This document shows positions 1-32,000 of a stretch of DNA of 32,000 nucleotides, in pieces; within the stretch, counting starts at the first letter, position 1; every line of letters starts with the position of its first letter. The notes beneath the pieces are model-generated. The model was not told where the DNA came from, searched no databases, and saw only the letters and a list, made by a program, of their open reading frames with translations. This stretch comes from Micrococcus luteus NCTC 2665 (GTDB taxonomy: Bacteria > Actinomycetota > Actinomycetes > Actinomycetales > Micrococcaceae). The translations under genes were made by a program, and so were the position numbers. The stretch spans positions 2,160,001 through 2,192,000 of the forward strand of contig NC_012803.1 of assembly GCF_000023205.1 (NCBI RefSeq), in the 5' to 3' direction.

Positions 1-219
1 GACTGGTGGGGCACCCCGGTCGTGCCGTCCTGGTACACCGACGCCTCCCGCGTGCTGGACCTCGACGGCAACCTGCAGCCGCTGGTCTCCCGCACCGACG
101 ACTCGGAGATGGCCGTGACCATCGGCGCCGACGGCTTCTCCTACACCCGCGAGGAGCAGGGCGAGGAGTCCCTGCCGGAGTGGAAGCAGGGCGAGTACAA
201 GCTCGGCAACCAGCTCTGA
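1..219 (+). CDS. C-terminal fragment of an unidentified protein; the 5' end lies outside the window
   Basis: Frame 1 is open from base 1 to TGA at 217-219. GC3 bias is strong (gac tgg tgg ggc acc ccg gtc gtg...). A hairpin follows. I did not recognise a family motif. Confidence 0.5.
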   Translation, partial: DWWGTPVVPSWYTDASRVLDLDGNLQPLVSRTDDSEMAVTIGADGFSYTREEQGEESLPEWKQGEYKLGNQL

Positions 220-252
220 CCGGCACTGCCGGGCGCCGCTCCGGGACACCAT

Positions 253-292
253 GACGACGGCGGGCACCCCACGCAGGTGCCCGCCGTCGGCG
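253..292 (+). terminator. GC-rich hairpin after the partial CDS, a likely intrinsic terminator
   Basis: GACGGCGGGCACC (256-268) pairs with GGTGCCCGCCGTC (277-289) across an 8-nt loop, about 35 nt after the stop codon. There is no clear T-tract, which is common in high-GC actinobacteria. Confidence 0.5.
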
Positions 293-334
293 TCCGCCCT
301 CCCTGCCATCCTCCGCGTCTCCCCGCCCCACGCC

Positions 335-405
335 GTTCGAGGCGGAAAATCCACCTCATTCGAGCCGGGAGGGCCAGTTTGAGCTCGATTTCCCGCCTCG
401 AAGCA
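335..405. repeat. Family A palindromic intergenic repeat, copy A1
   Basis: Arms GTTCGAGGCGGAAAATCCAC (335-354) and TCGATTTCCCGCCTCGAAGC (386-405) form an inverted repeat. The same arms occur at 2413-2483 and 3597-3672. An extra TCCCGCCTCG / CGAGGGGCGGG mini-hairpin lies at 421-452. Confidence 0.7.
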
Positions 406-562
406 TGGGGAGCAGGGGTGTCCCGCCTCGCAGACGGGCGTCGAGGGGCGGGCCTGGCTCACGGTGCACCGCCGCCAGCCCGGGCTGGGGATCGGGACGC
501 GCACCCCGGACTGATCCGGGGCGGTGACAGGATGGCGACGGGACCAGGGGCCGAGCCGCGCA

Positions 563-574
563 ATCGTATACGAT
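563..574. promoter_or_regulatory. Perfect 12-bp palindrome ATCGTATACGAT upstream of hpaH, a candidate operator
   Basis: It is an AT-rich perfect palindrome in a GC-rich spacer, 41 nt upstream of the hpaH start. A near-identical ATCGTATACGGT lies at 21242-21253 upstream of the MFS transporter gene. Confidence 0.4.
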
Positions 575-614
575 CGAGACCAGGCCCCCGCCCGACGTCG
601 TGAAGGAGACCGCT

Positions 615-1400
615 GTGCTGGACCACGAGACCCACGTCAAGATCGCCGACGAGCTGCACCGCGCGGGCATCGACCGCGTGCCGGTGCCGCGGCTGACCGC
701 GCGCTACCCGGAGATGGAGATCGAGGACTCGTACGCCGTCCAGCGCATCTGGGCCGAGTGCCAGGTCGAGGCGGGCCGCCGCAAGGTGGGCCACAAGATC
801 GGCCTGACCTCGAAGGCCATGCAGGACGCCACCGGAATCGACGAGCCGGACTACGGCGTGATCTTCGACGACCAAGTGTTCGAGTCCGGCCACGTCTACG
901 CGTGGAAGAAGTACACCCACCCCCGCGTCGAGATGGAGCTGGCGTTCGTGCTCAAGGACGAGCTGCGCGGCCCCGGCCTGAACCTGATGGACGTGCTGCG
1001 CGCCACCGAGTACGTGGTGCCCGCGCTCGAAGTGTTGGACTCCCGCATCGAGATGGAGGGCCGCACCATCACGGACACCATCTCGGACAACGCCGCCCTG
1101 GGCTCCCTGGTGATCGGCGGCCGCCCCGTGGGCGTGCACGACGTGGACCTGCGCTGGGTCTCCGGCATCCTCTCCCGCAACGAGGAGATCATCGAGACCG
1201 GCGTGGCCGCGGGCGTGCTGAACCACCCGGCCAACGGCGTGCACTGGCTGGCCAACCGCATCGCCGGGCACGGAGACGCGCTCGAAGCCGGTGAGATCGT
1301 GCTCGCCGGCTCCTTCACCCGCCCGATGTGGGTCTACGAGGGCGACACCGTCTACGCCGACTACGGCCCACTGGGCACCATCACCTGCCGCTTCGCCTGA
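615..1400 (+). CDS. hpaH: 2-oxo-hept-3-ene-1,7-dioate hydratase (HpaH/HpcG family)
   Basis: The translation is collinear with E. coli HpaH as I remember it: DHETHVKIADEL.., YAVQR.W, GHKIGLTSKAMQ, EPDYG, PRVE.ELAFVL, DTISDNAA, ETGVAAGVLNHPANGVHWLAN, G.I.CRF at the C-terminus. I moved the start from 600 to GTG 615 because GAAGGAG (602-608) sits 6 nt upstream of it. Confidence 0.9.
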   Translation: MLDHETHVKIADELHRAGIDRVPVPRLTARYPEMEIEDSYAVQRIWAECQVEAGRRKVGHKIGLTSKAMQDATGIDEPDYGVIFDDQVFESGHVYAWKKYTHPRVEMELAFVLKDELRGPGLNLMDVLRATEYVVPALEVLDSRIEMEGRTITDTISDNAALGSLVIGGRPVGVHDVDLRWVSGILSRNEEIIETGVAAGVLNHPANGVHWLANRIAGHGDALEAGEIVLAGSFTRPMWVYEGDTVYADYGPLGTITCRFA

Positions 1401-1438
1401 GCCGCCCGCCGTCGTCGTCGCCCCGCCCGCCCGCCTGC

Positions 1439-1499
1439 AACGCGGGTTGACCTATCACCAGTACGACCCCGCTCCACCCGCGACAACTCAACCCGCGTC
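1439..1499. repeat. Family E structured repeat, copy E1, in the hpaH-hpaI spacer
   Basis: The core GGTTGA(1445)...TCAACC(1493) spans exactly 49 nt. It is about 70% identical, position by position, to 9340-9388 (shared GGTTGAnnTATCACCnGT...CCGC..CACCCG..AA.TCAACC). The stem extends to AACGCGGGTTGA / TCAACCCGCGTC. Confidence 0.55.
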
Positions 1500-1535
1500 G
1501 GGTGGAGGATGCGGAGAACCCCGGAGGAACGTCCC

Positions 1536-2396
1536 ATGCCCGTCCGCCACAACCCGCAGCCGCTGTTCCGCGACCTCTTCACGCCCGAGGCCGTCGCCGC
1601 CCGTGGGGGCCGCCCCGCCGCCGGCATGTTCCTCTCCTCCGGGGACCCGACGACGGCGGAGATCTGCGCCGGCGCGGGCCTCGACTACCTGCTCATCGAC
1701 GCCGAGCACGCCCCGCTGACCCTGCAGGACGTCCTCGCCCAGCTGCGCACGATCGCCGGCTACCGCGTGCCCACCCTGGTGCGTGTGCCGGCGCTGGACA
1801 CCGTGGCCATCAAGCAGTTCCTGGACCTGGGCGCCCAGACGCTGCTGGTGCCCATGGTCGACGACGCCGCGATGGCCCGCCGCGCCGTGGCCGCCGCCCG
1901 CTACCCGGACGGCTCCGCCGAGGGCGGGGTGCGCGGCGTGGGCTCCGCCCTGGCGCGCTCCGGCCGCTGGAACCGGATCCCCGGCTACCTGCCCGGCGCG
2001 GCGGACCACGTCTCCGTGATCGTGCAGATCGAGACGGCCGCCGGCGTGCGCAACGCGGACGAGATCGCGGCGGTGGACGGGATCGACGGCGTCTTCATCG
2101 GCCCCTCGGACCTCTCCGCGTCCCTGGGCCTGCTCGGCCAGCAGTCGCACCCGGAGGTGGTGGCCGCGGTCGAGGAGGTCATCACGAAGGTCAAGGCCGC
2201 CGGGAAGATCGTGGGCGTCAACGCGTTCGTGCCCGCGCAGGCCGACGCCTACGCCGCCGCCGGTGCGGACTACGTCAACGTGGGCGCCGACGTCGCCCTG
2301 CTGGCCCGCGCCGCCGAGGCCCTCGCCGACCGCTGGTGCCCGGCGCCGACCGACGCAGCGGCCGACAGGGAGGGCGCGCCCCGCGCGTCGTACTGA
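1536..2396 (+). CDS. hpaI: 2,4-dihydroxyhept-2-ene-1,7-dioate aldolase (HpaI/HpcH family)
   Basis: The translation matches remembered E. coli HpaI motifs: DYLLIDAEHAP, IKQFLDLGAQTLLVPMV, ARYPP-like ARYPDG, GVRGVGSALARSGRWNRIPGYL, VIVQIET, GVDGVFIGPSDLSAS, HPEV, LLARAAEALA. The start is set to ATG 1536, which follows GGAGGA at 1522-1527. The ORF track begins at 1509. Confidence 0.9.
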   Translation: MPVRHNPQPLFRDLFTPEAVAARGGRPAAGMFLSSGDPTTAEICAGAGLDYLLIDAEHAPLTLQDVLAQLRTIAGYRVPTLVRVPALDTVAIKQFLDLGAQTLLVPMVDDAAMARRAVAAARYPDGSAEGGVRGVGSALARSGRWNRIPGYLPGAADHVSVIVQIETAAGVRNADEIAAVDGIDGVFIGPSDLSASLGLLGQQSHPEVVAAVEEVITKVKAAGKIVGVNAFVPAQADAYAAAGADYVNVGADVALLARAAEALADRWCPAPTDAAADREGAPRASY

Positions 2397-2412
2397 TCCG
2401 ATCATCCCCTCA

Positions 2413-2483
2413 CTTCGGGGCGCGAAATCCACCCCATGGACGCCTGATCCTGGTCCATGACGTGGATTTCCCGCCTCGAATGG
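2413..2483. repeat. Family A palindromic repeat, copy A2, inverted relative to A3
   Basis: The sequence reads CTTCGGGGCGCGAAATCCAC ... GTGGATTTCCCGCCTCGAATGG. Its reverse complement aligns with 3597-3672 at identical spacing, apart from the 15-nt centre. The perfect arm faces the downstream DUF559-type gene. Confidence 0.75.
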
Positions 2484-2606
2484 TTCGGGGCCGGCGCCCC
2501 GGAGGGACGCCACCGCCTCCTGCACAACCGCGCCGGTCCCCCTCGTGCGTCCCCAGGCCCACGCTCGTCCGTCTCGGGATGCCGACCGACGGGGCACGCT
2601 CGCCGC

Positions 2607-3557
2607 ATGCCCCGTCGCCCCGCCCCGCTGCCGCCGTCGATCGACCCCGCCGCCTTCACGGTCGACGACGCGCGCCGGGCGGGCGTGACGTGGCCCCGAC
2701 TGCAGTCCTCAGACCTGCGGCGGCTGCGCCACGGCATCTACGGGCCGGCCGGCCCCGCGGCGGTCTCCGTGCGTGAGTGGACGATGGATGAGGTCCGCGC
2801 GTACCAGCGGCGCCATCCCGACGTCGTCGTCAGCCATGAGACCGCCGCCCGCCTGCACGGCCTGACCGTGCCCGAACGGCTGCTGGCCCCCGGTGCGGTG
2901 CACGTCAGCGTCGGCACCTCGGGTGGCCGGCCGGTCCAGGCGGGTCTGGTGCCCCACCGCATCGAAGTGCCGGAGGGACAGCGGATGACGCGGGGCGGCG
3001 TGCTCGTGACGACGCCGGCCCGCACGCTGTGGGACCTGTGCGCGGCACGGTCGGCGCTCACCGGGCGGGACGTCGTCATCGCCGGTGACGCCCTGCTCTG
3101 CCCGCCGTGGCTGCCCGGCGGCGGACGCGGGGCTCCCGCCTACACCCCGGAGGAGCTCGTCCGATCGCTGGCCGAACGGGGACGTTTCCGGGGGCGCGGG
3201 CTGGCCCGGGCGGCGCTGGCGAGGATGCGCGTGGGGGCGGATTCGCCGCGCGAGACGCGTCTGCGGCTGGCGCTCGTCGACGCCGGGCTGCCGGAGCCCG
3301 AGATGCAGTGCCGGCTGGACCCGTCAGACCGCCGCGCTCCGACGGTCGACCTGGGGTATCGGCAGTGGCGCCTCGCGTTGCAATACGAGGGCGAGCACCA
3401 CCGCACCGCCGAGCAGCAGGCCCGGGACGTGCTGCGCGACCGCTGGTGCGCCGACCACGACTGGCTCTCGATCAAGGTCATGTGGGCCGACGCCCGGGAC
3501 GACTACGCGGACGTCGTCGCGCGGGTGCGGTGCCGGGCGGCCGAGTTCAGTGGGTGA
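2607..3557 (+). CDS. AbiEi-like wHTH N-terminal domain fused to a DUF559 / Vsr-like PD-(D/E)xK endonuclease domain, paralogue 1
   Basis: The C-terminal part reads SPRETRLRLALVDAGLPEPEMQ ... TVDLGY...LALQYEGEHHR ... RDRW, which fits the DUF559 pattern of D, then E-x-(D/E)-G-x-x-H-R. The N-terminus (FTVDDARRAGVTWPRLQS..LRRLRHGIY) fits the AbiEi-type wHTH region common in actinobacterial paralogue families. The start is set to ATG 2607 because similarity to the paralogue at 27551-28543 begins there (MPRRPAPLPP vs [10 protein letters not shown]). The longer ORF from 2457 runs through repeat A2. Confidence 0.7.
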   Translation: MPRRPAPLPPSIDPAAFTVDDARRAGVTWPRLQSSDLRRLRHGIYGPAGPAAVSVREWTMDEVRAYQRRHPDVVVSHETAARLHGLTVPERLLAPGAVHVSVGTSGGRPVQAGLVPHRIEVPEGQRMTRGGVLVTTPARTLWDLCAARSALTGRDVVIAGDALLCPPWLPGGGRGAPAYTPEELVRSLAERGRFRGRGLARAALARMRVGADSPRETRLRLALVDAGLPEPEMQCRLDPSDRRAPTVDLGYRQWRLALQYEGEHHRTAEQQARDVLRDRWCADHDWLSIKVMWADARDDYADVVARVRCRAAEFSG

Positions 3558-3596
3558 CCCGGTGAGATCCACGGCCACTGCAGTCCGCCACGGCTC

Positions 3597-3672
3597 CCTC
3601 GTTTCGAGGCGGGAAATCCAGGTCATGGGGCTCTGGTCCACGCCCATGGGGTCGATTTCCCGCCGCGAAAGG
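3597..3672. repeat. Family A palindromic repeat, copy A3
   Basis: The sequence reads CCTCGTTTCGAGGCGGGAAATCCA ... TCGATTTCCCGCCGCGAAAGG, with an internal CATGG/CCATGG stem. It begins 40 nt after the stop of the DUF559-type gene, and the perfect arm faces that gene. Confidence 0.75.
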
Positions 3673-3730
3673 ACGGGCCCGGTGGGAGTCGGCCTGTGAA
3701 CACCCGTCCTCCCCCACGTAGCGTGGCCCC

Positions 3731-5227
3731 ATGACCGCGTCCGCCCCCACCCTGAGCTCGCATTTCGCCGACACCTTCCCCGAGCTCGCCCTGCCCTGGC
3801 AGGCCCAGGCCACGGACGGCCCGCAGCTCGTCCTGCTCAACGCCGGCCTCGCGACGGAGCTCGGCCTCGACGCCGAGTGGCTCGCCACCGACGACGGCGT
3901 CCGCTTCCTCACCGGCGAGCAGCCCGGCCCGGACGCGCGGCCGGTCGCGCAGGCGTACGCGGGCCACCAGTTCGGCCACTACTCCCCTCGCCTGGGTGAC
4001 GGGCGCGCCCTCCTCCTCGGCGAGCTCACGGCTCCGGACGGTCGGCTCCACGACCTGCATCTCAAGGGCTCCGGTCGCACGCCCTTCGCGCGCGGCACCG
4101 CCGACGGGCAGGCCGTGCTCGGCCCCATGCTCCGCGAGTACGTGGTCTCCGAGGCGATGCACGCCCTCGGCGTGCCGACCACGCGGGCGCTCGCCGTCGT
4201 CGCCACGGGCCACCCGGTCCGCCGCGAAACCGTGCTGCCGGGCGCGGTGCTGGCCCGGACGGCCGCGTCGCACCTGCGCGTCGGCACGGCCCAGTACGCC
4301 GCGGCCCTCCCCGAGCAGGCGCACCCCACGGAGGTGCTGCGCCGGATCGTCGACGAGGCCATCGCCCGCCACCACCCGCACGCCGCCGACGCCGAGCACC
4401 CCGCGCTCGCGCTCGACGAGGCGGTGATCGCCGCGCAGGCCGAGCTCGTCTCCCGCTGGATGCTCGTCGGCTTCGTGCACGGTGTGATGAACACGGACAA
4501 CATGACCCTGTCCGGCGAGACCATCGACTACGGCCCCTGCGCGTTCATCGACGCCTTCGATCCGGCCGCGAGCTTCTCCTCGATCGACACCCAGGGCCGG
4601 TACGCGTACGGCAATCAGGGGCCCATCGCGGCGTGGAACCTCGCCCGGCTCGGCGAGGCCCTCGTGCCCGTGCTCGACGACGACCCCGACCGCGCCGTCG
4701 CGCTCGCCCAGGAGGCGCTGGGCAGGTTCCACGGCGCCCATCTCGCGGCGTGGCGGGGCGGACTGCGGGACAAGCTCGGTCTCCCGGCGTCGGTGGCGGA
4801 GGACGACGTCGCCGCGCTCACCGACCGCCTGTTCCCGTGGCTGGCCGCGGCGCGGGCCGACTGGACCTCGTTCTGGGTGCGGCTGGCCGAGCACACGGCG
4901 GCGCCCGTGGACGACGACGCGGCGCGCACCGAGGCGGCACGGCTCGTCCCCGGCGCCCCGGACCCCGCGGGGCTCGCCGCCTGGCTCGCGGACTGGCGGG
5001 CGATGGGTCCCGATCCGGCCCGGATGCGCGCGGTGAACCCCGTCTACATCCCGCGGAACCACCTGCTGGACGAGGCCCGGACGGCCGCGGAGGGCGGGGA
5101 CCTCGCCCCGGTCCACCGGCTGCTCGAGGCCGTCACGGATCCCTTCACCCCGCGCCCCGGGTTCGAGCGGTACGCGGAGCCGGGTCCGGCGGACGGGGCC
5201 CCGTTCGTCACCTACTGCGGCACCTGA
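3731..5227 (+). CDS. selO: Protein adenylyltransferase SelO (YdiU/UPF0061 pseudokinase-fold AMPylase)
   Basis: The 498-aa ORF carries the typical SelO run: [37 protein letters not shown]...[37 protein letters not shown]...[24 protein letters not shown]. Confidence 0.9.
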
Positions 5228-5254
5228 CCGCTTCCGTTGACGAAACGGGCGCCC

Positions 5255-6544
5255 TCACCCCCGCGCCAGCGACTTGACCGGCACGGCCGGGTCCGCGAGC
5301 GCGGCGGCGTCCACCACGATCCCCCGGTCGATGATGCGCCGGGCGGCCTTGACGGTCATGGGGTCGTCGATCGACGCGGCCCCGCGCAGGGTCCCGTCCG
5401 CGGCCAGGGCGAAGCTCGCCACCACGACGCCGCGCACCTCGCGGTCCACGATCCGCCCGCCGGCCGGCACCGTCATGTCCCCCACGGCCTCCACGTGGGC
5501 GTCGTGCCGGTCGGACCAGAACCACGGGGCGCCCGGGGCGTCCGCCTGCTCCCCCAGGATCGCCGCCGCGGCGGCCGCACCGGAACGCAGGGCCGGTTCC
5601 CAGTGCCGCGAGGGTGCCCACGCGGACTCCCGGGCGCGCGCGGCGTCGCCCACGGCCAGGATCCCGGGCACGGCAGTGCGGCCCATCGCGTCCGTGAGCA
5701 CGCCGTCGGCCACCTCCAGACCGGCGTCCTCGGCGAGGGCGGTGTCCGGCACGGTGCCGCCGGCCAGCACCACGACGTCGGCGTCCACGGTCCGCCCGTC
5801 GTGGAGGTGGAGCCGGTGGGCGGCCGGCAGCGCGGCGCCGCCGTCGGCGTCCCGGTGCTCGATCCAGGCCGCCCGGCCGACCTCGACAGCGACCCCGTGC
5901 TCGGCGTGCATCCGGTGCAGGCGGGCGGCCAGCGCCGGCCCGACCGCCGCGCGAGCCGGGGCGTCCGTCCCGGTCACGAGCGTCACCGCGGCGAGCGAGC
6001 GGCGCGCCGCGGCCGCGACCTCCGCCCCCGTGAAGCCGCCGCCCACGACCGCCACCTCGGTCCCGAACGTCAAACGGTCGCGCAGGGCCTCGGCGTCGGC
6101 GCGGGTGCGCAGGGTGATCAGGTCCGGGTGGTCGGCGCCGGCGACGTCGAGGGCCCGGGGTCGCCCGCCCGTGGCGAGCACGACCGCGTCCGCGTCCAGG
6201 ACCCGCCCGGAGGCCGTCTCCACCCGATGGGGCGCGGGGCCGCCGTCGGGGTGGACGCCGCCCGGCACCACCCGGACCGCCTCGTCCTCCACCAGCTCCA
6301 CACCGTGCTCGGCGAACCACGCCGGCGGGGCGAGCAGCAGGCGGTGCGCGTCCGCGTCGCCGGTCAGGAACTCCTTGCTCAGGGGCGGCCGGTCATAGGG
6401 CACGCCCTGCGGGTCCACGAGGGCGATCCCACCCGCGAAACCGCGGCGCCGCAGCTCGCGGACCACGGCGAAGCCCGCGACGCCGCCGCCCACCACGACG
6501 ACCGCGCCGGGCACGCCCGCCGGGGCCTCGACGTCGTGGCTCAT
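5255..6544 (-). CDS. FAD/NAD(P)-dependent ferredoxin reductase (pyridine nucleotide-disulfide oxidoreductase family)
   Basis: Two Rossmann motifs are present (VVVVGGGVAGFA and VAVVGGGFTGAEVA), followed by GILAVGD and WFWSD.H, as in putidaredoxin/rhodocoxin-type reductases. The start is ATG 6544 (MSHDVEAP...), which overlaps the stop of the upstream Rieske gene as ATGA. Confidence 0.85.
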   Translation of the reverse strand: MSHDVEAPAGVPGAVVVVGGGVAGFAVVRELRRRGFAGGIALVDPQGVPYDRPPLSKEFLTGDADAHRLLLAPPAWFAEHGVELVEDEAVRVVPGGVHPDGGPAPHRVETASGRVLDADAVVLATGGRPRALDVAGADHPDLITLRTRADAEALRDRLTFGTEVAVVGGGFTGAEVAAAARRSLAAVTLVTGTDAPARAAVGPALAARLHRMHAEHGVAVEVGRAAWIEHRDADGGAALPAAHRLHLHDGRTVDADVVVLAGGTVPDTALAEDAGLEVADGVLTDAMGRTAVPGILAVGDAARARESAWAPSRHWEPALRSGAAAAAAILGEQADAPGAPWFWSDRHDAHVEAVGDMTVPAGGRIVDREVRGVVVASFALAADGTLRGAASIDDPMTVKAARRIIDRGIVVDAAALADPAVPVKSLARG

Positions 6545-6870
6545 GCGCCGGGGACGAGGTAGAGCTGGCCCTCGCGCTCCTCGACGCGGTGCACGCCGAC
6601 GCCCTTGGTGGCGGGCAGGCAGAGCGCCTCGCCGGTGCGCAGGCAGAACTGCGCGGCGTGCAGCGGGCACTCCACGCGGTCGTCCTCGAGCCAGCCCTCG
6701 GCCAGCGAGGCGTCCTCGTGGGTGCACGTGTCGTCGATCGCGTGGAACTCGCCCGCGTCCGTGTGGAACACCGCGACGTCGTCCCTCGTCCCCGCCGTCG
6801 CCGCCGGGACGACGATCGCCTCGCCCTCCGGGACGTCCGCCGCCGCGCCGATGTGGATCGGCTCCGCCAT
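6541..6870 (-). CDS. Rieske [2Fe-2S] ferredoxin (oxygenase ferredoxin-component type)
   Basis: The protein is 109 aa from ATG 6870, with GAGGAGG 6 nt upstream on the minus strand. The Rieske ligand motifs are C-T-H (DDTCTHEDASL) and C-P-L-H (VECPLHAAQF). Confidence 0.85.
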   Translation of the reverse strand: MAEPIHIGAAADVPEGEAIVVPAATAGTRDDVAVFHTDAGEFHAIDDTCTHEDASLAEGWLEDDRVECPLHAAQFCLRTGEALCLPATKGVGVHRVEEREGQLYLVPGA

Positions 6871-7191
6871 GGTCTGCCTCCTCTGGTTCCCGGGCCGGGC
6901 GGCCCGTGGTGGTCTCCCGTCACCGTATCCCCCGGCGCGGACCCGGCACCCCTCCGCTGTGCTCCGCCCCGGCGCCACACCGCGCCCATCTGTGAATGGA
7001 TGAACCGGACATCACCGGGGCGTGAAATGACCCGACAAGCCTCCGAGAAATGCTCCCGGCAATGGTCGATCACGCTACGATCACGACGGCTCTCCGGCCC
7101 TCATCCCGCCCGCACCACGCCACCGACCCGGGGATGCGGCACGGCCCGCGCCTGTCGTTCCTCGGGCACTCCACCTTCCGAAGGCATCCGC

Positions 7192-9279
7192 ATGAAGATT
7201 CTCCCGCCGGGTTCCGCCGCGTCCCCCCGCCCGCTCGCGCCCGCCGTCGCGGTCGCCGCGCTCTCCGTCCTCGTCGGCGGCCTGCTCCCGCAGCAGCCGT
7301 CCGCGACCACGGAGGGCGCCCCCGACGCGCGCCCGCTCGACGACGCCGCCCGTGCCACGACCGCCGGGACGGCCACGACCCCCGCGTCGGCCGCTCCCGT
7401 CGAGGGCGCCGGCGTCGCGACCGTCCCGCAGGAGGGCGAGAACCTCGTCCCGGCCGAGGAGGCCCCGGCCGGCGTCGTGCTCGGCGAGCCCGTGGTGGAC
7501 CGTCCGTTCACGGTGGCCGCCGCCGTGTGGGACGCCGCGGCGGACGACGCCGTCGAGCGCGTGGAGATCCGCGTGCGTCAGGACGGGGCCTGGGGCCCGT
7601 GGCAGGTCCTGGATCGGCCCGTCCTGCCCGAGGACGCCGCCCCCGCACGCACCGGCACGGACCCGTTCGTCGCGTTCGGCGCGGACGGCGCCCAGCTGCG
7701 CGTGACCACCGTGGACGGCGCAGCCCCGGCCGGCCTCGAGCTGTCCCTCATCGACCCGGGCACGGCCGCCACGGACGAGACCGTCGCGAGCGCGCACCCG
7801 GCGGTGGCCGCCGAGCAGGCCGCGGAGACGGCCGGCCTGCCCCGGGGCGTGAAGTCGAGCGCCGTCGTCGGGGGCGCCGCACCCGCCGAGGCCCGCACCG
7901 TGGCCACGGCCTCGGACGCGCACGCGCACGCGCACGCGCACGCGAAGATCCTCCCGGACGTGATCACCCGCTCACAGTGGGGCGCGGACGAGTCCTGGGC
8001 CGAGTCCTCCCCGCAGTTCGACCAGGTGCGCGCGCTGACCATCCACCACACGGCCGGCACCAACGACTACACGCGCGCCCAGGCCGTGGAGCAGATGCGC
8101 GGCGTCTACGCGTACTACACGAAGACCCTCGGCTGGGGCGACTTCCCGTACCATCTGATCACGGACCGCTTCGGCAACATCTACGAGGGCCGTCGCGGCG
8201 CCCTGGACTCGAACCCGCTGGGCACGCACGCGGGCGGGTTCAACCGGGGCACGATGGGCATCTCCACGATGGGCAACTACGACGTGGTCGCCCCGTCCGA
8301 GGAGGTGGTGGACGCGATGGCCCGCGCCACCGCCTACTACCTGTACCGCGACGGCATCGACGCGCGGGGCCGGGTCACCCTGACCTCGGGCGGCAGCACG
8401 AAGTACGCCGCGGGTACGCCCGTCACCGTGGACACGATCTTCCCGCACCGGGCCACGTCCGCGACCGCGTGCCCGGGGCAGCACCTGATGGCCCGCTTCG
8501 ACGACCTGCGGGACCGCGCCGAGGCCATCGCGACGGCGGCCGGCCAGCCGCCGGCACCGACCACCCCGGCTCCGACGCCGGCCCCGACGACCGCGCCGTC
8601 GACCGCCGGCACGTACACGGTGCAGCCGAACGACGGCTGGTGGACCATCGCCCGCCGCACCGGCGTGCCCGCGGCCACCCTCCAGGAGCTCAACGGCATG
8701 ACCGAGTCGACCGTGCTCCACCCGGGCATGGTGCTGCGCACCGTCGCCGACCCGACCGCCCCGGAGCCCACCCCCATCACCACCGGCACGTACACGGTGC
8801 AGCCGAACGACGGCTGGTGGGTCATCGCCCGACGGACCGGCGTCAGCGCCGCGGAGCTCCAGCGGCTCAACGGCATGGCGGCATCCACCGTCCTGCACCC
8901 GGGGATGGTGCTCATCACGGCCGCCACGGCGCCGGCCTCCACGCCCGCGCCCGCTCCGGCCCCCGCCCCGGGCACGTACACGGTCCGCGAGGGCGACGGC
9001 TGGTGGATCATCGCCCACCGCACCGGCGTGACGATGGAGACCCTCCAGCGCCTCAACGGCATGACCGCGACCACCGTGCTGCACCCGGAGATGGTGCTGC
9101 GGACCGGCCAGACCGCCTCCGCCCCGGCGCCCTCGCCCGCCACGTACGTGGTCCAGGCGAACGACGGCTGGTGGCTCATCGCCCAGCGCACGGGCGTCTC
9201 CATGGAGCGCCTGCAACGCCTCAACGGTATGACGGTCTCGACCATGCTCCACCCGGGCATGGTGCTGCGCACCGCCTGA
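7192..9279 (+). CDS. Secreted N-acetylmuramoyl-L-alanine amidase (Amidase_2/PGRP fold) with four C-terminal LysM domains
   Basis: The start at ATG 7192 gives a signal-peptide-like N-terminus (MKILPPGSAASPRPLAPAVAVAALSVLVGG). The amidase core reads ITRSQWGADES...ALTIHHTAG.N.Y...Q....MRGVYAYY...LGWGDF.YH...D.FGNIYEGR.G...G.HAGGFN.GT.GIS.MGNY. Four repeats of GTYTV.(P/E).DGWW.IA.RTGV....LQ.LNGM..(S/T)TVLHPGM.L are LysM. The ORF track extension back to 6589 is rejected because it overlaps the Rieske gene on the opposite strand. Confidence 0.85.
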   Translation: MKILPPGSAASPRPLAPAVAVAALSVLVGGLLPQQPSATTEGAPDARPLDDAARATTAGTATTPASAAPVEGAGVATVPQEGENLVPAEEAPAGVVLGEPVVDRPFTVAAAVWDAAADDAVERVEIRVRQDGAWGPWQVLDRPVLPEDAAPARTGTDPFVAFGADGAQLRVTTVDGAAPAGLELSLIDPGTAATDETVASAHPAVAAEQAAETAGLPRGVKSSAVVGGAAPAEARTVATASDAHAHAHAHAKILPDVITRSQWGADESWAESSPQFDQVRALTIHHTAGTNDYTRAQAVEQMRGVYAYYTKTLGWGDFPYHLITDRFGNIYEGRRGALDSNPLGTHAGGFNRGTMGISTMGNYDVVAPSEEVVDAMARATAYYLYRDGIDARGRVTLTSGGSTKYAAGTPVTVDTIFPHRATSATACPGQHLMARFDDLRDRAEAIATAAGQPPAPTTPAPTPAPTTAPSTAGTYTVQPNDGWWTIARRTGVPAATLQELNGMTESTVLHPGMVLRTVADPTAPEPTPITTGTYTVQPNDGWWVIARRTGVSAAELQRLNGMAASTVLHPGMVLITAATAPASTPAPAPAPAPGTYTVREGDGWWIIAHRTGVTMETLQRLNGMTATTVLHPEMVLRTGQTASAPAPSPATYVVQANDGWWLIAQRTGVSMERLQRLNGMTVSTMLHPGMVLRTA
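7918..7944 (+). repeat. In-frame hexanucleotide microsatellite (GCGCAC)x4 + GCG, encoding (Ala-His)4-Ala
   Basis: Read directly as gcgcac gcgcac gcgcac gcgcac gcg. It lies at the linker immediately before the amidase catalytic domain. Confidence 0.9.
8608..9276 (+). repeat. Four tandem LysM-encoding modules with Pro/Ala/Thr linkers; long stretches are identical at the DNA level
   Basis: The modules start at about 8608, 8785, 8971 and 9139. GGCACGTACACGGTGCAGCCGAACGACGGCTGGTGG is repeated verbatim in modules 1 and 2. Confidence 0.85.
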
Positions 9280-9291
9280 GCACCCCGCCGG

Positions 9292-9339
9292 GACGACGTC
9301 GGCCCGCACCTTCGCGCGCAGGTGCGGGCCGACGTCGTC
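9292..9339 (+). terminator. Perfect 19-bp hairpin after the amidase gene
   Basis: GACGACGTCGGCCCGCACC (9292-9310) pairs with GGTGCGGGCCGACGTCGTC (9321-9339) across a 10-nt loop, 13 nt after the stop codon. Confidence 0.7.
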
Positions 9340-9388
9340 GGTTGAGTTATCACCGGTCGTAGGCCGCCGCACCCGGGATAAGTCAACC
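9340..9388. repeat. Family E structured repeat, copy E2
   Basis: GGTTGAGTTATCACCGGTCGTAGGCCGCCGCACCCGGGATAAGTCAACC is 49 nt. Its terminal inverted repeat is GGTTGAGTTATC / GATAAGTCAACC. It is collinear with 1445-1493. Confidence 0.55.
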
Positions 9389-9565
9389 GGCGTTCCCCCG
9401 AGGCACGAGTGGCACGCCGAGGACGCCCTCGTGGCGCTGCGCCGCTGAGCTGCCGTCACAGTCCCGGCCTCTCCGCCCCCGGGCGCCCCCGGACCCCGCC
9501 CGCGGCCTACCCTGGAGGAGCCCGACCCGGGCCGCGACCGAGTCACGAGGAGATGAGACGAGCGC

Positions 9566-10087
9566 ATGACCCGCCTGCCCGGTCTGCGTCGCCCGCGGTT
9601 CCTGGACCCGTGGCGCCGCCCGCTGGCCCCCCGTCTGCCCTGGCACGTGGTCCTCGCGGCCTCGATCGCGGGGGCACTGACCATCGCCACCCTCAGCCTC
9701 GGCGAGGACCTGGCCTCCGTGCCGCTGCTGGTGGGCGCCTTCGGCTCGTCCTGCGTGCTCGTGTTCCTCGTGCCGCACGGCCCGCACTCCCACCCCGCCA
9801 ACGTGCTCGTGGGGCACGTGGTCTCGGCCGCGTGCGGGATCGCCGTGATCTCCGTGCTGCCCCTGACCTGGTACTCGCTCGCGGCCGGCATGGGCCTGGC
9901 CATGGCCGTCATGGCCGGGCTCCGTGTGATCCACGCCCCCGCGGGCGCCACCGCGCTGACGGTCATGCTGAGCAACGCGGACTGGGACTACCTGGTCACC
10001 CCGGTGCTCACCGGGGCGCTGGTCCTCACCGCGTGCGCGCTGCTGTACCGCCGCCTGATGTGGCGGGTGATCGGCCCGCCGGGGTGA
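9566..10087 (+). CDS. HPP family integral membrane protein
   Basis: The 173-aa protein is hydrophobic. It has LLVGAFGSSCVLVFLVPHGPHSHPANVLVGHVVSAACG and the second family motif IHAPAGATAL, which corresponds to the HPPAGA region of HPP proteins. Confidence 0.7.
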   Translation: MTRLPGLRRPRFLDPWRRPLAPRLPWHVVLAASIAGALTIATLSLGEDLASVPLLVGAFGSSCVLVFLVPHGPHSHPANVLVGHVVSAACGIAVISVLPLTWYSLAAGMGLAMAVMAGLRVIHAPAGATALTVMLSNADWDYLVTPVLTGALVLTACALLYRRLMWRVIGPPG

Positions 10088-10191
10088 GCCCACGCCGGGC
10101 CAGGGCCGCCACGGTCAACCCCGGACGTTCCGCGTAGAACGCGGAGAGGACCCGGATCAGCCGGCCCAGCGTGCCGCTCACCCCCGCCGAC

Positions 10192-11322
10192 TCACTTCAG
10201 GAAGTCGCGCGCGACCTCCAGGAAGCGGTCGTTGGCCTCGACCTCGCCGATGCTCACGCGCACGCCCTCGCCCGCGAACGCCCGGACGGACAGGGCCTGG
10301 GCCTGGGCGGCCTCGGCGAACTCCTGCGTGCGCTCGCCGAGCGGCAGCCACACGAAGTTGGCCTGCGAGGCGGGCAGGTCCCAGCCGGCCTCGGCCAGGG
10401 CGGCGGCGACGCGCTCGCGCTCGTCGACGACGACCTGCACGCGCTCGAGGACCTCATCCAGGTGCTCGAGCGAGGCGATCGCAGCCTCCTCGGCCACCGT
10501 GGACACCGCGAACGGGGTGGCCACGGTGCGCAGGGCCTTCGTGATCTCCGGCTGCGAGACCGAGTAGCCCACGCGCAGGTTGGCCAGGCCGTGGGCCTTT
10601 GAGAAGGTGCGCAGCACGACGACGTTCGCGTGCTTGCGGTACATGTCCAGGCCCTTGACCGCGTCCTCGTCCCGGACGAACTCCACGTAGGCCTCGTCGA
10701 TGACCACCAGGATGTGCTCGGGCACGCGCGCCAGGAAGTCCTCGACCTCGGCGGTGGTGAGCACGGGGCCGGTCGGGTTGTTGGGGGTGCAGAGCAGGAT
10801 CACCCGCGTGCGCTCGGTGATCGCGTCCAGCATGGCCGGCAGGTCGTGGCGGTGGTCCGCGGTGAGCGGCACCTGCACATCCACGGCGCCGGCGGTGCGC
10901 ACCACGATCGGGTAGGCCTCGAAGCTGCGCCACGCGAAGATCACCTCGTCGCCCTCACTGGCCTCGCCGTGGCCGGCGAAAGTGGTGATGACCTGGGCCA
11001 GGGCGCCGAGGGAGCCGGCGCCGGTCACGACGTCGTCCGCCGGGACGTCCAGGTGCGCGGCCAGGGCCTGGCGCAGGCCGGTGGAGAGGGTGTCCGGGTA
11101 GCGGCAGAGCGTGCTGGGCGCGCCCTCCGGGCCGGTCACGACCTCGCGCACCCGCTCGATCACGCCGGGCACGGGGGCGAACGGGTTCTCGTTCGACGAG
11201 AGCTTGTAGGGCTGCAGGCCCGGGACCGCGACCGGCGGCTTGCCGGCAGCGTACGGCGGGAGCATCCCGACCTTCTTGTGCGGGGCGACCACGGCGGGCG
11301 CCTGCTGTGCGTCATCAGTCAT
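10192..11322 (-). CDS. Class II pyridoxal-phosphate aminotransferase (histidinol-phosphate / aromatic amino acid aminotransferase family)
   Basis: Family hallmarks are LSSNENPF.P, NPTG and the PLP-lysine motif FSKAHGLANLRVGY. The start is set to ATG 11322 (MTDDAQQAP...). The aromatic-catabolic context suggests a phenylalanine/tyrosine transaminase role, but that is inference. Confidence 0.85.
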   Translation of the reverse strand: MTDDAQQAPAVVAPHKKVGMLPPYAAGKPPVAVPGLQPYKLSSNENPFAPVPGVIERVREVVTGPEGAPSTLCRYPDTLSTGLRQALAAHLDVPADDVVTGAGSLGALAQVITTFAGHGEASEGDEVIFAWRSFEAYPIVVRTAGAVDVQVPLTADHRHDLPAMLDAITERTRVILLCTPNNPTGPVLTTAEVEDFLARVPEHILVVIDEAYVEFVRDEDAVKGLDMYRKHANVVVLRTFSKAHGLANLRVGYSVSQPEITKALRTVATPFAVSTVAEEAAIASLEHLDEVLERVQVVVDERERVAAALAEAGWDLPASQANFVWLPLGERTQEFAEAAQAQALSVRAFAGEGVRVSIGEVEANDRFLEVARDFLK

Positions 11323-11379
11323 GGCCACCAGGGTAATGCGGGCCGCGGACACTGTGAGCCGCCCCACGGGTCCCGGGGA

Positions 11380-12108
11380 TCAGGCTGCGCCGAACTCGGC
11401 GGCCACGGCCCGGGCCGCCTGCTCGAGCCGGTCGCCGAGGCGCGCGGGGTCTTCGGGCCGCGTCGCATAGACCACGGCGAGGGCGGCGGGCAGCTGACCC
11501 GGGGCCTGCAGCGGCACGGCGACGGAGGAGACGCCGGTGATGACCTCGTCGGTGCTGACGGCCCAGCCGCGCTCCCGCACGTCCTCGAGCTCGGGCCGCT
11601 CGGGCGGGGCGTCACCGTGCAGCCGTACCCATTCCTGCCCGGGCAGGGCGACGGCGATCGCCATCCCCGGCGCGCCGACCCCGAGGGGATGCCGTGTCCC
11701 GGGCCGCTGGGTGACGAGGTTGCCGCTGGGCGGCTCGGCCGTGGCCAAGGTGAGGCAGTGCGCGCCGTCCCACACCACAAGGAACGCGGTCATGCCCAGG
11801 TCGGTGGAGACGGCGGTCAGGTGCGGCATGGCCGCCGCGCGCAGGTCCTGCTCCACCCGGCGGGCGAGGACGGCCAGGCCGGGGGCGGCGTGGACGCGGC
11901 CGAGGCCGTCGCGGCGCAGCAGGCCGTGGGCCTCGAAGGTGCGCAGCACGCGGTAGGCCACCGAGCGGTGGACCCCCAGACCGTCGGCGAGGTCGGCGAT
12001 GGTGGGCGGCTCGGGCGCCTCCACGACCGTCTCGAGCAGCGTGAGCGCGCGGGAGAGCGTCTGGGAGGGCGCGCCCTCCCGGCCGGGGCCGCCGTCGTGC
12101 TCTGTCAT
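11380..12108 (-). CDS. IclR family transcriptional regulator
   Basis: The N-terminal wHTH reads LSRALTLLETV......TIADLADGLGVHRSVAYRVLRTFEAHGLL, followed by a C-terminal IclR effector-domain-like region. It is divergent from the hydroxylase gene and sits upstream of the aminotransferase on the same strand. Confidence 0.85.
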   Translation of the reverse strand: MTEHDGGPGREGAPSQTLSRALTLLETVVEAPEPPTIADLADGLGVHRSVAYRVLRTFEAHGLLRRDGLGRVHAAPGLAVLARRVEQDLRAAAMPHLTAVSTDLGMTAFLVVWDGAHCLTLATAEPPSGNLVTQRPGTRHPLGVGAPGMAIAVALPGQEWVRLHGDAPPERPELEDVRERGWAVSTDEVITGVSSVAVPLQAPGQLPAALAVVYATRPEDPARLGDRLEQAARAVAAEFGAA

Positions 12109-12211
12109 CCGTGCTCCTCACCGCGTGTGCCGGACGCGACGCGCCCGGGGCGTCATAGACCCGCGCACCGATTGTGAACGCAGTCACGTCGGCGTACAGT
12201 CTGGCACACAC

Positions 12212-12250
12212 GTGTTCCCAGGGGGAACGCCGTGTTCTCTGAGAGAACAC
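12212..12250. promoter_or_regulatory. Two adjacent palindromes with GTGTTC / GAACRC half-sites in the iclR-hydroxylase divergent spacer, a candidate IclR operator
   Basis: GTGTTCCCAGGGGGAACGC lies at 12212-12230. GTGTTCTCT-G-AGAGAACAC lies at 12232-12250 and has perfect 9-bp arms. The second ends 54 nt upstream of the hydroxylase start. Confidence 0.45.
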
Positions 12251-12304
12251 ACTCCGGGTGGCACGCGCGCCGCGCAGCGACATCCCCCGCAGCGAAAGGA
12301 CCCC

Positions 12305-14218
12305 ATGCTCTTCCACCACCACGGCTATGTCTCCACGAACCCGCGCGTCCAGGTGGCGGCCGGCATCGGCCTCGACCGCCCCGCCGAGCTGCCCGACGAG
12401 ATGGACGTGCTGATCGTCGGCTCCGGCCCGGCCGGCATGATCGCCGCCGCCCAGCTCGCGATGTTCCCGGACGTCCACACCCGCATCATCGAGCGCCGCC
12501 CCCACCGCCTCGAGATCGGCCAGGCCGACGGCATCCAGGCCCGCTCCGTGGAGACCTTCCAGGCCTTCGGCTTCGCGAGCGAGATCATCGACGAGGCCTA
12601 CGACCTGACCTCCATGGCGTTCTGGAACCCGGCCGCTGACGACGCGGACACGATCGTGCGCACCTCTCTGGCCGAGGACGACCCGGAGGGCATCTCCGAG
12701 TTCCCGCACCTGATCGTGAACCAGGCCCGCATCCTGGACTGGTTCGCCGAGTACATGAAGAACTCCCCCACCCGCGCGGAGCCGGACTACGGCTGGGCGT
12801 TCGAGGGCCTCGAGGACACGACCGAGGGCGAGTACCCCGTGCTCGTGACCCTGCGCCGCACCGTGGACGCCGAGGGCAACGCCCTCGAGGACCCGGCCTC
12901 GGGCCCGACCCGCCAGGTGCGTGCCAAGTACGTGGTGGGCGCGGACGGGGCGGGCTCCCGCGTCCGCAAGTCGATCGGCCACGCCCTGTCCGGCGACGCC
13001 GCGAACCACGCGTGGGGCGTCATGGACGCACTGGCCGACACGAACTTCCCGGACATCCGCACCAAGTGCGCGATCCACTCGTCCAGCGGCTCGATCCTCC
13101 TGATCCCGCGCGAGGGCGGCCACCTGTTCCGCATGTACGTGGACCTGGGCGAGGTCCCGGCGGACGACAACCACAAGGTGCGCCAGACCCCGCTCGAGGA
13201 GATCATCCGCCGGGCCCAGCAGATCCTGCGCCCCTACACGCTGGAGGTGAAGGAGGTCGCCTGGCACTCGGTGTACGAGGTGGGCCACCGCCTGACCTCG
13301 GGCTTCGACAACCGCGAGCGCGTGGACCACCCCAACGTGTTCCTGCTCGGCGACGCCTGCCACACCCACTCCGCGAAGGCCGGCCAGGGCATGAACGTGT
13401 CCATGCAGGACGGCTGGAACCTGGGCTGGAAGCTGGGCCAGGTGCTCTCCGGGATGGCCCCGGCCGAGCTCGTGCCGACCTACTCGGAGGAGCGCAAGGA
13501 GATCGCCAAGAACCTGATCGACTTCGACAAGGAGTGGTCGACGCTCATGGCGAAGCCCACCTCCGAGCTGGGCGACCCGAACGAGGTGGCCGAGTTCTAC
13601 ACGAAGACCGCCGAGTTCCCGGCCGGCTTCATGACGGAGTACCAGCCCTCCCTCCTCACCACGGACGCCACCGGCCAGGCGCTGGCGCAGGGCTTCCCGA
13701 TCGGCAAGCGCTTCAAGTCCGCCCTGGTGGAGCGCTCGTGCGACACCAACGTCAAGCACCTGGGCCACCTGCACCGCGCGGACGGCCGCTGGCGTGTCTA
13801 CGTGTTCGCCGACGCCGCCTCCCCGCGCGCCGAGGACTCGAAGGTCGCGGCGTGGGCGAAGGCGATCGAGGAGGACCCGCACTCGTTCCGCAACCGCCAC
13901 ACCCCGTCGGACGGCCCCGAGGACGCGCGCTTCGACGTCAAGGTCGTGTACCAGCAGAAGCAGACCGAGTTCGCCCACCCGGACGTGCCCTCGGTCTTCC
14001 GGCCGACCACCGGCCCCCTCGGCCTGCACGACCTGAACAACATCTTCGCCACGTGCCAGCCCAAGCACGGTGAGGACATCTTCGAGGCCCGCGGCATCAG
14101 CCGTGACGGCGCCGTCGTCGTGGTCCGCCCGGACCAGTACGTCTCCGGCGTCTTCGGCCTGGACGAGGTCGACCGCCTGAACGCGTTCTTCGCGGGCGTG
14201 CTGCTCGACGCGAACTGA
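12305..14218 (+). CDS. FAD-dependent aromatic-ring hydroxylase (phenol 2-monooxygenase / 3-hydroxybenzoate 4-monooxygenase family, with a C-terminal thioredoxin-like domain)
   Basis: The protein is 637 aa from ATG 12305, with AAAGGA upstream. Motifs are the GxGxxG (VLIVGSGPAGMIAAAQL), DG motif (VGADGAGSRVRK) and GD motif (VFLLGDACHTHSAKAGQGMN.SMQD..NLGWKL). The extra ~200-aa C-terminal extension is typical of the phenol-hydroxylase subgroup. Substrate is not determinable from sequence alone. Confidence 0.85.
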   Translation: MLFHHHGYVSTNPRVQVAAGIGLDRPAELPDEMDVLIVGSGPAGMIAAAQLAMFPDVHTRIIERRPHRLEIGQADGIQARSVETFQAFGFASEIIDEAYDLTSMAFWNPAADDADTIVRTSLAEDDPEGISEFPHLIVNQARILDWFAEYMKNSPTRAEPDYGWAFEGLEDTTEGEYPVLVTLRRTVDAEGNALEDPASGPTRQVRAKYVVGADGAGSRVRKSIGHALSGDAANHAWGVMDALADTNFPDIRTKCAIHSSSGSILLIPREGGHLFRMYVDLGEVPADDNHKVRQTPLEEIIRRAQQILRPYTLEVKEVAWHSVYEVGHRLTSGFDNRERVDHPNVFLLGDACHTHSAKAGQGMNVSMQDGWNLGWKLGQVLSGMAPAELVPTYSEERKEIAKNLIDFDKEWSTLMAKPTSELGDPNEVAEFYTKTAEFPAGFMTEYQPSLLTTDATGQALAQGFPIGKRFKSALVERSCDTNVKHLGHLHRADGRWRVYVFADAASPRAEDSKVAAWAKAIEEDPHSFRNRHTPSDGPEDARFDVKVVYQQKQTEFAHPDVPSVFRPTTGPLGLHDLNNIFATCQPKHGEDIFEARGISRDGAVVVVRPDQYVSGVFGLDEVDRLNAFFAGVLLDAN

Positions 14219-14221
14219 GCG

Positions 14222-14245
14222 GGCGGCGGCAGGCACCCCGCCGCC
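14222..14245. terminator. Short GC hairpin between convergent genes, a possible bidirectional terminator
   Basis: GGCGGCGG (14222-14229) pairs with CCGCCGCC (14238-14245) across an 8-nt loop. It sits in the 34-nt gap between the hydroxylase stop and the hydrolase stop. Confidence 0.3.
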
Positions 14246-14252
14246 GGTGCGC

Positions 14253-15785
14253 TCACCGGGATCCCGGGGGCAGGTGGCCCCCCTCCGGCGGCGTGCGACG
14301 CAGGCGCACCGCCCGACTCGAGGCCACGGTCCCCGCGGTCAGCCCGGCCAACGCGGCGGAGAGCCCGGCGACCTCCGCCCGGGCCGCGGGCTCGGCGGCC
14401 TCGAACTGCCGGATCAGGTTCACCTGGCCCTCGAAGTCGTGGGCGGCGTCCAGGTCGCCCTTCACCGCCGGCGGAGAGCCGGTCCGGAAGCCACCCCCGG
14501 GCACGTCCCACCCGTGGCCGGCCGGGTGGAAGACCACCTCGGCCCGGCGCGACGAGACGGGGGTGGGCGCCCCGTCCGCGGCGACGGCCAGGTCCCCGTC
14601 CGAGGAGAACTCCAGCACCGCGGCCCGCCCGGTCTCCACCGCGTTGCCGGACGGCGCCGCGATCGTCATGACGCCGGCCACGGGGTACACGGACGTGAAG
14701 TCCTCCCGGCCGGCCAGGTTCACGGCGTGCACCCCGCCCTGGGAGTAGCCGGCCAGGACGAGCGGGGCGCCGTGCGGGACGCCGGCCGCCTCGAGCGCCG
14801 CCCGCACCGCCGGGGCCGTGACCTCGGACTCGGAGCCGAGGGCGTCCAGCAGTCCGCCGGCGTCCCACGGGTCGGTCGACTCGGGATCCGGGATCAGGCC
14901 GCCGCGGGTGCCCGGCAGGCCCACCACCCAGGCGCGGCTCCCGTTCTCCCGCACCACCTCCGTGACCGTGAGGTCCCCGTCCCCCTCCCCACGCGGGATG
15001 AGAGAGGCCAGCCCCGTGGCCGAGCCGTCCAGCAGGGCGGGCGCGGTCGGCCGGTCCTGCGGCGCCCCGTGCGGGGTCACCGCGCCCCGGGGCGCCGCGC
15101 CGGCGAGGGTCAGGGCGTCCGCCGCCACGGTCCACGCCTCGTCCGGGGAGACCCGCAGCGCCTCGGTGAGGTCCGACGCGGCGTCCGTCCCCTTCTTCGC
15201 CGCGGTGGAGACGGGCCGCTTCAGCACGCGCTTCTGCGCCCTCGTCAGCATCTTCACGTCGATCCGTGCCAGGGCCGCGAGCAGGGGGAACCCGGTGGCC
15301 GCGAGCGCGGCGGACACGATGGCCTCGGGCACCGCCTGGACGAGGTCCTGCACGAGCCGCTCCGCCTCGCGGGTGGTGAGGCCGTCATGGCCGTCCCGCC
15401 AGAGCAGCGCCGGCAGCTCCCCCAGGGAGGCGTCCTCGGCGGCCATGATGCCGGCCGCCGCGCGCTCGGCCTCCTCGTAGCGGGCCGCCGCGGAGAGCAG
15501 GTCGCGGTGCAGCTCGGCGCACTGCTCCGACAGGCTCCGCACCCGACCGACCGCCTCCACCAGCCGTTCCTGCAGCAGGGCGGCGGAGGCGAGCCACGTG
15601 GCCGACCGGCCCAGCCCGAAGGCGGCCGCGTCGACCTGCCACGAGGCTCCGGCCGCCTCTTCGGCGGCGTGCTCGTGCCGCCCGGCCACGACGCGCATCT
15701 CCTCGGCCTCCGCGTAGATCGAGCCCGGTCCGCCGTGCGTGCTGAAGGCCACCGCCCCCGGGCCGGCACCCCGCCCGCCGGTCAC
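14253..15785 (-). CDS. Protein with a helical ESAT-6/LXG-like N-terminal region and a C-terminal alpha/beta-hydrolase (lipase/esterase-type, GYSQGG nucleophile elbow)
   Basis: The ORF is open from 16340. The start is proposed at GTG 15785, which overlaps the TGA of the upstream gene as GTGA. The first ~170 aa are Ala/Glu/Leu-rich and predicted helical, with YAEAE and ARYEEAE (YxxxE) motifs. The C-terminal region has LVLAGYSQGGVHA (encoded at 14733-14750), a GxSxG-type elbow. There is no signal peptide. Confidence 0.65.
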   Translation of the reverse strand: MTGGRGAGPGAVAFSTHGGPGSIYAEAEEMRVVAGRHEHAAEEAAGASWQVDAAAFGLGRSATWLASAALLQERLVEAVGRVRSLSEQCAELHRDLLSAAARYEEAERAAAGIMAAEDASLGELPALLWRDGHDGLTTREAERLVQDLVQAVPEAIVSAALAATGFPLLAALARIDVKMLTRAQKRVLKRPVSTAAKKGTDAASDLTEALRVSPDEAWTVAADALTLAGAAPRGAVTPHGAPQDRPTAPALLDGSATGLASLIPRGEGDGDLTVTEVVRENGSRAWVVGLPGTRGGLIPDPESTDPWDAGGLLDALGSESEVTAPAVRAALEAAGVPHGAPLVLAGYSQGGVHAVNLAGREDFTSVYPVAGVMTIAAPSGNAVETGRAAVLEFSSDGDLAVAADGAPTPVSSRRAEVVFHPAGHGWDVPGGGFRTGSPPAVKGDLDAAHDFEGQVNLIRQFEAAEPAARAEVAGLSAALAGLTAGTVASSRAVRLRRTPPEGGHLPPGSR

Positions 15786-16219
15786 GCCGCCACCGCCAAC
15801 GAGCGCAGGACGGCCAGCGCCGTCTCCTCGGCCGCCTGCTCCCGGGCCTCGGCGTCTCGGCGTGCGTCCTCCGCCTCCCGCTCGGCGGTGGCCCGCAGGG
15901 CGAGCCACTCCCCGGCCTCCCGTTCGAGCTCCGCCGCCAGGGTCGCCGCCCGCCGCACGGCCTCCCCATAGGCGCCGGCGGCCTCCCCGCGCCATGCCGT
16001 GTGCATCGCCGAGCGCACGTCCGTGGCGGCGCTGACCAGCCCGCCCAGCGCCGTGCGCAGCTGCGTCTGGGCCACGGCGAGGTCGGCGAGGGCCTGCTCG
16101 GCGGCCTCCCGCTCGCGCCGGGCGGGGTCGGCCCACGCGGCCAGGCGGGCGGCGTCGTCGTCGAGTCCGACGGCCCGCAGGGCCGTGGCGATCTGCTGAG
16201 GTCCGATGAGGGGTGGCAT
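15782..16219 (-). CDS. Small all-helical protein with a central W-x-G motif (WXG100-like)
   Basis: The protein is 145 aa from ATG 16219. Long Ala/Glu/Arg-rich helices flank HTAWRGEAAGAY (W-R-G). Its stop overlaps the start of the hydrolase gene. The family assignment is tentative. Confidence 0.5.
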   Translation of the reverse strand: MPPLIGPQQIATALRAVGLDDDAARLAAWADPARREREAAEQALADLAVAQTQLRTALGGLVSAATDVRSAMHTAWRGEAAGAYGEAVRRAATLAAELEREAGEWLALRATAEREAEDARRDAEAREQAAEETALAVLRSLAVAA

Positions 16220-16369
16220 GCGGCCACCGTAGGGAGGGCCCGGGTCCCGCGACCGCGGCGCGGGGCGGTCCGGGGATGGGGGACGCCGTCGGAACGCCTG
16301 TGCAGGAGCCAACCCTCCCGCACCGTCCCGGCGGCCGCATCGCACCCGGGTCGCACCGGCTCCGGCGTG

Positions 16370-16398
16370 TTGACCGAGGTCACACCCTGGCCTATCCT
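16370..16398 (+). promoter_or_regulatory. Candidate sigma-70-type promoter of the paaABCDE-paaG operon
   Basis: TTGACC (16370-16375), a 17-nt spacer, then TATCCT (16393-16398). A paralogous architecture, including a CACACC box in the spacer, occurs at 22910-22939. Confidence 0.5.
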
Positions 16399-16427
16399 GA
16401 ACGAGCGGTCAGTAATTCGGTGCGCCC
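16392..16427. promoter_or_regulatory. Candidate PaaR-type (TetR family) operator overlapping the paaA promoter
   Basis: The block CCTGAACGAGCGGTCAGTAATTCGGTGCGCCC is shared with 22943-22974. The right half, AACGAGCGGTCAGT, fits NNCGNNCGGTNAGT of the Corynebacterium glutamicum PaaR motif ACTNACCGNNCGNNCGGTNAGT, as I recall it. Confidence 0.55.
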
Positions 16428-16478
16428 CGGTGCGCCCTGACCACGGAACCAGCCCGCACTCAGCGTGAGGTGATCCCC

Positions 16479-17486
16479 ATGACGCAGACCAGCTCCCCCC
16501 AGCACCTGGCCTCCGTCCCGTCCCCCGAGGATGCGGCCGGCCAGGAGAACTTCGATCGCCTGATCGCGGAGGACTCGCGCATCGAGCCCCGCGACTGGAT
16601 GCCCGAGGCGTACCGCAAGTCCCTGACCCGCCAGGTCTCCCAGCACGCCCACTCCGAGATCATCGGCATGCAGCCGGAGGCCAACTGGATCACCCGCGCC
16701 CCCTCCCTGAAGCGCAAGGCGATCCTCATGGCCAAGGTCCAGGACGAGGCCGGCCACGGCCTGTACCTGTACTCCGCCGCCGAGACCCTCGGCACCCCGC
16801 GGGACGAGCTGAACGAGCAGCTGCTCTCCGGCCGCGCGAAGTACTCCTCGATCTTCAACTACCCGGCCCGCACCTGGGCGGACATGGGCGCGATCGGCTG
16901 GCTCGTCGACGGCGCCGCGATCTGCAACCAGGTGCCGCTGTGCCGCGCCTCCTACGGCCCGTACGGCCGCGCGATGGTGCGCGTCTGCAAGGAGGAGTCG
17001 TTCCACCAGCGCCAGGGCTGGGAGATCCTCTACAAGCTCTCGCACGGCACCCCCGAGCAGAAGCAGATGGCCCAGGACGCCGTGGACCGCTTCTACGGCC
17101 CCGCCCTGCAGATGTTCGGCCCGCCGGATGATGACTCCCCCAACTCCCGCCAGTCCATGGCGTGGAAGGTCAAGCGCTTCTCCAACGACGACCTGCGCCA
17201 GCGCTTCGTGGACATGATCGTCCCGCAGGCCGAGGCTCTCGGCCTCACCCTGCCGGACCCGGACCTGAAGTGGAACGAGGAGCGCGGCCACTACGACTTC
17301 GGCGAGCTGGACTGGGACGAGTTCATGTCCGTGATCAAGGGCGACGGCCCCATGAACACCCAGCGCATGGCCCGCCGCATCCAGGCCCACGAGGAGGGCG
17401 CCTGGGTCCGCGAGGCCGCCGCCGCCTACGCCCGCCGCCAGGCCGAGCAGAACGCGCCGGCCGAGACCCACCTGATCGGAGCCTGA
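16479..17486 (+). CDS. paaA: 1,2-phenylacetyl-CoA epoxidase, catalytic subunit A
   Basis: Di-iron motifs and PaaA-typical runs are present: [15 protein letters not shown]...[47 protein letters not shown]. The start is ATG 16479, after GAGGTG. Confidence 0.92.
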
Positions 17487-17489
17487 CCC

Positions 17490-17792
17490 ATGAGCGAGAC
17501 CACCGCCGCCTCCCACGCCTGGCCCCTGTGGGAGGTCTTCGTCCGCGCCAACCGCGGCCTCTCCCACGTGCATGCCGGTTCGCTGCACGCCCCGGACGCC
17601 ACCCTGGCGCTGCGCAACGCGCGGGACCTGTACACCCGCCGCAACGAGGGCACCTCCGTGTGGGTCGTCCCGGCCGAGGCCATCGCGGCCTCCGACCCGG
17701 ACTCCAAGGGCGGCTTCTTCGAGTCCCCGCAGGGCAAGTCCTACCGTCACGCCACCTACTACCAGCAGTCCGAGGGGGTGCCGCACCTGTGA
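17490..17792 (+). CDS. paaB: 1,2-phenylacetyl-CoA epoxidase, subunit B
   Basis: The protein is 100 aa. WPLWEVFVR...GL.H.H.GSLHA.D...AL.NARD.Y.RR.EG.S.WVV is the PaaB signature. It lies immediately after paaA. Confidence 0.92.
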   Translation: MSETTAASHAWPLWEVFVRANRGLSHVHAGSLHAPDATLALRNARDLYTRRNEGTSVWVVPAEAIAASDPDSKGGFFESPQGKSYRHATYYQQSEGVPHL

Positions 17793-18622
17793 GCTTCGCG
17801 ACCAACGACTCCGCCACGAAGCACTCCGCGGGCGTGGCCATCACCGCGGAGGAGATCGCGGCCGGCGAGCAGAAGACGAGCGACGACGTCGCCCGCTACG
17901 CCCTCGCCCTCGGTGACGACGCCCTGATGCTCGGCCAGCGCCTGTCCTGGTGGATCTCGCGCGCCCCGGAGCTCGAGGAGGACATCGCCCTGGGCAACAT
18001 CGCCCTGGACCTCGTGGGCCACGCCCGCTTCCTCCTCTCCTACGCCGGCACGGCGTGGGGCAGGACCGAGGACGAGCTCGCGTACTTCCGCGACGAGGAG
18101 GAGTTCCGCTCCGTCCGCCTCGTGGAGGCCGAGAACGGCGACTTCGCCAAGACCATCGCCCGCCAGCTGTACTACTCGTTCTACTCGTACGAGCTGTACA
18201 CCCGCCTGCGCGAGTCCACGGACCCCACGCTCGCCGCCATCGCGGACAAGGCCCTCAAGGAGGTCCTGTACCACCAGGACCACGCCGCCCTGTGGCTGCA
18301 GCGCCTGGGCCTGGGCACCGAGGAGTCGAAGCGTCGCATGCAGCGCGGCCTGGACGAGCTGTGGCCCTACGTGGCTGAGCTCTTCCACGACGACGACGTC
18401 GTCCGCGCCCTCGCCGAGCAGGGCGTCGCCGTGCTGCCGTCCTCGCTCGAGGAGCCGACGATGACCCGCATCCGCGCGGCCATCGAGGAGGCCGGCCTGA
18501 CCGTCCCGACGACGGGCACCGCCCGCGGCGGCGACCGTTCCGGCGCCATGAGCGAGTACCGCGGGTACATCCTCGCGGAGATGCAGTCCCTGGCGCGCCG
18601 TCACCCGGGAGCGACCTGGTGA
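17789..18622 (+). CDS. paaC: 1,2-phenylacetyl-CoA epoxidase, subunit C
   Basis: The GTG 17789 start overlaps the paaB stop as GTGA. LALGDDALMLGQRLSWWISRAPELEEDIALGNIALDL.G.AR is typical of PaaC. Gene order supports the call. Confidence 0.88.
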   Translation: MSFATNDSATKHSAGVAITAEEIAAGEQKTSDDVARYALALGDDALMLGQRLSWWISRAPELEEDIALGNIALDLVGHARFLLSYAGTAWGRTEDELAYFRDEEEFRSVRLVEAENGDFAKTIARQLYYSFYSYELYTRLRESTDPTLAAIADKALKEVLYHQDHAALWLQRLGLGTEESKRRMQRGLDELWPYVAELFHDDDVVRALAEQGVAVLPSSLEEPTMTRIRAAIEEAGLTVPTTGTARGGDRSGAMSEYRGYILAEMQSLARRHPGATW

Positions 18623-19128
18623 CCACCGCCGGCGAGCTGCGCCCCGCCGATCCCGCCGATGCGCGGGTCTGGGATGCGGCCTCCACCGTGCACGACCCGG
18701 AGATCCCCGTGCTGTCCATCGCGGACCTGGGGATCCTCCGGGAGGCACGGGTCGAGGGCGAGAGGGCCGTCGTCGTCATCACGCCCACCTATTCCGGCTG
18801 TCCCGCCATGGACACCATCACCACGGACGTCGCCCGCGCGCTCGGGCGCGCCGGGTTCCCCGACGCCGAGGTGCGCCTGGTGCTCCAGCCGGCGTGGACC
18901 ACGGACTGGATGACGGACGAGGGCAAGGCCAAGCTCAACGAGTACGGCATCGCCCCGCCCGTCGCGCGCACCACGGACGGCCCGGTCCGGATCGGCATGG
19001 CCGTGAAGTGCCCGCGCTGCCACTCCCTGAACACCCGCGAGATCACCCGCTTCGGCTCCACCTCCTGCAAGGCCCTCTACACCTGCCGGGAGTGCCTCGA
19101 GCCCTTCGACTACTTCAAGGTGCACTGA
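18619..19128 (+). CDS. paaD: Phenylacetate-CoA oxygenase subunit PaaD (PaaJ in some nomenclatures)
   Basis: The GTG 18619 start overlaps the paaC stop as GTGA. V.DPE.PV.SI.DLG.....V.......V.ITPTYSGCPAM is present, together with a C-terminal Cys cluster (CPRC....C...Y.C..C.EPF..FK). Confidence 0.88.
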   Translation: MTTAGELRPADPADARVWDAASTVHDPEIPVLSIADLGILREARVEGERAVVVITPTYSGCPAMDTITTDVARALGRAGFPDAEVRLVLQPAWTTDWMTDEGKAKLNEYGIAPPVARTTDGPVRIGMAVKCPRCHSLNTREITRFGSTSCKALYTCRECLEPFDYFKVH

Positions 19129-20297
19129 TGACCGAGACCACCGACGCCCCCACCACCGGCAAGCGCCGCGCCACGTTCAACACCCTCGAGGTGTCCGAGC
19201 TGCGCCGCCTGACCGACGACTCCGTGGAGGTCACCTTCGCGGTGCCCGAGGAGCTCGCCGACGACTACGACTACGTGCCGGGCCAGTACGTGGCCCTGCG
19301 CAAGGAGCTCGACGGCGCCGAGGTGCGCCGGTCCTACTCGATCTGCGCCGTCCCGAAGCGCGGTGAGATCCGCGTGGCCGTGAAGAAGGACATCGGCGGC
19401 AGGTTCTCCACGTGGGCCAACGAGAGCCTCGAGGTCGGCGAGAAGATCGACGTGATGAACCCGCAGGGCGCGTTCACGTCCCGCACGCACGTCACCTCCC
19501 TCAACGACGCCCAGAAGGTGGCGGCGGAGAAGGTCGCGGAGAAGAAGGACACGCACCTGGTGGCGTTCGCGGCCGGCTCGGGCATCACCCCGATCATGGC
19601 GATCGCCAAGGCCGTGCTCGCGGCCTCCGAGACCTCGCGCTTCGACCTGGTCTACGCGAACCGCTCCGCCATGGACGTGATGTTCGCCGAGGAGATCGGC
19701 GACCTCAAGGACAAGTACCCGGCCCGGTTCACGGTGCACCACGTGCTCTCCCGAGAGCAGCGCGTGTCCCCGCTGCTCTCCGGCCGCATCGACGAGGACA
19801 AGCTCACCACCCTCCTGGACCGCGTGATCGACGTGGAGGGCACCGACGAGTGGTTCCTCTGCGGCCCGTTCGAGCTCGTGCAGCTCACCCGTGAGACGCT
19901 CGCCGCCCGCGGCGTGTCCGAGGACGACGTGCGCTTCGAGCTGTTCACCACCGGCCGCCCGGAGAACCCGCAGGGCCACTCCGGCCGCGTGGTGGAGGTG
20001 GACCCGAAGGGCGACAACGTGACCATCGAGTTCAACCTCGACGGCCTCACCGCCAAGGTCGAGTCCCCCAAGTCCGCCCACGAGACGGTCCTCAACGCCG
20101 CGCTGCGCGTCCGCTCGGACGTGCCCTTCGCGTGCGCCGGCGGCGTGTGCGGCACCTGCCGCGCCAAGGTCGTCGACGGCGCGTACGAGATGGACGAGAA
20201 CTACGCGCTCGAGAAGGACGAGGTGGAGAAGGGCTACGTGCTCACGTGCCAGACCCGCCCGACCTCCGACTCGATCACGCTCGACTTCGACGCCTGA
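19128..20297 (+). CDS. paaE: Phenylacetyl-CoA epoxidase reductase subunit (FNR-like FAD/NAD domains plus a plant-type 2Fe-2S domain)
   Basis: The ATG 19128 start overlaps the paaD stop by 1 nt. Motifs are RSYSIC (FAD-binding RxYS), GSGITP (NAD) and the C-terminal CAGGVCGTCRAKV...C ferredoxin motif. Confidence 0.9.
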   Translation: MTETTDAPTTGKRRATFNTLEVSELRRLTDDSVEVTFAVPEELADDYDYVPGQYVALRKELDGAEVRRSYSICAVPKRGEIRVAVKKDIGGRFSTWANESLEVGEKIDVMNPQGAFTSRTHVTSLNDAQKVAAEKVAEKKDTHLVAFAAGSGITPIMAIAKAVLAASETSRFDLVYANRSAMDVMFAEEIGDLKDKYPARFTVHHVLSREQRVSPLLSGRIDEDKLTTLLDRVIDVEGTDEWFLCGPFELVQLTRETLAARGVSEDDVRFELFTTGRPENPQGHSGRVVEVDPKGDNVTIEFNLDGLTAKVESPKSAHETVLNAALRVRSDVPFACAGGVCGTCRAKVVDGAYEMDENYALEKDEVEKGYVLTCQTRPTSDSITLDFDA

Positions 20298-20328
20298 GCG
20301 CCCGCCCACGAGACCGAAGGAGCCCCCG

Positions 20329-21114
20329 ATGATCGAGATCACCGTCGAGAACGGCGTCGCCGAGATCGTGTTGGACGCCCCCCAGAGGATGAACGCCCTG
20401 GACGATGCCGCGCTGGCCGAACTCCAGGCCGCCTACGAGCGGGCCGCCGCCGGCGTCGAGTCCGGCGAGGTCCGGGCCGTGCTGCTGCGCGGCGAGGGCC
20501 GCGGCTTCTGCGCGGGCCGCGACATCTCCGCCGTGGTCCCGGCCGAGGACGACGCCACCGCCTACCTGCGGGACAGGGTCACCCCGGTGCTGCGGGCCAT
20601 GTCCGAGATCCCGGTGCCCACCTTCGCCGCGGTGCAGGGCGCCTGCCTGGGCGTGGGCCTCGGCCTCGCGATCGCCACGGACGTGGTGTACGTGGCCGAG
20701 GACGCGAAGATCGGCTCGCCGTTCGCGAACCTCGGGGCCACCCTGGACTCGGGCGGCCACTGGCTGTTCACCGAGCGCCTGGGCGCGCACCGCACCCTGG
20801 ACCTGATCTACACGGCCGAGCTCCTCTCGGGCGCCGAGGCCGTCCAGGCCGGGCTGTTCTCCCGGGCCCTGCCCGCGGACGAGCTGCTCGAGTTCACCCG
20901 CGCCAAGGTCGCCCAGGTGGCCTCCGGCGCGACCCTCGCGTTCCGCGCGTCGAAGGAGCTCGTGGCCCAGGTCCGCGACCACCGTGTGGGCCTGTGGGAG
21001 TCCCTCGGCGCGGAGAACATCGCCCAGGGCGAGCTCTGCGGCACCGCCGACTACGCCGAGGGCTTCCAGGCCTTCCAGGAGAAGCGGAAGCCGGAGTTCA
21101 CCGGCCGCGGCTGA
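20329..21114 (+). CDS. paaG: Enoyl-CoA hydratase/isomerase family protein, probably 1,2-epoxyphenylacetyl-CoA isomerase
   Basis: The crotonase fold reads LLRGEGRGFCAGRDIS and F.NLG...DSGG.WL...LG. The C-terminus ADYAEGFQAFQEKRKPEFTG resembles the E. coli PaaG tail (ADYREGVSAFLAKRSPQFTG). It follows paaE, with GAAGGAG 5 nt upstream. Assigning PaaG rather than PaaF is inference. Confidence 0.75.
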   Translation: MIEITVENGVAEIVLDAPQRMNALDDAALAELQAAYERAAAGVESGEVRAVLLRGEGRGFCAGRDISAVVPAEDDATAYLRDRVTPVLRAMSEIPVPTFAAVQGACLGVGLGLAIATDVVYVAEDAKIGSPFANLGATLDSGGHWLFTERLGAHRTLDLIYTAELLSGAEAVQAGLFSRALPADELLEFTRAKVAQVASGATLAFRASKELVAQVRDHRVGLWESLGAENIAQGELCGTADYAEGFQAFQEKRKPEFTGRG

Positions 21115-21132
21115 GCCGCCGCACCCCGCCAC

Positions 21133-21180
21133 CGACGACGGCGCCGCACCCTTTGCGTGAAGGGCGCGGCGCCGTCGTCG
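21133..21180 (+). terminator. Hairpin terminator after the paaA-G operon
   Basis: CGACGACGGCGCCGCACCCTT pairs with AAGGGCGCGGCGCCGTCGTCG as a 21-bp stem with one mismatch and a 6-nt loop. It begins 19 nt after the stop codon. Confidence 0.65.
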
Positions 21181-21241
21181 TCCCGGCTTGGCCGCGTCAC
21201 ATTCCCGTCATCAGCTGGGATCGTGGCGTGAGTCACAGAGG

Positions 21242-21253
21242 ATCGTATACGGT
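21242..21253. promoter_or_regulatory. ATCGTATACGGT, a near copy of the hpaH-upstream palindrome
   Basis: It matches 563-574 at 11 of 12 positions. It lies 93 nt upstream of the MFS transporter start and is flanked by GTGAC/GTCAC repeats. Confidence 0.35.
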
Positions 21254-21263
21254 GACGGGTGTC

Positions 21264-21285
21264 ACTTCCCGACCGATCGGTCGGG
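21264..21285. promoter_or_regulatory. Candidate PaaR-type operator containing the perfect 18-bp palindrome CCCGACCGATCGGTCGGG
   Basis: ACTTCCCGACCGATCGGTCGGG matches the remembered motif ACTNACCGNNCGNNCGGTNAGT at 15 of 18 specified positions. The same core is at 28768-28789. It lies 61 nt upstream of the transporter start. Confidence 0.55.
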
Positions 21286-21345
21286 AACCACACCGTCCCG
21301 CCGCCGTCTCACGGTCGGCCGCCGCCCCGCATCCCAGGAGCATCC

Positions 21346-22704
21346 ATGAGCCACACCGTCGCATCCCCCGCGGCGACCGCCCCCGCGCGTGACCGCCGCG
21401 AGGAGCGCAAGGTCATCGCCGGCACCGTCGTCGGCACCACCATCGAGTGGTACGACTTCTTCATCTTCGCCCAGGCCACCGCACTCGTCTTCGCCGCCCT
21501 CTTCTTCCAGCCGATGGGCGAGAACGGCTCCCAGATCGCCGCGTGGGCCACCCTCGGCATCTCCTTCCTCATCCGCCCGCTCGGCGCGATCATCGCCGGC
21601 CACCTCGGCGACCGCTTCGGCCGCAAGTTCGTCCTGTCCCTCACGCTGATCGGCATGGGCCTGGCCACCACCCTCATCGGCCTGCTGCCCACCTACGCCC
21701 AGATCGGTGTGTGGGCCCCGATCCTGCTCGTCGTGCTGCGCCTGCTGCAGGGCCTGTCCGCCGGCGGCGAGTGGGGCGGCGCGGCGCTGCTGTCCGTGGA
21801 GCACGCCCCCCACGGCAAGCGCGGCCTGTTCGGCTCCGCTCCGCAGATCGGCGTGCCGCTGGGCATGATCCTGGCCACCGGCGTGCTGTTCATCGTGCGC
21901 TCCACCATGTCCGAGGAGCAGTTCCTCGCCTGGGGCTGGCGCATCCCGTTCCTGATCTCCGTGGTGCTGATCGTCGTCGGCTACCTGATCCGCAAGGCCG
22001 TCGAGGAGTCCCCGGTCTTCAAGGAGATGCAGCAGCTCAAGGTGGACGAGTCCGCCCCGCTGGGCGAGCTCTTCCGGCACCACACCAAGGAGGTCATCCT
22101 CGCCGCCGTGATCTTCGCCGCGAACAACGGCGTCGGCTACCTGCTCATCGCGTGGTTCTCGAAGTACGGCGGCCCGAAGGGCCTGGGCATGACCTCCTCC
22201 GAGGTGCTCATCGCGAGCCTCATCGGCGGCGTCGGCTGGTTCATCTTCACCCTGCTCGGCGGCTGGGTCTCGGACAAGATCGGCCGCAAGCTGACCTTCG
22301 TCCTCGGCTACGGCTTCCTGATCGTCTGGGCCTTCCCGCTGTTCGGGCTGCTCAACACCGCGTCTCTGCCGCTGTTCTCGCTGGGCCTGTTCGTTCTGAC
22401 CCTCGGCCTGGGCCCGTCCTACGGCCCGCAGTCGGCGATGTACGCCGAGATGTTCCCGGCCCGCGTCCGCTTCTCCGGCGTCTCCATCGGCTACGCGCTC
22501 GGCACCATCATCGGCGGCGCCTTCGCCCCGCTGATCGCCGACCAGCTCGTGAAGACCGGCTGGGAGAACGTGGCCTGGTACATCATCGCGATCTCCGCGG
22601 TCTCGCTCATCGCCGTCCTGTTCGTCCCCAAGGGCATCCAGGACCGCGAGCTGCACGATGAGCAGGTCGTGGCCACGCGCTCGAACCCGGTGGTGCCGGC
22701 CTGA
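21346..22704 (+). CDS. MFS transporter, metabolite:H+ symporter (MHS) subfamily; a likely aromatic/organic acid importer
   Basis: The protein is 452 aa with about 12 hydrophobic segments. The MHS-type N-terminus reads GT.VGTTIEWYDFFI...A.ALVF..LFF, followed by GHLGDRFGRK and LRLLQGLSAGGEWGGA. AGGAG lies upstream of ATG 21346. Confidence 0.85.
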   Translation: MSHTVASPAATAPARDRREERKVIAGTVVGTTIEWYDFFIFAQATALVFAALFFQPMGENGSQIAAWATLGISFLIRPLGAIIAGHLGDRFGRKFVLSLTLIGMGLATTLIGLLPTYAQIGVWAPILLVVLRLLQGLSAGGEWGGAALLSVEHAPHGKRGLFGSAPQIGVPLGMILATGVLFIVRSTMSEEQFLAWGWRIPFLISVVLIVVGYLIRKAVEESPVFKEMQQLKVDESAPLGELFRHHTKEVILAAVIFAANNGVGYLLIAWFSKYGGPKGLGMTSSEVLIASLIGGVGWFIFTLLGGWVSDKIGRKLTFVLGYGFLIVWAFPLFGLLNTASLPLFSLGLFVLTLGLGPSYGPQSAMYAEMFPARVRFSGVSIGYALGTIIGGAFAPLIADQLVKTGWENVAWYIIAISAVSLIAVLFVPKGIQDRELHDEQVVATRSNPVVPA

Positions 22705-22740
22705 TCCGGCCCGCCTGACGGGCTGCGCCCGTCCCCACCC

Positions 22741-22786
22741 CACGACGACGGCGCGTCCCCCTCCGGAAGGGCGCGCCGTCGTCGTG
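22741..22786 (+). terminator. Hairpin terminator after the MFS transporter gene
   Basis: CACGACGACGGCGCGTCCC ... GGGCGCGCCGTCGTCGTG is an imperfect stem of about 18 bp. It begins 37 nt after the stop codon. Confidence 0.6.
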
Positions 22787-22812
22787 CGGTGCGCGGGCCG
22801 GACCGGACCGGC

Positions 22813-22870
22813 GCCGAGGCCCGCAGACACGCCGCCACGTCGGGGACGAAGCGGCGGGTCTGCGGGCCTC
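22813..22870. repeat. Family B 58-nt hairpin repeat, copy B1
   Basis: The sequence is GCCGAGGCCCGCAGACACGCCGCCACGTCGGGGACGAAGCGGCGGGTCTGCGGGCCTC. It has the same length, ends and stem as 27487-27544 and 28610-28667. Confidence 0.7.
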
Positions 22871-22909
22871 AGCGCGGGGCGCGCTGTCCCGTCACACCCG
22901 CCCCCGCAG

Positions 22910-22939
22910 TTGACCCCCATCACACCGGCCCGGGATACT
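22910..22939 (+). promoter_or_regulatory. Candidate promoter of the paaJ-paaF-paaH operon
   Basis: TTGACC (22910-22915), an 18-nt spacer containing CACACC, then GATACT (22934-22939). It is paralogous to the paaA promoter. Confidence 0.5.
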
Positions 22940-22942
22940 GAA

Positions 22943-22974
22943 CCTGAACGCACGGTCGGTAATTCGCCGCGCCC
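22943..22974. promoter_or_regulatory. Candidate PaaR-type operator downstream of the paaJ promoter
   Basis: CCTGAACGCACGGTCGGTAATTCGCCGCGCCC matches 16396-16427 at 27 of 32 positions. Confidence 0.55.
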
Positions 22975-23004
22975 GCCCCGTCGTCGGTCACTCAAGGAGT
23001 CTCC

Positions 23005-24222
23005 ATGTCCGCACAGTCCCAGGCCCTGCTCGTCGGCGGTCGCCGCACGCCCGTCGGCAAGTACGGCGGTGCCCTCTCCTCCGTCCGCCCCGACGACCTC
23101 GCCGCCCTGACCGTCAAGGCCGTGATCGAGGACGCCGGCATCGACCCGTCGGTCGTGGACGACGTCATCCTCGGCAACGCCAACGGCGCCGGCGAGGAGA
23201 ACCGCAACGTCGCCCGCATGGCCTGGCTGCTGGCCGGCTTCCCGGACACCGTCCCGGGCATCACCGTGAACCGCCTCTGCGCGTCCGGCATGTCCGCGAT
23301 CGGCATCGCCACCGCGATGGTGCGCTCCGGGATGGCCGACGTCGTCGTGGCCGGCGGCGTGGAGTCGATGTCCCGCGCCCCCTGGGTGATGGAGAAGCCG
23401 ACGACGGCGTTCGCCAAGCCCGGCGCGGCCTTCGACACCGCGATCGGCTGGCGCTTCGTGAACCCCCGCTTCGCGGACGGCGAGTTCGGGGAGAAGTTCA
23501 CCTTCTCCATGCCGGAGACCGCCGAGGAGGTCGGCGAGGTGGACGGCATCACCCGCGAGGACGCCGACGCCTTCGCCGCCCGCTCGCACGAGCGCGCGCT
23601 GGCCGCCATCGAGGCCGGCCGCTTCACGGACGAGATCGTGCCCGTCGTCGTCACGGGCCGCAAGGGCGCCGAGACGGTCGTGGACACGGACGAGGGCCCC
23701 CGCCCCGGCTCCACCCCCGAGGTGCTCGCCGGCCTGCGCCCGATCATCAAGCCGGGCGGCGTGGTCACCGCGGGCAACTCCTCCTCCCTCAACGACGGCG
23801 CCTCGGCGATCCTCGTCGTCTCCGAGCGGGCCGCGCAGAAGTACGGCCTGACCCCGCGGGCCCGCGTCGTGGAGTCCACCTCGGCGGGCCTGGCCCCCGA
23901 GATCATGGGCCTGGGCCCCGTCCCGGCCACCGAGAAGGCCCTCGAGCGCTCCGGCTGGTCCGTGGCGGACCTGGGCGCCGTCGAGCTCAACGAGGCCTTC
24001 GCCACCCAGTCCCTGGCCTCGATGCGGCGCCTCGGCCTGGACCCGGAGACCGTCAACGCCGACGGCGGCGCGATCGCCCTGGGCCATCCGCTCGGCTCCT
24101 CGGGCTCGCGCCTCGTGGTCACGCTGCTCGGTCGGATGGAGCGCGAGGGCGCGGACAGGGGCCTGGCCACGATGTGCGTGGGCGTGGGCCAGGGCTCCGC
24201 GATGCTCGTCGAGAAGGTCTGA
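23005..24222 (+). CDS. paaJ: 3-oxoadipyl-CoA / 3-oxo-5,6-dehydrosuberyl-CoA thiolase (acetyl-CoA C-acyltransferase)
   Basis: Thiolase signatures are VNRLCASGM (active-site Cys), NEAFA, GGAIALGHPLG.SG and CVG.GQG. AAGGAG lies upstream. It is the first gene of a thiolase-hydratase-dehydrogenase operon in a paa context. Confidence 0.9.
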   Translation: MSAQSQALLVGGRRTPVGKYGGALSSVRPDDLAALTVKAVIEDAGIDPSVVDDVILGNANGAGEENRNVARMAWLLAGFPDTVPGITVNRLCASGMSAIGIATAMVRSGMADVVVAGGVESMSRAPWVMEKPTTAFAKPGAAFDTAIGWRFVNPRFADGEFGEKFTFSMPETAEEVGEVDGITREDADAFAARSHERALAAIEAGRFTDEIVPVVVTGRKGAETVVDTDEGPRPGSTPEVLAGLRPIIKPGGVVTAGNSSSLNDGASAILVVSERAAQKYGLTPRARVVESTSAGLAPEIMGLGPVPATEKALERSGWSVADLGAVELNEAFATQSLASMRRLGLDPETVNADGGAIALGHPLGSSGSRLVVTLLGRMEREGADRGLATMCVGVGQGSAMLVEKV

Positions 24223-24226
24223 GCGC

Positions 24227-25012
24227 ATGGACGACTTCAGCCACTTCACGGCACTGCGCGTCGAGGAGCGTGAGGACCGCGTCCACGCGCGCATGGACCG
24301 CCCGGGCGTGCGCAACGCGATCGACCAGACCATGGTCGACGAGTTCCACGAGCTCTGCGCCCACCTCGAACGCGAGCCGAAGATCCTGATCATCTCGGGC
24401 ACGCAGGTGGAGTCGAAGCGCGAGCCGGGGACGTTCTCCGGCATCTTCGCCTCCGGCGCGGACATCGGACAGCTGCGCGAGCGCCGCCGCGACGACGCCC
24501 TGCGCGGCGTGAACTCGCAGGTCTTCGACCGCATCCACCGGCTGCCCATGCCCGTGATCGCGGCGATCGACGGCTTCGCCCTCGGCGGCGGCGCGGAACT
24601 GGCCTACGCGGCCGACTTCCGCATCGCCACCCCGGCGCTGAAGATGGGCCAGCCCGAGACGAGTCTGGGGATCACCGCCGCTGCGGGCGCCCAGTGGCGG
24701 CTCAAGGAGCTGGTGGGTGAGCCCGTGGCCCTCGAGCTGCTGCTCGCCGGACGGATCCTGGACGCGCAGGAGGCCCTCGAGCTCAAGCTCGTCACCGAGC
24801 TGCACGAGCCGGAGGCCCTCCTCGACGCCGCCGACGCCCTCGCCGACCGCATCGCGCAGCAGGATCCGCTGGCGGTGCGGCTGTCCAAGCGCGTCTTCCA
24901 CCTCCCTCGCGAGGCCCACCCCCACGTGGACGAGATCGCGCAGGCCATCCTGTTCGAGTCCGAGGCCAAGTTCGAGCGCATGCAGGCGTTCCTGGACCGC
25001 AAGAAGAAGTGA
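24227..25012 (+). CDS. paaF: Enoyl-CoA hydratase (crotonase family), probably 2,3-dehydroadipyl-CoA hydratase
   Basis: Both catalytic Glu contexts are present (AIDGFALGGGAELA and GQPETSLGI). It is positioned between the thiolase and the dehydrogenase. The PaaF assignment is inferred from gene order. Confidence 0.75.
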   Translation: MDDFSHFTALRVEEREDRVHARMDRPGVRNAIDQTMVDEFHELCAHLEREPKILIISGTQVESKREPGTFSGIFASGADIGQLRERRRDDALRGVNSQVFDRIHRLPMPVIAAIDGFALGGGAELAYAADFRIATPALKMGQPETSLGITAAAGAQWRLKELVGEPVALELLLAGRILDAQEALELKLVTELHEPEALLDAADALADRIAQQDPLAVRLSKRVFHLPREAHPHVDEIAQAILFESEAKFERMQAFLDRKKK

Positions 25013-25020
25013 GGACTGAC

Positions 25021-25908
25021 ATGACCGATCAGCAGCACACCCCTGACACCGCGCCGTCCTCCGTGCCCGCCGTCGTCGGCGTCCTCGGCGGCGGCCGGAT
25101 GGGTGGCGGCATCGCCCACGCGTTCCTCGTCGCCGGTTCGTCCGAGGTGGTCGTCGTCGAGCGCGACCCACAGTCGGCCGAGGCCGCCAGGGAGCGCATC
25201 GAGGCCGACCTGGCCGCCTCCCTCGAGCGCGGCAAGATCGACGGCGACCTGGACGAGTGGGCGCAGCGCCTGACCGTCTCCGTGGACCGCGCCGACTTCG
25301 CCCGCTGCGACCTCGTGGTCGAGGCCGTGTTCGAGGACATGCAGGTGAAGATCGAGGCGCTCACCGACGTCGAGGCACACCTGCGCGAGGACGCCTGGCT
25401 GGCCAGCAACACCTCCTCCCTGTCCATCGACGAGATCGCCACGCACCTGCAGCGCCCCGAGCGCTTCTGCGGCCTGCACTACTTCAACCCGGTGCCCGCC
25501 TCGAAGCTCGTGGAGGTCGTGATCGGCGAGCAGACCGGTGCGGAGCTCCAGGCCCTGTCCACCGAGTGCGTCCGCGGGCTCGGCAAGACCCCCGTCGTCG
25601 TCAAGGACGCCCCGGGCTTCGCCTCGTCGCGTTTGGGCGTGGCGATCGCGCTCGAGGCCATCCGCATGGTCGAGGAGGGTGTGGCCTCCCCCGAGGACAT
25701 CGACGCCGCCATGGTGCTCGGCTACAAGTTCCCGGTCGGCCCGCTGGCCCTGACCGACATCGTGGGCCTGGACGTGCGCCTGGGCATCGCGGAGTACCTC
25801 GAGTCCCAGCTGGGTGAGCGTTTCGCCCCGCCGCAGCTCATGCGGGACATGGTGGCCCGCGGCGAGCTCGGCCGGAAGTCCGGCAAGGGCTTCTTCGACT
25901 ACCGCTGA
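25021..25908 (+). CDS. paaH: 3-hydroxyacyl-CoA (3-hydroxyadipyl-CoA) dehydrogenase
   Basis: The NAD fold VGVLGGGRMGGGIA is followed by NTSSLSI, GLHYFNPVP..KLVEV, PGF..SRL and the C-terminal GRKSGKGFFDY. The start is ATG 25021, after GAGGA. Confidence 0.88.
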   Translation: MTDQQHTPDTAPSSVPAVVGVLGGGRMGGGIAHAFLVAGSSEVVVVERDPQSAEAARERIEADLAASLERGKIDGDLDEWAQRLTVSVDRADFARCDLVVEAVFEDMQVKIEALTDVEAHLREDAWLASNTSSLSIDEIATHLQRPERFCGLHYFNPVPASKLVEVVIGEQTGAELQALSTECVRGLGKTPVVVKDAPGFASSRLGVAIALEAIRMVEEGVASPEDIDAAMVLGYKFPVGPLALTDIVGLDVRLGIAEYLESQLGERFAPPQLMRDMVARGELGRKSGKGFFDYR

Positions 25909-25920
25909 GCCCCCGGGGCA

Positions 25921-25967
25921 GGCGCTTTCGAACGGGAGATAGGGCCTATCTCCCGTTCGAAAGCGCC
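25921..25967. terminator. Perfect 22-bp-stem palindrome after paaH, either a terminator or a protein-binding site
   Basis: GGCGCTTTCGAACGGGAGATAG - GGC - CTATCTCCCGTTCGAAAGCGCC. It is noticeably less GC-rich than its surroundings. An extra half-copy, ACGTTCGAAAGTGCG, lies at 25984-25998. Confidence 0.5.
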
Positions 25968-26029
25968 CATTCCCCCGATATCACGTTCGAAAGTGCGGGG
26001 GCGGGGTCGGCGCGGCTAACGTGACGGGC

Positions 26030-26413
26030 ATGGACGAGCCCACGCTGCTGCGCGTCGCCCGCGACCGCGCCCTCGAGCTGCCGGGCAGCGCCGCGTCGCA
26101 CCCCTTCGGCCCGGACACCGAGGTCATGAAGGTGCAGGAGAAGCTGTTCGTGGTGTTCATCGACCACGACGGGCGCCGCCTCGTGAACGTCAAGGCCCGC
26201 CCGGAGGACGGCGCCCAGCTGCGCGCGGCCCTGCCCGCGGCGATCACGCCCGGCTATCACATGGACAAGCGGCACTGGCTCAGCCTGGCCGCGCACCCGG
26301 ACCTCGACGAGCAGCTCGTCCGGGACCTCGTCACGGAGTCGTACCTGCTGGTCGTCGCGAAGCTCCCCCGCACCCGGCGTCCCGTGGACCCCGAGACCTT
26401 CGGCCGGGCCTGA
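26030..26413 (+). CDS. MmcQ/YjbR family DNA-binding protein
   Basis: The pattern LELPG.....PFGPD..V.KV..K.F......D......N.K..PE....L.......PGYHM.K.HW..... is typical of YjbR-like proteins. An alternative start exists at GTG 26021. Confidence 0.7.
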   Translation: MDEPTLLRVARDRALELPGSAASHPFGPDTEVMKVQEKLFVVFIDHDGRRLVNVKARPEDGAQLRAALPAAITPGYHMDKRHWLSLAAHPDLDEQLVRDLVTESYLLVVAKLPRTRRPVDPETFGRA

Positions 26414-26907
26414 TGTCGGCCGACCGCCCCTTCCGCTTCACCCACCGCTGGGCCGTCCCCGCGGACGCCCGGTCCGTGCTGGCCCTGCTCGCCGACCCGG
26501 CCGGCTACCCACGCTGGTGGCCGGCCGTCCCGCGCGCCCGTCGCCTGGGCCCCGACCGCGCCGCCGTCCGGCTGCGCGGGTTCGTGCCGGTGCGTCTGAC
26601 GATGGAGCGTCTCATCGACGACCGCGCCCGCGGCCTTCTGGTCGCGCACCTGAGAGGGGACCTGATGGGCACCGTGTGGGTCACCGTCCACGACGACGGC
26701 GCCCCGGCCGGACACGCGCCGCGCTGCACCGTGGCGTGGGAGCAGGAGGTGGTGCTGACCTCGCCGTGGATGCGCGCCGTGGCCCGCGTGCCGGGCGCCC
26801 GCGCCGCGATGGGCCTCAGCCACGCGGCCGCGATGCGCTCCGCGCGTCGGGCGCTCGGGGCGAAGGCCGTGGCGACCGCTGATCCCGCTCGCACGTCTCG
26901 TCCATGA
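26413..26907 (+). CDS. SRPBCC (polyketide cyclase/dehydrase-like) family protein
   Basis: The ATG overlaps the yjbR stop as TGATG. The N-terminus F.F.HRW.V.AD...V...LAD.AGYPRWWP resembles SRPBCC/START-like proteins. The call is weak beyond the fold family. Confidence 0.55.
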   Translation: MSADRPFRFTHRWAVPADARSVLALLADPAGYPRWWPAVPRARRLGPDRAAVRLRGFVPVRLTMERLIDDRARGLLVAHLRGDLMGTVWVTVHDDGAPAGHAPRCTVAWEQEVVLTSPWMRAVARVPGARAAMGLSHAAAMRSARRALGAKAVATADPARTSRP

Positions 26908-26928
26908 CGGCCCGGCGCCCCGGCCGGC

Positions 26929-27366
26929 TCAGAGCTCGGCCTGGGCCTCGTTCCACTCGCGGGACAGCGGCGGGCGGGAGAGGCCGTCGAGGAGGCCGTC
27001 GGCGGGGTCGATGCCGAGCTCCACGATCCTGTTGTCCGCGTCCACGTGGACGACCTTGGGCTGGAAGTGGCGGGCCTCGTCGTCGTCCATCTGCCCGTAG
27101 GCGATGAGGATGACGATGTCCCCCGGATGCACCAGGTGGGCGGCGGCGCCGTTGATGCCGAGCACGCCGGAGCCCCGCTCGCCCGCGATGGTGTAGGTCT
27201 CCAGTCGCGCGCCGTTGGTGACGTCCACGATGGACACGAGCTCGCCGGGGAGGATGTCCGCGGCGTCCAGCAGGTCCTGGTCCACGGTCACGGAGCCCAC
27301 GTAGTGCAGGTCCGCCTGGGTCACGGTGGCCCGGTGGATCTTGGCGTGGAACATGGTGCGCAGCAT
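26929..27366 (-). CDS. panD: Aspartate 1-decarboxylase proenzyme
   Basis: [29 protein letters not shown] has the Gly24-Ser25 self-processing site, followed by ....[16 protein letters not shown]...[17 protein letters not shown]. The ~20-aa C-terminal extension is usual in actinobacteria. Confidence 0.92.
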
Positions 27367-27486
27367 GCGGCAGAACTCTCCGGATGAGGGGGTGGGGCGG
27401 GTCCGAGGGGACCGGTGCTCGATTCTACGCCGGTCCGGAGACGAGGGGCAGGGGGTCGACGCCGGCCTGAGGCTCCCGCCCCTCTC

Positions 27487-27544
27487 GCCGAGGCCCGCAG
27501 ACGCGCCGCCACGTCCCGGCGGTAGCGGCGCGTCTGCGGGCCTG
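27487..27544. repeat. Family B 58-nt hairpin repeat, copy B2
   Basis: The sequence is GCCGAGGCCCGCAGACGCGCCGCCACGTCCCGGCGGTAGCGGCGCGTCTGCGGGCCTG, with a 19-bp stem. It ends 6 nt from the stop of the minus-strand DUF559-type gene, so it could serve as that gene's terminator. Confidence 0.7.
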
Positions 27545-27550
27545 GGCGGG

Positions 27551-28543
27551 TCAGATCCACGACGGCGGCACTCGGCCCGGCGGCGTCCGCGCGGCCACCA
27601 GGCCCCGCAGCTGCCGCACGAACAGCTCCCAGTGCCCCGGCCGGAACACGTCGGCGGTCACCCGGATCACCTCCCACCCCTCCGCGCGCAGGGCCGCGTC
27701 CCGCTCGCGGTCCTCACGCCACTGCCGGCGATCCGTGCGGTGCTGATCGCCGTCGTACTCGACGGCCACCTTGGCCTCCGCCCACACCAGGTCCACGCGG
27801 AGCAGCTGCCCCGTGGCGAGGCGGATGCACGGGTTCACTGCGGGCTCGGGGACGCCGGCCAGGACGAGCCGCGCCCGCAGCCGGCTCTCCTGCGGCGAGT
27901 CGGACCCGGGCCGCACGAGCTCAAGCGCCTCCCGGGCCGCGCGGATCCCGCGCACCCGTCCGCGTTCCCCGACGGCGGCGCGCAGCTCGGCCACGTCCGT
28001 CACCCCGGGAGGCAGCCGACGGCGGCGGGCCTCCGTCGGGGCGGTCCGCACCATGCTGTCCCCCAGCGCGACGAGATGCTCGAGCGGCCCGGCCTGCGCG
28101 GCGAGGTCGACGAAGGTCCACCCCGGCGCGGTCACGCGCACCCCGTCCACGATCCGCACCGGTGCGTCGGCGCGGAGGCGGTGTGAGCGGATCCCGGCCC
28201 GGCTCGACGCGGTGCCGTGGCCGCGCGGGGTCGCGGTGTGCACGGACCGGTCGGCGGCGAGCGGCCCGGTCAGCCACAGGCCGAGCACCCGGGCGGCCGT
28301 GACGTGGCTGAACACGCCCTCGGGGTGCAGATCCTGCAGCGCCCGCAGATGGTCCATGGGGTCCGGTTCGACGCCGCGCAGGCCCCAGAGCCCCCAGCCG
28401 AGGGAGACCACGTCCCCGCGCCGCAGCCGGGCCGCGCTCACCCCCGCCTCGCGCGCGGCCGGGGTCGAGAACACGGTCGGAGAGCGGAGGAGGCCGTCCA
28501 GTCCGCAGCGCATCGGAGGCAGGGGCGCGGGCGAGCGGGGCAT
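27551..28543 (-). CDS. AbiEi-like wHTH N-terminal domain fused to a DUF559 / PD-(D/E)xK endonuclease domain, paralogue 2
   Basis: The protein is collinear with the 2607-3557 product: [11 protein letters not shown]....AR.AGV...[37 protein letters not shown]...[15 protein letters not shown]. The start is set to ATG 28543. The longer ORF to 28675 runs through repeat B3. Confidence 0.7.
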
Positions 28544-28609
28544 GCGCCGAGCGTGCCCGATCCGGACGGGCCGCCGTCGTCGTCCGCTGGGATCTGTGGA
28601 CGACGCCCC

Positions 28610-28667
28610 GCCGAGGCCCGCAGACACGCCGCTACGTCCTGGCGGTAGCGGCGCGTCTGCGGGCCTC
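28610..28667. repeat. Family B 58-nt hairpin repeat, copy B3
   Basis: The sequence is GCCGAGGCCCGCAGACACGCCGCTACGTCCTGGCGGTAGCGGCGCGTCTGCGGGCCTC. Its orientation matches B1 and B2. It lies 67 nt upstream of the paralogue-2 start. Confidence 0.7.
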
Positions 28668-28767
28668 GGCGCCACGGCTTGCGCGGCGAAGCCCTCTCCA
28701 CGACGACGGCGTCACCGGCCCGGCTCCCCCCTCCCGCGTGATCCACGTCTCGGCTAGGGTGAGGAGC

Positions 28768-28789
28768 AATAACCGACCGATCGGTCGGG
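28768..28789. promoter_or_regulatory. Candidate PaaR-type operator upstream of paaZ, with the 16-bp palindrome CCGACCGATCGGTCGG
   Basis: AATAACCGACCGATCGGTCGGG matches the remembered ACTNACCGNNCGNNCGGTNAGT motif at 15 of 18 specified positions. It ends 32 nt upstream of GTG 28822. Confidence 0.55.
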
Positions 28790-28821
28790 ACTCGCCCGCG
28801 CCCCCGACACCAGGAGACCCC

Positions 28822-30942
28822 GTGACCGTCACCGCCCCCTCCCTCCCGGAGATCCTCCCCAGCTACGTCGCCGGCAGCTGGTGGACGCCGTCGCACCCGT
28901 CCAAGGTCACCGACGTGACGGACGCGAACACCGGCGCGCGCCTCACCGGCGTCTCCACCGACGGCCTCGACACGGCCGCCGCCATCGAGCACGCCCGCAC
29001 CGTCGGCCAGCAGGCCCTGGGCGAGCTGACCATCCACGAGCGCGCCCTCAAGCTCAAGGAGCTCGCGCTCTACCTGAACTCCCGCGTCCAGGAGCTCTAC
29101 GACGTCTCCTTCGCCACCGGCGCCACACAGCGCGACCATGCCTTCGACGTCGACGGCGGCATCGGCACCCTCTTCACGTTCTCCGGCAAGGGCCGCCGCG
29201 AGCTGCCGAACTCCAACGTGATCATCGACGGCGACGTGGAACCCCTCTCCCGCGATGGCTCCTTCATCGGCGAGCACATCTACCAGCGCATCCCGGGCGT
29301 GGCCGTGCAGATCAACGCCTTCAACTTCCCCGTGTGGGGCATGCTGGAGAAGTTCGCCCCGGCCTTCGTCGCGGGCGTTCCCACCGTGGTCAAGCCGGCC
29401 ACCCCCACCGGCTACGTCACGCAGAAGTGCGTCGAGCTGATGCTCGAGTCCGGCGTGCTGCCCGAGGGCTCGATCCAGCTGATCTCCGGCTCCGCCCGCG
29501 ACCTGCTGGACCACCTGGACTACCGCGACCACGTCGCGTTCACCGGCTCCGCCGCCACCGCGGCCACGCTGAAGAAGCACCCGAACGTGCAGGAGGGCGG
29601 CGTCCGCTTCACCGCGGAGACCGACTCCCTCAACGCCGCCATCCTCGGCCCGGACGCGGACCCGGAGTCCCCCGAGTTCGAGGCGTTCGTGAAGGTCGTC
29701 TTCCAGGAGATGACGGTCAAGGCCGGCCAGAAGTGCACGGCCATCCGCCGGGTGATCGTCCCGCAGGACCGGGTCGAGGCCGTGACCGCCGCCCTCACCG
29801 AGCGCCTGGCCGCGAAGGTCGTCCTGGGCGACCCGCGCGTCGAGGGCACCACCATGGGCGCCCTGGCCTCGAAGGAGCAGCAGGGCGAGGTCCGCGGCGC
29901 GGTGCAGCGCCTGGTCGACGCCGGCGGTCAGGTCCGCCTCGGCGGCCCCGAGGGCTCGACCGGCGACGCCGACGCCGAGTCCGGCGCGTTCTTCGCCCCC
30001 ACGGTGCTCACCTTTGAGGACGCGCGCACCCCCGAGGTGCACAGCGTCGAGGCGTTCGGTCCGGTCACCTCGGTGATCGGCTACACGGACGTGGCCGACG
30101 CCGTGGCCCTGGCCACCCTGGGTTCGGGGTCGCTCGTGGCCACGGTCGCCACGAACGACGGTGAGATCGCCCGCGCGTTCGCCGCCGGGATCGGCGCCCA
30201 CCACGGCCGCGTGCATGTCCTGAACCGCCAGACCGCCGCGACCACCACGGGCCATGGCGCCCCCGTGCCGGTGCTGATCCATGGCGGCCCCGGCCGCGCC
30301 GGCGGCGGCGAGGAGCTCGGCGGGGTCCGCGCCGTGAAGCACTACATGCAGCGCACGGCGATCCAGGGCTCCCCGGACATGCTCACGGCCATCACCGGCG
30401 TGTGGCATCAGGGCGCCGCGGCCCACACGGTGACCCGCGAGGACGTGGAGGCCGGCACGGCCGTGCACCCGTTCTACAAGTCCCTGGCCGAGCTGACGGT
30501 GGGCGACCAGTTCGCCTCCGGCCTGCGCACCGTCACCCTGGAGGACATCACCGCCTTCGCGGAGGAGACCGGGGACAGGTTCTACGCCCACACGGACGAG
30601 GAGGCCGCCATGGCCAACCCGTTCTTCCCGCGCCGGGTGGCCCACGGCTACCTGCTGGTCTCGTGGGCCGCGGGGCTGTTCGTGGCCCCGGATCCGGGCC
30701 CGGTGCTGGCCAACTACGGCCTGGAGAACCTGCGCTTCATCACGCCGGTGACCTACGACGACGCCATCCGCGTGACCCTGACCGCCAAGCGCATCACCCC
30801 GCGCGTGAGCGACGAGTACGGCGAGGTGGTCTGGGACTGCCGGATCCACAACCAGAAGGACGAGCTCTGCGCCCAGTACGACGTGCTGACGCTCGTGGCC
30901 AAGACCTGGCCGATGGCCTCGTCCGAGACCTCCCAGGGCTGA
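28822..30942 (+). CDS. paaZ: Bifunctional oxepin-CoA hydrolase / 3-oxo-5,6-dehydrosuberyl-CoA semialdehyde dehydrogenase (ALDH domain plus C-terminal MaoC hot-dog domain)
   Basis: The protein is collinear with E. coli PaaZ as remembered: [86 protein letters not shown], and the MaoC part GD.FYAH.D.......F..RV.HGY...S.AAGLF, ANYGLE.LRF. The start is GTG 28822, 5 nt after AGGAG. Confidence 0.9.
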
Positions 30943-31072
30943 GCCCCCCTGCGCCGTCCCGTGCGCCCGCTGCGCGCCGGGCGGCCCGTCGTCGTCCCCG
31001 GGAACAAGGAGCGTGCCCGGGACGTTCACCTGTACGTCCCATTCGGACCGCGAGAGAAGAAGGTCGACACAC

Positions 31073-32000
31073 ATGTCCGAGTTCACCCGTTTCGAGCAGG
31101 TCGCCGTGCTGGGCACCGGCGTGCTGGGTTCGCAGATCATCATGCAGGCGGCGTACCACGGCAAGAAGGTGATGGCCTACGACGCCGTCCCCGCCGCCCT
31201 CGAGGGGATCGAGCGCCGCTGGGCGTGGATCCGCCAAGGCTACGAAGCAGACCTCGGGGAGGGCTACGACCCGCAGCGCTTCGACGAGGCCATCGCCCGC
31301 ATCACGCCGACCTCCGACCTCGGCGAGGCCCTGGCGGATGCGGACATCGTGATCGAGGCCGTCCCGGAGAACCTGGAGCTCAAGCGCAAGGTGTGGGCCC
31401 AGGTGGGCGAGCTCGCCCCCGCCACGACCCTGTTCGCCACGAACACCTCCTCCCTGCTGCCCTCGGACTTCGCCGACGCCAGCGGCCATCCGGAGCGCTT
31501 CCTGGCCCTGCACTACGCCAACCGCATCTGGGCGCAGAACACCGCCGAGGTCATGGGCACCGCCGCCACCTCGCCGGAGGCCGTCGCGGGAGCCCTGCAG
31601 TTCGCCGAGGAGACCGGCATGGTCCCCGTGCACGTGCGCAAGGAGATCCCGGGCTACTTCCTCAACTCCCTGCTCATCCCGTGGCTGCAGGCCGGCTCCA
31701 AGCTGTACATGCACGGAGTGGGCAACCCGGCGGACATCGACCGCACCTGGCGCGTGGCCACCGGCAACGAGCGCGGCCCGTTCCAGACCTACGACATCGT
31801 GGGCTTCCACGTGGCCGCCAACGTCTCCCGCAACACGGGCGTCGACTGGCAGCTCGGCTTCGCTGAGCTGCTCGAGAAGAGCATCGCCGAGGGCCACAGC
31901 GGCGTGGCTGACGGCCAGGGCTTCTACCGCTACGGGCCGGACGGGGAGAACCTCGGCCCGGTGGAGGACTGGAACCTGGGCGACAAGGACACCCCGCTCG
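31073..32000 (+). CDS. 3-hydroxyacyl-CoA dehydrogenase family protein; the 3' end lies outside the window
   Basis: This frame-2 ORF is open from ATG 31073 to the window edge and is absent from the ORF track because it has no stop. The translation reads [33 protein letters not shown] (NAD fold), [44 protein letters not shown]3 bias is strong. The listed 30961-31866 ORF is its Arg-rich shadow frame. Confidence 0.8.

What the first reader, a model, noticed from the sequence alone, without database searches (positions are those of the whole stretch)
2413..3672. A DUF559-type nuclease gene boxed in by inverted copies of a ~70-nt palindromic repeat (family A), forming a REPtron-like unit with a non-RAYT enzyme
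Seen in the sequence: 2413-2483 and 3597-3672 are the same element in opposite orientation. After reverse-complementing the first copy, TTCGAGGCGGGAAATCCA, GTCATGG, CCATGGGGT and the degenerate arm GATTTCnCGCCnCGAA align with identical spacing, and only the 15-nt centre differs. In both copies the perfect arm faces the enclosed gene and the degenerate arm faces outward. A third copy is at 335-405. The enclosed gene encodes an AbiEi-like wHTH plus a DUF559/Vsr-like PD-(D/E)xK core (D...YEGEHHR). Established knowledge: REP hairpins in Proteobacteria are associated with RAYT (HUH) transposase genes that are flanked by inverted REPs, an arrangement called a REPtron. Inference: this may be an analogous selfish or domesticated unit in which a PD-(D/E)xK nuclease is the cognate enzyme of the hairpin. 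I am not aware of that pairing having been described. An alternative is a stand-alone defence or addiction nuclease inserted between hpaI and selO.
Basis: partly seen in the sequence, partly recalled or inferred. Interest (0 to 1): 0.72.

Follow-up and report, generated by a model that had tools for sequence, protein, structure and literature searches.

The report
Nuclease genes boxed by matching hairpins
In Micrococcus luteus and many related actinobacteria, each gene for a DNA-binding nuclease of unknown function sits between two copies of its own private hairpin-forming repeat, and stray copies lie elsewhere in the genome; this resembles the REP/RAYT partnership of proteobacteria but uses a completely different enzyme, and I found no published description of it.

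Summary
The three family-A palindromes (336-402, 2414-2480, 3603-3669) are far beyond chance. The enclosed 316-aa gene (2607-3557) encodes an AbiEi-like wHTH fused to a Vsr/DUF559-type nuclease. The claimed opposite orientation cannot be shown (59/83 direct against 58/83 inverted).

- A second paralogue in the same window (27551-28543, minus strand; 38% identity) is boxed by a different palindrome family, B.
- Two further M. luteus paralogues, D and E, are boxed by their own families, and solo D and E copies lie in this window.
- In a survey of 32 gene lineages, 16 have matching palindromes on both flanks, against 1 of 48 neighbouring genes. 23 have an upstream palindrome, against 8 of 71 control genes.
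- Similar palindromes go with similar proteins. Homologues 64-67% identical to A, in other genomic contexts, carry palindromes with A-like outer arms.
- M. endophyticus has an empty hpaI-selO junction of 88 nt with no palindrome.
- Copies of one family show compensatory changes that keep the hairpin.

Best reading: a REPIN/RAYT-like or IS/MITE-like partnership with a non-HUH nuclease, now fixed in M. luteus. Enzyme action on the hairpins is inferred, not shown. No whole-genome census was possible.

The parts
2414..2480 (.). Family A palindrome A2. It starts 17 nt after the hpaI stop codon and ends 127 nt upstream of the start of gene A.
   Evidence: DNA hairpin -22.9 kcal/mol, z = -5.8. Conserved in place in 10 M. 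luteus contigs.
2547..2606 (+). Promoter-proximal region of gene A. It holds a degenerate TCC(A/C)CA box near -57 and an nAnnnT-like hexamer 6-8 nt before the ATG. The mRNA may be leaderless (inferred).
   Evidence: TGTGGA at -47±2, or TCCACA at about -57 or -84, in 21 of 34 lineages and never downstream of the gene. Gene A has only the variant GTCCCCA. The consensus sigma-70 scan found nothing.
2607..3557 (+). Gene A: a 316-aa protein with an AbiEi-like winged-helix N-terminal half and a Vsr/DUF559 (EDxHD-type) PD-(D/E)xK nuclease C-terminal domain.
   Evidence: Rough synonymous/non-synonymous counts resemble those of selO.
3603..3669 (.). Family A palindrome A3. It starts 46 nt after the stop codon of gene A and ends 61 nt before the selO start.
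   Evidence: z = -4.2.
336..402 (.). Family A solo copy A1, more decayed than A2 and A3. It lies between the extradiol dioxygenase gene and hpaH, 47 nt 3' of a terminator-like hairpin.
   Evidence: z = -2.2.
27551..28543 (-). Gene B, a paralogue of gene A: 330 aa, 38% identity, E = 2e-36. It matches Pfam DUF559 above threshold and MTES_1575 below it.
27486..27548 (.). Family B palindrome B2, ending 3 nt beyond the stop codon of gene B.
   Evidence: z = -8.2.
28609..28671 (.). Family B palindrome B3, 66 nt upstream of the start of gene B. It lies in the divergent region shared with the paaZ-like gene.
   Evidence: z = -8.3.
22808..22878 (.). Family B solo copy B1, 17 nt 3' of a terminator-like hairpin. 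It lies between an MFS transporter gene and a thiolase gene.
   Evidence: z = -8.8.
1438..1500 (.). Solo copy of family D, between hpaH and hpaI. The cognate gene D lies elsewhere in M. luteus-type contigs (L031-L034).
   Evidence: M. endophyticus has only 11 nt between hpaH and hpaI.
9333..9395 (.). Second solo copy of family D, abutting a terminator-like hairpin at 9292-9339.
25921..25995 (.). Solo copy of family E: a core hairpin plus an extra arm. The cognate gene E lies between purC and ABC-transporter genes in M. luteus genomes.

Best explanation
The region 2414-3669 is a self-contained cassette made of a hairpin repeat, a promoter, a gene and a second hairpin repeat. The gene encodes an AbiEi-type winged-helix domain fused to a Vsr/DUF559-type single-domain nuclease.

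It belongs to a very large actinobacterial family. In that family each gene lineage carries its own 45-85-nt palindrome family next to the gene, often on both sides. Solo copies of the same palindromes lie in other intergenic regions of the same genome.

The most likely working model is a partnership like REPIN/RAYT, or like an IS with its MITEs, built on a different enzyme. The protein would recognise its own hairpins, extruded as cruciforms or exposed on single-stranded DNA. It would nick or cut them with the Vsr-like domain. That would start the recombination or copying that moves, spreads or homogenises the hairpins and the cassette.

In M. luteus the cassette is now fixed at one site and inherited vertically, in a domesticated-like state.

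Shown:
- the gene-palindrome association;
- its specificity to each lineage;
- its generality across lineages and genera;
- conservation of the hairpin by compensatory change;
- the species-level insertion/deletion of the whole cassette.

Inferred:
- that the protein binds or cuts the hairpins;
- that the solo copies arose by its action.
For: (1) Four M. luteus paralogues each sit between their own palindrome family:
- A;
- B;
- D (L031-34);
- E (L044/L125).
A fifth family, C, flanks the paralogue in a divergent Micrococcus genome (L023).

(2) Survey of 32 lineages (clusters at 80% protein identity) from metagenome contigs and genomes:
- 23 have an upstream palindrome, against 8 of 71 control genes (P = 1.6e-9);
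- 16 have up/down flank similarity of at least 20, against 1 of 48 control genes (P = 2.9e-7).
Named genomes: Agrococcus jenensis has a matched pair. Zhihengliuella halotolerans has a pair that encloses three further genes.

(3) Proteins and palindromes vary together:
- Mantel rho = 0.40, P = 5e-4; stronger for the N-terminal 150 aa (0.34) than for the nuclease domain (0.16).
- Every pair of lineages with similar arms has at least 51% protein identity, against a median of 41% over all pairs.
- The A-type homologues L022 (67%) and L128 (64%) sit in unrelated contexts. They carry TTCGAGGCGGGAGATC- and TCGAGTGGCGCGAT-type palindromes.

(4) Empty site. M. endophyticus has hpaI, an 88-nt spacer with no palindrome, then selO, with the same downstream synteny. 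The M. luteus spacer outside A2..A3 is 17 + 61 nt.

(5) Solo copies lie on contigs separate from their cognate genes: D (3 copies), E, A1 and B1.

(6) Hairpin maintenance. In 22 copies of one family, 92.6% of cells are paired, 8 of 22 pairs show compensatory double changes, and 0 of 500 shuffles reach the observed score. The up and down copies of L047 differ by GATATGG/CCATATC against GTTTTGG/CCAAAAC.

(7) The enzyme looks active and under selection. The catalytic E/D/H/D residues are invariant, and the codon-difference pattern is like that of selO. Its fold is that of a Vsr-like homing endonuclease.
Against: - No biochemical link between the protein and the hairpins exists.
- A conserved box lies between the palindrome and the start codon: TGTGGA at -47, or TCCACA at about -57 or -84. 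It is shared across lineages whose palindromes differ. It is a better candidate for the winged-helix operator, which would leave the palindromes without a known reader.
- Copy numbers seen are low compared with REPs. Family A has one solo in about 100 kb read, and 21 kb around gene E holds only the flanking pair.
- The collection-wide scan for family A returned no Micrococcus hit at all, not even the window's own copies. It therefore says nothing about M. luteus, which is probably masked.
- Within clusters the loci are syntenic, so there is no sign of recent movement. All M. luteus strains have gene A in place.
- There is no consistent orientation rule: A and B are undeterminable, L128 is direct, E is mixed.
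- No target-site duplication was seen.
- In some lineages the second copy lies beyond another gene.
- 9 of 32 lineages showed no upstream palindrome.
Confidence: 0.45

Rival explanations
1. The cassette is a stand-alone, autoregulated selfish or defence nuclease gene. It could be a free-standing homing-type endonuclease or a one-protein AbiE-like module. The palindromes are cis parts of the gene and not its substrates: insulating terminators, mRNA-end hairpins or looping operators that travel with it. Solo copies are scars left when recombination between the two flanking copies deleted the gene.
For: - The AbiEi-like N-terminal half is related to antitoxins that repress their own promoters at inverted repeats (domain match; the property is established knowledge of AbiEi).
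- A conserved promoter-proximal box suggests autoregulation that is independent of the palindromes.
- The catalytic domain folds like the homing endonuclease I-Bth0305I.
- There is species-level presence/absence at a conserved junction.
- The flanking copies of L128 are direct repeats, as deletion-to-solo requires.
- Copy numbers are low.
Against: - Three family-D solos within about 10 kb of one operon would need three separate insertions followed by three losses.
- The upstream palindromes end 55-190 nt before the start codon, outside the promoter.
- B3 lies in a divergent promoter region, where it terminates nothing.
- Wobble pairs show no strand bias (9 G·T against 10 A·C), which argues against selection on one transcribed RNA strand.
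- No relatives were found in viral contigs.
- No AbiEii partner gene is adjacent.
Confidence: 0.3
2. The palindromes act mainly as RNA hairpins, that is, as terminators or mRNA stabilisers of a repeat class common in Micrococcales. They accumulate around poorly expressed accessory genes. The match between the upstream and downstream copies comes from local duplication or gene conversion.
For: - Compensatory changes preserve pairing.
- Many copies lie just 3' of stop codons.
- Solo copies sit beside terminator-like hairpins.
Against: - There is no excess of G·U over A·C.
- No T-tract terminators were found and there is no Rfam match.
- This model does not explain why each paralogue has a private family, or why that family follows the protein lineage into new genomic contexts.
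Confidence: 0.12
3. Coincidence. Intergenic palindromes are simply common in this genome, and two of them happen to flank this gene.
For: The window holds 13 palindromes that score at least 12, against 1-5 in shuffled sequence. Several intergenic regions of the hpa operon each carry one.
Against: - Same-family pairs flank both DUF559-type genes of the window (permutation P = 0.007).
- The pattern repeats in 16 of 32 lineages, against 1 of 48 control genes.
- The 21 kb around gene E and the 21 kb around gene C hold no family palindromes other than the flanking pairs.
Confidence: 0.03

Closest known systems
REPtron / REPIN-RAYT systems of Proteobacteria (REP-associated tyrosine transposases flanked by their own REP family)
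   Same: - A single-copy chromosomal nuclease gene is flanked by copies of a hairpin-forming repeat.
- Each paralogue has its own repeat family.
- The same repeats occur as solo copies in other intergenic regions.
- The gene is inherited vertically at a fixed site within the species.
- The repeat unit is a 45-85-nt long hairpin, like a REPIN doublet.
   Different: - The enzyme is not an HUH/Y1 transposase. It is an AbiEi-type winged helix fused to a Vsr/DUF559 PD-(D/E)xK nuclease.
- No conserved GTAG or CGTC tag is present.
- The copy numbers seen are low, with 1-3 solos per family in about 40 kb.
- No orientation rule could be established.
- The hosts are high-G+C Actinobacteria.
EDxHD / Vsr-like homing endonucleases (I-Bth0305I) and Vsr mismatch endonuclease
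   Same: - The C-terminal catalytic domain has the same fold (Foldseek 3r3p: prob 1.0, TM 0.68).
- E/D/H/D residues are conserved.
- The whole gene is present or absent at a conserved junction between species.
   Different: - The gene is not in an intron, an intein or a phage, and none were found in viral contigs.
- The N-terminal half is AbiEi-like.
- The gene is flanked by private palindromes, which homing endonuclease genes are not known to be.
- There is no link to a cytosine methyltransferase, as there is for Vsr.
AbiEi antitoxin of type IV AbiE toxin-antitoxin / abortive-infection systems
   Same: - The N-terminal 130 residues match AbiEi profiles (E = 2e-14).
- AbiEi proteins bind inverted repeats at their own promoter, and a conserved inverted box lies near -50 here.
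   Different: - No AbiEii nucleotidyltransferase gene is adjacent.
- The C-terminal part is a nuclease.
- The long palindromes lie outside the promoter and also downstream of the gene.
IS200/IS605 elements and IS/MITE pairs (autonomous element plus non-autonomous hairpin or TIR copies)
   Same: - A compact element is bounded by hairpin-forming ends.
- Short non-coding relatives of the ends are scattered in the genome.
   Different: - There is no TnpA, TnpB or DDE transposase.
- No target-site duplication is present.
- The ends are full palindromes of the same family on both sides, not distinct left and right ends.

Membership tests
REPtron (REP/REPIN + RAYT) | The enzyme is an HUH Y1 transposase of the RAYT / IS200-like family. 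| tested here: not met
   Pfam, PADLOC and NCBIfam scans and the fold search give AbiEi-like plus Vsr/DUF559 only. No HUH or Y1 match appears.
REPtron (REP/REPIN + RAYT) | The gene is flanked on both sides by copies of its own palindromic repeat family. | tested here: met
   A2/A3 and B2/B3 in the window. The C, D and E pairs in Micrococcus. 16 of 32 lineages, against 1 of 48 control genes.
REPtron (REP/REPIN + RAYT) | The flanking repeats are in inverted orientation. | tested here: inconclusive
   A: 59 direct against 58 inverted of 83. B is similar. In E the extension is mirrored but the loop is direct. L128 is direct.
REPtron (REP/REPIN + RAYT) | The same repeat family is dispersed in many copies through the genome. 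| tested here: inconclusive
   Solo copies exist: A1, B1, D (3 copies) and E in about 40 kb. No whole genome could be read. The collection scan did not return even the window's own copies.
REPtron (REP/REPIN + RAYT) | A conserved GTAG or CGTC tetranucleotide lies at the 5' foot of the hairpin. | tested here: not met
   The feet of the arms are TTCGAGG (A), GCCGAGG (B), GGCGAAC (C), CAACGCG (D) and CACTTTCG (E). The tag definition comes from PMC3733652.
DUF559 / Vsr-like (EDxHD) PD-(D/E)xK nucleases | The catalytic domain has the Vsr-like fold. | tested here: met
   The model has pLDDT 94. Foldseek matches are 3r3p (prob 1.0, TMt 0.68), 3hrl (TMt 0.67), PvuRts1I and AbaSI. The profile matches 3hrl at E = 0.0014.
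DUF559 / Vsr-like (EDxHD) PD-(D/E)xK nucleases | The acidic and histidine catalytic residues are conserved. | tested here: met
   E216, D248, H265 and D274 are invariant in 50 sequences, as are R208, R220, Y260, G262 and R277.
DUF559 / Vsr-like (EDxHD) PD-(D/E)xK nucleases | The protein reaches the gathering score of Pfam PF04480. | tested here: inconclusive
   Protein A has no Pfam DUF559 hit. Paralogue B scores 28.6 bits against a cut-off of 20.6. The two align at E = 2e-36.
AbiE type IV toxin-antitoxin | An AbiEi-type winged-helix antitoxin domain is present. | tested here: met
   PADLOC AbiEi models match at E = 2.3e-14 (A) and 8.3e-11 (B), on residues of about 16-150.
AbiE type IV toxin-antitoxin | An AbiEii nucleotidyltransferase toxin gene is adjacent. 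| tested here: not met
   The neighbours are hpaI and selO for A, and panD and a paaZ-like gene for B.
Homing endonuclease gene | The gene resides in an intron or intein, or stands free in a phage or mobile genome. | tested here: not met
   The gene is chromosomal and intergenic. The viral contig scan found no relative.
Homing endonuclease gene | The gene is present or absent at an otherwise conserved site. | tested here: met
   M. endophyticus has an empty hpaI-selO junction. There is no such polymorphism among the M. luteus strains sampled.
IS / MITE with terminal inverted repeats | A transposase gene and target-site duplications are present. | tested here: not met
   No transposase domain was found. 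No direct repeat lies next to the outer ends of five cassettes, although the ends are only approximately defined.
Integron gene cassette (attC) | An integron integrase lies nearby and the ends of the palindrome carry RYYYAAC/GTTRRRY core sites. | tested here: not met
   No integrase is among the called neighbours. The arm ends are TTCGAGG...CCTCGAA.

The most novel reading that the evidence does not exclude
AbiEi-wHTH/Vsr-like nucleases are the cognate enzymes of a previously unrecognised class of REPIN-like hairpin repeats in Actinobacteria. The family has at least 3,700 lineages at 50% clustering. This would be a second, independently evolved repeat-plus-domesticated-nuclease symbiosis. It would be built on a PD-(D/E)xK nickase in place of an HUH transposase, and it would act on extruded DNA hairpins.
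Probability: 0.4. Interest if true: 0.88.

Novelty: new variant of a known kind. Interest (0 to 1): 0.78.

Why it matters
DUF559/AbiEi-fusion proteins are among the commonest 'hypothetical' or 'endonuclease domain-containing' genes of Actinobacteria. The profile search found 3,724 cluster representatives at E ≤ 1e-30 and 23,178 at E ≤ 1e-10. No function is known for them.

This finding gives the family a concrete candidate DNA partner: each gene has its own hairpin. That makes binding and cleavage experiments straightforward to design.

If the partnership is real:
- the REP/RAYT type of repeat-enzyme relationship has arisen at least twice, with unrelated catalytic chemistries;
- high-G+C Gram-positive bacteria, usually thought to lack REP systems, would have their own;
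- it would explain a class of intergenic palindromes that break assemblies and confuse terminator prediction in these genomes.

Tried and rejected
- **Collection-wide census of family A** (two-arm pattern on 185,579 species genomes). It gave only 11 chance hits in unrelated MAGs and none in Micrococcus. The window's own three copies were not returned, so the source region or genome is evidently masked or absent.
- **Rfam**. Nothing reached gathering score.
- **Sigma-70 and T-tract terminator scans**. Nothing was found. These consensus rules fit Actinobacteria poorly.
- **First alignment for the metagenome scan**. It was too diverse and had to be reduced.
- **Evidence of recent mobility** from the within-cluster locus comparison. 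All loci were syntenic.
- **Strain-level empty site** for gene A, using exact HpaI look-ups. All 10 places carry the gene.
- **A partner gene inside the cassette** in the GAGCAGAA subgroup. The gene between the two copies is an ordinary SDR epimerase-like gene.
- **Remnants of DUF559-type genes beside the solo copies** (tblastn). None were found.
- **RNA-strand signature** from wobble pairs. There is no bias.
- **Phage origin**. No relatives were found.
- **attC/integron, IS200/IS605, CRISPR and simple-terminator readings.** Rejected for lack of their defining parts.
- **Literature**. No paper in the held library links DUF559 or AbiEi fusions with palindromic repeats. The library is incomplete.
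Full report
**Source and anatomy**

The window comes from Micrococcus luteus. The 316-aa product of 2607-3557 is encoded identically in several NCBI M. luteus assemblies (for example GCA_900475555.1, LS483396.1). It always lies between an HpcH/HpaI aldolase gene and selO.

The arm TTCGAGGCGGGAAATCCA occurs six times with at most 2 mismatches. These form three arm pairs with a constant 31-nt spacer: A1 at 336-402, A2 at 2414-2480 and A3 at 3603-3669. Shuffled sequence gave no match. A2 and A3 fold as DNA hairpins with z = -5.8 and -4.2. The solo A1 is more decayed, z = -2.2. All three are conserved in place in ten M. luteus contigs.

**The protein**

- Residues 16-148 match AbiEi models at E = 2e-14.
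- A profile of 50 homologues matches the DUF559 structure 3hrl.
- An AlphaFold model has pLDDT 94. Its C-terminal domain superposes on the catalytic domain of the Vsr-like homing endonuclease I-Bth0305I (prob 1.0, TM 0.68), on 3hrl, and on PvuRts1I and AbaSI.
- E216, D248, H265 and D274 are invariant across the 50 homologues.
- Between strains, synonymous and non-synonymous differences resemble those of selO. The gene therefore looks functional.

**What is not confirmed**

The relative orientation of A2 and A3 cannot be read. There are 59 of 83 matches direct and 58 of 83 inverted. By my reading of the alignment, the inner stems favour inverted and the 15-nt centre favours direct.

'Perfect arm inward' is true in this strain. 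It is reversed in family B and varies between strains.

**The pattern recurs**

The repeat finder showed a second family, B, with three copies. It also showed a 45-nt similarity between the start of gene A and a site near 28514-28558. That site is the start of a paralogue on the minus strand, 27551-28543. It is 38% identical to A (E = 2e-36) and matches Pfam DUF559 above threshold. It lies exactly between B2 (27486-27548) and B3 (28609-28671). A solo B1 lies at 22808-22878.

Other paralogues behave the same way:
- A paralogue in a divergent Micrococcus genome (L023) lies between two copies of a third family, C.
- Metagenome contigs and M. luteus genomes hold two more paralogues, D and E. E is annotated in many M. 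luteus assemblies. Each is boxed by its own family.
- Solo copies of D (1438-1500 and 9333-9395, plus one 1.1 kb upstream of the window) and of E (25921-25995) lie in this window. Their cognate genes are on other contigs.

**Survey and controls**

From 80 metagenome loci plus genome loci I took 32 lineages (clusters at 80% protein identity) with a full gene and both flanks.

| Feature | DUF559-type lineages | Control genes | Fisher P |
|---|---|---|---|
| Palindrome of at least 40 nt within 250 nt upstream | 23 of 32 | 8 of 71 | 1.6e-9 |
| Similarity score between upstream and downstream flanks of at least 20 | 16 of 32 | 1 of 48 | 2.9e-7 |

The single positive control is the gene next to a DUF559-type gene in L022.

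Within the window, shuffling family labels over the 13 palindrome positions puts same-family pairs around both genes with P = 0.007.

In named genomes, Agrococcus jenensis has a matched pair. In Zhihengliuella halotolerans the pair encloses three further genes. In one subgroup the second copy lies beyond an SDR-type gene. So 'boxed' is common but not universal.

**Specificity**

Palindrome-arm similarity tracks protein identity: Mantel rho = 0.40, P = 5e-4. The correlation is stronger for the N-terminal half than for the nuclease domain.

The nearest relatives of protein A were looked up in their own contigs. L022 (67%) and L128 (64%) sit in unrelated gene contexts. They carry palindromes with A-like outer arms, TTCGAGGCGGGAGATC... 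and TCGAGTGGCGCGAT.... Shared ancestry contributes to this correlation. The stronger evidence is that four differently paired paralogues exist inside one species.

**Insertion or deletion of the whole cassette**

M. endophyticus keeps hpaH-hpaI-selO and the downstream genes. It has only 88 nt between hpaI and selO, with no palindrome. In M. luteus the spacer outside A2..A3 is 17 + 61 nt. The unit that differs is therefore, to within a few bases, 2414-3669, with the palindromes as its ends.

Two other Micrococcus lineages have other genes at this junction. No strain-level polymorphism and no recent movement were seen.

**The hairpin is maintained**

Twenty-two 55-nt copies of one family (GAGCAGAA...GTCGGGT) from several genomes are 92.6% paired. 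Eight of 22 pairs show compensatory double changes. None of 500 shuffles, and none of the slid structures, reaches the observed score.

Copies within one genome differ by such paired changes. This argues for a structural requirement, not a fixed binding sequence, in those segments. G·T and A·C mismatches are equally frequent (9 against 10), so nothing points to a single transcribed RNA strand.

**Mechanism**

I commit, at about 0.45, to a REPIN/RAYT-like or IS/MITE-like partnership in which the nuclease acts on its own extruded hairpins.

The main rival, at about 0.3, is a stand-alone autoregulated selfish or defence nuclease. Its hairpins would be insulators or operators that travel with it, and its solo copies would be deletion scars.

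A point for the rival is a conserved box between palindrome and start codon: TGTGGA at -47±2, or TCCACA at about -57 or -84. It is present in 21 of 34 lineages, never downstream, and is shared by lineages with different palindromes. It is the more obvious target of the winged helix.

Points against the rival:
- three D solos lie in one operon;
- the palindromes lie outside the promoter;
- one palindrome sits in a divergent promoter region.

Coincidence and a purely RNA-level role are unlikely.

**Limits**

- No complete genome could be read.
It is therefore uninformative for M. luteus.
- Family A has only one solo in about 100 kb read.
- Orientation rules and target-site duplications were not found.
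- Nine of 32 lineages lack a detectable upstream palindrome.

**Novelty**

The family is very large: 3,724 representatives at E ≤ 1e-30. Searches of the held literature found nothing that links DUF559 or AbiEi fusions to palindromic repeats. The REP survey I read does not mention Actinobacteria.

It fails the defining REPtron feature, an HUH/RAYT enzyme. It shares the architecture. I rate it a new variant of a known kind.

Noticed in passing
window 2547-2606; window 28544-28603 (minus strand); upstream regions of L037-L127: A position-specific box lies between the upstream palindrome and the start codon. It reads TGTGGA at -47±2, or TCCACA at about -57 or -84, and sometimes both as TCCACA-N7-GTGGA (L127). 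It is present in 21 of 34 lineages and never downstream. TGTGGATAA, seen in several lineages, equals the reverse complement of a DnaA-box consensus. An nAnnnT hexamer 6-8 nt before the ATG suggests leaderless mRNAs.
   Followed up: partly
window 255-289, 9292-9339, 21133-21180, 22736-22791; L001 6204-6254; L122 1028-1084, 2606-2650: Terminator-like hairpins in Micrococcus share the sequence (C)GACGACGGCGCC(C)GCACC...GGTGCGGGCGCCGTCGTC(G). They look like a repeat family of their own. Four of the six solo palindromes (A1, B1 and two D copies) lie within 50 nt 3' of such a hairpin, which may indicate a preferred insertion site.
   Followed up: no
window 2592-2636 and 28514-28558: The 15 nt before the ATG and the first codons are nearly identical between genes A and B (GGGCACGCTCG(C/G)CGCATGCCCCG), although the proteins are only 38% identical.
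   Followed up: no
L122 954-1024, 1130-1251, 2795-2868, 7632-7721: M. endophyticus has its own, different long palindrome families in intergenic regions near the hpa genes. I did not determine whether they pair with DUF559-type genes of that genome.
   Followed up: no
window 8603-9311: Four tandem copies of about 178 nt (69-77% identity) lie inside the amidase/LysM gene. They probably encode the repeated LysM domains.
   Followed up: no
L126 2413-9171: In Zhihengliuella halotolerans the DUF559-type gene and its two palindromes lie in a block of about 7 kb (ABC transporter, HxlR and MDMPI genes). The block is inserted between infA and map of the conserved ribosomal-protein/secY/adk cluster.
   Followed up: no
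L002 and L004 (about 11125-12621): In two M. luteus assemblies no selO gene is called downstream of gene A. It may be a pseudogene or an annotation gap.
   Followed up: no
L023 (CP179711.1): This genome is labelled M. luteus, but its WhiB protein is only about 64% identical to the common M. luteus form. It is probably a different Micrococcus species.
   Followed up: partly

Follow-up and report, generated by a model that had tools for sequence, protein, structure and literature searches.

[quoted passage not shown] We consider it somewhat favored, with a probability of roughly 0.55, that the pair is a vertically inherited Esx/PE-type substrate module that works as a cell-associated enzyme in M. 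luteus. The partner would be the WxG-bearing half, a WXG100-like hairpin as in EsxA or PPE, and the first ~120 residues of the hydrolase would be the YxxxD/E-bearing half, an EsxB/PE-like hairpin. Coupled translation of the two would most likely yield a heterodimeric four-helix bundle, as suggested by conserved adjacency and translational coupling, joined through a variable linker to a putative serine esterase/lipase domain (Ser348/Asp398/His449). In relatives that have an ESX-4-like EccC or an FHA-bearing EssC/TsdC-like ATPase, this bundle would serve to signal export, with the hydrolase as cargo. In M. luteus, its role would instead be one of holding or regulation, comparable to that of the PE domain in LipY, unless an unrecognized exporter exists, and the hydrolase most likely stays cell-associated.

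Table 1. Features of the gene pair (window coordinates) and of the conserved short ATPase (genome coordinates)
Feature	Position	Strand	Evidence
Partner gene, WXG100-like helical hairpin, 145 aa	15782..16219	-	Translation, AF2, family alignment A4, EsxA profile match
Codons for W76-R77-G78, hairpin turn of partner	15986..15994	-	
GTGA, partner stop codon overlapping hydrolase start codon (translational coupling)	15782..15785	-	
Hydrolase gene, 510 aa: Esx/PE-like hairpin, variable linker, serine α/β-hydrolase	14253..15785	-	
N-terminal domain of hydrolase, residues 13-120: short strand with invariant G18-G19, helices 27-62 and 66-118	15426..15749	-	
Codons for Y103-E-E-A-E107, conserved YxxxD/E	15465..15479	-	
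Hydrophobic segment, residues 154-175, in fast-evolving, poorly modeled linker (residues 121-235)	15261..15326	-	
α/β-Hydrolase domain, residues 236-497, triad Ser348/Asp398/His449	14295..15080	-	
Codons for G346-Y-S-Q-G-G351, nucleophile elbow	14733..14750	-	
Intergenic region common to pair and divergent paaA	16220..16469	.	
Conserved 982-aa FHA-TM-FtsK/SpoIIIE ATPase	genome 808835-811783	minus	

The overlap between the two genes, first read from the sequence in an earlier note, is real (junction GCG GCG TGA / GTG ACC). Four other M. luteus assemblies, with independent gene calls, have both genes and the identical 4-nt overlap, and an overlap of 4 nt occurs in most Micrococcus species. The promoter of the pair presumably lies in the intergenic region shared with paaA, in which the only sigma-70-like site returned by a promoter scan is on the + strand, toward paaA, with none on the - strand. 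Downstream of the hydrolase gene, the next gene is a convergent FAD hydroxylase 34 nt away, with no immunity-like gene following the pair, and there are no Ecc/Ess genes within the window. Neither protein displays a signal peptide upon visual inspection. All sequence statements of the earlier note proved accurate.

The 145-aa partner, which contains HTAWRGEAAGAY, is indeed WRG-bearing and all-helical. As modeled by AF2 (pLDDT 88.6), helices 20-71 and 79-144 form a hairpin with W76-R77-G78 in the turn, which is the arrangement expected of ~100-aa WXG100 proteins. W76 is invariant in the partner family (alignment A4), where this position reads W-x-[S/G]-x-A-[A/G]-x-x-[F/Y], most relatives having W-x-S instead of W-x-G. 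The protein is 145 aa long in Micrococcus versus 80-100 aa in other genera, and nearly all loci of relatives, in >10 genera, have a W-x-S/G partner encoded upstream. The WXG100 model (PF06013) does not match the M. luteus partner above the Pfam gathering threshold, and in 2/23 partner-family members it gets no further than E = 0.056. The profile of the partner family matches Staphylococcus aureus EsxA (E = 0.008), and the WxG motifs coincide in this alignment. An hhalign comparison of the family with the WXG100 protein encoded elsewhere in the same genome was uninformative (5% probability over 30 columns).

The hydrolase starts with the complementary half. Both YxxxE motifs described in the earlier note are present, Y24AEAE28 and Y103EEAE107, but the first is Micrococcus-specific and only Y103xxx[E/D], near the end of helix 2 of an N-terminal helix-turn-helix, is family-wide. 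In two family alignments of diverse members, Y103 is invariant (32/32 and 29/29), and residue 107 is Asp or Glu in 28/29. The hairpin is modeled with a pLDDT of about 90. Residues 13-29 are conserved, including the invariant G18-G19, and a later start codon that would remove the helical region is therefore excluded. When the hydrolase-family profile (alignment A3) was used, M. tuberculosis EsxB was matched over its whole length (E = 4.6e-4), with Y103xxxE107 aligned on the YSRAD of CFP-10, as was the whole length of PE25 (E = 0.012). Because the WxG and YxxxE motifs are invariant among relatives sharing 10-30% identity, they are not there by chance, although a single motif could be. The links in sequence to Esx/PE proteins are weak, with E-values ranging from 5e-4 to 0.01, and this counts against the favored reading.

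The C-terminal part of the protein contains the GYSQGG nucleophile elbow reported before, centered on Ser348. The catalytic residues Ser348, Asp398, and His449 are invariant across the family, and AF2 predicts an alternating strand-helix core (pLDDT 80-95), so that the G-x-S-x-G elbow, the conserved Asp and His, and the fold of an α/β-hydrolase are all present. Pfam and NCBIfam searches with both proteins of the pair returned nothing above threshold. Relatives of the hydrolase have weak matches to PGAP1, Lipase_3, and Cutinase. Specifically, the PGAP1-like model (PF07819) does not match the M. luteus protein and weakly matches 13/32 relatives (best 8.7e-8), whereas the copy that adjoins a T7SS ATPase at locus L059 passes the threshold (32.5 versus 24.3 bits). 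As assessed by Foldseek, the best match of the partner is 8gmh_C, the Lap chain of a TelA-LXG complex (TM 0.72-0.75), the N-terminal domain of the hydrolase matches Bacillus anthracis EsxB (TM 0.72-0.78), and the nearest folds of the hydrolase domain are EstE5 and B. subtilis LipA, none of these with a significant E-value; these are resemblances to generic hairpins and generic hydrolases, and any helical hairpin looks Esx-like. Between the two domains, linker residues 148-212 have a pLDDT below 50. A membrane anchor at residues 154-175 was considered and rejected: the Kyte-Doolittle maximum (1.98) passes the threshold, but a strongly basic stretch follows, and the segment is absent from many members and is therefore not a family feature.

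The pair, which is present in a single copy in the M. luteus genome, is part of a large actinobacterial family (2,772 clusters at 50% identity) covered by no Pfam or NCBIfam model, and for which literature searches found no published description. In 13/13 Micrococcus species, of which only 4 have EccC, both reading frames are intact, as are the triad, the GG motif, YxxxE, and WxG, and the rest of the two proteins diverges fast. Among congeners the pair shows 28-64% identity, compared with 56-95% for the flanking genes. The dN/dS ratios of the hydrolase (0.44) and the partner (0.32) are both below 1 and higher than those of the flanking genes. The latter fact, together with the lack of EccC in 9/13 Micrococcus species, could be taken to mean that the pair is a functionless, decaying relic of a lost secretion system. 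We find this very unlikely considering that no reading frame is broken in any of the 13 species, there is no variation in the triad, the GG motif, or YxxxE, the coupled overlap has been kept, and dN/dS is well below 1.

The position of the pair, on the purB side, is likewise kept in 25/25 Micrococcaceae genomes sampled. In a locus comparison seeded by the closer family alignment A1, the conserved order in relatives is purB, the pair, a holin-like gene, an aminotransferase, and BCKDH. The earlier note had proposed that the pair is an accessory insertion between two aromatic operons; the reverse is found, i.e. the site between purB and the aminotransferase is the ancestral place of the pair, and the aromatic operons are the insertions. 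Export via the holin-like gene was discarded as an explanation: a Phage_holin_4_2 gene lies downstream in relatives and is absent from the M. luteus genome.

We searched the 100%-complete, single-contig genome of M. luteus for type VII machinery. The EccC model, which has a cut-off of 509 bits, gave a best score of 179 bits, for a 982-aa protein in which a single ATPase domain is matched. The genome encodes neither an EccC/EssC with three ATPase domains nor a remnant of one; EccB, EccD, YukC, and YukD gave no match above threshold, and mycosin is absent as well, its model matching secreted subtilases only. The absence of a T7SS ATPase, which the earlier note had named as grounds for abandoning its proposal, is thus essentially what was found. 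Two further matches were dismissed. The mycosin-model match near 440 kb carries a signal peptide and is a secreted subtilase of the ordinary type, outside any ESX locus, and a second FtsK-like match at 775-778 kb is the true FtsK, beside pgsA, cinA, and recA. The scenario in the earlier note, a horizontally inserted accessory antibacterial lipase effector served by a canonical Ecc/Ess system elsewhere in the genome, would account for the substrate-like architecture and has precedents, since T7SS lipase toxins such as TslA exist (PMC10730906). It is nevertheless extremely improbable: a complete genome lacks the canonical ATPase or any trace of it, it is the aromatic operons that were inserted, and the pair is single-copy with no immunity gene. 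The last point also leaves a toxin role without support at the M. luteus locus.

The picture is different in relatives, some of which have the genomic EccC/EssC ATPase and membrane partners that M. luteus lacks. In two sampled genera, family members adjoin EccC- or FHA-EssC-type ATPases. In one genome (G227), an EssC-like ATPase, a WxG partner, a 263-aa gene, the hydrolase, and a lipoprotein lie together. Four others (G162, G296, G141, and G097) have family members next to EccC/EccD, with a weak EspG match (E = 3.6e-4). At L059, the genes for a Ser/Thr kinase and a large envelope protein come after that for an FHA-EssC-like ATPase; this group adjoins a family member, which is followed by a lipoprotein gene. 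In these relatives, the module sits inside T7SS operons, sometimes with an EspG-like gene and with a lipoprotein that could be an immunity protein. The profile links to EsxB/PE25 and EsxA, together with the relatives whose copies adjoin ATPases, therefore support a T7SS-substrate architecture for the family as a whole, as the earlier note had proposed for this pair. Furthermore, in a sample of 301 genomes of the class, 57 were family-positive, 54/57 with an EccC/EssC-like match beyond FtsK level; among genomes without such a match, the family was found in 3/115 (hand tallies).

These findings bear on another reading, in which the pair is unrelated to type VII secretion and serves a membrane-associated housekeeping esterase as a generic coiled-coil module, either regulatory or a lid, its Esx likeness being convergent. 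A core-genome pair at a conserved purB position would be expected of such an enzyme, as would its presence in 25/25 Micrococcaceae genomes when a T7SS ATPase is found in about 11. The missing immunity gene and the uniformly weak Esx/PE homology statistics point the same way. However, two independent profiles match complementary Esx/PE halves and superimpose each residue of the signal motifs, family members occur within T7SS operons of two genera, the family is almost missing from genomes without an EccC-like ATPase, and the pair diverges far faster than its housekeeping neighbors. We therefore regard convergence as unlikely.

What is left in M. luteus is a core orphan WXG100 gene and the 982-aa FHA-TM-FtsK-like ATPase with one recognizable ATPase domain, which raises the question of whether the pair and the orphan WXG100 are exported by a minimal, non-canonical type VII-like route with this ATPase as motor. 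The ATPase reaches 179 bits against the EccCa model and 167 bits against EssC, far more than the 38 bits it scores against FtsK, and it aligns collinearly with an FHA-EssC-like protein, with which it shares 36% identity in D1. Of 41 relatives, 39 have a canonical WXG100 gene (60-70 bits), among them Micrococcus genomes without EccC. By hand tally of the class sample, WXG100 is present in 170/186 genomes with an EccC-like match beyond FtsK level versus 4/115 without, counts that are confounded by genome relatedness. Relatives with the short ATPase alone carry WXG100 in 14/15 cases, and G324, one of two relatives without an ATPase match, has neither WXG100 nor the hydrolase. The invariance of YxxxE and WxG in EccC-free genomes and the fast, effector-like evolution of the pair would also be consistent with export. 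On the other hand, the ATPase has a single recognizable P-loop domain; because one FtsK_SpoIIIE stretch was matched, D2-D3, which are substrate-binding in EccC/EssC, are not seen. There is no YukD, YukC, EccB, EccD, or TsdI-like partner in the genome. In Micrococcus the ATPase gene is adjacent to tad-1, a Flp-pilus cluster without which natural transformation fails (PMC4322843), and the protein faintly resembles CedB, a DNA importer; DNA uptake is therefore a competing role. In other genera the short ATPase is within 5-7 kb of Tad in two and unlinked in four, and a search for conserved neighbors gave none. On balance, export of the pair and the orphan WXG100 from M. luteus by such a route is a minority possibility. 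Equally tentative is its extension, namely that Micrococcus and many other Micrococcales might have an undescribed, stripped-down type VII-like route with a ~1,000-aa FHA-TM ATPase of one recognizable ATPase domain and with the core orphan WXG100 and the pair as conserved cargo.

We thus retain the reading of a substrate module acting as a cell-associated enzyme. Considering that the module is intact and under selection where no complete type VII machine is recognizable, its function in M. luteus does not need EccC. Two observations are hard to explain by a cell-associated role, namely the very fast divergence of the pair and the invariance of YxxxE and WxG in EccC-free genomes. The purB-side copy is more conserved than any secretion machine, being found in every Micrococcaceae genome sampled with its motifs invariant even without EccC. 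This pattern would mean either that Esx-type bundles also work outside secretion, a role suggested for LipY and its PE domain, or that an unrecognized export route exists. Both possibilities are directly testable in M. luteus, a naturally transformable and harmless laboratory organism.

To our knowledge, T7SS cargo is well studied in mycobacteria and Firmicutes, and hardly in other Actinomycetota. The family described here offers candidate substrates of the ESX-4-like and FHA-type systems of actinobacteria. It shows a full bipartite signal, the partner contributing WxG and the cargo YxxxD/E, in fusion with a lipase-like enzyme. Like EsxA/EsxB (ESAT-6/CFP-10), the pair consists of adjacent genes encoding complementary hairpins, with WxG at the turn of one and YxxxD/E near the end of helix 2 of the other; unlike them, one half is fused to 390 residues of linker plus enzyme, and neither half reaches the WXG100 Pfam threshold. 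The hydrolase also resembles LipY, the M. tuberculosis triacylglycerol lipase and ESX-5 substrate, in which an N-terminal YxxxD/E hairpin is fused to a serine lipase/esterase domain. According to a study of LipY (PMC4536007), the PE domain modulates the activity of the lipase, which has an intracellular role as well as one following export by ESX-5. In contrast to LipY, the hydrolase has no PE-family Pfam match and is PGAP1/LipA-like rather than of the hormone-sensitive-lipase type. As in PE/PPE pairs, which are targeted through a WxG-bearing partner, a WxG partner is encoded beside the hydrolase, but it is a WXG100-like protein of ~100-145 aa, not a PPE, and Micrococcus, the host, is monoderm and lacks an ESX system. 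Enzyme cargo that depends on small helical partners encoded adjacent is likewise found in the LXG toxins with Lap partners (TelA-LapA3-LapA4) and in TslA-TlaA1/A2-TilA of T7SSb, the TslA case providing an example of a phospholipase as T7SS cargo, with a lipoprotein for immunity (PMC10730906). The M. luteus pair differs from these systems in lacking an LXG domain, in having a single partner where they have two or three, and in having no adjacent lipoprotein immunity gene. Its domain order is also opposite to that of TslA/Tsl1, in which the lipase is N-terminal and the LXG-like domain C-terminal, the pair having a canonical N-terminal targeting domain where TslA is reversed, and it belongs to the Actinomycetota. 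Finally, L059 resembles the published T7SSd of Actinomycetota, with its FHA-bearing TsdC ATPase and TsdD kinase (Garrett et al. 2024, PMC11217815), in gene arrangement, and M. luteus has no such locus. We regard the pair as belonging to a known kind of module, with its orphaned status as the interesting twist.

P0001, a small WxG protein, and P0002, a larger protein with an α/β-hydrolase domain, are encoded in the complete, single-contig genome (2.50 Mb) of Micrococcus luteus NCTC 2665. Their genes overlap by GTGA (junction ...GCG GCG TGA over GTG ACC GGC...), the stop of P0001 running into the start of P0002, and the same two genes with an identical overlap are present in the gene calls of four other M. 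luteus assemblies. P0001 contains HTAWRGEAAGAY, and P0002 displays Y24AEAE28, Y103EEAE107, and a GYSQGG elbow (Ser348). There is no immunity-like gene after the hydrolase, because the next gene is a convergent FAD hydroxylase with its stop 34 nt away. On all these points, i.e. coordinates, overlap, WxG, YxxxE motifs, elbow, and the gene following the pair, the observations of the earlier note were correct.

Locations of the genes, domains, and loci discussed in the text
Feature	Location	Strand	Description
P0001	window 15782-16219	minus	145 aa, WxG partner (translation)
P0002	window 14253-15785	minus	510 aa, hydrolase (translation)
P0002 short strand	residues 13-18		AF2
P0002 hairpin	helices 27-62 and 66-118		AF2, pLDDT ~90
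P0002 linker	residues 123-227		AF2, helical, poorly modelled
P0002 α/β-hydrolase core	residues 236-497		AF2, pLDDT 80-95
Short ATPase	G000:C1:808835-811783 (L001 673-3621)	minus	982 aa; FHA-like N terminus, two TM helices, one FtsK/SpoIIIE domain
Orphan WXG100 gene	G000:C1:448656-448946 (L003)	minus	69 bits; WRG and C-terminal YQDAE
Lipoprotein gene in T7SS-ATPase operon of genome G227	L059 4453-4854	minus	133 aa, after hydrolase
Gene between WxG partner and hydrolase of G227	L059 6260-7051	minus	263 aa
ESX-like cluster of a Micrococcus genome	G304:C1:352000-371999 (L058)		
Hydrolase gene of Citricoccus sp. CH26A	NZ_AFXQ01000014.1 (L027 8933-11026)		
Regions beside the pair considered for synteny	window 10195-14218 and 16470-32000		

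Neither protein matches Pfam or NCBIfam above threshold, the sole hint being a weak EspC match (E = 0.034) over P0002 residues 25-113. A word-indexed search found relatives of P0002 in Micrococcus and Crystallibacter only, and an exhaustive profile search returned 2,772 clusters (50% identity, E ≤ 0.001), 1,973 of them with E ≤ 1e-10; most of the 2,772 are 400-560 aa long and have the N-terminal plus C-terminal layout of P0002. This hydrolase family, as assessed in two diverse sets (32 and 29 members), has the invariant residues G18, G19 (almost so in the 29-member set), Y103, Ser348, Asp398, and His449, with a D/E at position 107 in 28 of 29 members, while the first YxxxE motif, at Y24, is restricted to Micrococcus. 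Because residues 13-29 are conserved, a later start codon, the objection that the earlier note had raised against its own reading of the N terminus, is ruled out. Family members weakly match PGAP1, Lipase_3, Thioesterase, and Cutinase models. An AF2 model of P0002 built on 29 sequences (mean pLDDT 71, pTM 0.67) gave no significant Foldseek match; non-significant likenesses were to EstE5 and B. subtilis LipA for the hydrolase domain, and to B. anthracis EsxB for the hairpin (TM 0.72-0.78). In Citricoccus sp. CH26A, the hairpin region is out of frame with the remainder of the gene, and profile coverage begins at position 125, which points to a frameshifted pseudogene or else to an error in the assembly.

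When the hydrolase family profile was searched against PDB sequences, the top match was M. tuberculosis EsxB/CFP-10 (6j19_B, E = 4.6e-4; 3fav, 1wa8), followed by PE25 (E = 0.012-0.028) and then an M. abscessus Esx protein, with alignments spanning the full length of each target. The YxxxD/E motif is carried by the EsxB and PE halves of their respective pairs. The profile stretch 'aeaYeeAEa' falls on 'GVQYSRADE' of CFP-10, so that Y103xxxE107 coincides with the YxxxD motif. Sequence searches found relatives of P0001 in Micrococcus only. At almost every relative's locus, there is nevertheless a small same-strand ORF ending 0-45 nt upstream of the hydrolase start (a 4-nt overlap in most Micrococcus species), encoding 80-100 aa with a W-x-[S/G]-x-A-[A/G]-x-x-[F/Y] motif in mid-protein. 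In an alignment of 23 partner sequences (10-26% identity outside Micrococcus) the W is invariant, and the resulting profile picks up S. aureus EsxA at E = 0.008, with 'WeSpAaraF' aligned to 'WEGQAFSRF', and, at E = 0.12, M. tuberculosis EsxB. Single members of the partner family weakly match T7SS_signal, WXG100, PPE, WXG100_2, and EspC. The AF2 model of P0001 (pLDDT 88.6) consists of helices 20-71 and 79-144 with HTAWRGE at the turn; its best fold match, to a Lap chain in the TelA-LXG-LapA3-LapA4 complex (TM 0.72-0.75), is not significant (E = 0.22), and an hhalign comparison of the partner family with the WXG100 protein of M. luteus itself was uninformative. Every single statistic is weak. 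Taken together, since independent profiles converge with their motifs aligned residue for residue, these sequence comparisons indicate that P0001 and P0002 are the complementary halves of a pair of the Esx/PE type.

The EccCa model identifies two loci only in the M. luteus genome, a true FtsK encoded next to pgsA, cinA, and recA (107 bits), and the short ATPase, whose 179 bits fall short of the 509-bit cut-off and which matches model positions 449-667 only. In the same genome, EccB and EccD models have no match, YukC is absent, YukD searches return nothing meaningful, and the mycosin model detects only an ordinary secreted subtilase. In addition, tblastn with the EccC, EccD, FHA-EssC-like ATPase, large envelope protein, and EspG-like genes of relatives found no remnant in M. 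luteus. By these searches the canonical translocon is missing, and therefore the proposal that the hydrolase is an effector exported by a T7SS fails on the earlier note's own terms. The short ATPase is conserved across sampled relatives. The EccCa and EssC models fit it much better than FtsK does, and over D1 it shares 36% identity with the ATPase of G227. In Micrococcus it adjoins tad-1, the Flp-pilus cluster required for natural transformation (PMC4322843), from which it is divergently transcribed in M. luteus; of seven genera checked, four lack this linkage. The protein may act in DNA uptake or as the motor of a minimal T7SS.

We compared gene order at 26 loci, drawn from Micrococcaceae, Microbacteriaceae, and a single Bifidobacteriaceae MAG. 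In the conserved arrangement, a divergent purB (adenylosuccinate lyase) comes before the partner and the hydrolase, which are followed by a Phage_holin_4_2 gene (convergent, 4 TM), an aminotransferase, and BCKDH E1a/E1b/E2; this is a housekeeping setting devoid of T7SS genes. The holin-like gene (134-150 aa, PF04020) is a conserved neighbour in Micrococcaceae/Microbacteriaceae (L012, L025, L026, L029, L032, L034, and other loci) and has been lost from M. luteus. In the M. luteus genome, 27 kb separate the pair from purB, which is on its right and outside the window. In the other Micrococcus species sampled (12/12), the order is paaA, partner, hydrolase, hydroxylase, IclR, and aminotransferase, as far as the fetched stretch reaches, with the holin-like gene after the hydrolase in four and IclR undetected in three loci. 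This conserved gene order shows that the pair is an old resident at the locus. The aminotransferase belongs, with the pair, to the ancestral arrangement; the IclR-hydroxylase unit and the paa cluster appear to have been inserted later, separating purB, the pair, and the aminotransferase. The "accessory insertion" of the earlier note is thus reversed, with the catabolic genes inserted around the pair.

Family members lie near a T7SS ATPase in two genera. In G227, a single minus-strand operon encodes, in this order, an FHA-EssC-like ATPase (1,506 aa), a 162-aa WxG partner that WXG100 and T7SS_signal match weakly, a 263-aa protein, a 503-aa hydrolase with PGAP1 above cut-off, and a 133-aa lipoprotein that may confer immunity. 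Genes for a Ser/Thr kinase and a true WXG100 protein are nearby. This arrangement resembles the published T7SSd (Garrett et al. 2024, PMC11217815). A counterpart of the 263-aa gene at L060 weakly matches EspG. In G162, G296, G141, and G097, family copies lie 7-15 kb from EccC/EccD, and one of the copies in G162 comes after a WxG partner and a gene weakly matching EspG (E = 3.6e-4). In a class sample of 301 genomes, the family is found in 57 and EccC above cut-off in 70. By hand tallies, in which co-occurrence is inflated by kinship among genomes, 115 of the 301 have EccC-model hits at FtsK level only or none, and the family occurs in three of these (two incomplete genomes and one fragment hit) and in 54 of the 186 with an EccC-like hit beyond FtsK level, the corresponding counts for WXG100 being 4/115 vs 170/186.

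The pair is present in 13/13 Micrococcus species, four of which have EccC above cut-off, and in 25/25 Micrococcaceae genomes, about 11 of which have an ATPase of at least 300 bits. In one Micrococcus with EccC (G304), the ESX-like cluster comprises EccC, WXG100-like genes, a gene resembling EccD, and one for a candidate substrate of 504 aa. Its surroundings, a stretch of low GC3 that carries an IS element (transposase fragment) and a helicase-like gene, suggest horizontal acquisition. Of 41 Micrococcales relatives, 39 have a canonical WXG100 gene, irrespective of EccC and including Micrococcus genomes that lack it; the orphan of M. luteus is close to groEL and to two-component system genes, and no T7SS genes surround it. 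G18, G19, Y103, E107, S348, D398, and H449 are kept in all 13 Micrococcus orthologues, whose hairpins, linkers, and hydrolase domains are 18-57%, 14-62%, and 27-72% identical to those of P0002, respectively, vs 56-95% for the flanking genes. Within M. luteus, one strain pair gives dN/dS values of 0.44 (hydrolase) and 0.32 (partner), against 0.08-0.30 for five neighbouring genes. Such retention, motif invariance, divergence, and dN/dS indicate, at the sequence level, that the pair is under selection, fast-evolving, and EccC-independent. Fast divergence with invariant signal motifs favors a reading in which an unrecognised minimal exporter, built on the short ATPase, would handle both the pair and the orphan WXG100 protein; we nevertheless consider this improbable given the single ATPase domain of that protein, its Tad neighbourhood, and the absence of every known partner protein.

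Type VII cargo is the reading that best accounts for the hydrolase family: the WxG partner and the YxxxD/E hairpin would form a bipartite signal, and the lipase-like serine hydrolase would be the payload. For M. luteus, we favor, with a probability of roughly 55%, this module reading with an enzyme that works without export, the predicted helical bundle of partner and hairpin possibly serving as a holding or regulatory domain. A precedent for such a role of the bundle is LipY, whose PE domain is reported to act in this way (PMC4536007).

Follow-up and report, generated by a model that had tools for sequence, protein, structure and literature searches.

A nuclease-type gene bracketed by its own palindrome: an AbiEi-DUF559 cassette in Micrococcus luteus

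The minus-strand gene that separates panD from a PaaZ-type gene, next to the paa cluster, in the 32-kb stretch of DNA analyzed here (the window) lies between two copies of one 63-nt palindrome, and bracketing by a private palindrome of this kind is a family trait that recurs across its homologues. The gene, termed paralogue B, has the predicted architecture of an AbiEi-type DNA-binding module fused to a DUF559/Vsr-like nuclease domain. We propose, with a probability of roughly 0.55, that gene and palindromes form a self-contained cassette in which the flanking 63-nt palindromes would be the fusion protein's own cognate DNA sites. The source of the window is Micrococcus luteus, with identical proteins in GCA_003417425, CP035298, LS483396, and others. 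The cassette, its parts, and the remaining copy of its palindrome are located as follows.

27430 to 28700, no strand: variable accessory cassette (palindrome, gene, leader, palindrome), about 1.27 kb between the conserved panD and paaZ promoter regions
27486 to 27548, no strand: palindrome B2, 63 nt, directly after the stop codon of paralogue B
27551 to 28543, minus strand: paralogue B coding sequence, 330 aa, with a predicted AbiEi-like DNA-binding module (residues ~1-210) and a predicted DUF559/Vsr-like nuclease domain (residues ~215-320)
28514 to 28558, minus strand: start-codon region of paralogue B, its DNA 82% identical to that of paralogue A (2592-2636)
28544 to 28608, minus strand: leader between B3 and the ATG, homologous among B-clade cassettes despite their differing palindromes
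28595 to 28603, minus strand: DnaA-box-like 9-mer TCGTCCACA, one mismatch to TTGTCCACA, 51 nt before the ATG
28609 to 28671, no strand: palindrome B3, 63 nt, 66 nt 5' of the paralogue B ATG, 94% identical to B2
22812 to 22874, no strand: palindrome B1, a solo copy 3' of an MFS gene, separated from B2 by 4.6 kb and six genes

A repeat search of the window recovered these three 63-nt copies as family B, with mutual identities of 86-94%. The bracketing hairpins described by the sequence-only reading proved to be real: the 19-nt stem AGGCCCGCAGACRCGCCGC gave six arm matches, that is, three hairpins, against a chance expectation of 0.42, and six matches were reached in 0 of 100 shuffles. That reading gave the stem as 19 bp, which is present as described, but the true stems are longer, with 26-27 of 29-30 positions paired, and the B palindrome is paired outward to CGCCGAGG/CCTCGGCG. 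B1, B2, and B3 each form a long stem (folding z of about -5 to -8 relative to shuffles), and B1 is the third copy that had been placed after the MFS gene. A small GC hairpin had also been seen beside each B copy; all three exist, but they are mutually non-homologous. The one at 22741-22786 is of the generic GACGACGGCG type and lies 3' of the MFS gene, the one at 28573-28606 is part of the paralogue B leader and contains the DnaA-box-like 9-mer, and the one at 27446-27487 is unrelated to the hairpins beside the other copies.

A role of the palindromes as RNA read from one strand was considered and dropped. G.U pairs number 30 on one strand and 29 on the other, so that there is no G.U versus A.C strand asymmetry, and Rfam returned 0 matches at gathering score across the whole window. 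No T-run follows the stem of any B copy; a terminator scan of the window returned nothing at B2 or B3, and a sigma-70 promoter scan returned no match, both scans being uninformative at 73% GC. The lack of G.U strand bias, of an Rfam family, and of a T-tract after the stems together argue for a DNA-level role.

The ATG start of paralogue B is backed by an N terminus, MPR.P.PLP, that is conserved across homologues; the stop codon lies 2-6 nt from the B2 stem. At the C terminus, Pfam assigned DUF559 (PF04480; 28.6 bits against a cut-off of 20.6) and REase_MTES_1575 (32.4 bits), the only Pfam domains in the protein, while no NCBIfam model matched it. The N-terminal part was picked up by PADLOC AbiEi models (E 8e-11 for paralogue B), which matched residues ~17-190 in all four paralogues tested with E values of 1e-8 to 1e-14. 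An AlphaFold model computed with 69 homologues as input (pLDDT 95.1, pTM 0.91) had the AbiEi antitoxin 6Y8Q as its best PDB match in Foldseek (E 3e-8, probability 1.00). The C-terminal domain of the model superposes on the catalytic domain of the EDxHD homing endonuclease I-Bth0305I (3R3P; TM 0.75, rmsd 2.9 A) and on the nuclease domains of PvuRts1I, AbaSI, and Vsr (1VSR), and the family profile reaches the DUF559 structure 3HRL with an E value of 8e-6. Profile, fold, and acidic/His core thus all liken this domain to DUF559/Vsr-like endonucleases.

The nuclease core D...E.D G..H...D..R is present in paralogue B as D251, E262, D264, H268, D278, and R281. In an alignment of 15 sequences D251, Y263, G265, H268, D278, and R281 are invariant; in the 69-sequence set G265, H268, and D278 still never vary, and conservation is 90% or more at D251, E262, Y263, and R281. 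Enzymatic activity is a prediction from these residues, and paralogues A and D carry Q/H at position 262 and E at position 264, substitutions at the first acidic residue of the motif that suggest that not every family member need be an active nuclease. In actinobacterial genomes few genes of 'unknown function' are as common as those for DUF559-domain proteins, and AbiEi-DUF559 fusion genes are very common in Actinobacteria.

A second member of the family, paralogue A, is encoded near the other end of the window and has a palindrome family of its own.

329 to 405, no strand: palindrome A1, third family A copy, two genes 5' of A2, kept in 10/10 strain contexts
2407 to 2483, no strand: palindrome A2, 5' of paralogue A
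2607 to 3557, plus strand: paralogue A, a 316-aa protein with 38% identity to B, lying between family A palindromes
3596 to 3672, no strand: palindrome A3, 3' of paralogue A

By eye the two proteins had been judged alike at about a third of positions, close to the BLASTP result (E 2e-36 at the identity listed); the nuclease motif reads LQYEGEHH in A and VEYDGDQH in B. The pairing of each paralogue with its own repeat family, first suggested for these two genes, was true of both and extended well beyond them. In a survey of 13 AbiEi-DUF559 loci, on which the assignment of paralogues to palindrome families rests, the same palindrome stood on both sides of the gene in 11, and this palindrome differed from gene to gene. 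The bracketed genes were distributed as follows.

Window (M. luteus): paralogues A and B
M. luteus-type genome: paralogue D (L157)
Other Micrococcus: B' (P0002, L176), E (P0005, L180), C (P0011, L123), and F (P0013, L181)
Subtercola: one gene (L184), with one copy upstream and two downstream
Arthrobacter megaplasmid: genes L187 and L189
Phage-collection contig: L188

The two exceptions were a second Subtercola paralogue, whose upstream palindrome is intact and whose downstream copy is half/decayed, and a Herbiconiux homologue with a hairpin downstream only and no upstream twin. Local alignment of the upstream against the downstream flank scored 25-55 for bracketed units, compared with a mean of 15.1 (sd 3.2, maximum 29) for 113 ordinary genes of the same loci. 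Across the family the arms span 19-30 bp with a gap of 3-33 nt, and the upstream palindrome lies 65-200 nt before the gene; the downstream palindrome touches or overlaps the stop codon in most units, and the upstream one is often the more degenerate (C, D, and E). In families A, B, C, and D a further, third copy lies one to six genes (1-5 kb) away from the bracket, and palindromes alternate with genes in one-orientation arrays (palindrome, gene, palindrome, gene, palindrome). The sequence-only reading had allowed that other members of the B clade might lack such repeats; they do have them.

Recurrence on this scale bears on the simplest alternative, in which there is no link between protein and repeat and the palindromes are ordinary factor-independent terminators or insulators around a foreign gene and owe their duplication at the site to replication slippage or gene conversion. 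Long GC hairpins are plentiful between M. luteus genes (13 strong ones in the 32 kb of the window, most of the generic GACGACGGCG type), solo B copies sit at classical terminator positions, and the MFS gene also lies between two similar generic hairpins, with a flank score of 29. However, the same rare family occupies both sides in 11/13 homologues from three genera, a different family each time, for which chance is negligible, and the palindromes diverge along with the protein, unlike the leader, which is conserved. We regard this alternative as highly improbable, and coincidental terminators as untenable given an 11/13 recurrence with a different family each time.

The change of palindrome with protein was followed by scoring palindromes against one another, and they were recognizably related only between the closest protein pairs. 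B and B', whose proteins are 71% identical, had a palindrome score of 26, with the inner stem CGCGCCGCTACG retained and the outer stem altered on both arms; the two Subtercola paralogues (70% identity) scored 12, E and C (66%) scored 11, and the median for distant pairs was 7. Within the B clade the leader beside the ATG is homologous, whereas the palindromes are not. As judged from these alignments, the palindrome follows the protein sequence, among the closest pairs only. Compensatory stem changes are not claimed as a sign of selection, since palindromes can self-correct neutrally by template switching.

No account of flanking repeats of DUF559 genes was found among the listed papers that name DUF559 in the full-text library searched, and the results point to an undescribed protein-repeat partnership specific to the gene. 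A one-gene/one-palindrome rule that holds across genera would give both these proteins and the long intergenic palindromes a testable function, that of a sequence-specific DNA-binding nuclease whose target can be read from the genome. If the proteins prove specific, each paralogue would amount to a naturally occurring nuclease whose target site is long and looks programmable.

The closest precedent for such recognition is the type IV AbiE toxin-antitoxin system. In its own promoter AbiEi recognizes two 23-bp inverted repeats with 3 bp between them, Rv2827c recognizes inverted-repeat pairs separated by 13 bp and at most 131 bp from its own start codon, and each is cognate-specific, with no binding to the other's site (PMC7319586). 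The N-terminal ~200 residues of paralogue B have the predicted AbiEi fold, and a long inverted-repeat pair lies upstream of the gene: the flanking 63-nt palindromes consist of inverted half-sites of ~27-30 bp, 3-9 nt apart, a half-site length and spacing as in the 23-bp pairs. It is this AbiEi-operator geometry and position, together with the change of palindrome with protein, that leads us to propose that the protein binds its own palindromes. The likeness has limits. The AbiEii (DUF1814 nucleotidyltransferase) toxin gene that adjoins abiEi is absent here, beside paralogue B (whose neighbors are panD and paaZ) as well as in the related loci examined, and a nuclease domain is fused instead; unlike an AbiE operator, the palindrome has further copies 3' of the gene and at other loci.

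For the cassette protein we infer binding, autoregulation, cleavage, and mobility along the following lines. Through its AbiEi module the protein would bind the upstream palindrome and so repress its own, potentially dangerous gene. The downstream palindrome abutting the stop codon would serve as a second site and as a transcription stop, which may insulate the cassette from panD and paaZ. The cognate palindromes would also tether the fused nuclease, and occasional nuclease-dependent cutting or recombination could take place there. Such rare events would account for the extra copies nearby and at a few distant intergenic sites, for the two flanking copies remaining alike while the palindrome changes along with the protein, and for the cassette being swapped or inverted between conserved flanks. 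Several observations pull the other way. Solo B copies between convergent genes have no obvious operator role there and argue against an operator reading, the greater degeneracy of the upstream copies in C, D, and E is odd for an essential operator, and the Herbiconiux homologue without an upstream twin and the second Subtercola paralogue with its decayed downstream copy both count against the proposed explanation. The operator reading is simpler than the earlier comparison with REPtrons and fits as well; the AbiEi module makes up the N-terminal two thirds of the protein.

Comparison with relatives defined the boundaries of the cassette. In blastn searches, homology on the paaZ side extended to ~28701 (92% to the E locus, L180, and 78% to the C locus, L123) and on the panD side resumed at ~27430 (85% to the F locus, L181, and 86% to L123), whereas the interior was replaced in L180 and L123 and inverted relative to both flanks in L181. 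The homologue in the panD-paaZ gap of relatives is 55-71% identical, against 86-97% for PanD and PaaZ; in L123 an RDD-domain gene occupies the gap, and the AbiEi-DUF559 homologue lies ~7 kb away. The insertion between panD and paaZ surmised from the window alone is thus accessory, relatives carrying a different or inverted cassette or the RDD gene between conserved flanks. Within M. luteus, paralogue B is fixed, being present in 10/10 contexts that share the exact PanD sequence. An empty site, with panD adjoining paaZ, had been suggested as something to look for in related genomes; none was found among the 10 M. luteus contexts and the relatives, the latter holding another cassette or the RDD gene.

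These boundaries are also what would be seen if a circular cassette with one palindrome had recombined into a pre-existing REP- or terminator-like chromosomal copy, in the manner of attP/attB or attC sites, leaving one copy on each side. Solo copies would then be unused targets or excision scars, and a palindromic site would permit either orientation. The direct repeats do flank a discrete module, solo copies do exist, L181 carries the cassette the other way round between the same flanks, and the downstream palindrome touches or overlaps the stop codon, as attC sites do. Metagenome contigs L163 and L158 (5' end) moreover show the junction of gene end, palindrome, and leader expected of a circle or tandem, but these are 3-8x assemblies through a repeat and may be artifacts. 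Against integration, a scan of 22 window proteins showed no integrase domain, an empty site bearing one palindrome was looked for and not found, and solo types 3-5 have no cassette remnants. Because the cassette palindrome would have to match the target family, cognate recognition would be implied in any case. We consider integration-site duplication unlikely.

Two known kinds of mobile gene resemble the locus in part. As in an integron attC cassette, an imperfect palindrome of the 57-141-nt class comes directly after the gene, and the one-orientation arrays of families A, B, C, and D recall cassette arrays; unlike in an integron, there is no integrase (IntI) among the 22 window proteins and no attI, the cassette has its own leader, and the neighboring 'cassettes' are ordinary core metabolic genes. 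The cassette also recalls a free-standing homing endonuclease gene in being hypervariable and set between genes that are conserved, but there is no intron or intein context, the empty target allele was not found among the contexts and relatives named above, and the cassette carries whole duplicated palindromes, with no split target site.

The palindrome of family B is not exclusive to the nuclease locus. In a two-arm pattern scan of metagenome contigs, in which only exact matches were counted and copy numbers are thus lower bounds, 32 Micrococcus-like loci carried the family B pattern. Besides the locus described, three further site types were found, each with one B palindrome between unrelated convergent genes, 35-65 nt from their stop codons.

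Solo site: between response regulator and TetR genes
Solo site: between HlyIII-like and small-protein genes
Solo site: between DUF808 and hydrolase genes

Four contigs of one metagenome sample together contained the bracket pair and each of the three solo types (5 or more exact-pattern copies), and with B1 added the copy number becomes at least 6 per genome. These solo copies occupy terminator- or REP-like positions. The possibility that B repeats are generic elements found after many unrelated genes, raised by the sequence-only reading, was in part borne out, with solo copies at at least three unrelated convergent-gene loci. Solo copies were also considered as deletion footprints and this was rejected: no leader or gene remnants lie beside the solo sites listed (types 3-5), and the flank of B1 is only weakly leader-like, via a generic GACGACGACGGCG motif.

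Dispersed copies invite the further possibility of a true REPtron analogue, in which the nuclease would mobilize palindromes genome-wide as a RAYT does REP/REPIN sequences and the gene would be a domesticated, single-copy resident. In REPtrons, different paralogues go with different repeat families, and in the presence of several REP families REPtrons are as a rule repeat-specific (PMC3733652). The resemblance is close in outline: a single-copy, vertically held nuclease-type gene, fixed in the species at a conserved locus, is flanked on both sides by its own palindrome family, which is also found elsewhere in the genome (at least 6 copies for B), with a third copy within 1-5 kb for A, B, C, and D. 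What had been likened to a REPtron on this ground keeps the pattern of a gene with its own repeat but not the membership. The enzyme is an AbiEi plus Vsr-like, PD-(D/E)XK-type protein without an HUH/Y1 domain among its Pfam matches, rather than an HUH/Y1 IS200-like transposase (RAYT), and its catalytic motifs are altered in A and D. The palindromes are 50-75 nt long with 19-30-bp arms, as opposed to 20-40 nt, and the B palindrome lacks the terminal GTAG/CGTC tag. About 6 family B copies were seen (exact matches in the metagenome sample plus B1), compared with ~100 or more, and no between-strain polymorphism of solo copies was seen. The lineage is actinobacterial and any mobilization here hypothetical; Actinobacteria go unmentioned in a REP survey over 8 phyla. 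We judge a true REPtron analogue distinctly unlikely, and we know of no mechanism by which a Vsr-like nuclease would copy palindromes, which also counts against it.

Lacking an HUH transposase, AbiEii, the GTAG tag, and, by the copies seen, a high copy number, the system belongs to neither REPtrons nor AbiE. On the preferred reading, that of a cassette protein with cognate palindromes, it would be a second enzyme-repeat partnership, mechanistically unrelated to RAYT-REP.

The leader of the cassette carries a further signal. B-clade leaders share the pattern GT(C/T)GTCCACAG..GACGACGACGG..GGGCAC.CTCGG.GCATG, and the 9-mer at 28595-28603 is the sole DnaA-box match at one mismatch or fewer in the 32-kb window. 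The consensus used was that of E. coli and Mycobacterium/Streptomyces, whose high-affinity DnaA boxes are TTATCCACA and TTGTCCACA (PMC4285127). In 10/13 leaders TTRTCCACA is present with at most one mismatch (8 have it exactly), on either strand and 36-51 nt 5' of the ATG. This placement suggests that host DnaA may also act on the cassette promoter, and the motif would then tie a selfish-looking cassette to the host replication initiator. A bolder extension, which we hold to be doubtful, is that AbiEi-DUF559 fusions are an unrecognized class of domesticated site-specific nucleases, each recognizing and occasionally propagating its own long palindrome, as a non-HUH counterpart of RAYT-REP possibly gated through the leader DnaA box. 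If so, they would be the first dedicated enzyme for actinobacterial REP-like palindromes. Long GC-rich intergenic palindromes of actinobacterial genomes are commonly written off as terminators. Exact TTRTCCACA occurred 7 times in 116 kb of non-redundant sequence, and 7/7 occurrences lay inside AbiEi-DUF559 leaders.

The leaders of the AbiEi-DUF559 genes, that is, the stretches between the upstream palindrome and the ATG, carried a DnaA-box-like 9-mer, TTRTCCACA, in 10 of the 13 family members examined, located 36-51 nt before the start codon and on either strand. Across 116 kb of sequence, exact matches to the 9-mer numbered seven, and all seven fell within AbiEi-DUF559 leaders.

DnaA-box-like 9-mers in AbiEi-DUF559 leaders
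Window 28595-28603, minus strand: leader of paralogue B, the gene between panD and paaZ
L123, L157, L176, L180, L184-L187 and L189 (compared loci): other leaders

Paralogue B and paralogue A, the second such gene in the window, were also alike around their start codons, with 82% DNA identity over 45 nt (window 2592-2636 and 28514-28558; 38% for the proteins overall). Both encode MPR(R/S)PAPLPP at the start, with GGGCACGCTCG(C/G)CGC ahead of it.

Two metagenome contigs (L163, 1-300, and L158, 1-100) displayed the order gene 3' end, B palindrome, leader. Judged by this order, the junction is that expected of a circularised or head-to-tail duplicated cassette; it could also be an assembly artefact, given the 3-8x coverage of these contigs and an assembly path that runs through a repeat.

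Other hairpins were present in the same sequences. Generic ones, with stems based on GACGACGGCG..GCACC, recurred 3' of many unrelated genes; they form a loose repeat family and look like this genome's usual terminator, without a T-tract.

Hairpins of the GACGACGGCG..GCACC type
Window 251-293
Window 9292-9339
Window 21133-21180
Window 22734-22793
L124 (compared locus) 6204-6254

A further family of long palindromes (ACGCGGGTTGAGTTGTCGCGGG..., 28-bp stem) was found at two unrelated loci (L124, 6291-6349, and L126, 20354-20416), and no cognate gene for it was identified in the sequence examined. Between paaH and the YjbR gene lies an AT-richer palindrome, GGCGCTTTCGAACGGGAGATAGG..., with a perfect 22-bp stem (window 25921-25967). 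In two strains (L174 and L175, ~5466-6566) an IS481-family element directly adjoins this palindrome, and an incomplete copy of the palindrome's left arm is found on the element's far side.

Upstream of the PaaZ-type gene, the palindrome CCGACCGATCGGTCGG (window 28773-28788) was kept in all relatives compared (L123, L176, L180, and L181) and probably serves the paa regulator as an operator; L001 and L123 have a TetR gene nearby.

Strain-specific rearrangements were observed near both cassettes (L002, CP035298, 5775-7602 versus L001; L125 from 11000 on versus L124). In CP035298, paaZ is followed by different genes, namely those for a glycine transporter, DUF1846, a DNA methylase, and HNH. In QVMY01000001 the SelO gene 3' of A3, the palindrome downstream of paralogue A, is uncalled and a Wadjet-like (JetB/JetC) cluster comes next. 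In some M. luteus strains (L166, L170, and L172, 4954-5083), an ORF of 42 aa is all that is left of the YjbR gene adjoining panD. Elsewhere in the window, a tandem repeat of ~178 nt (8603-9311; four copies, 69-77% identical) matches the LysM repeats in the gene for an amidase/LysM cell-wall protein.
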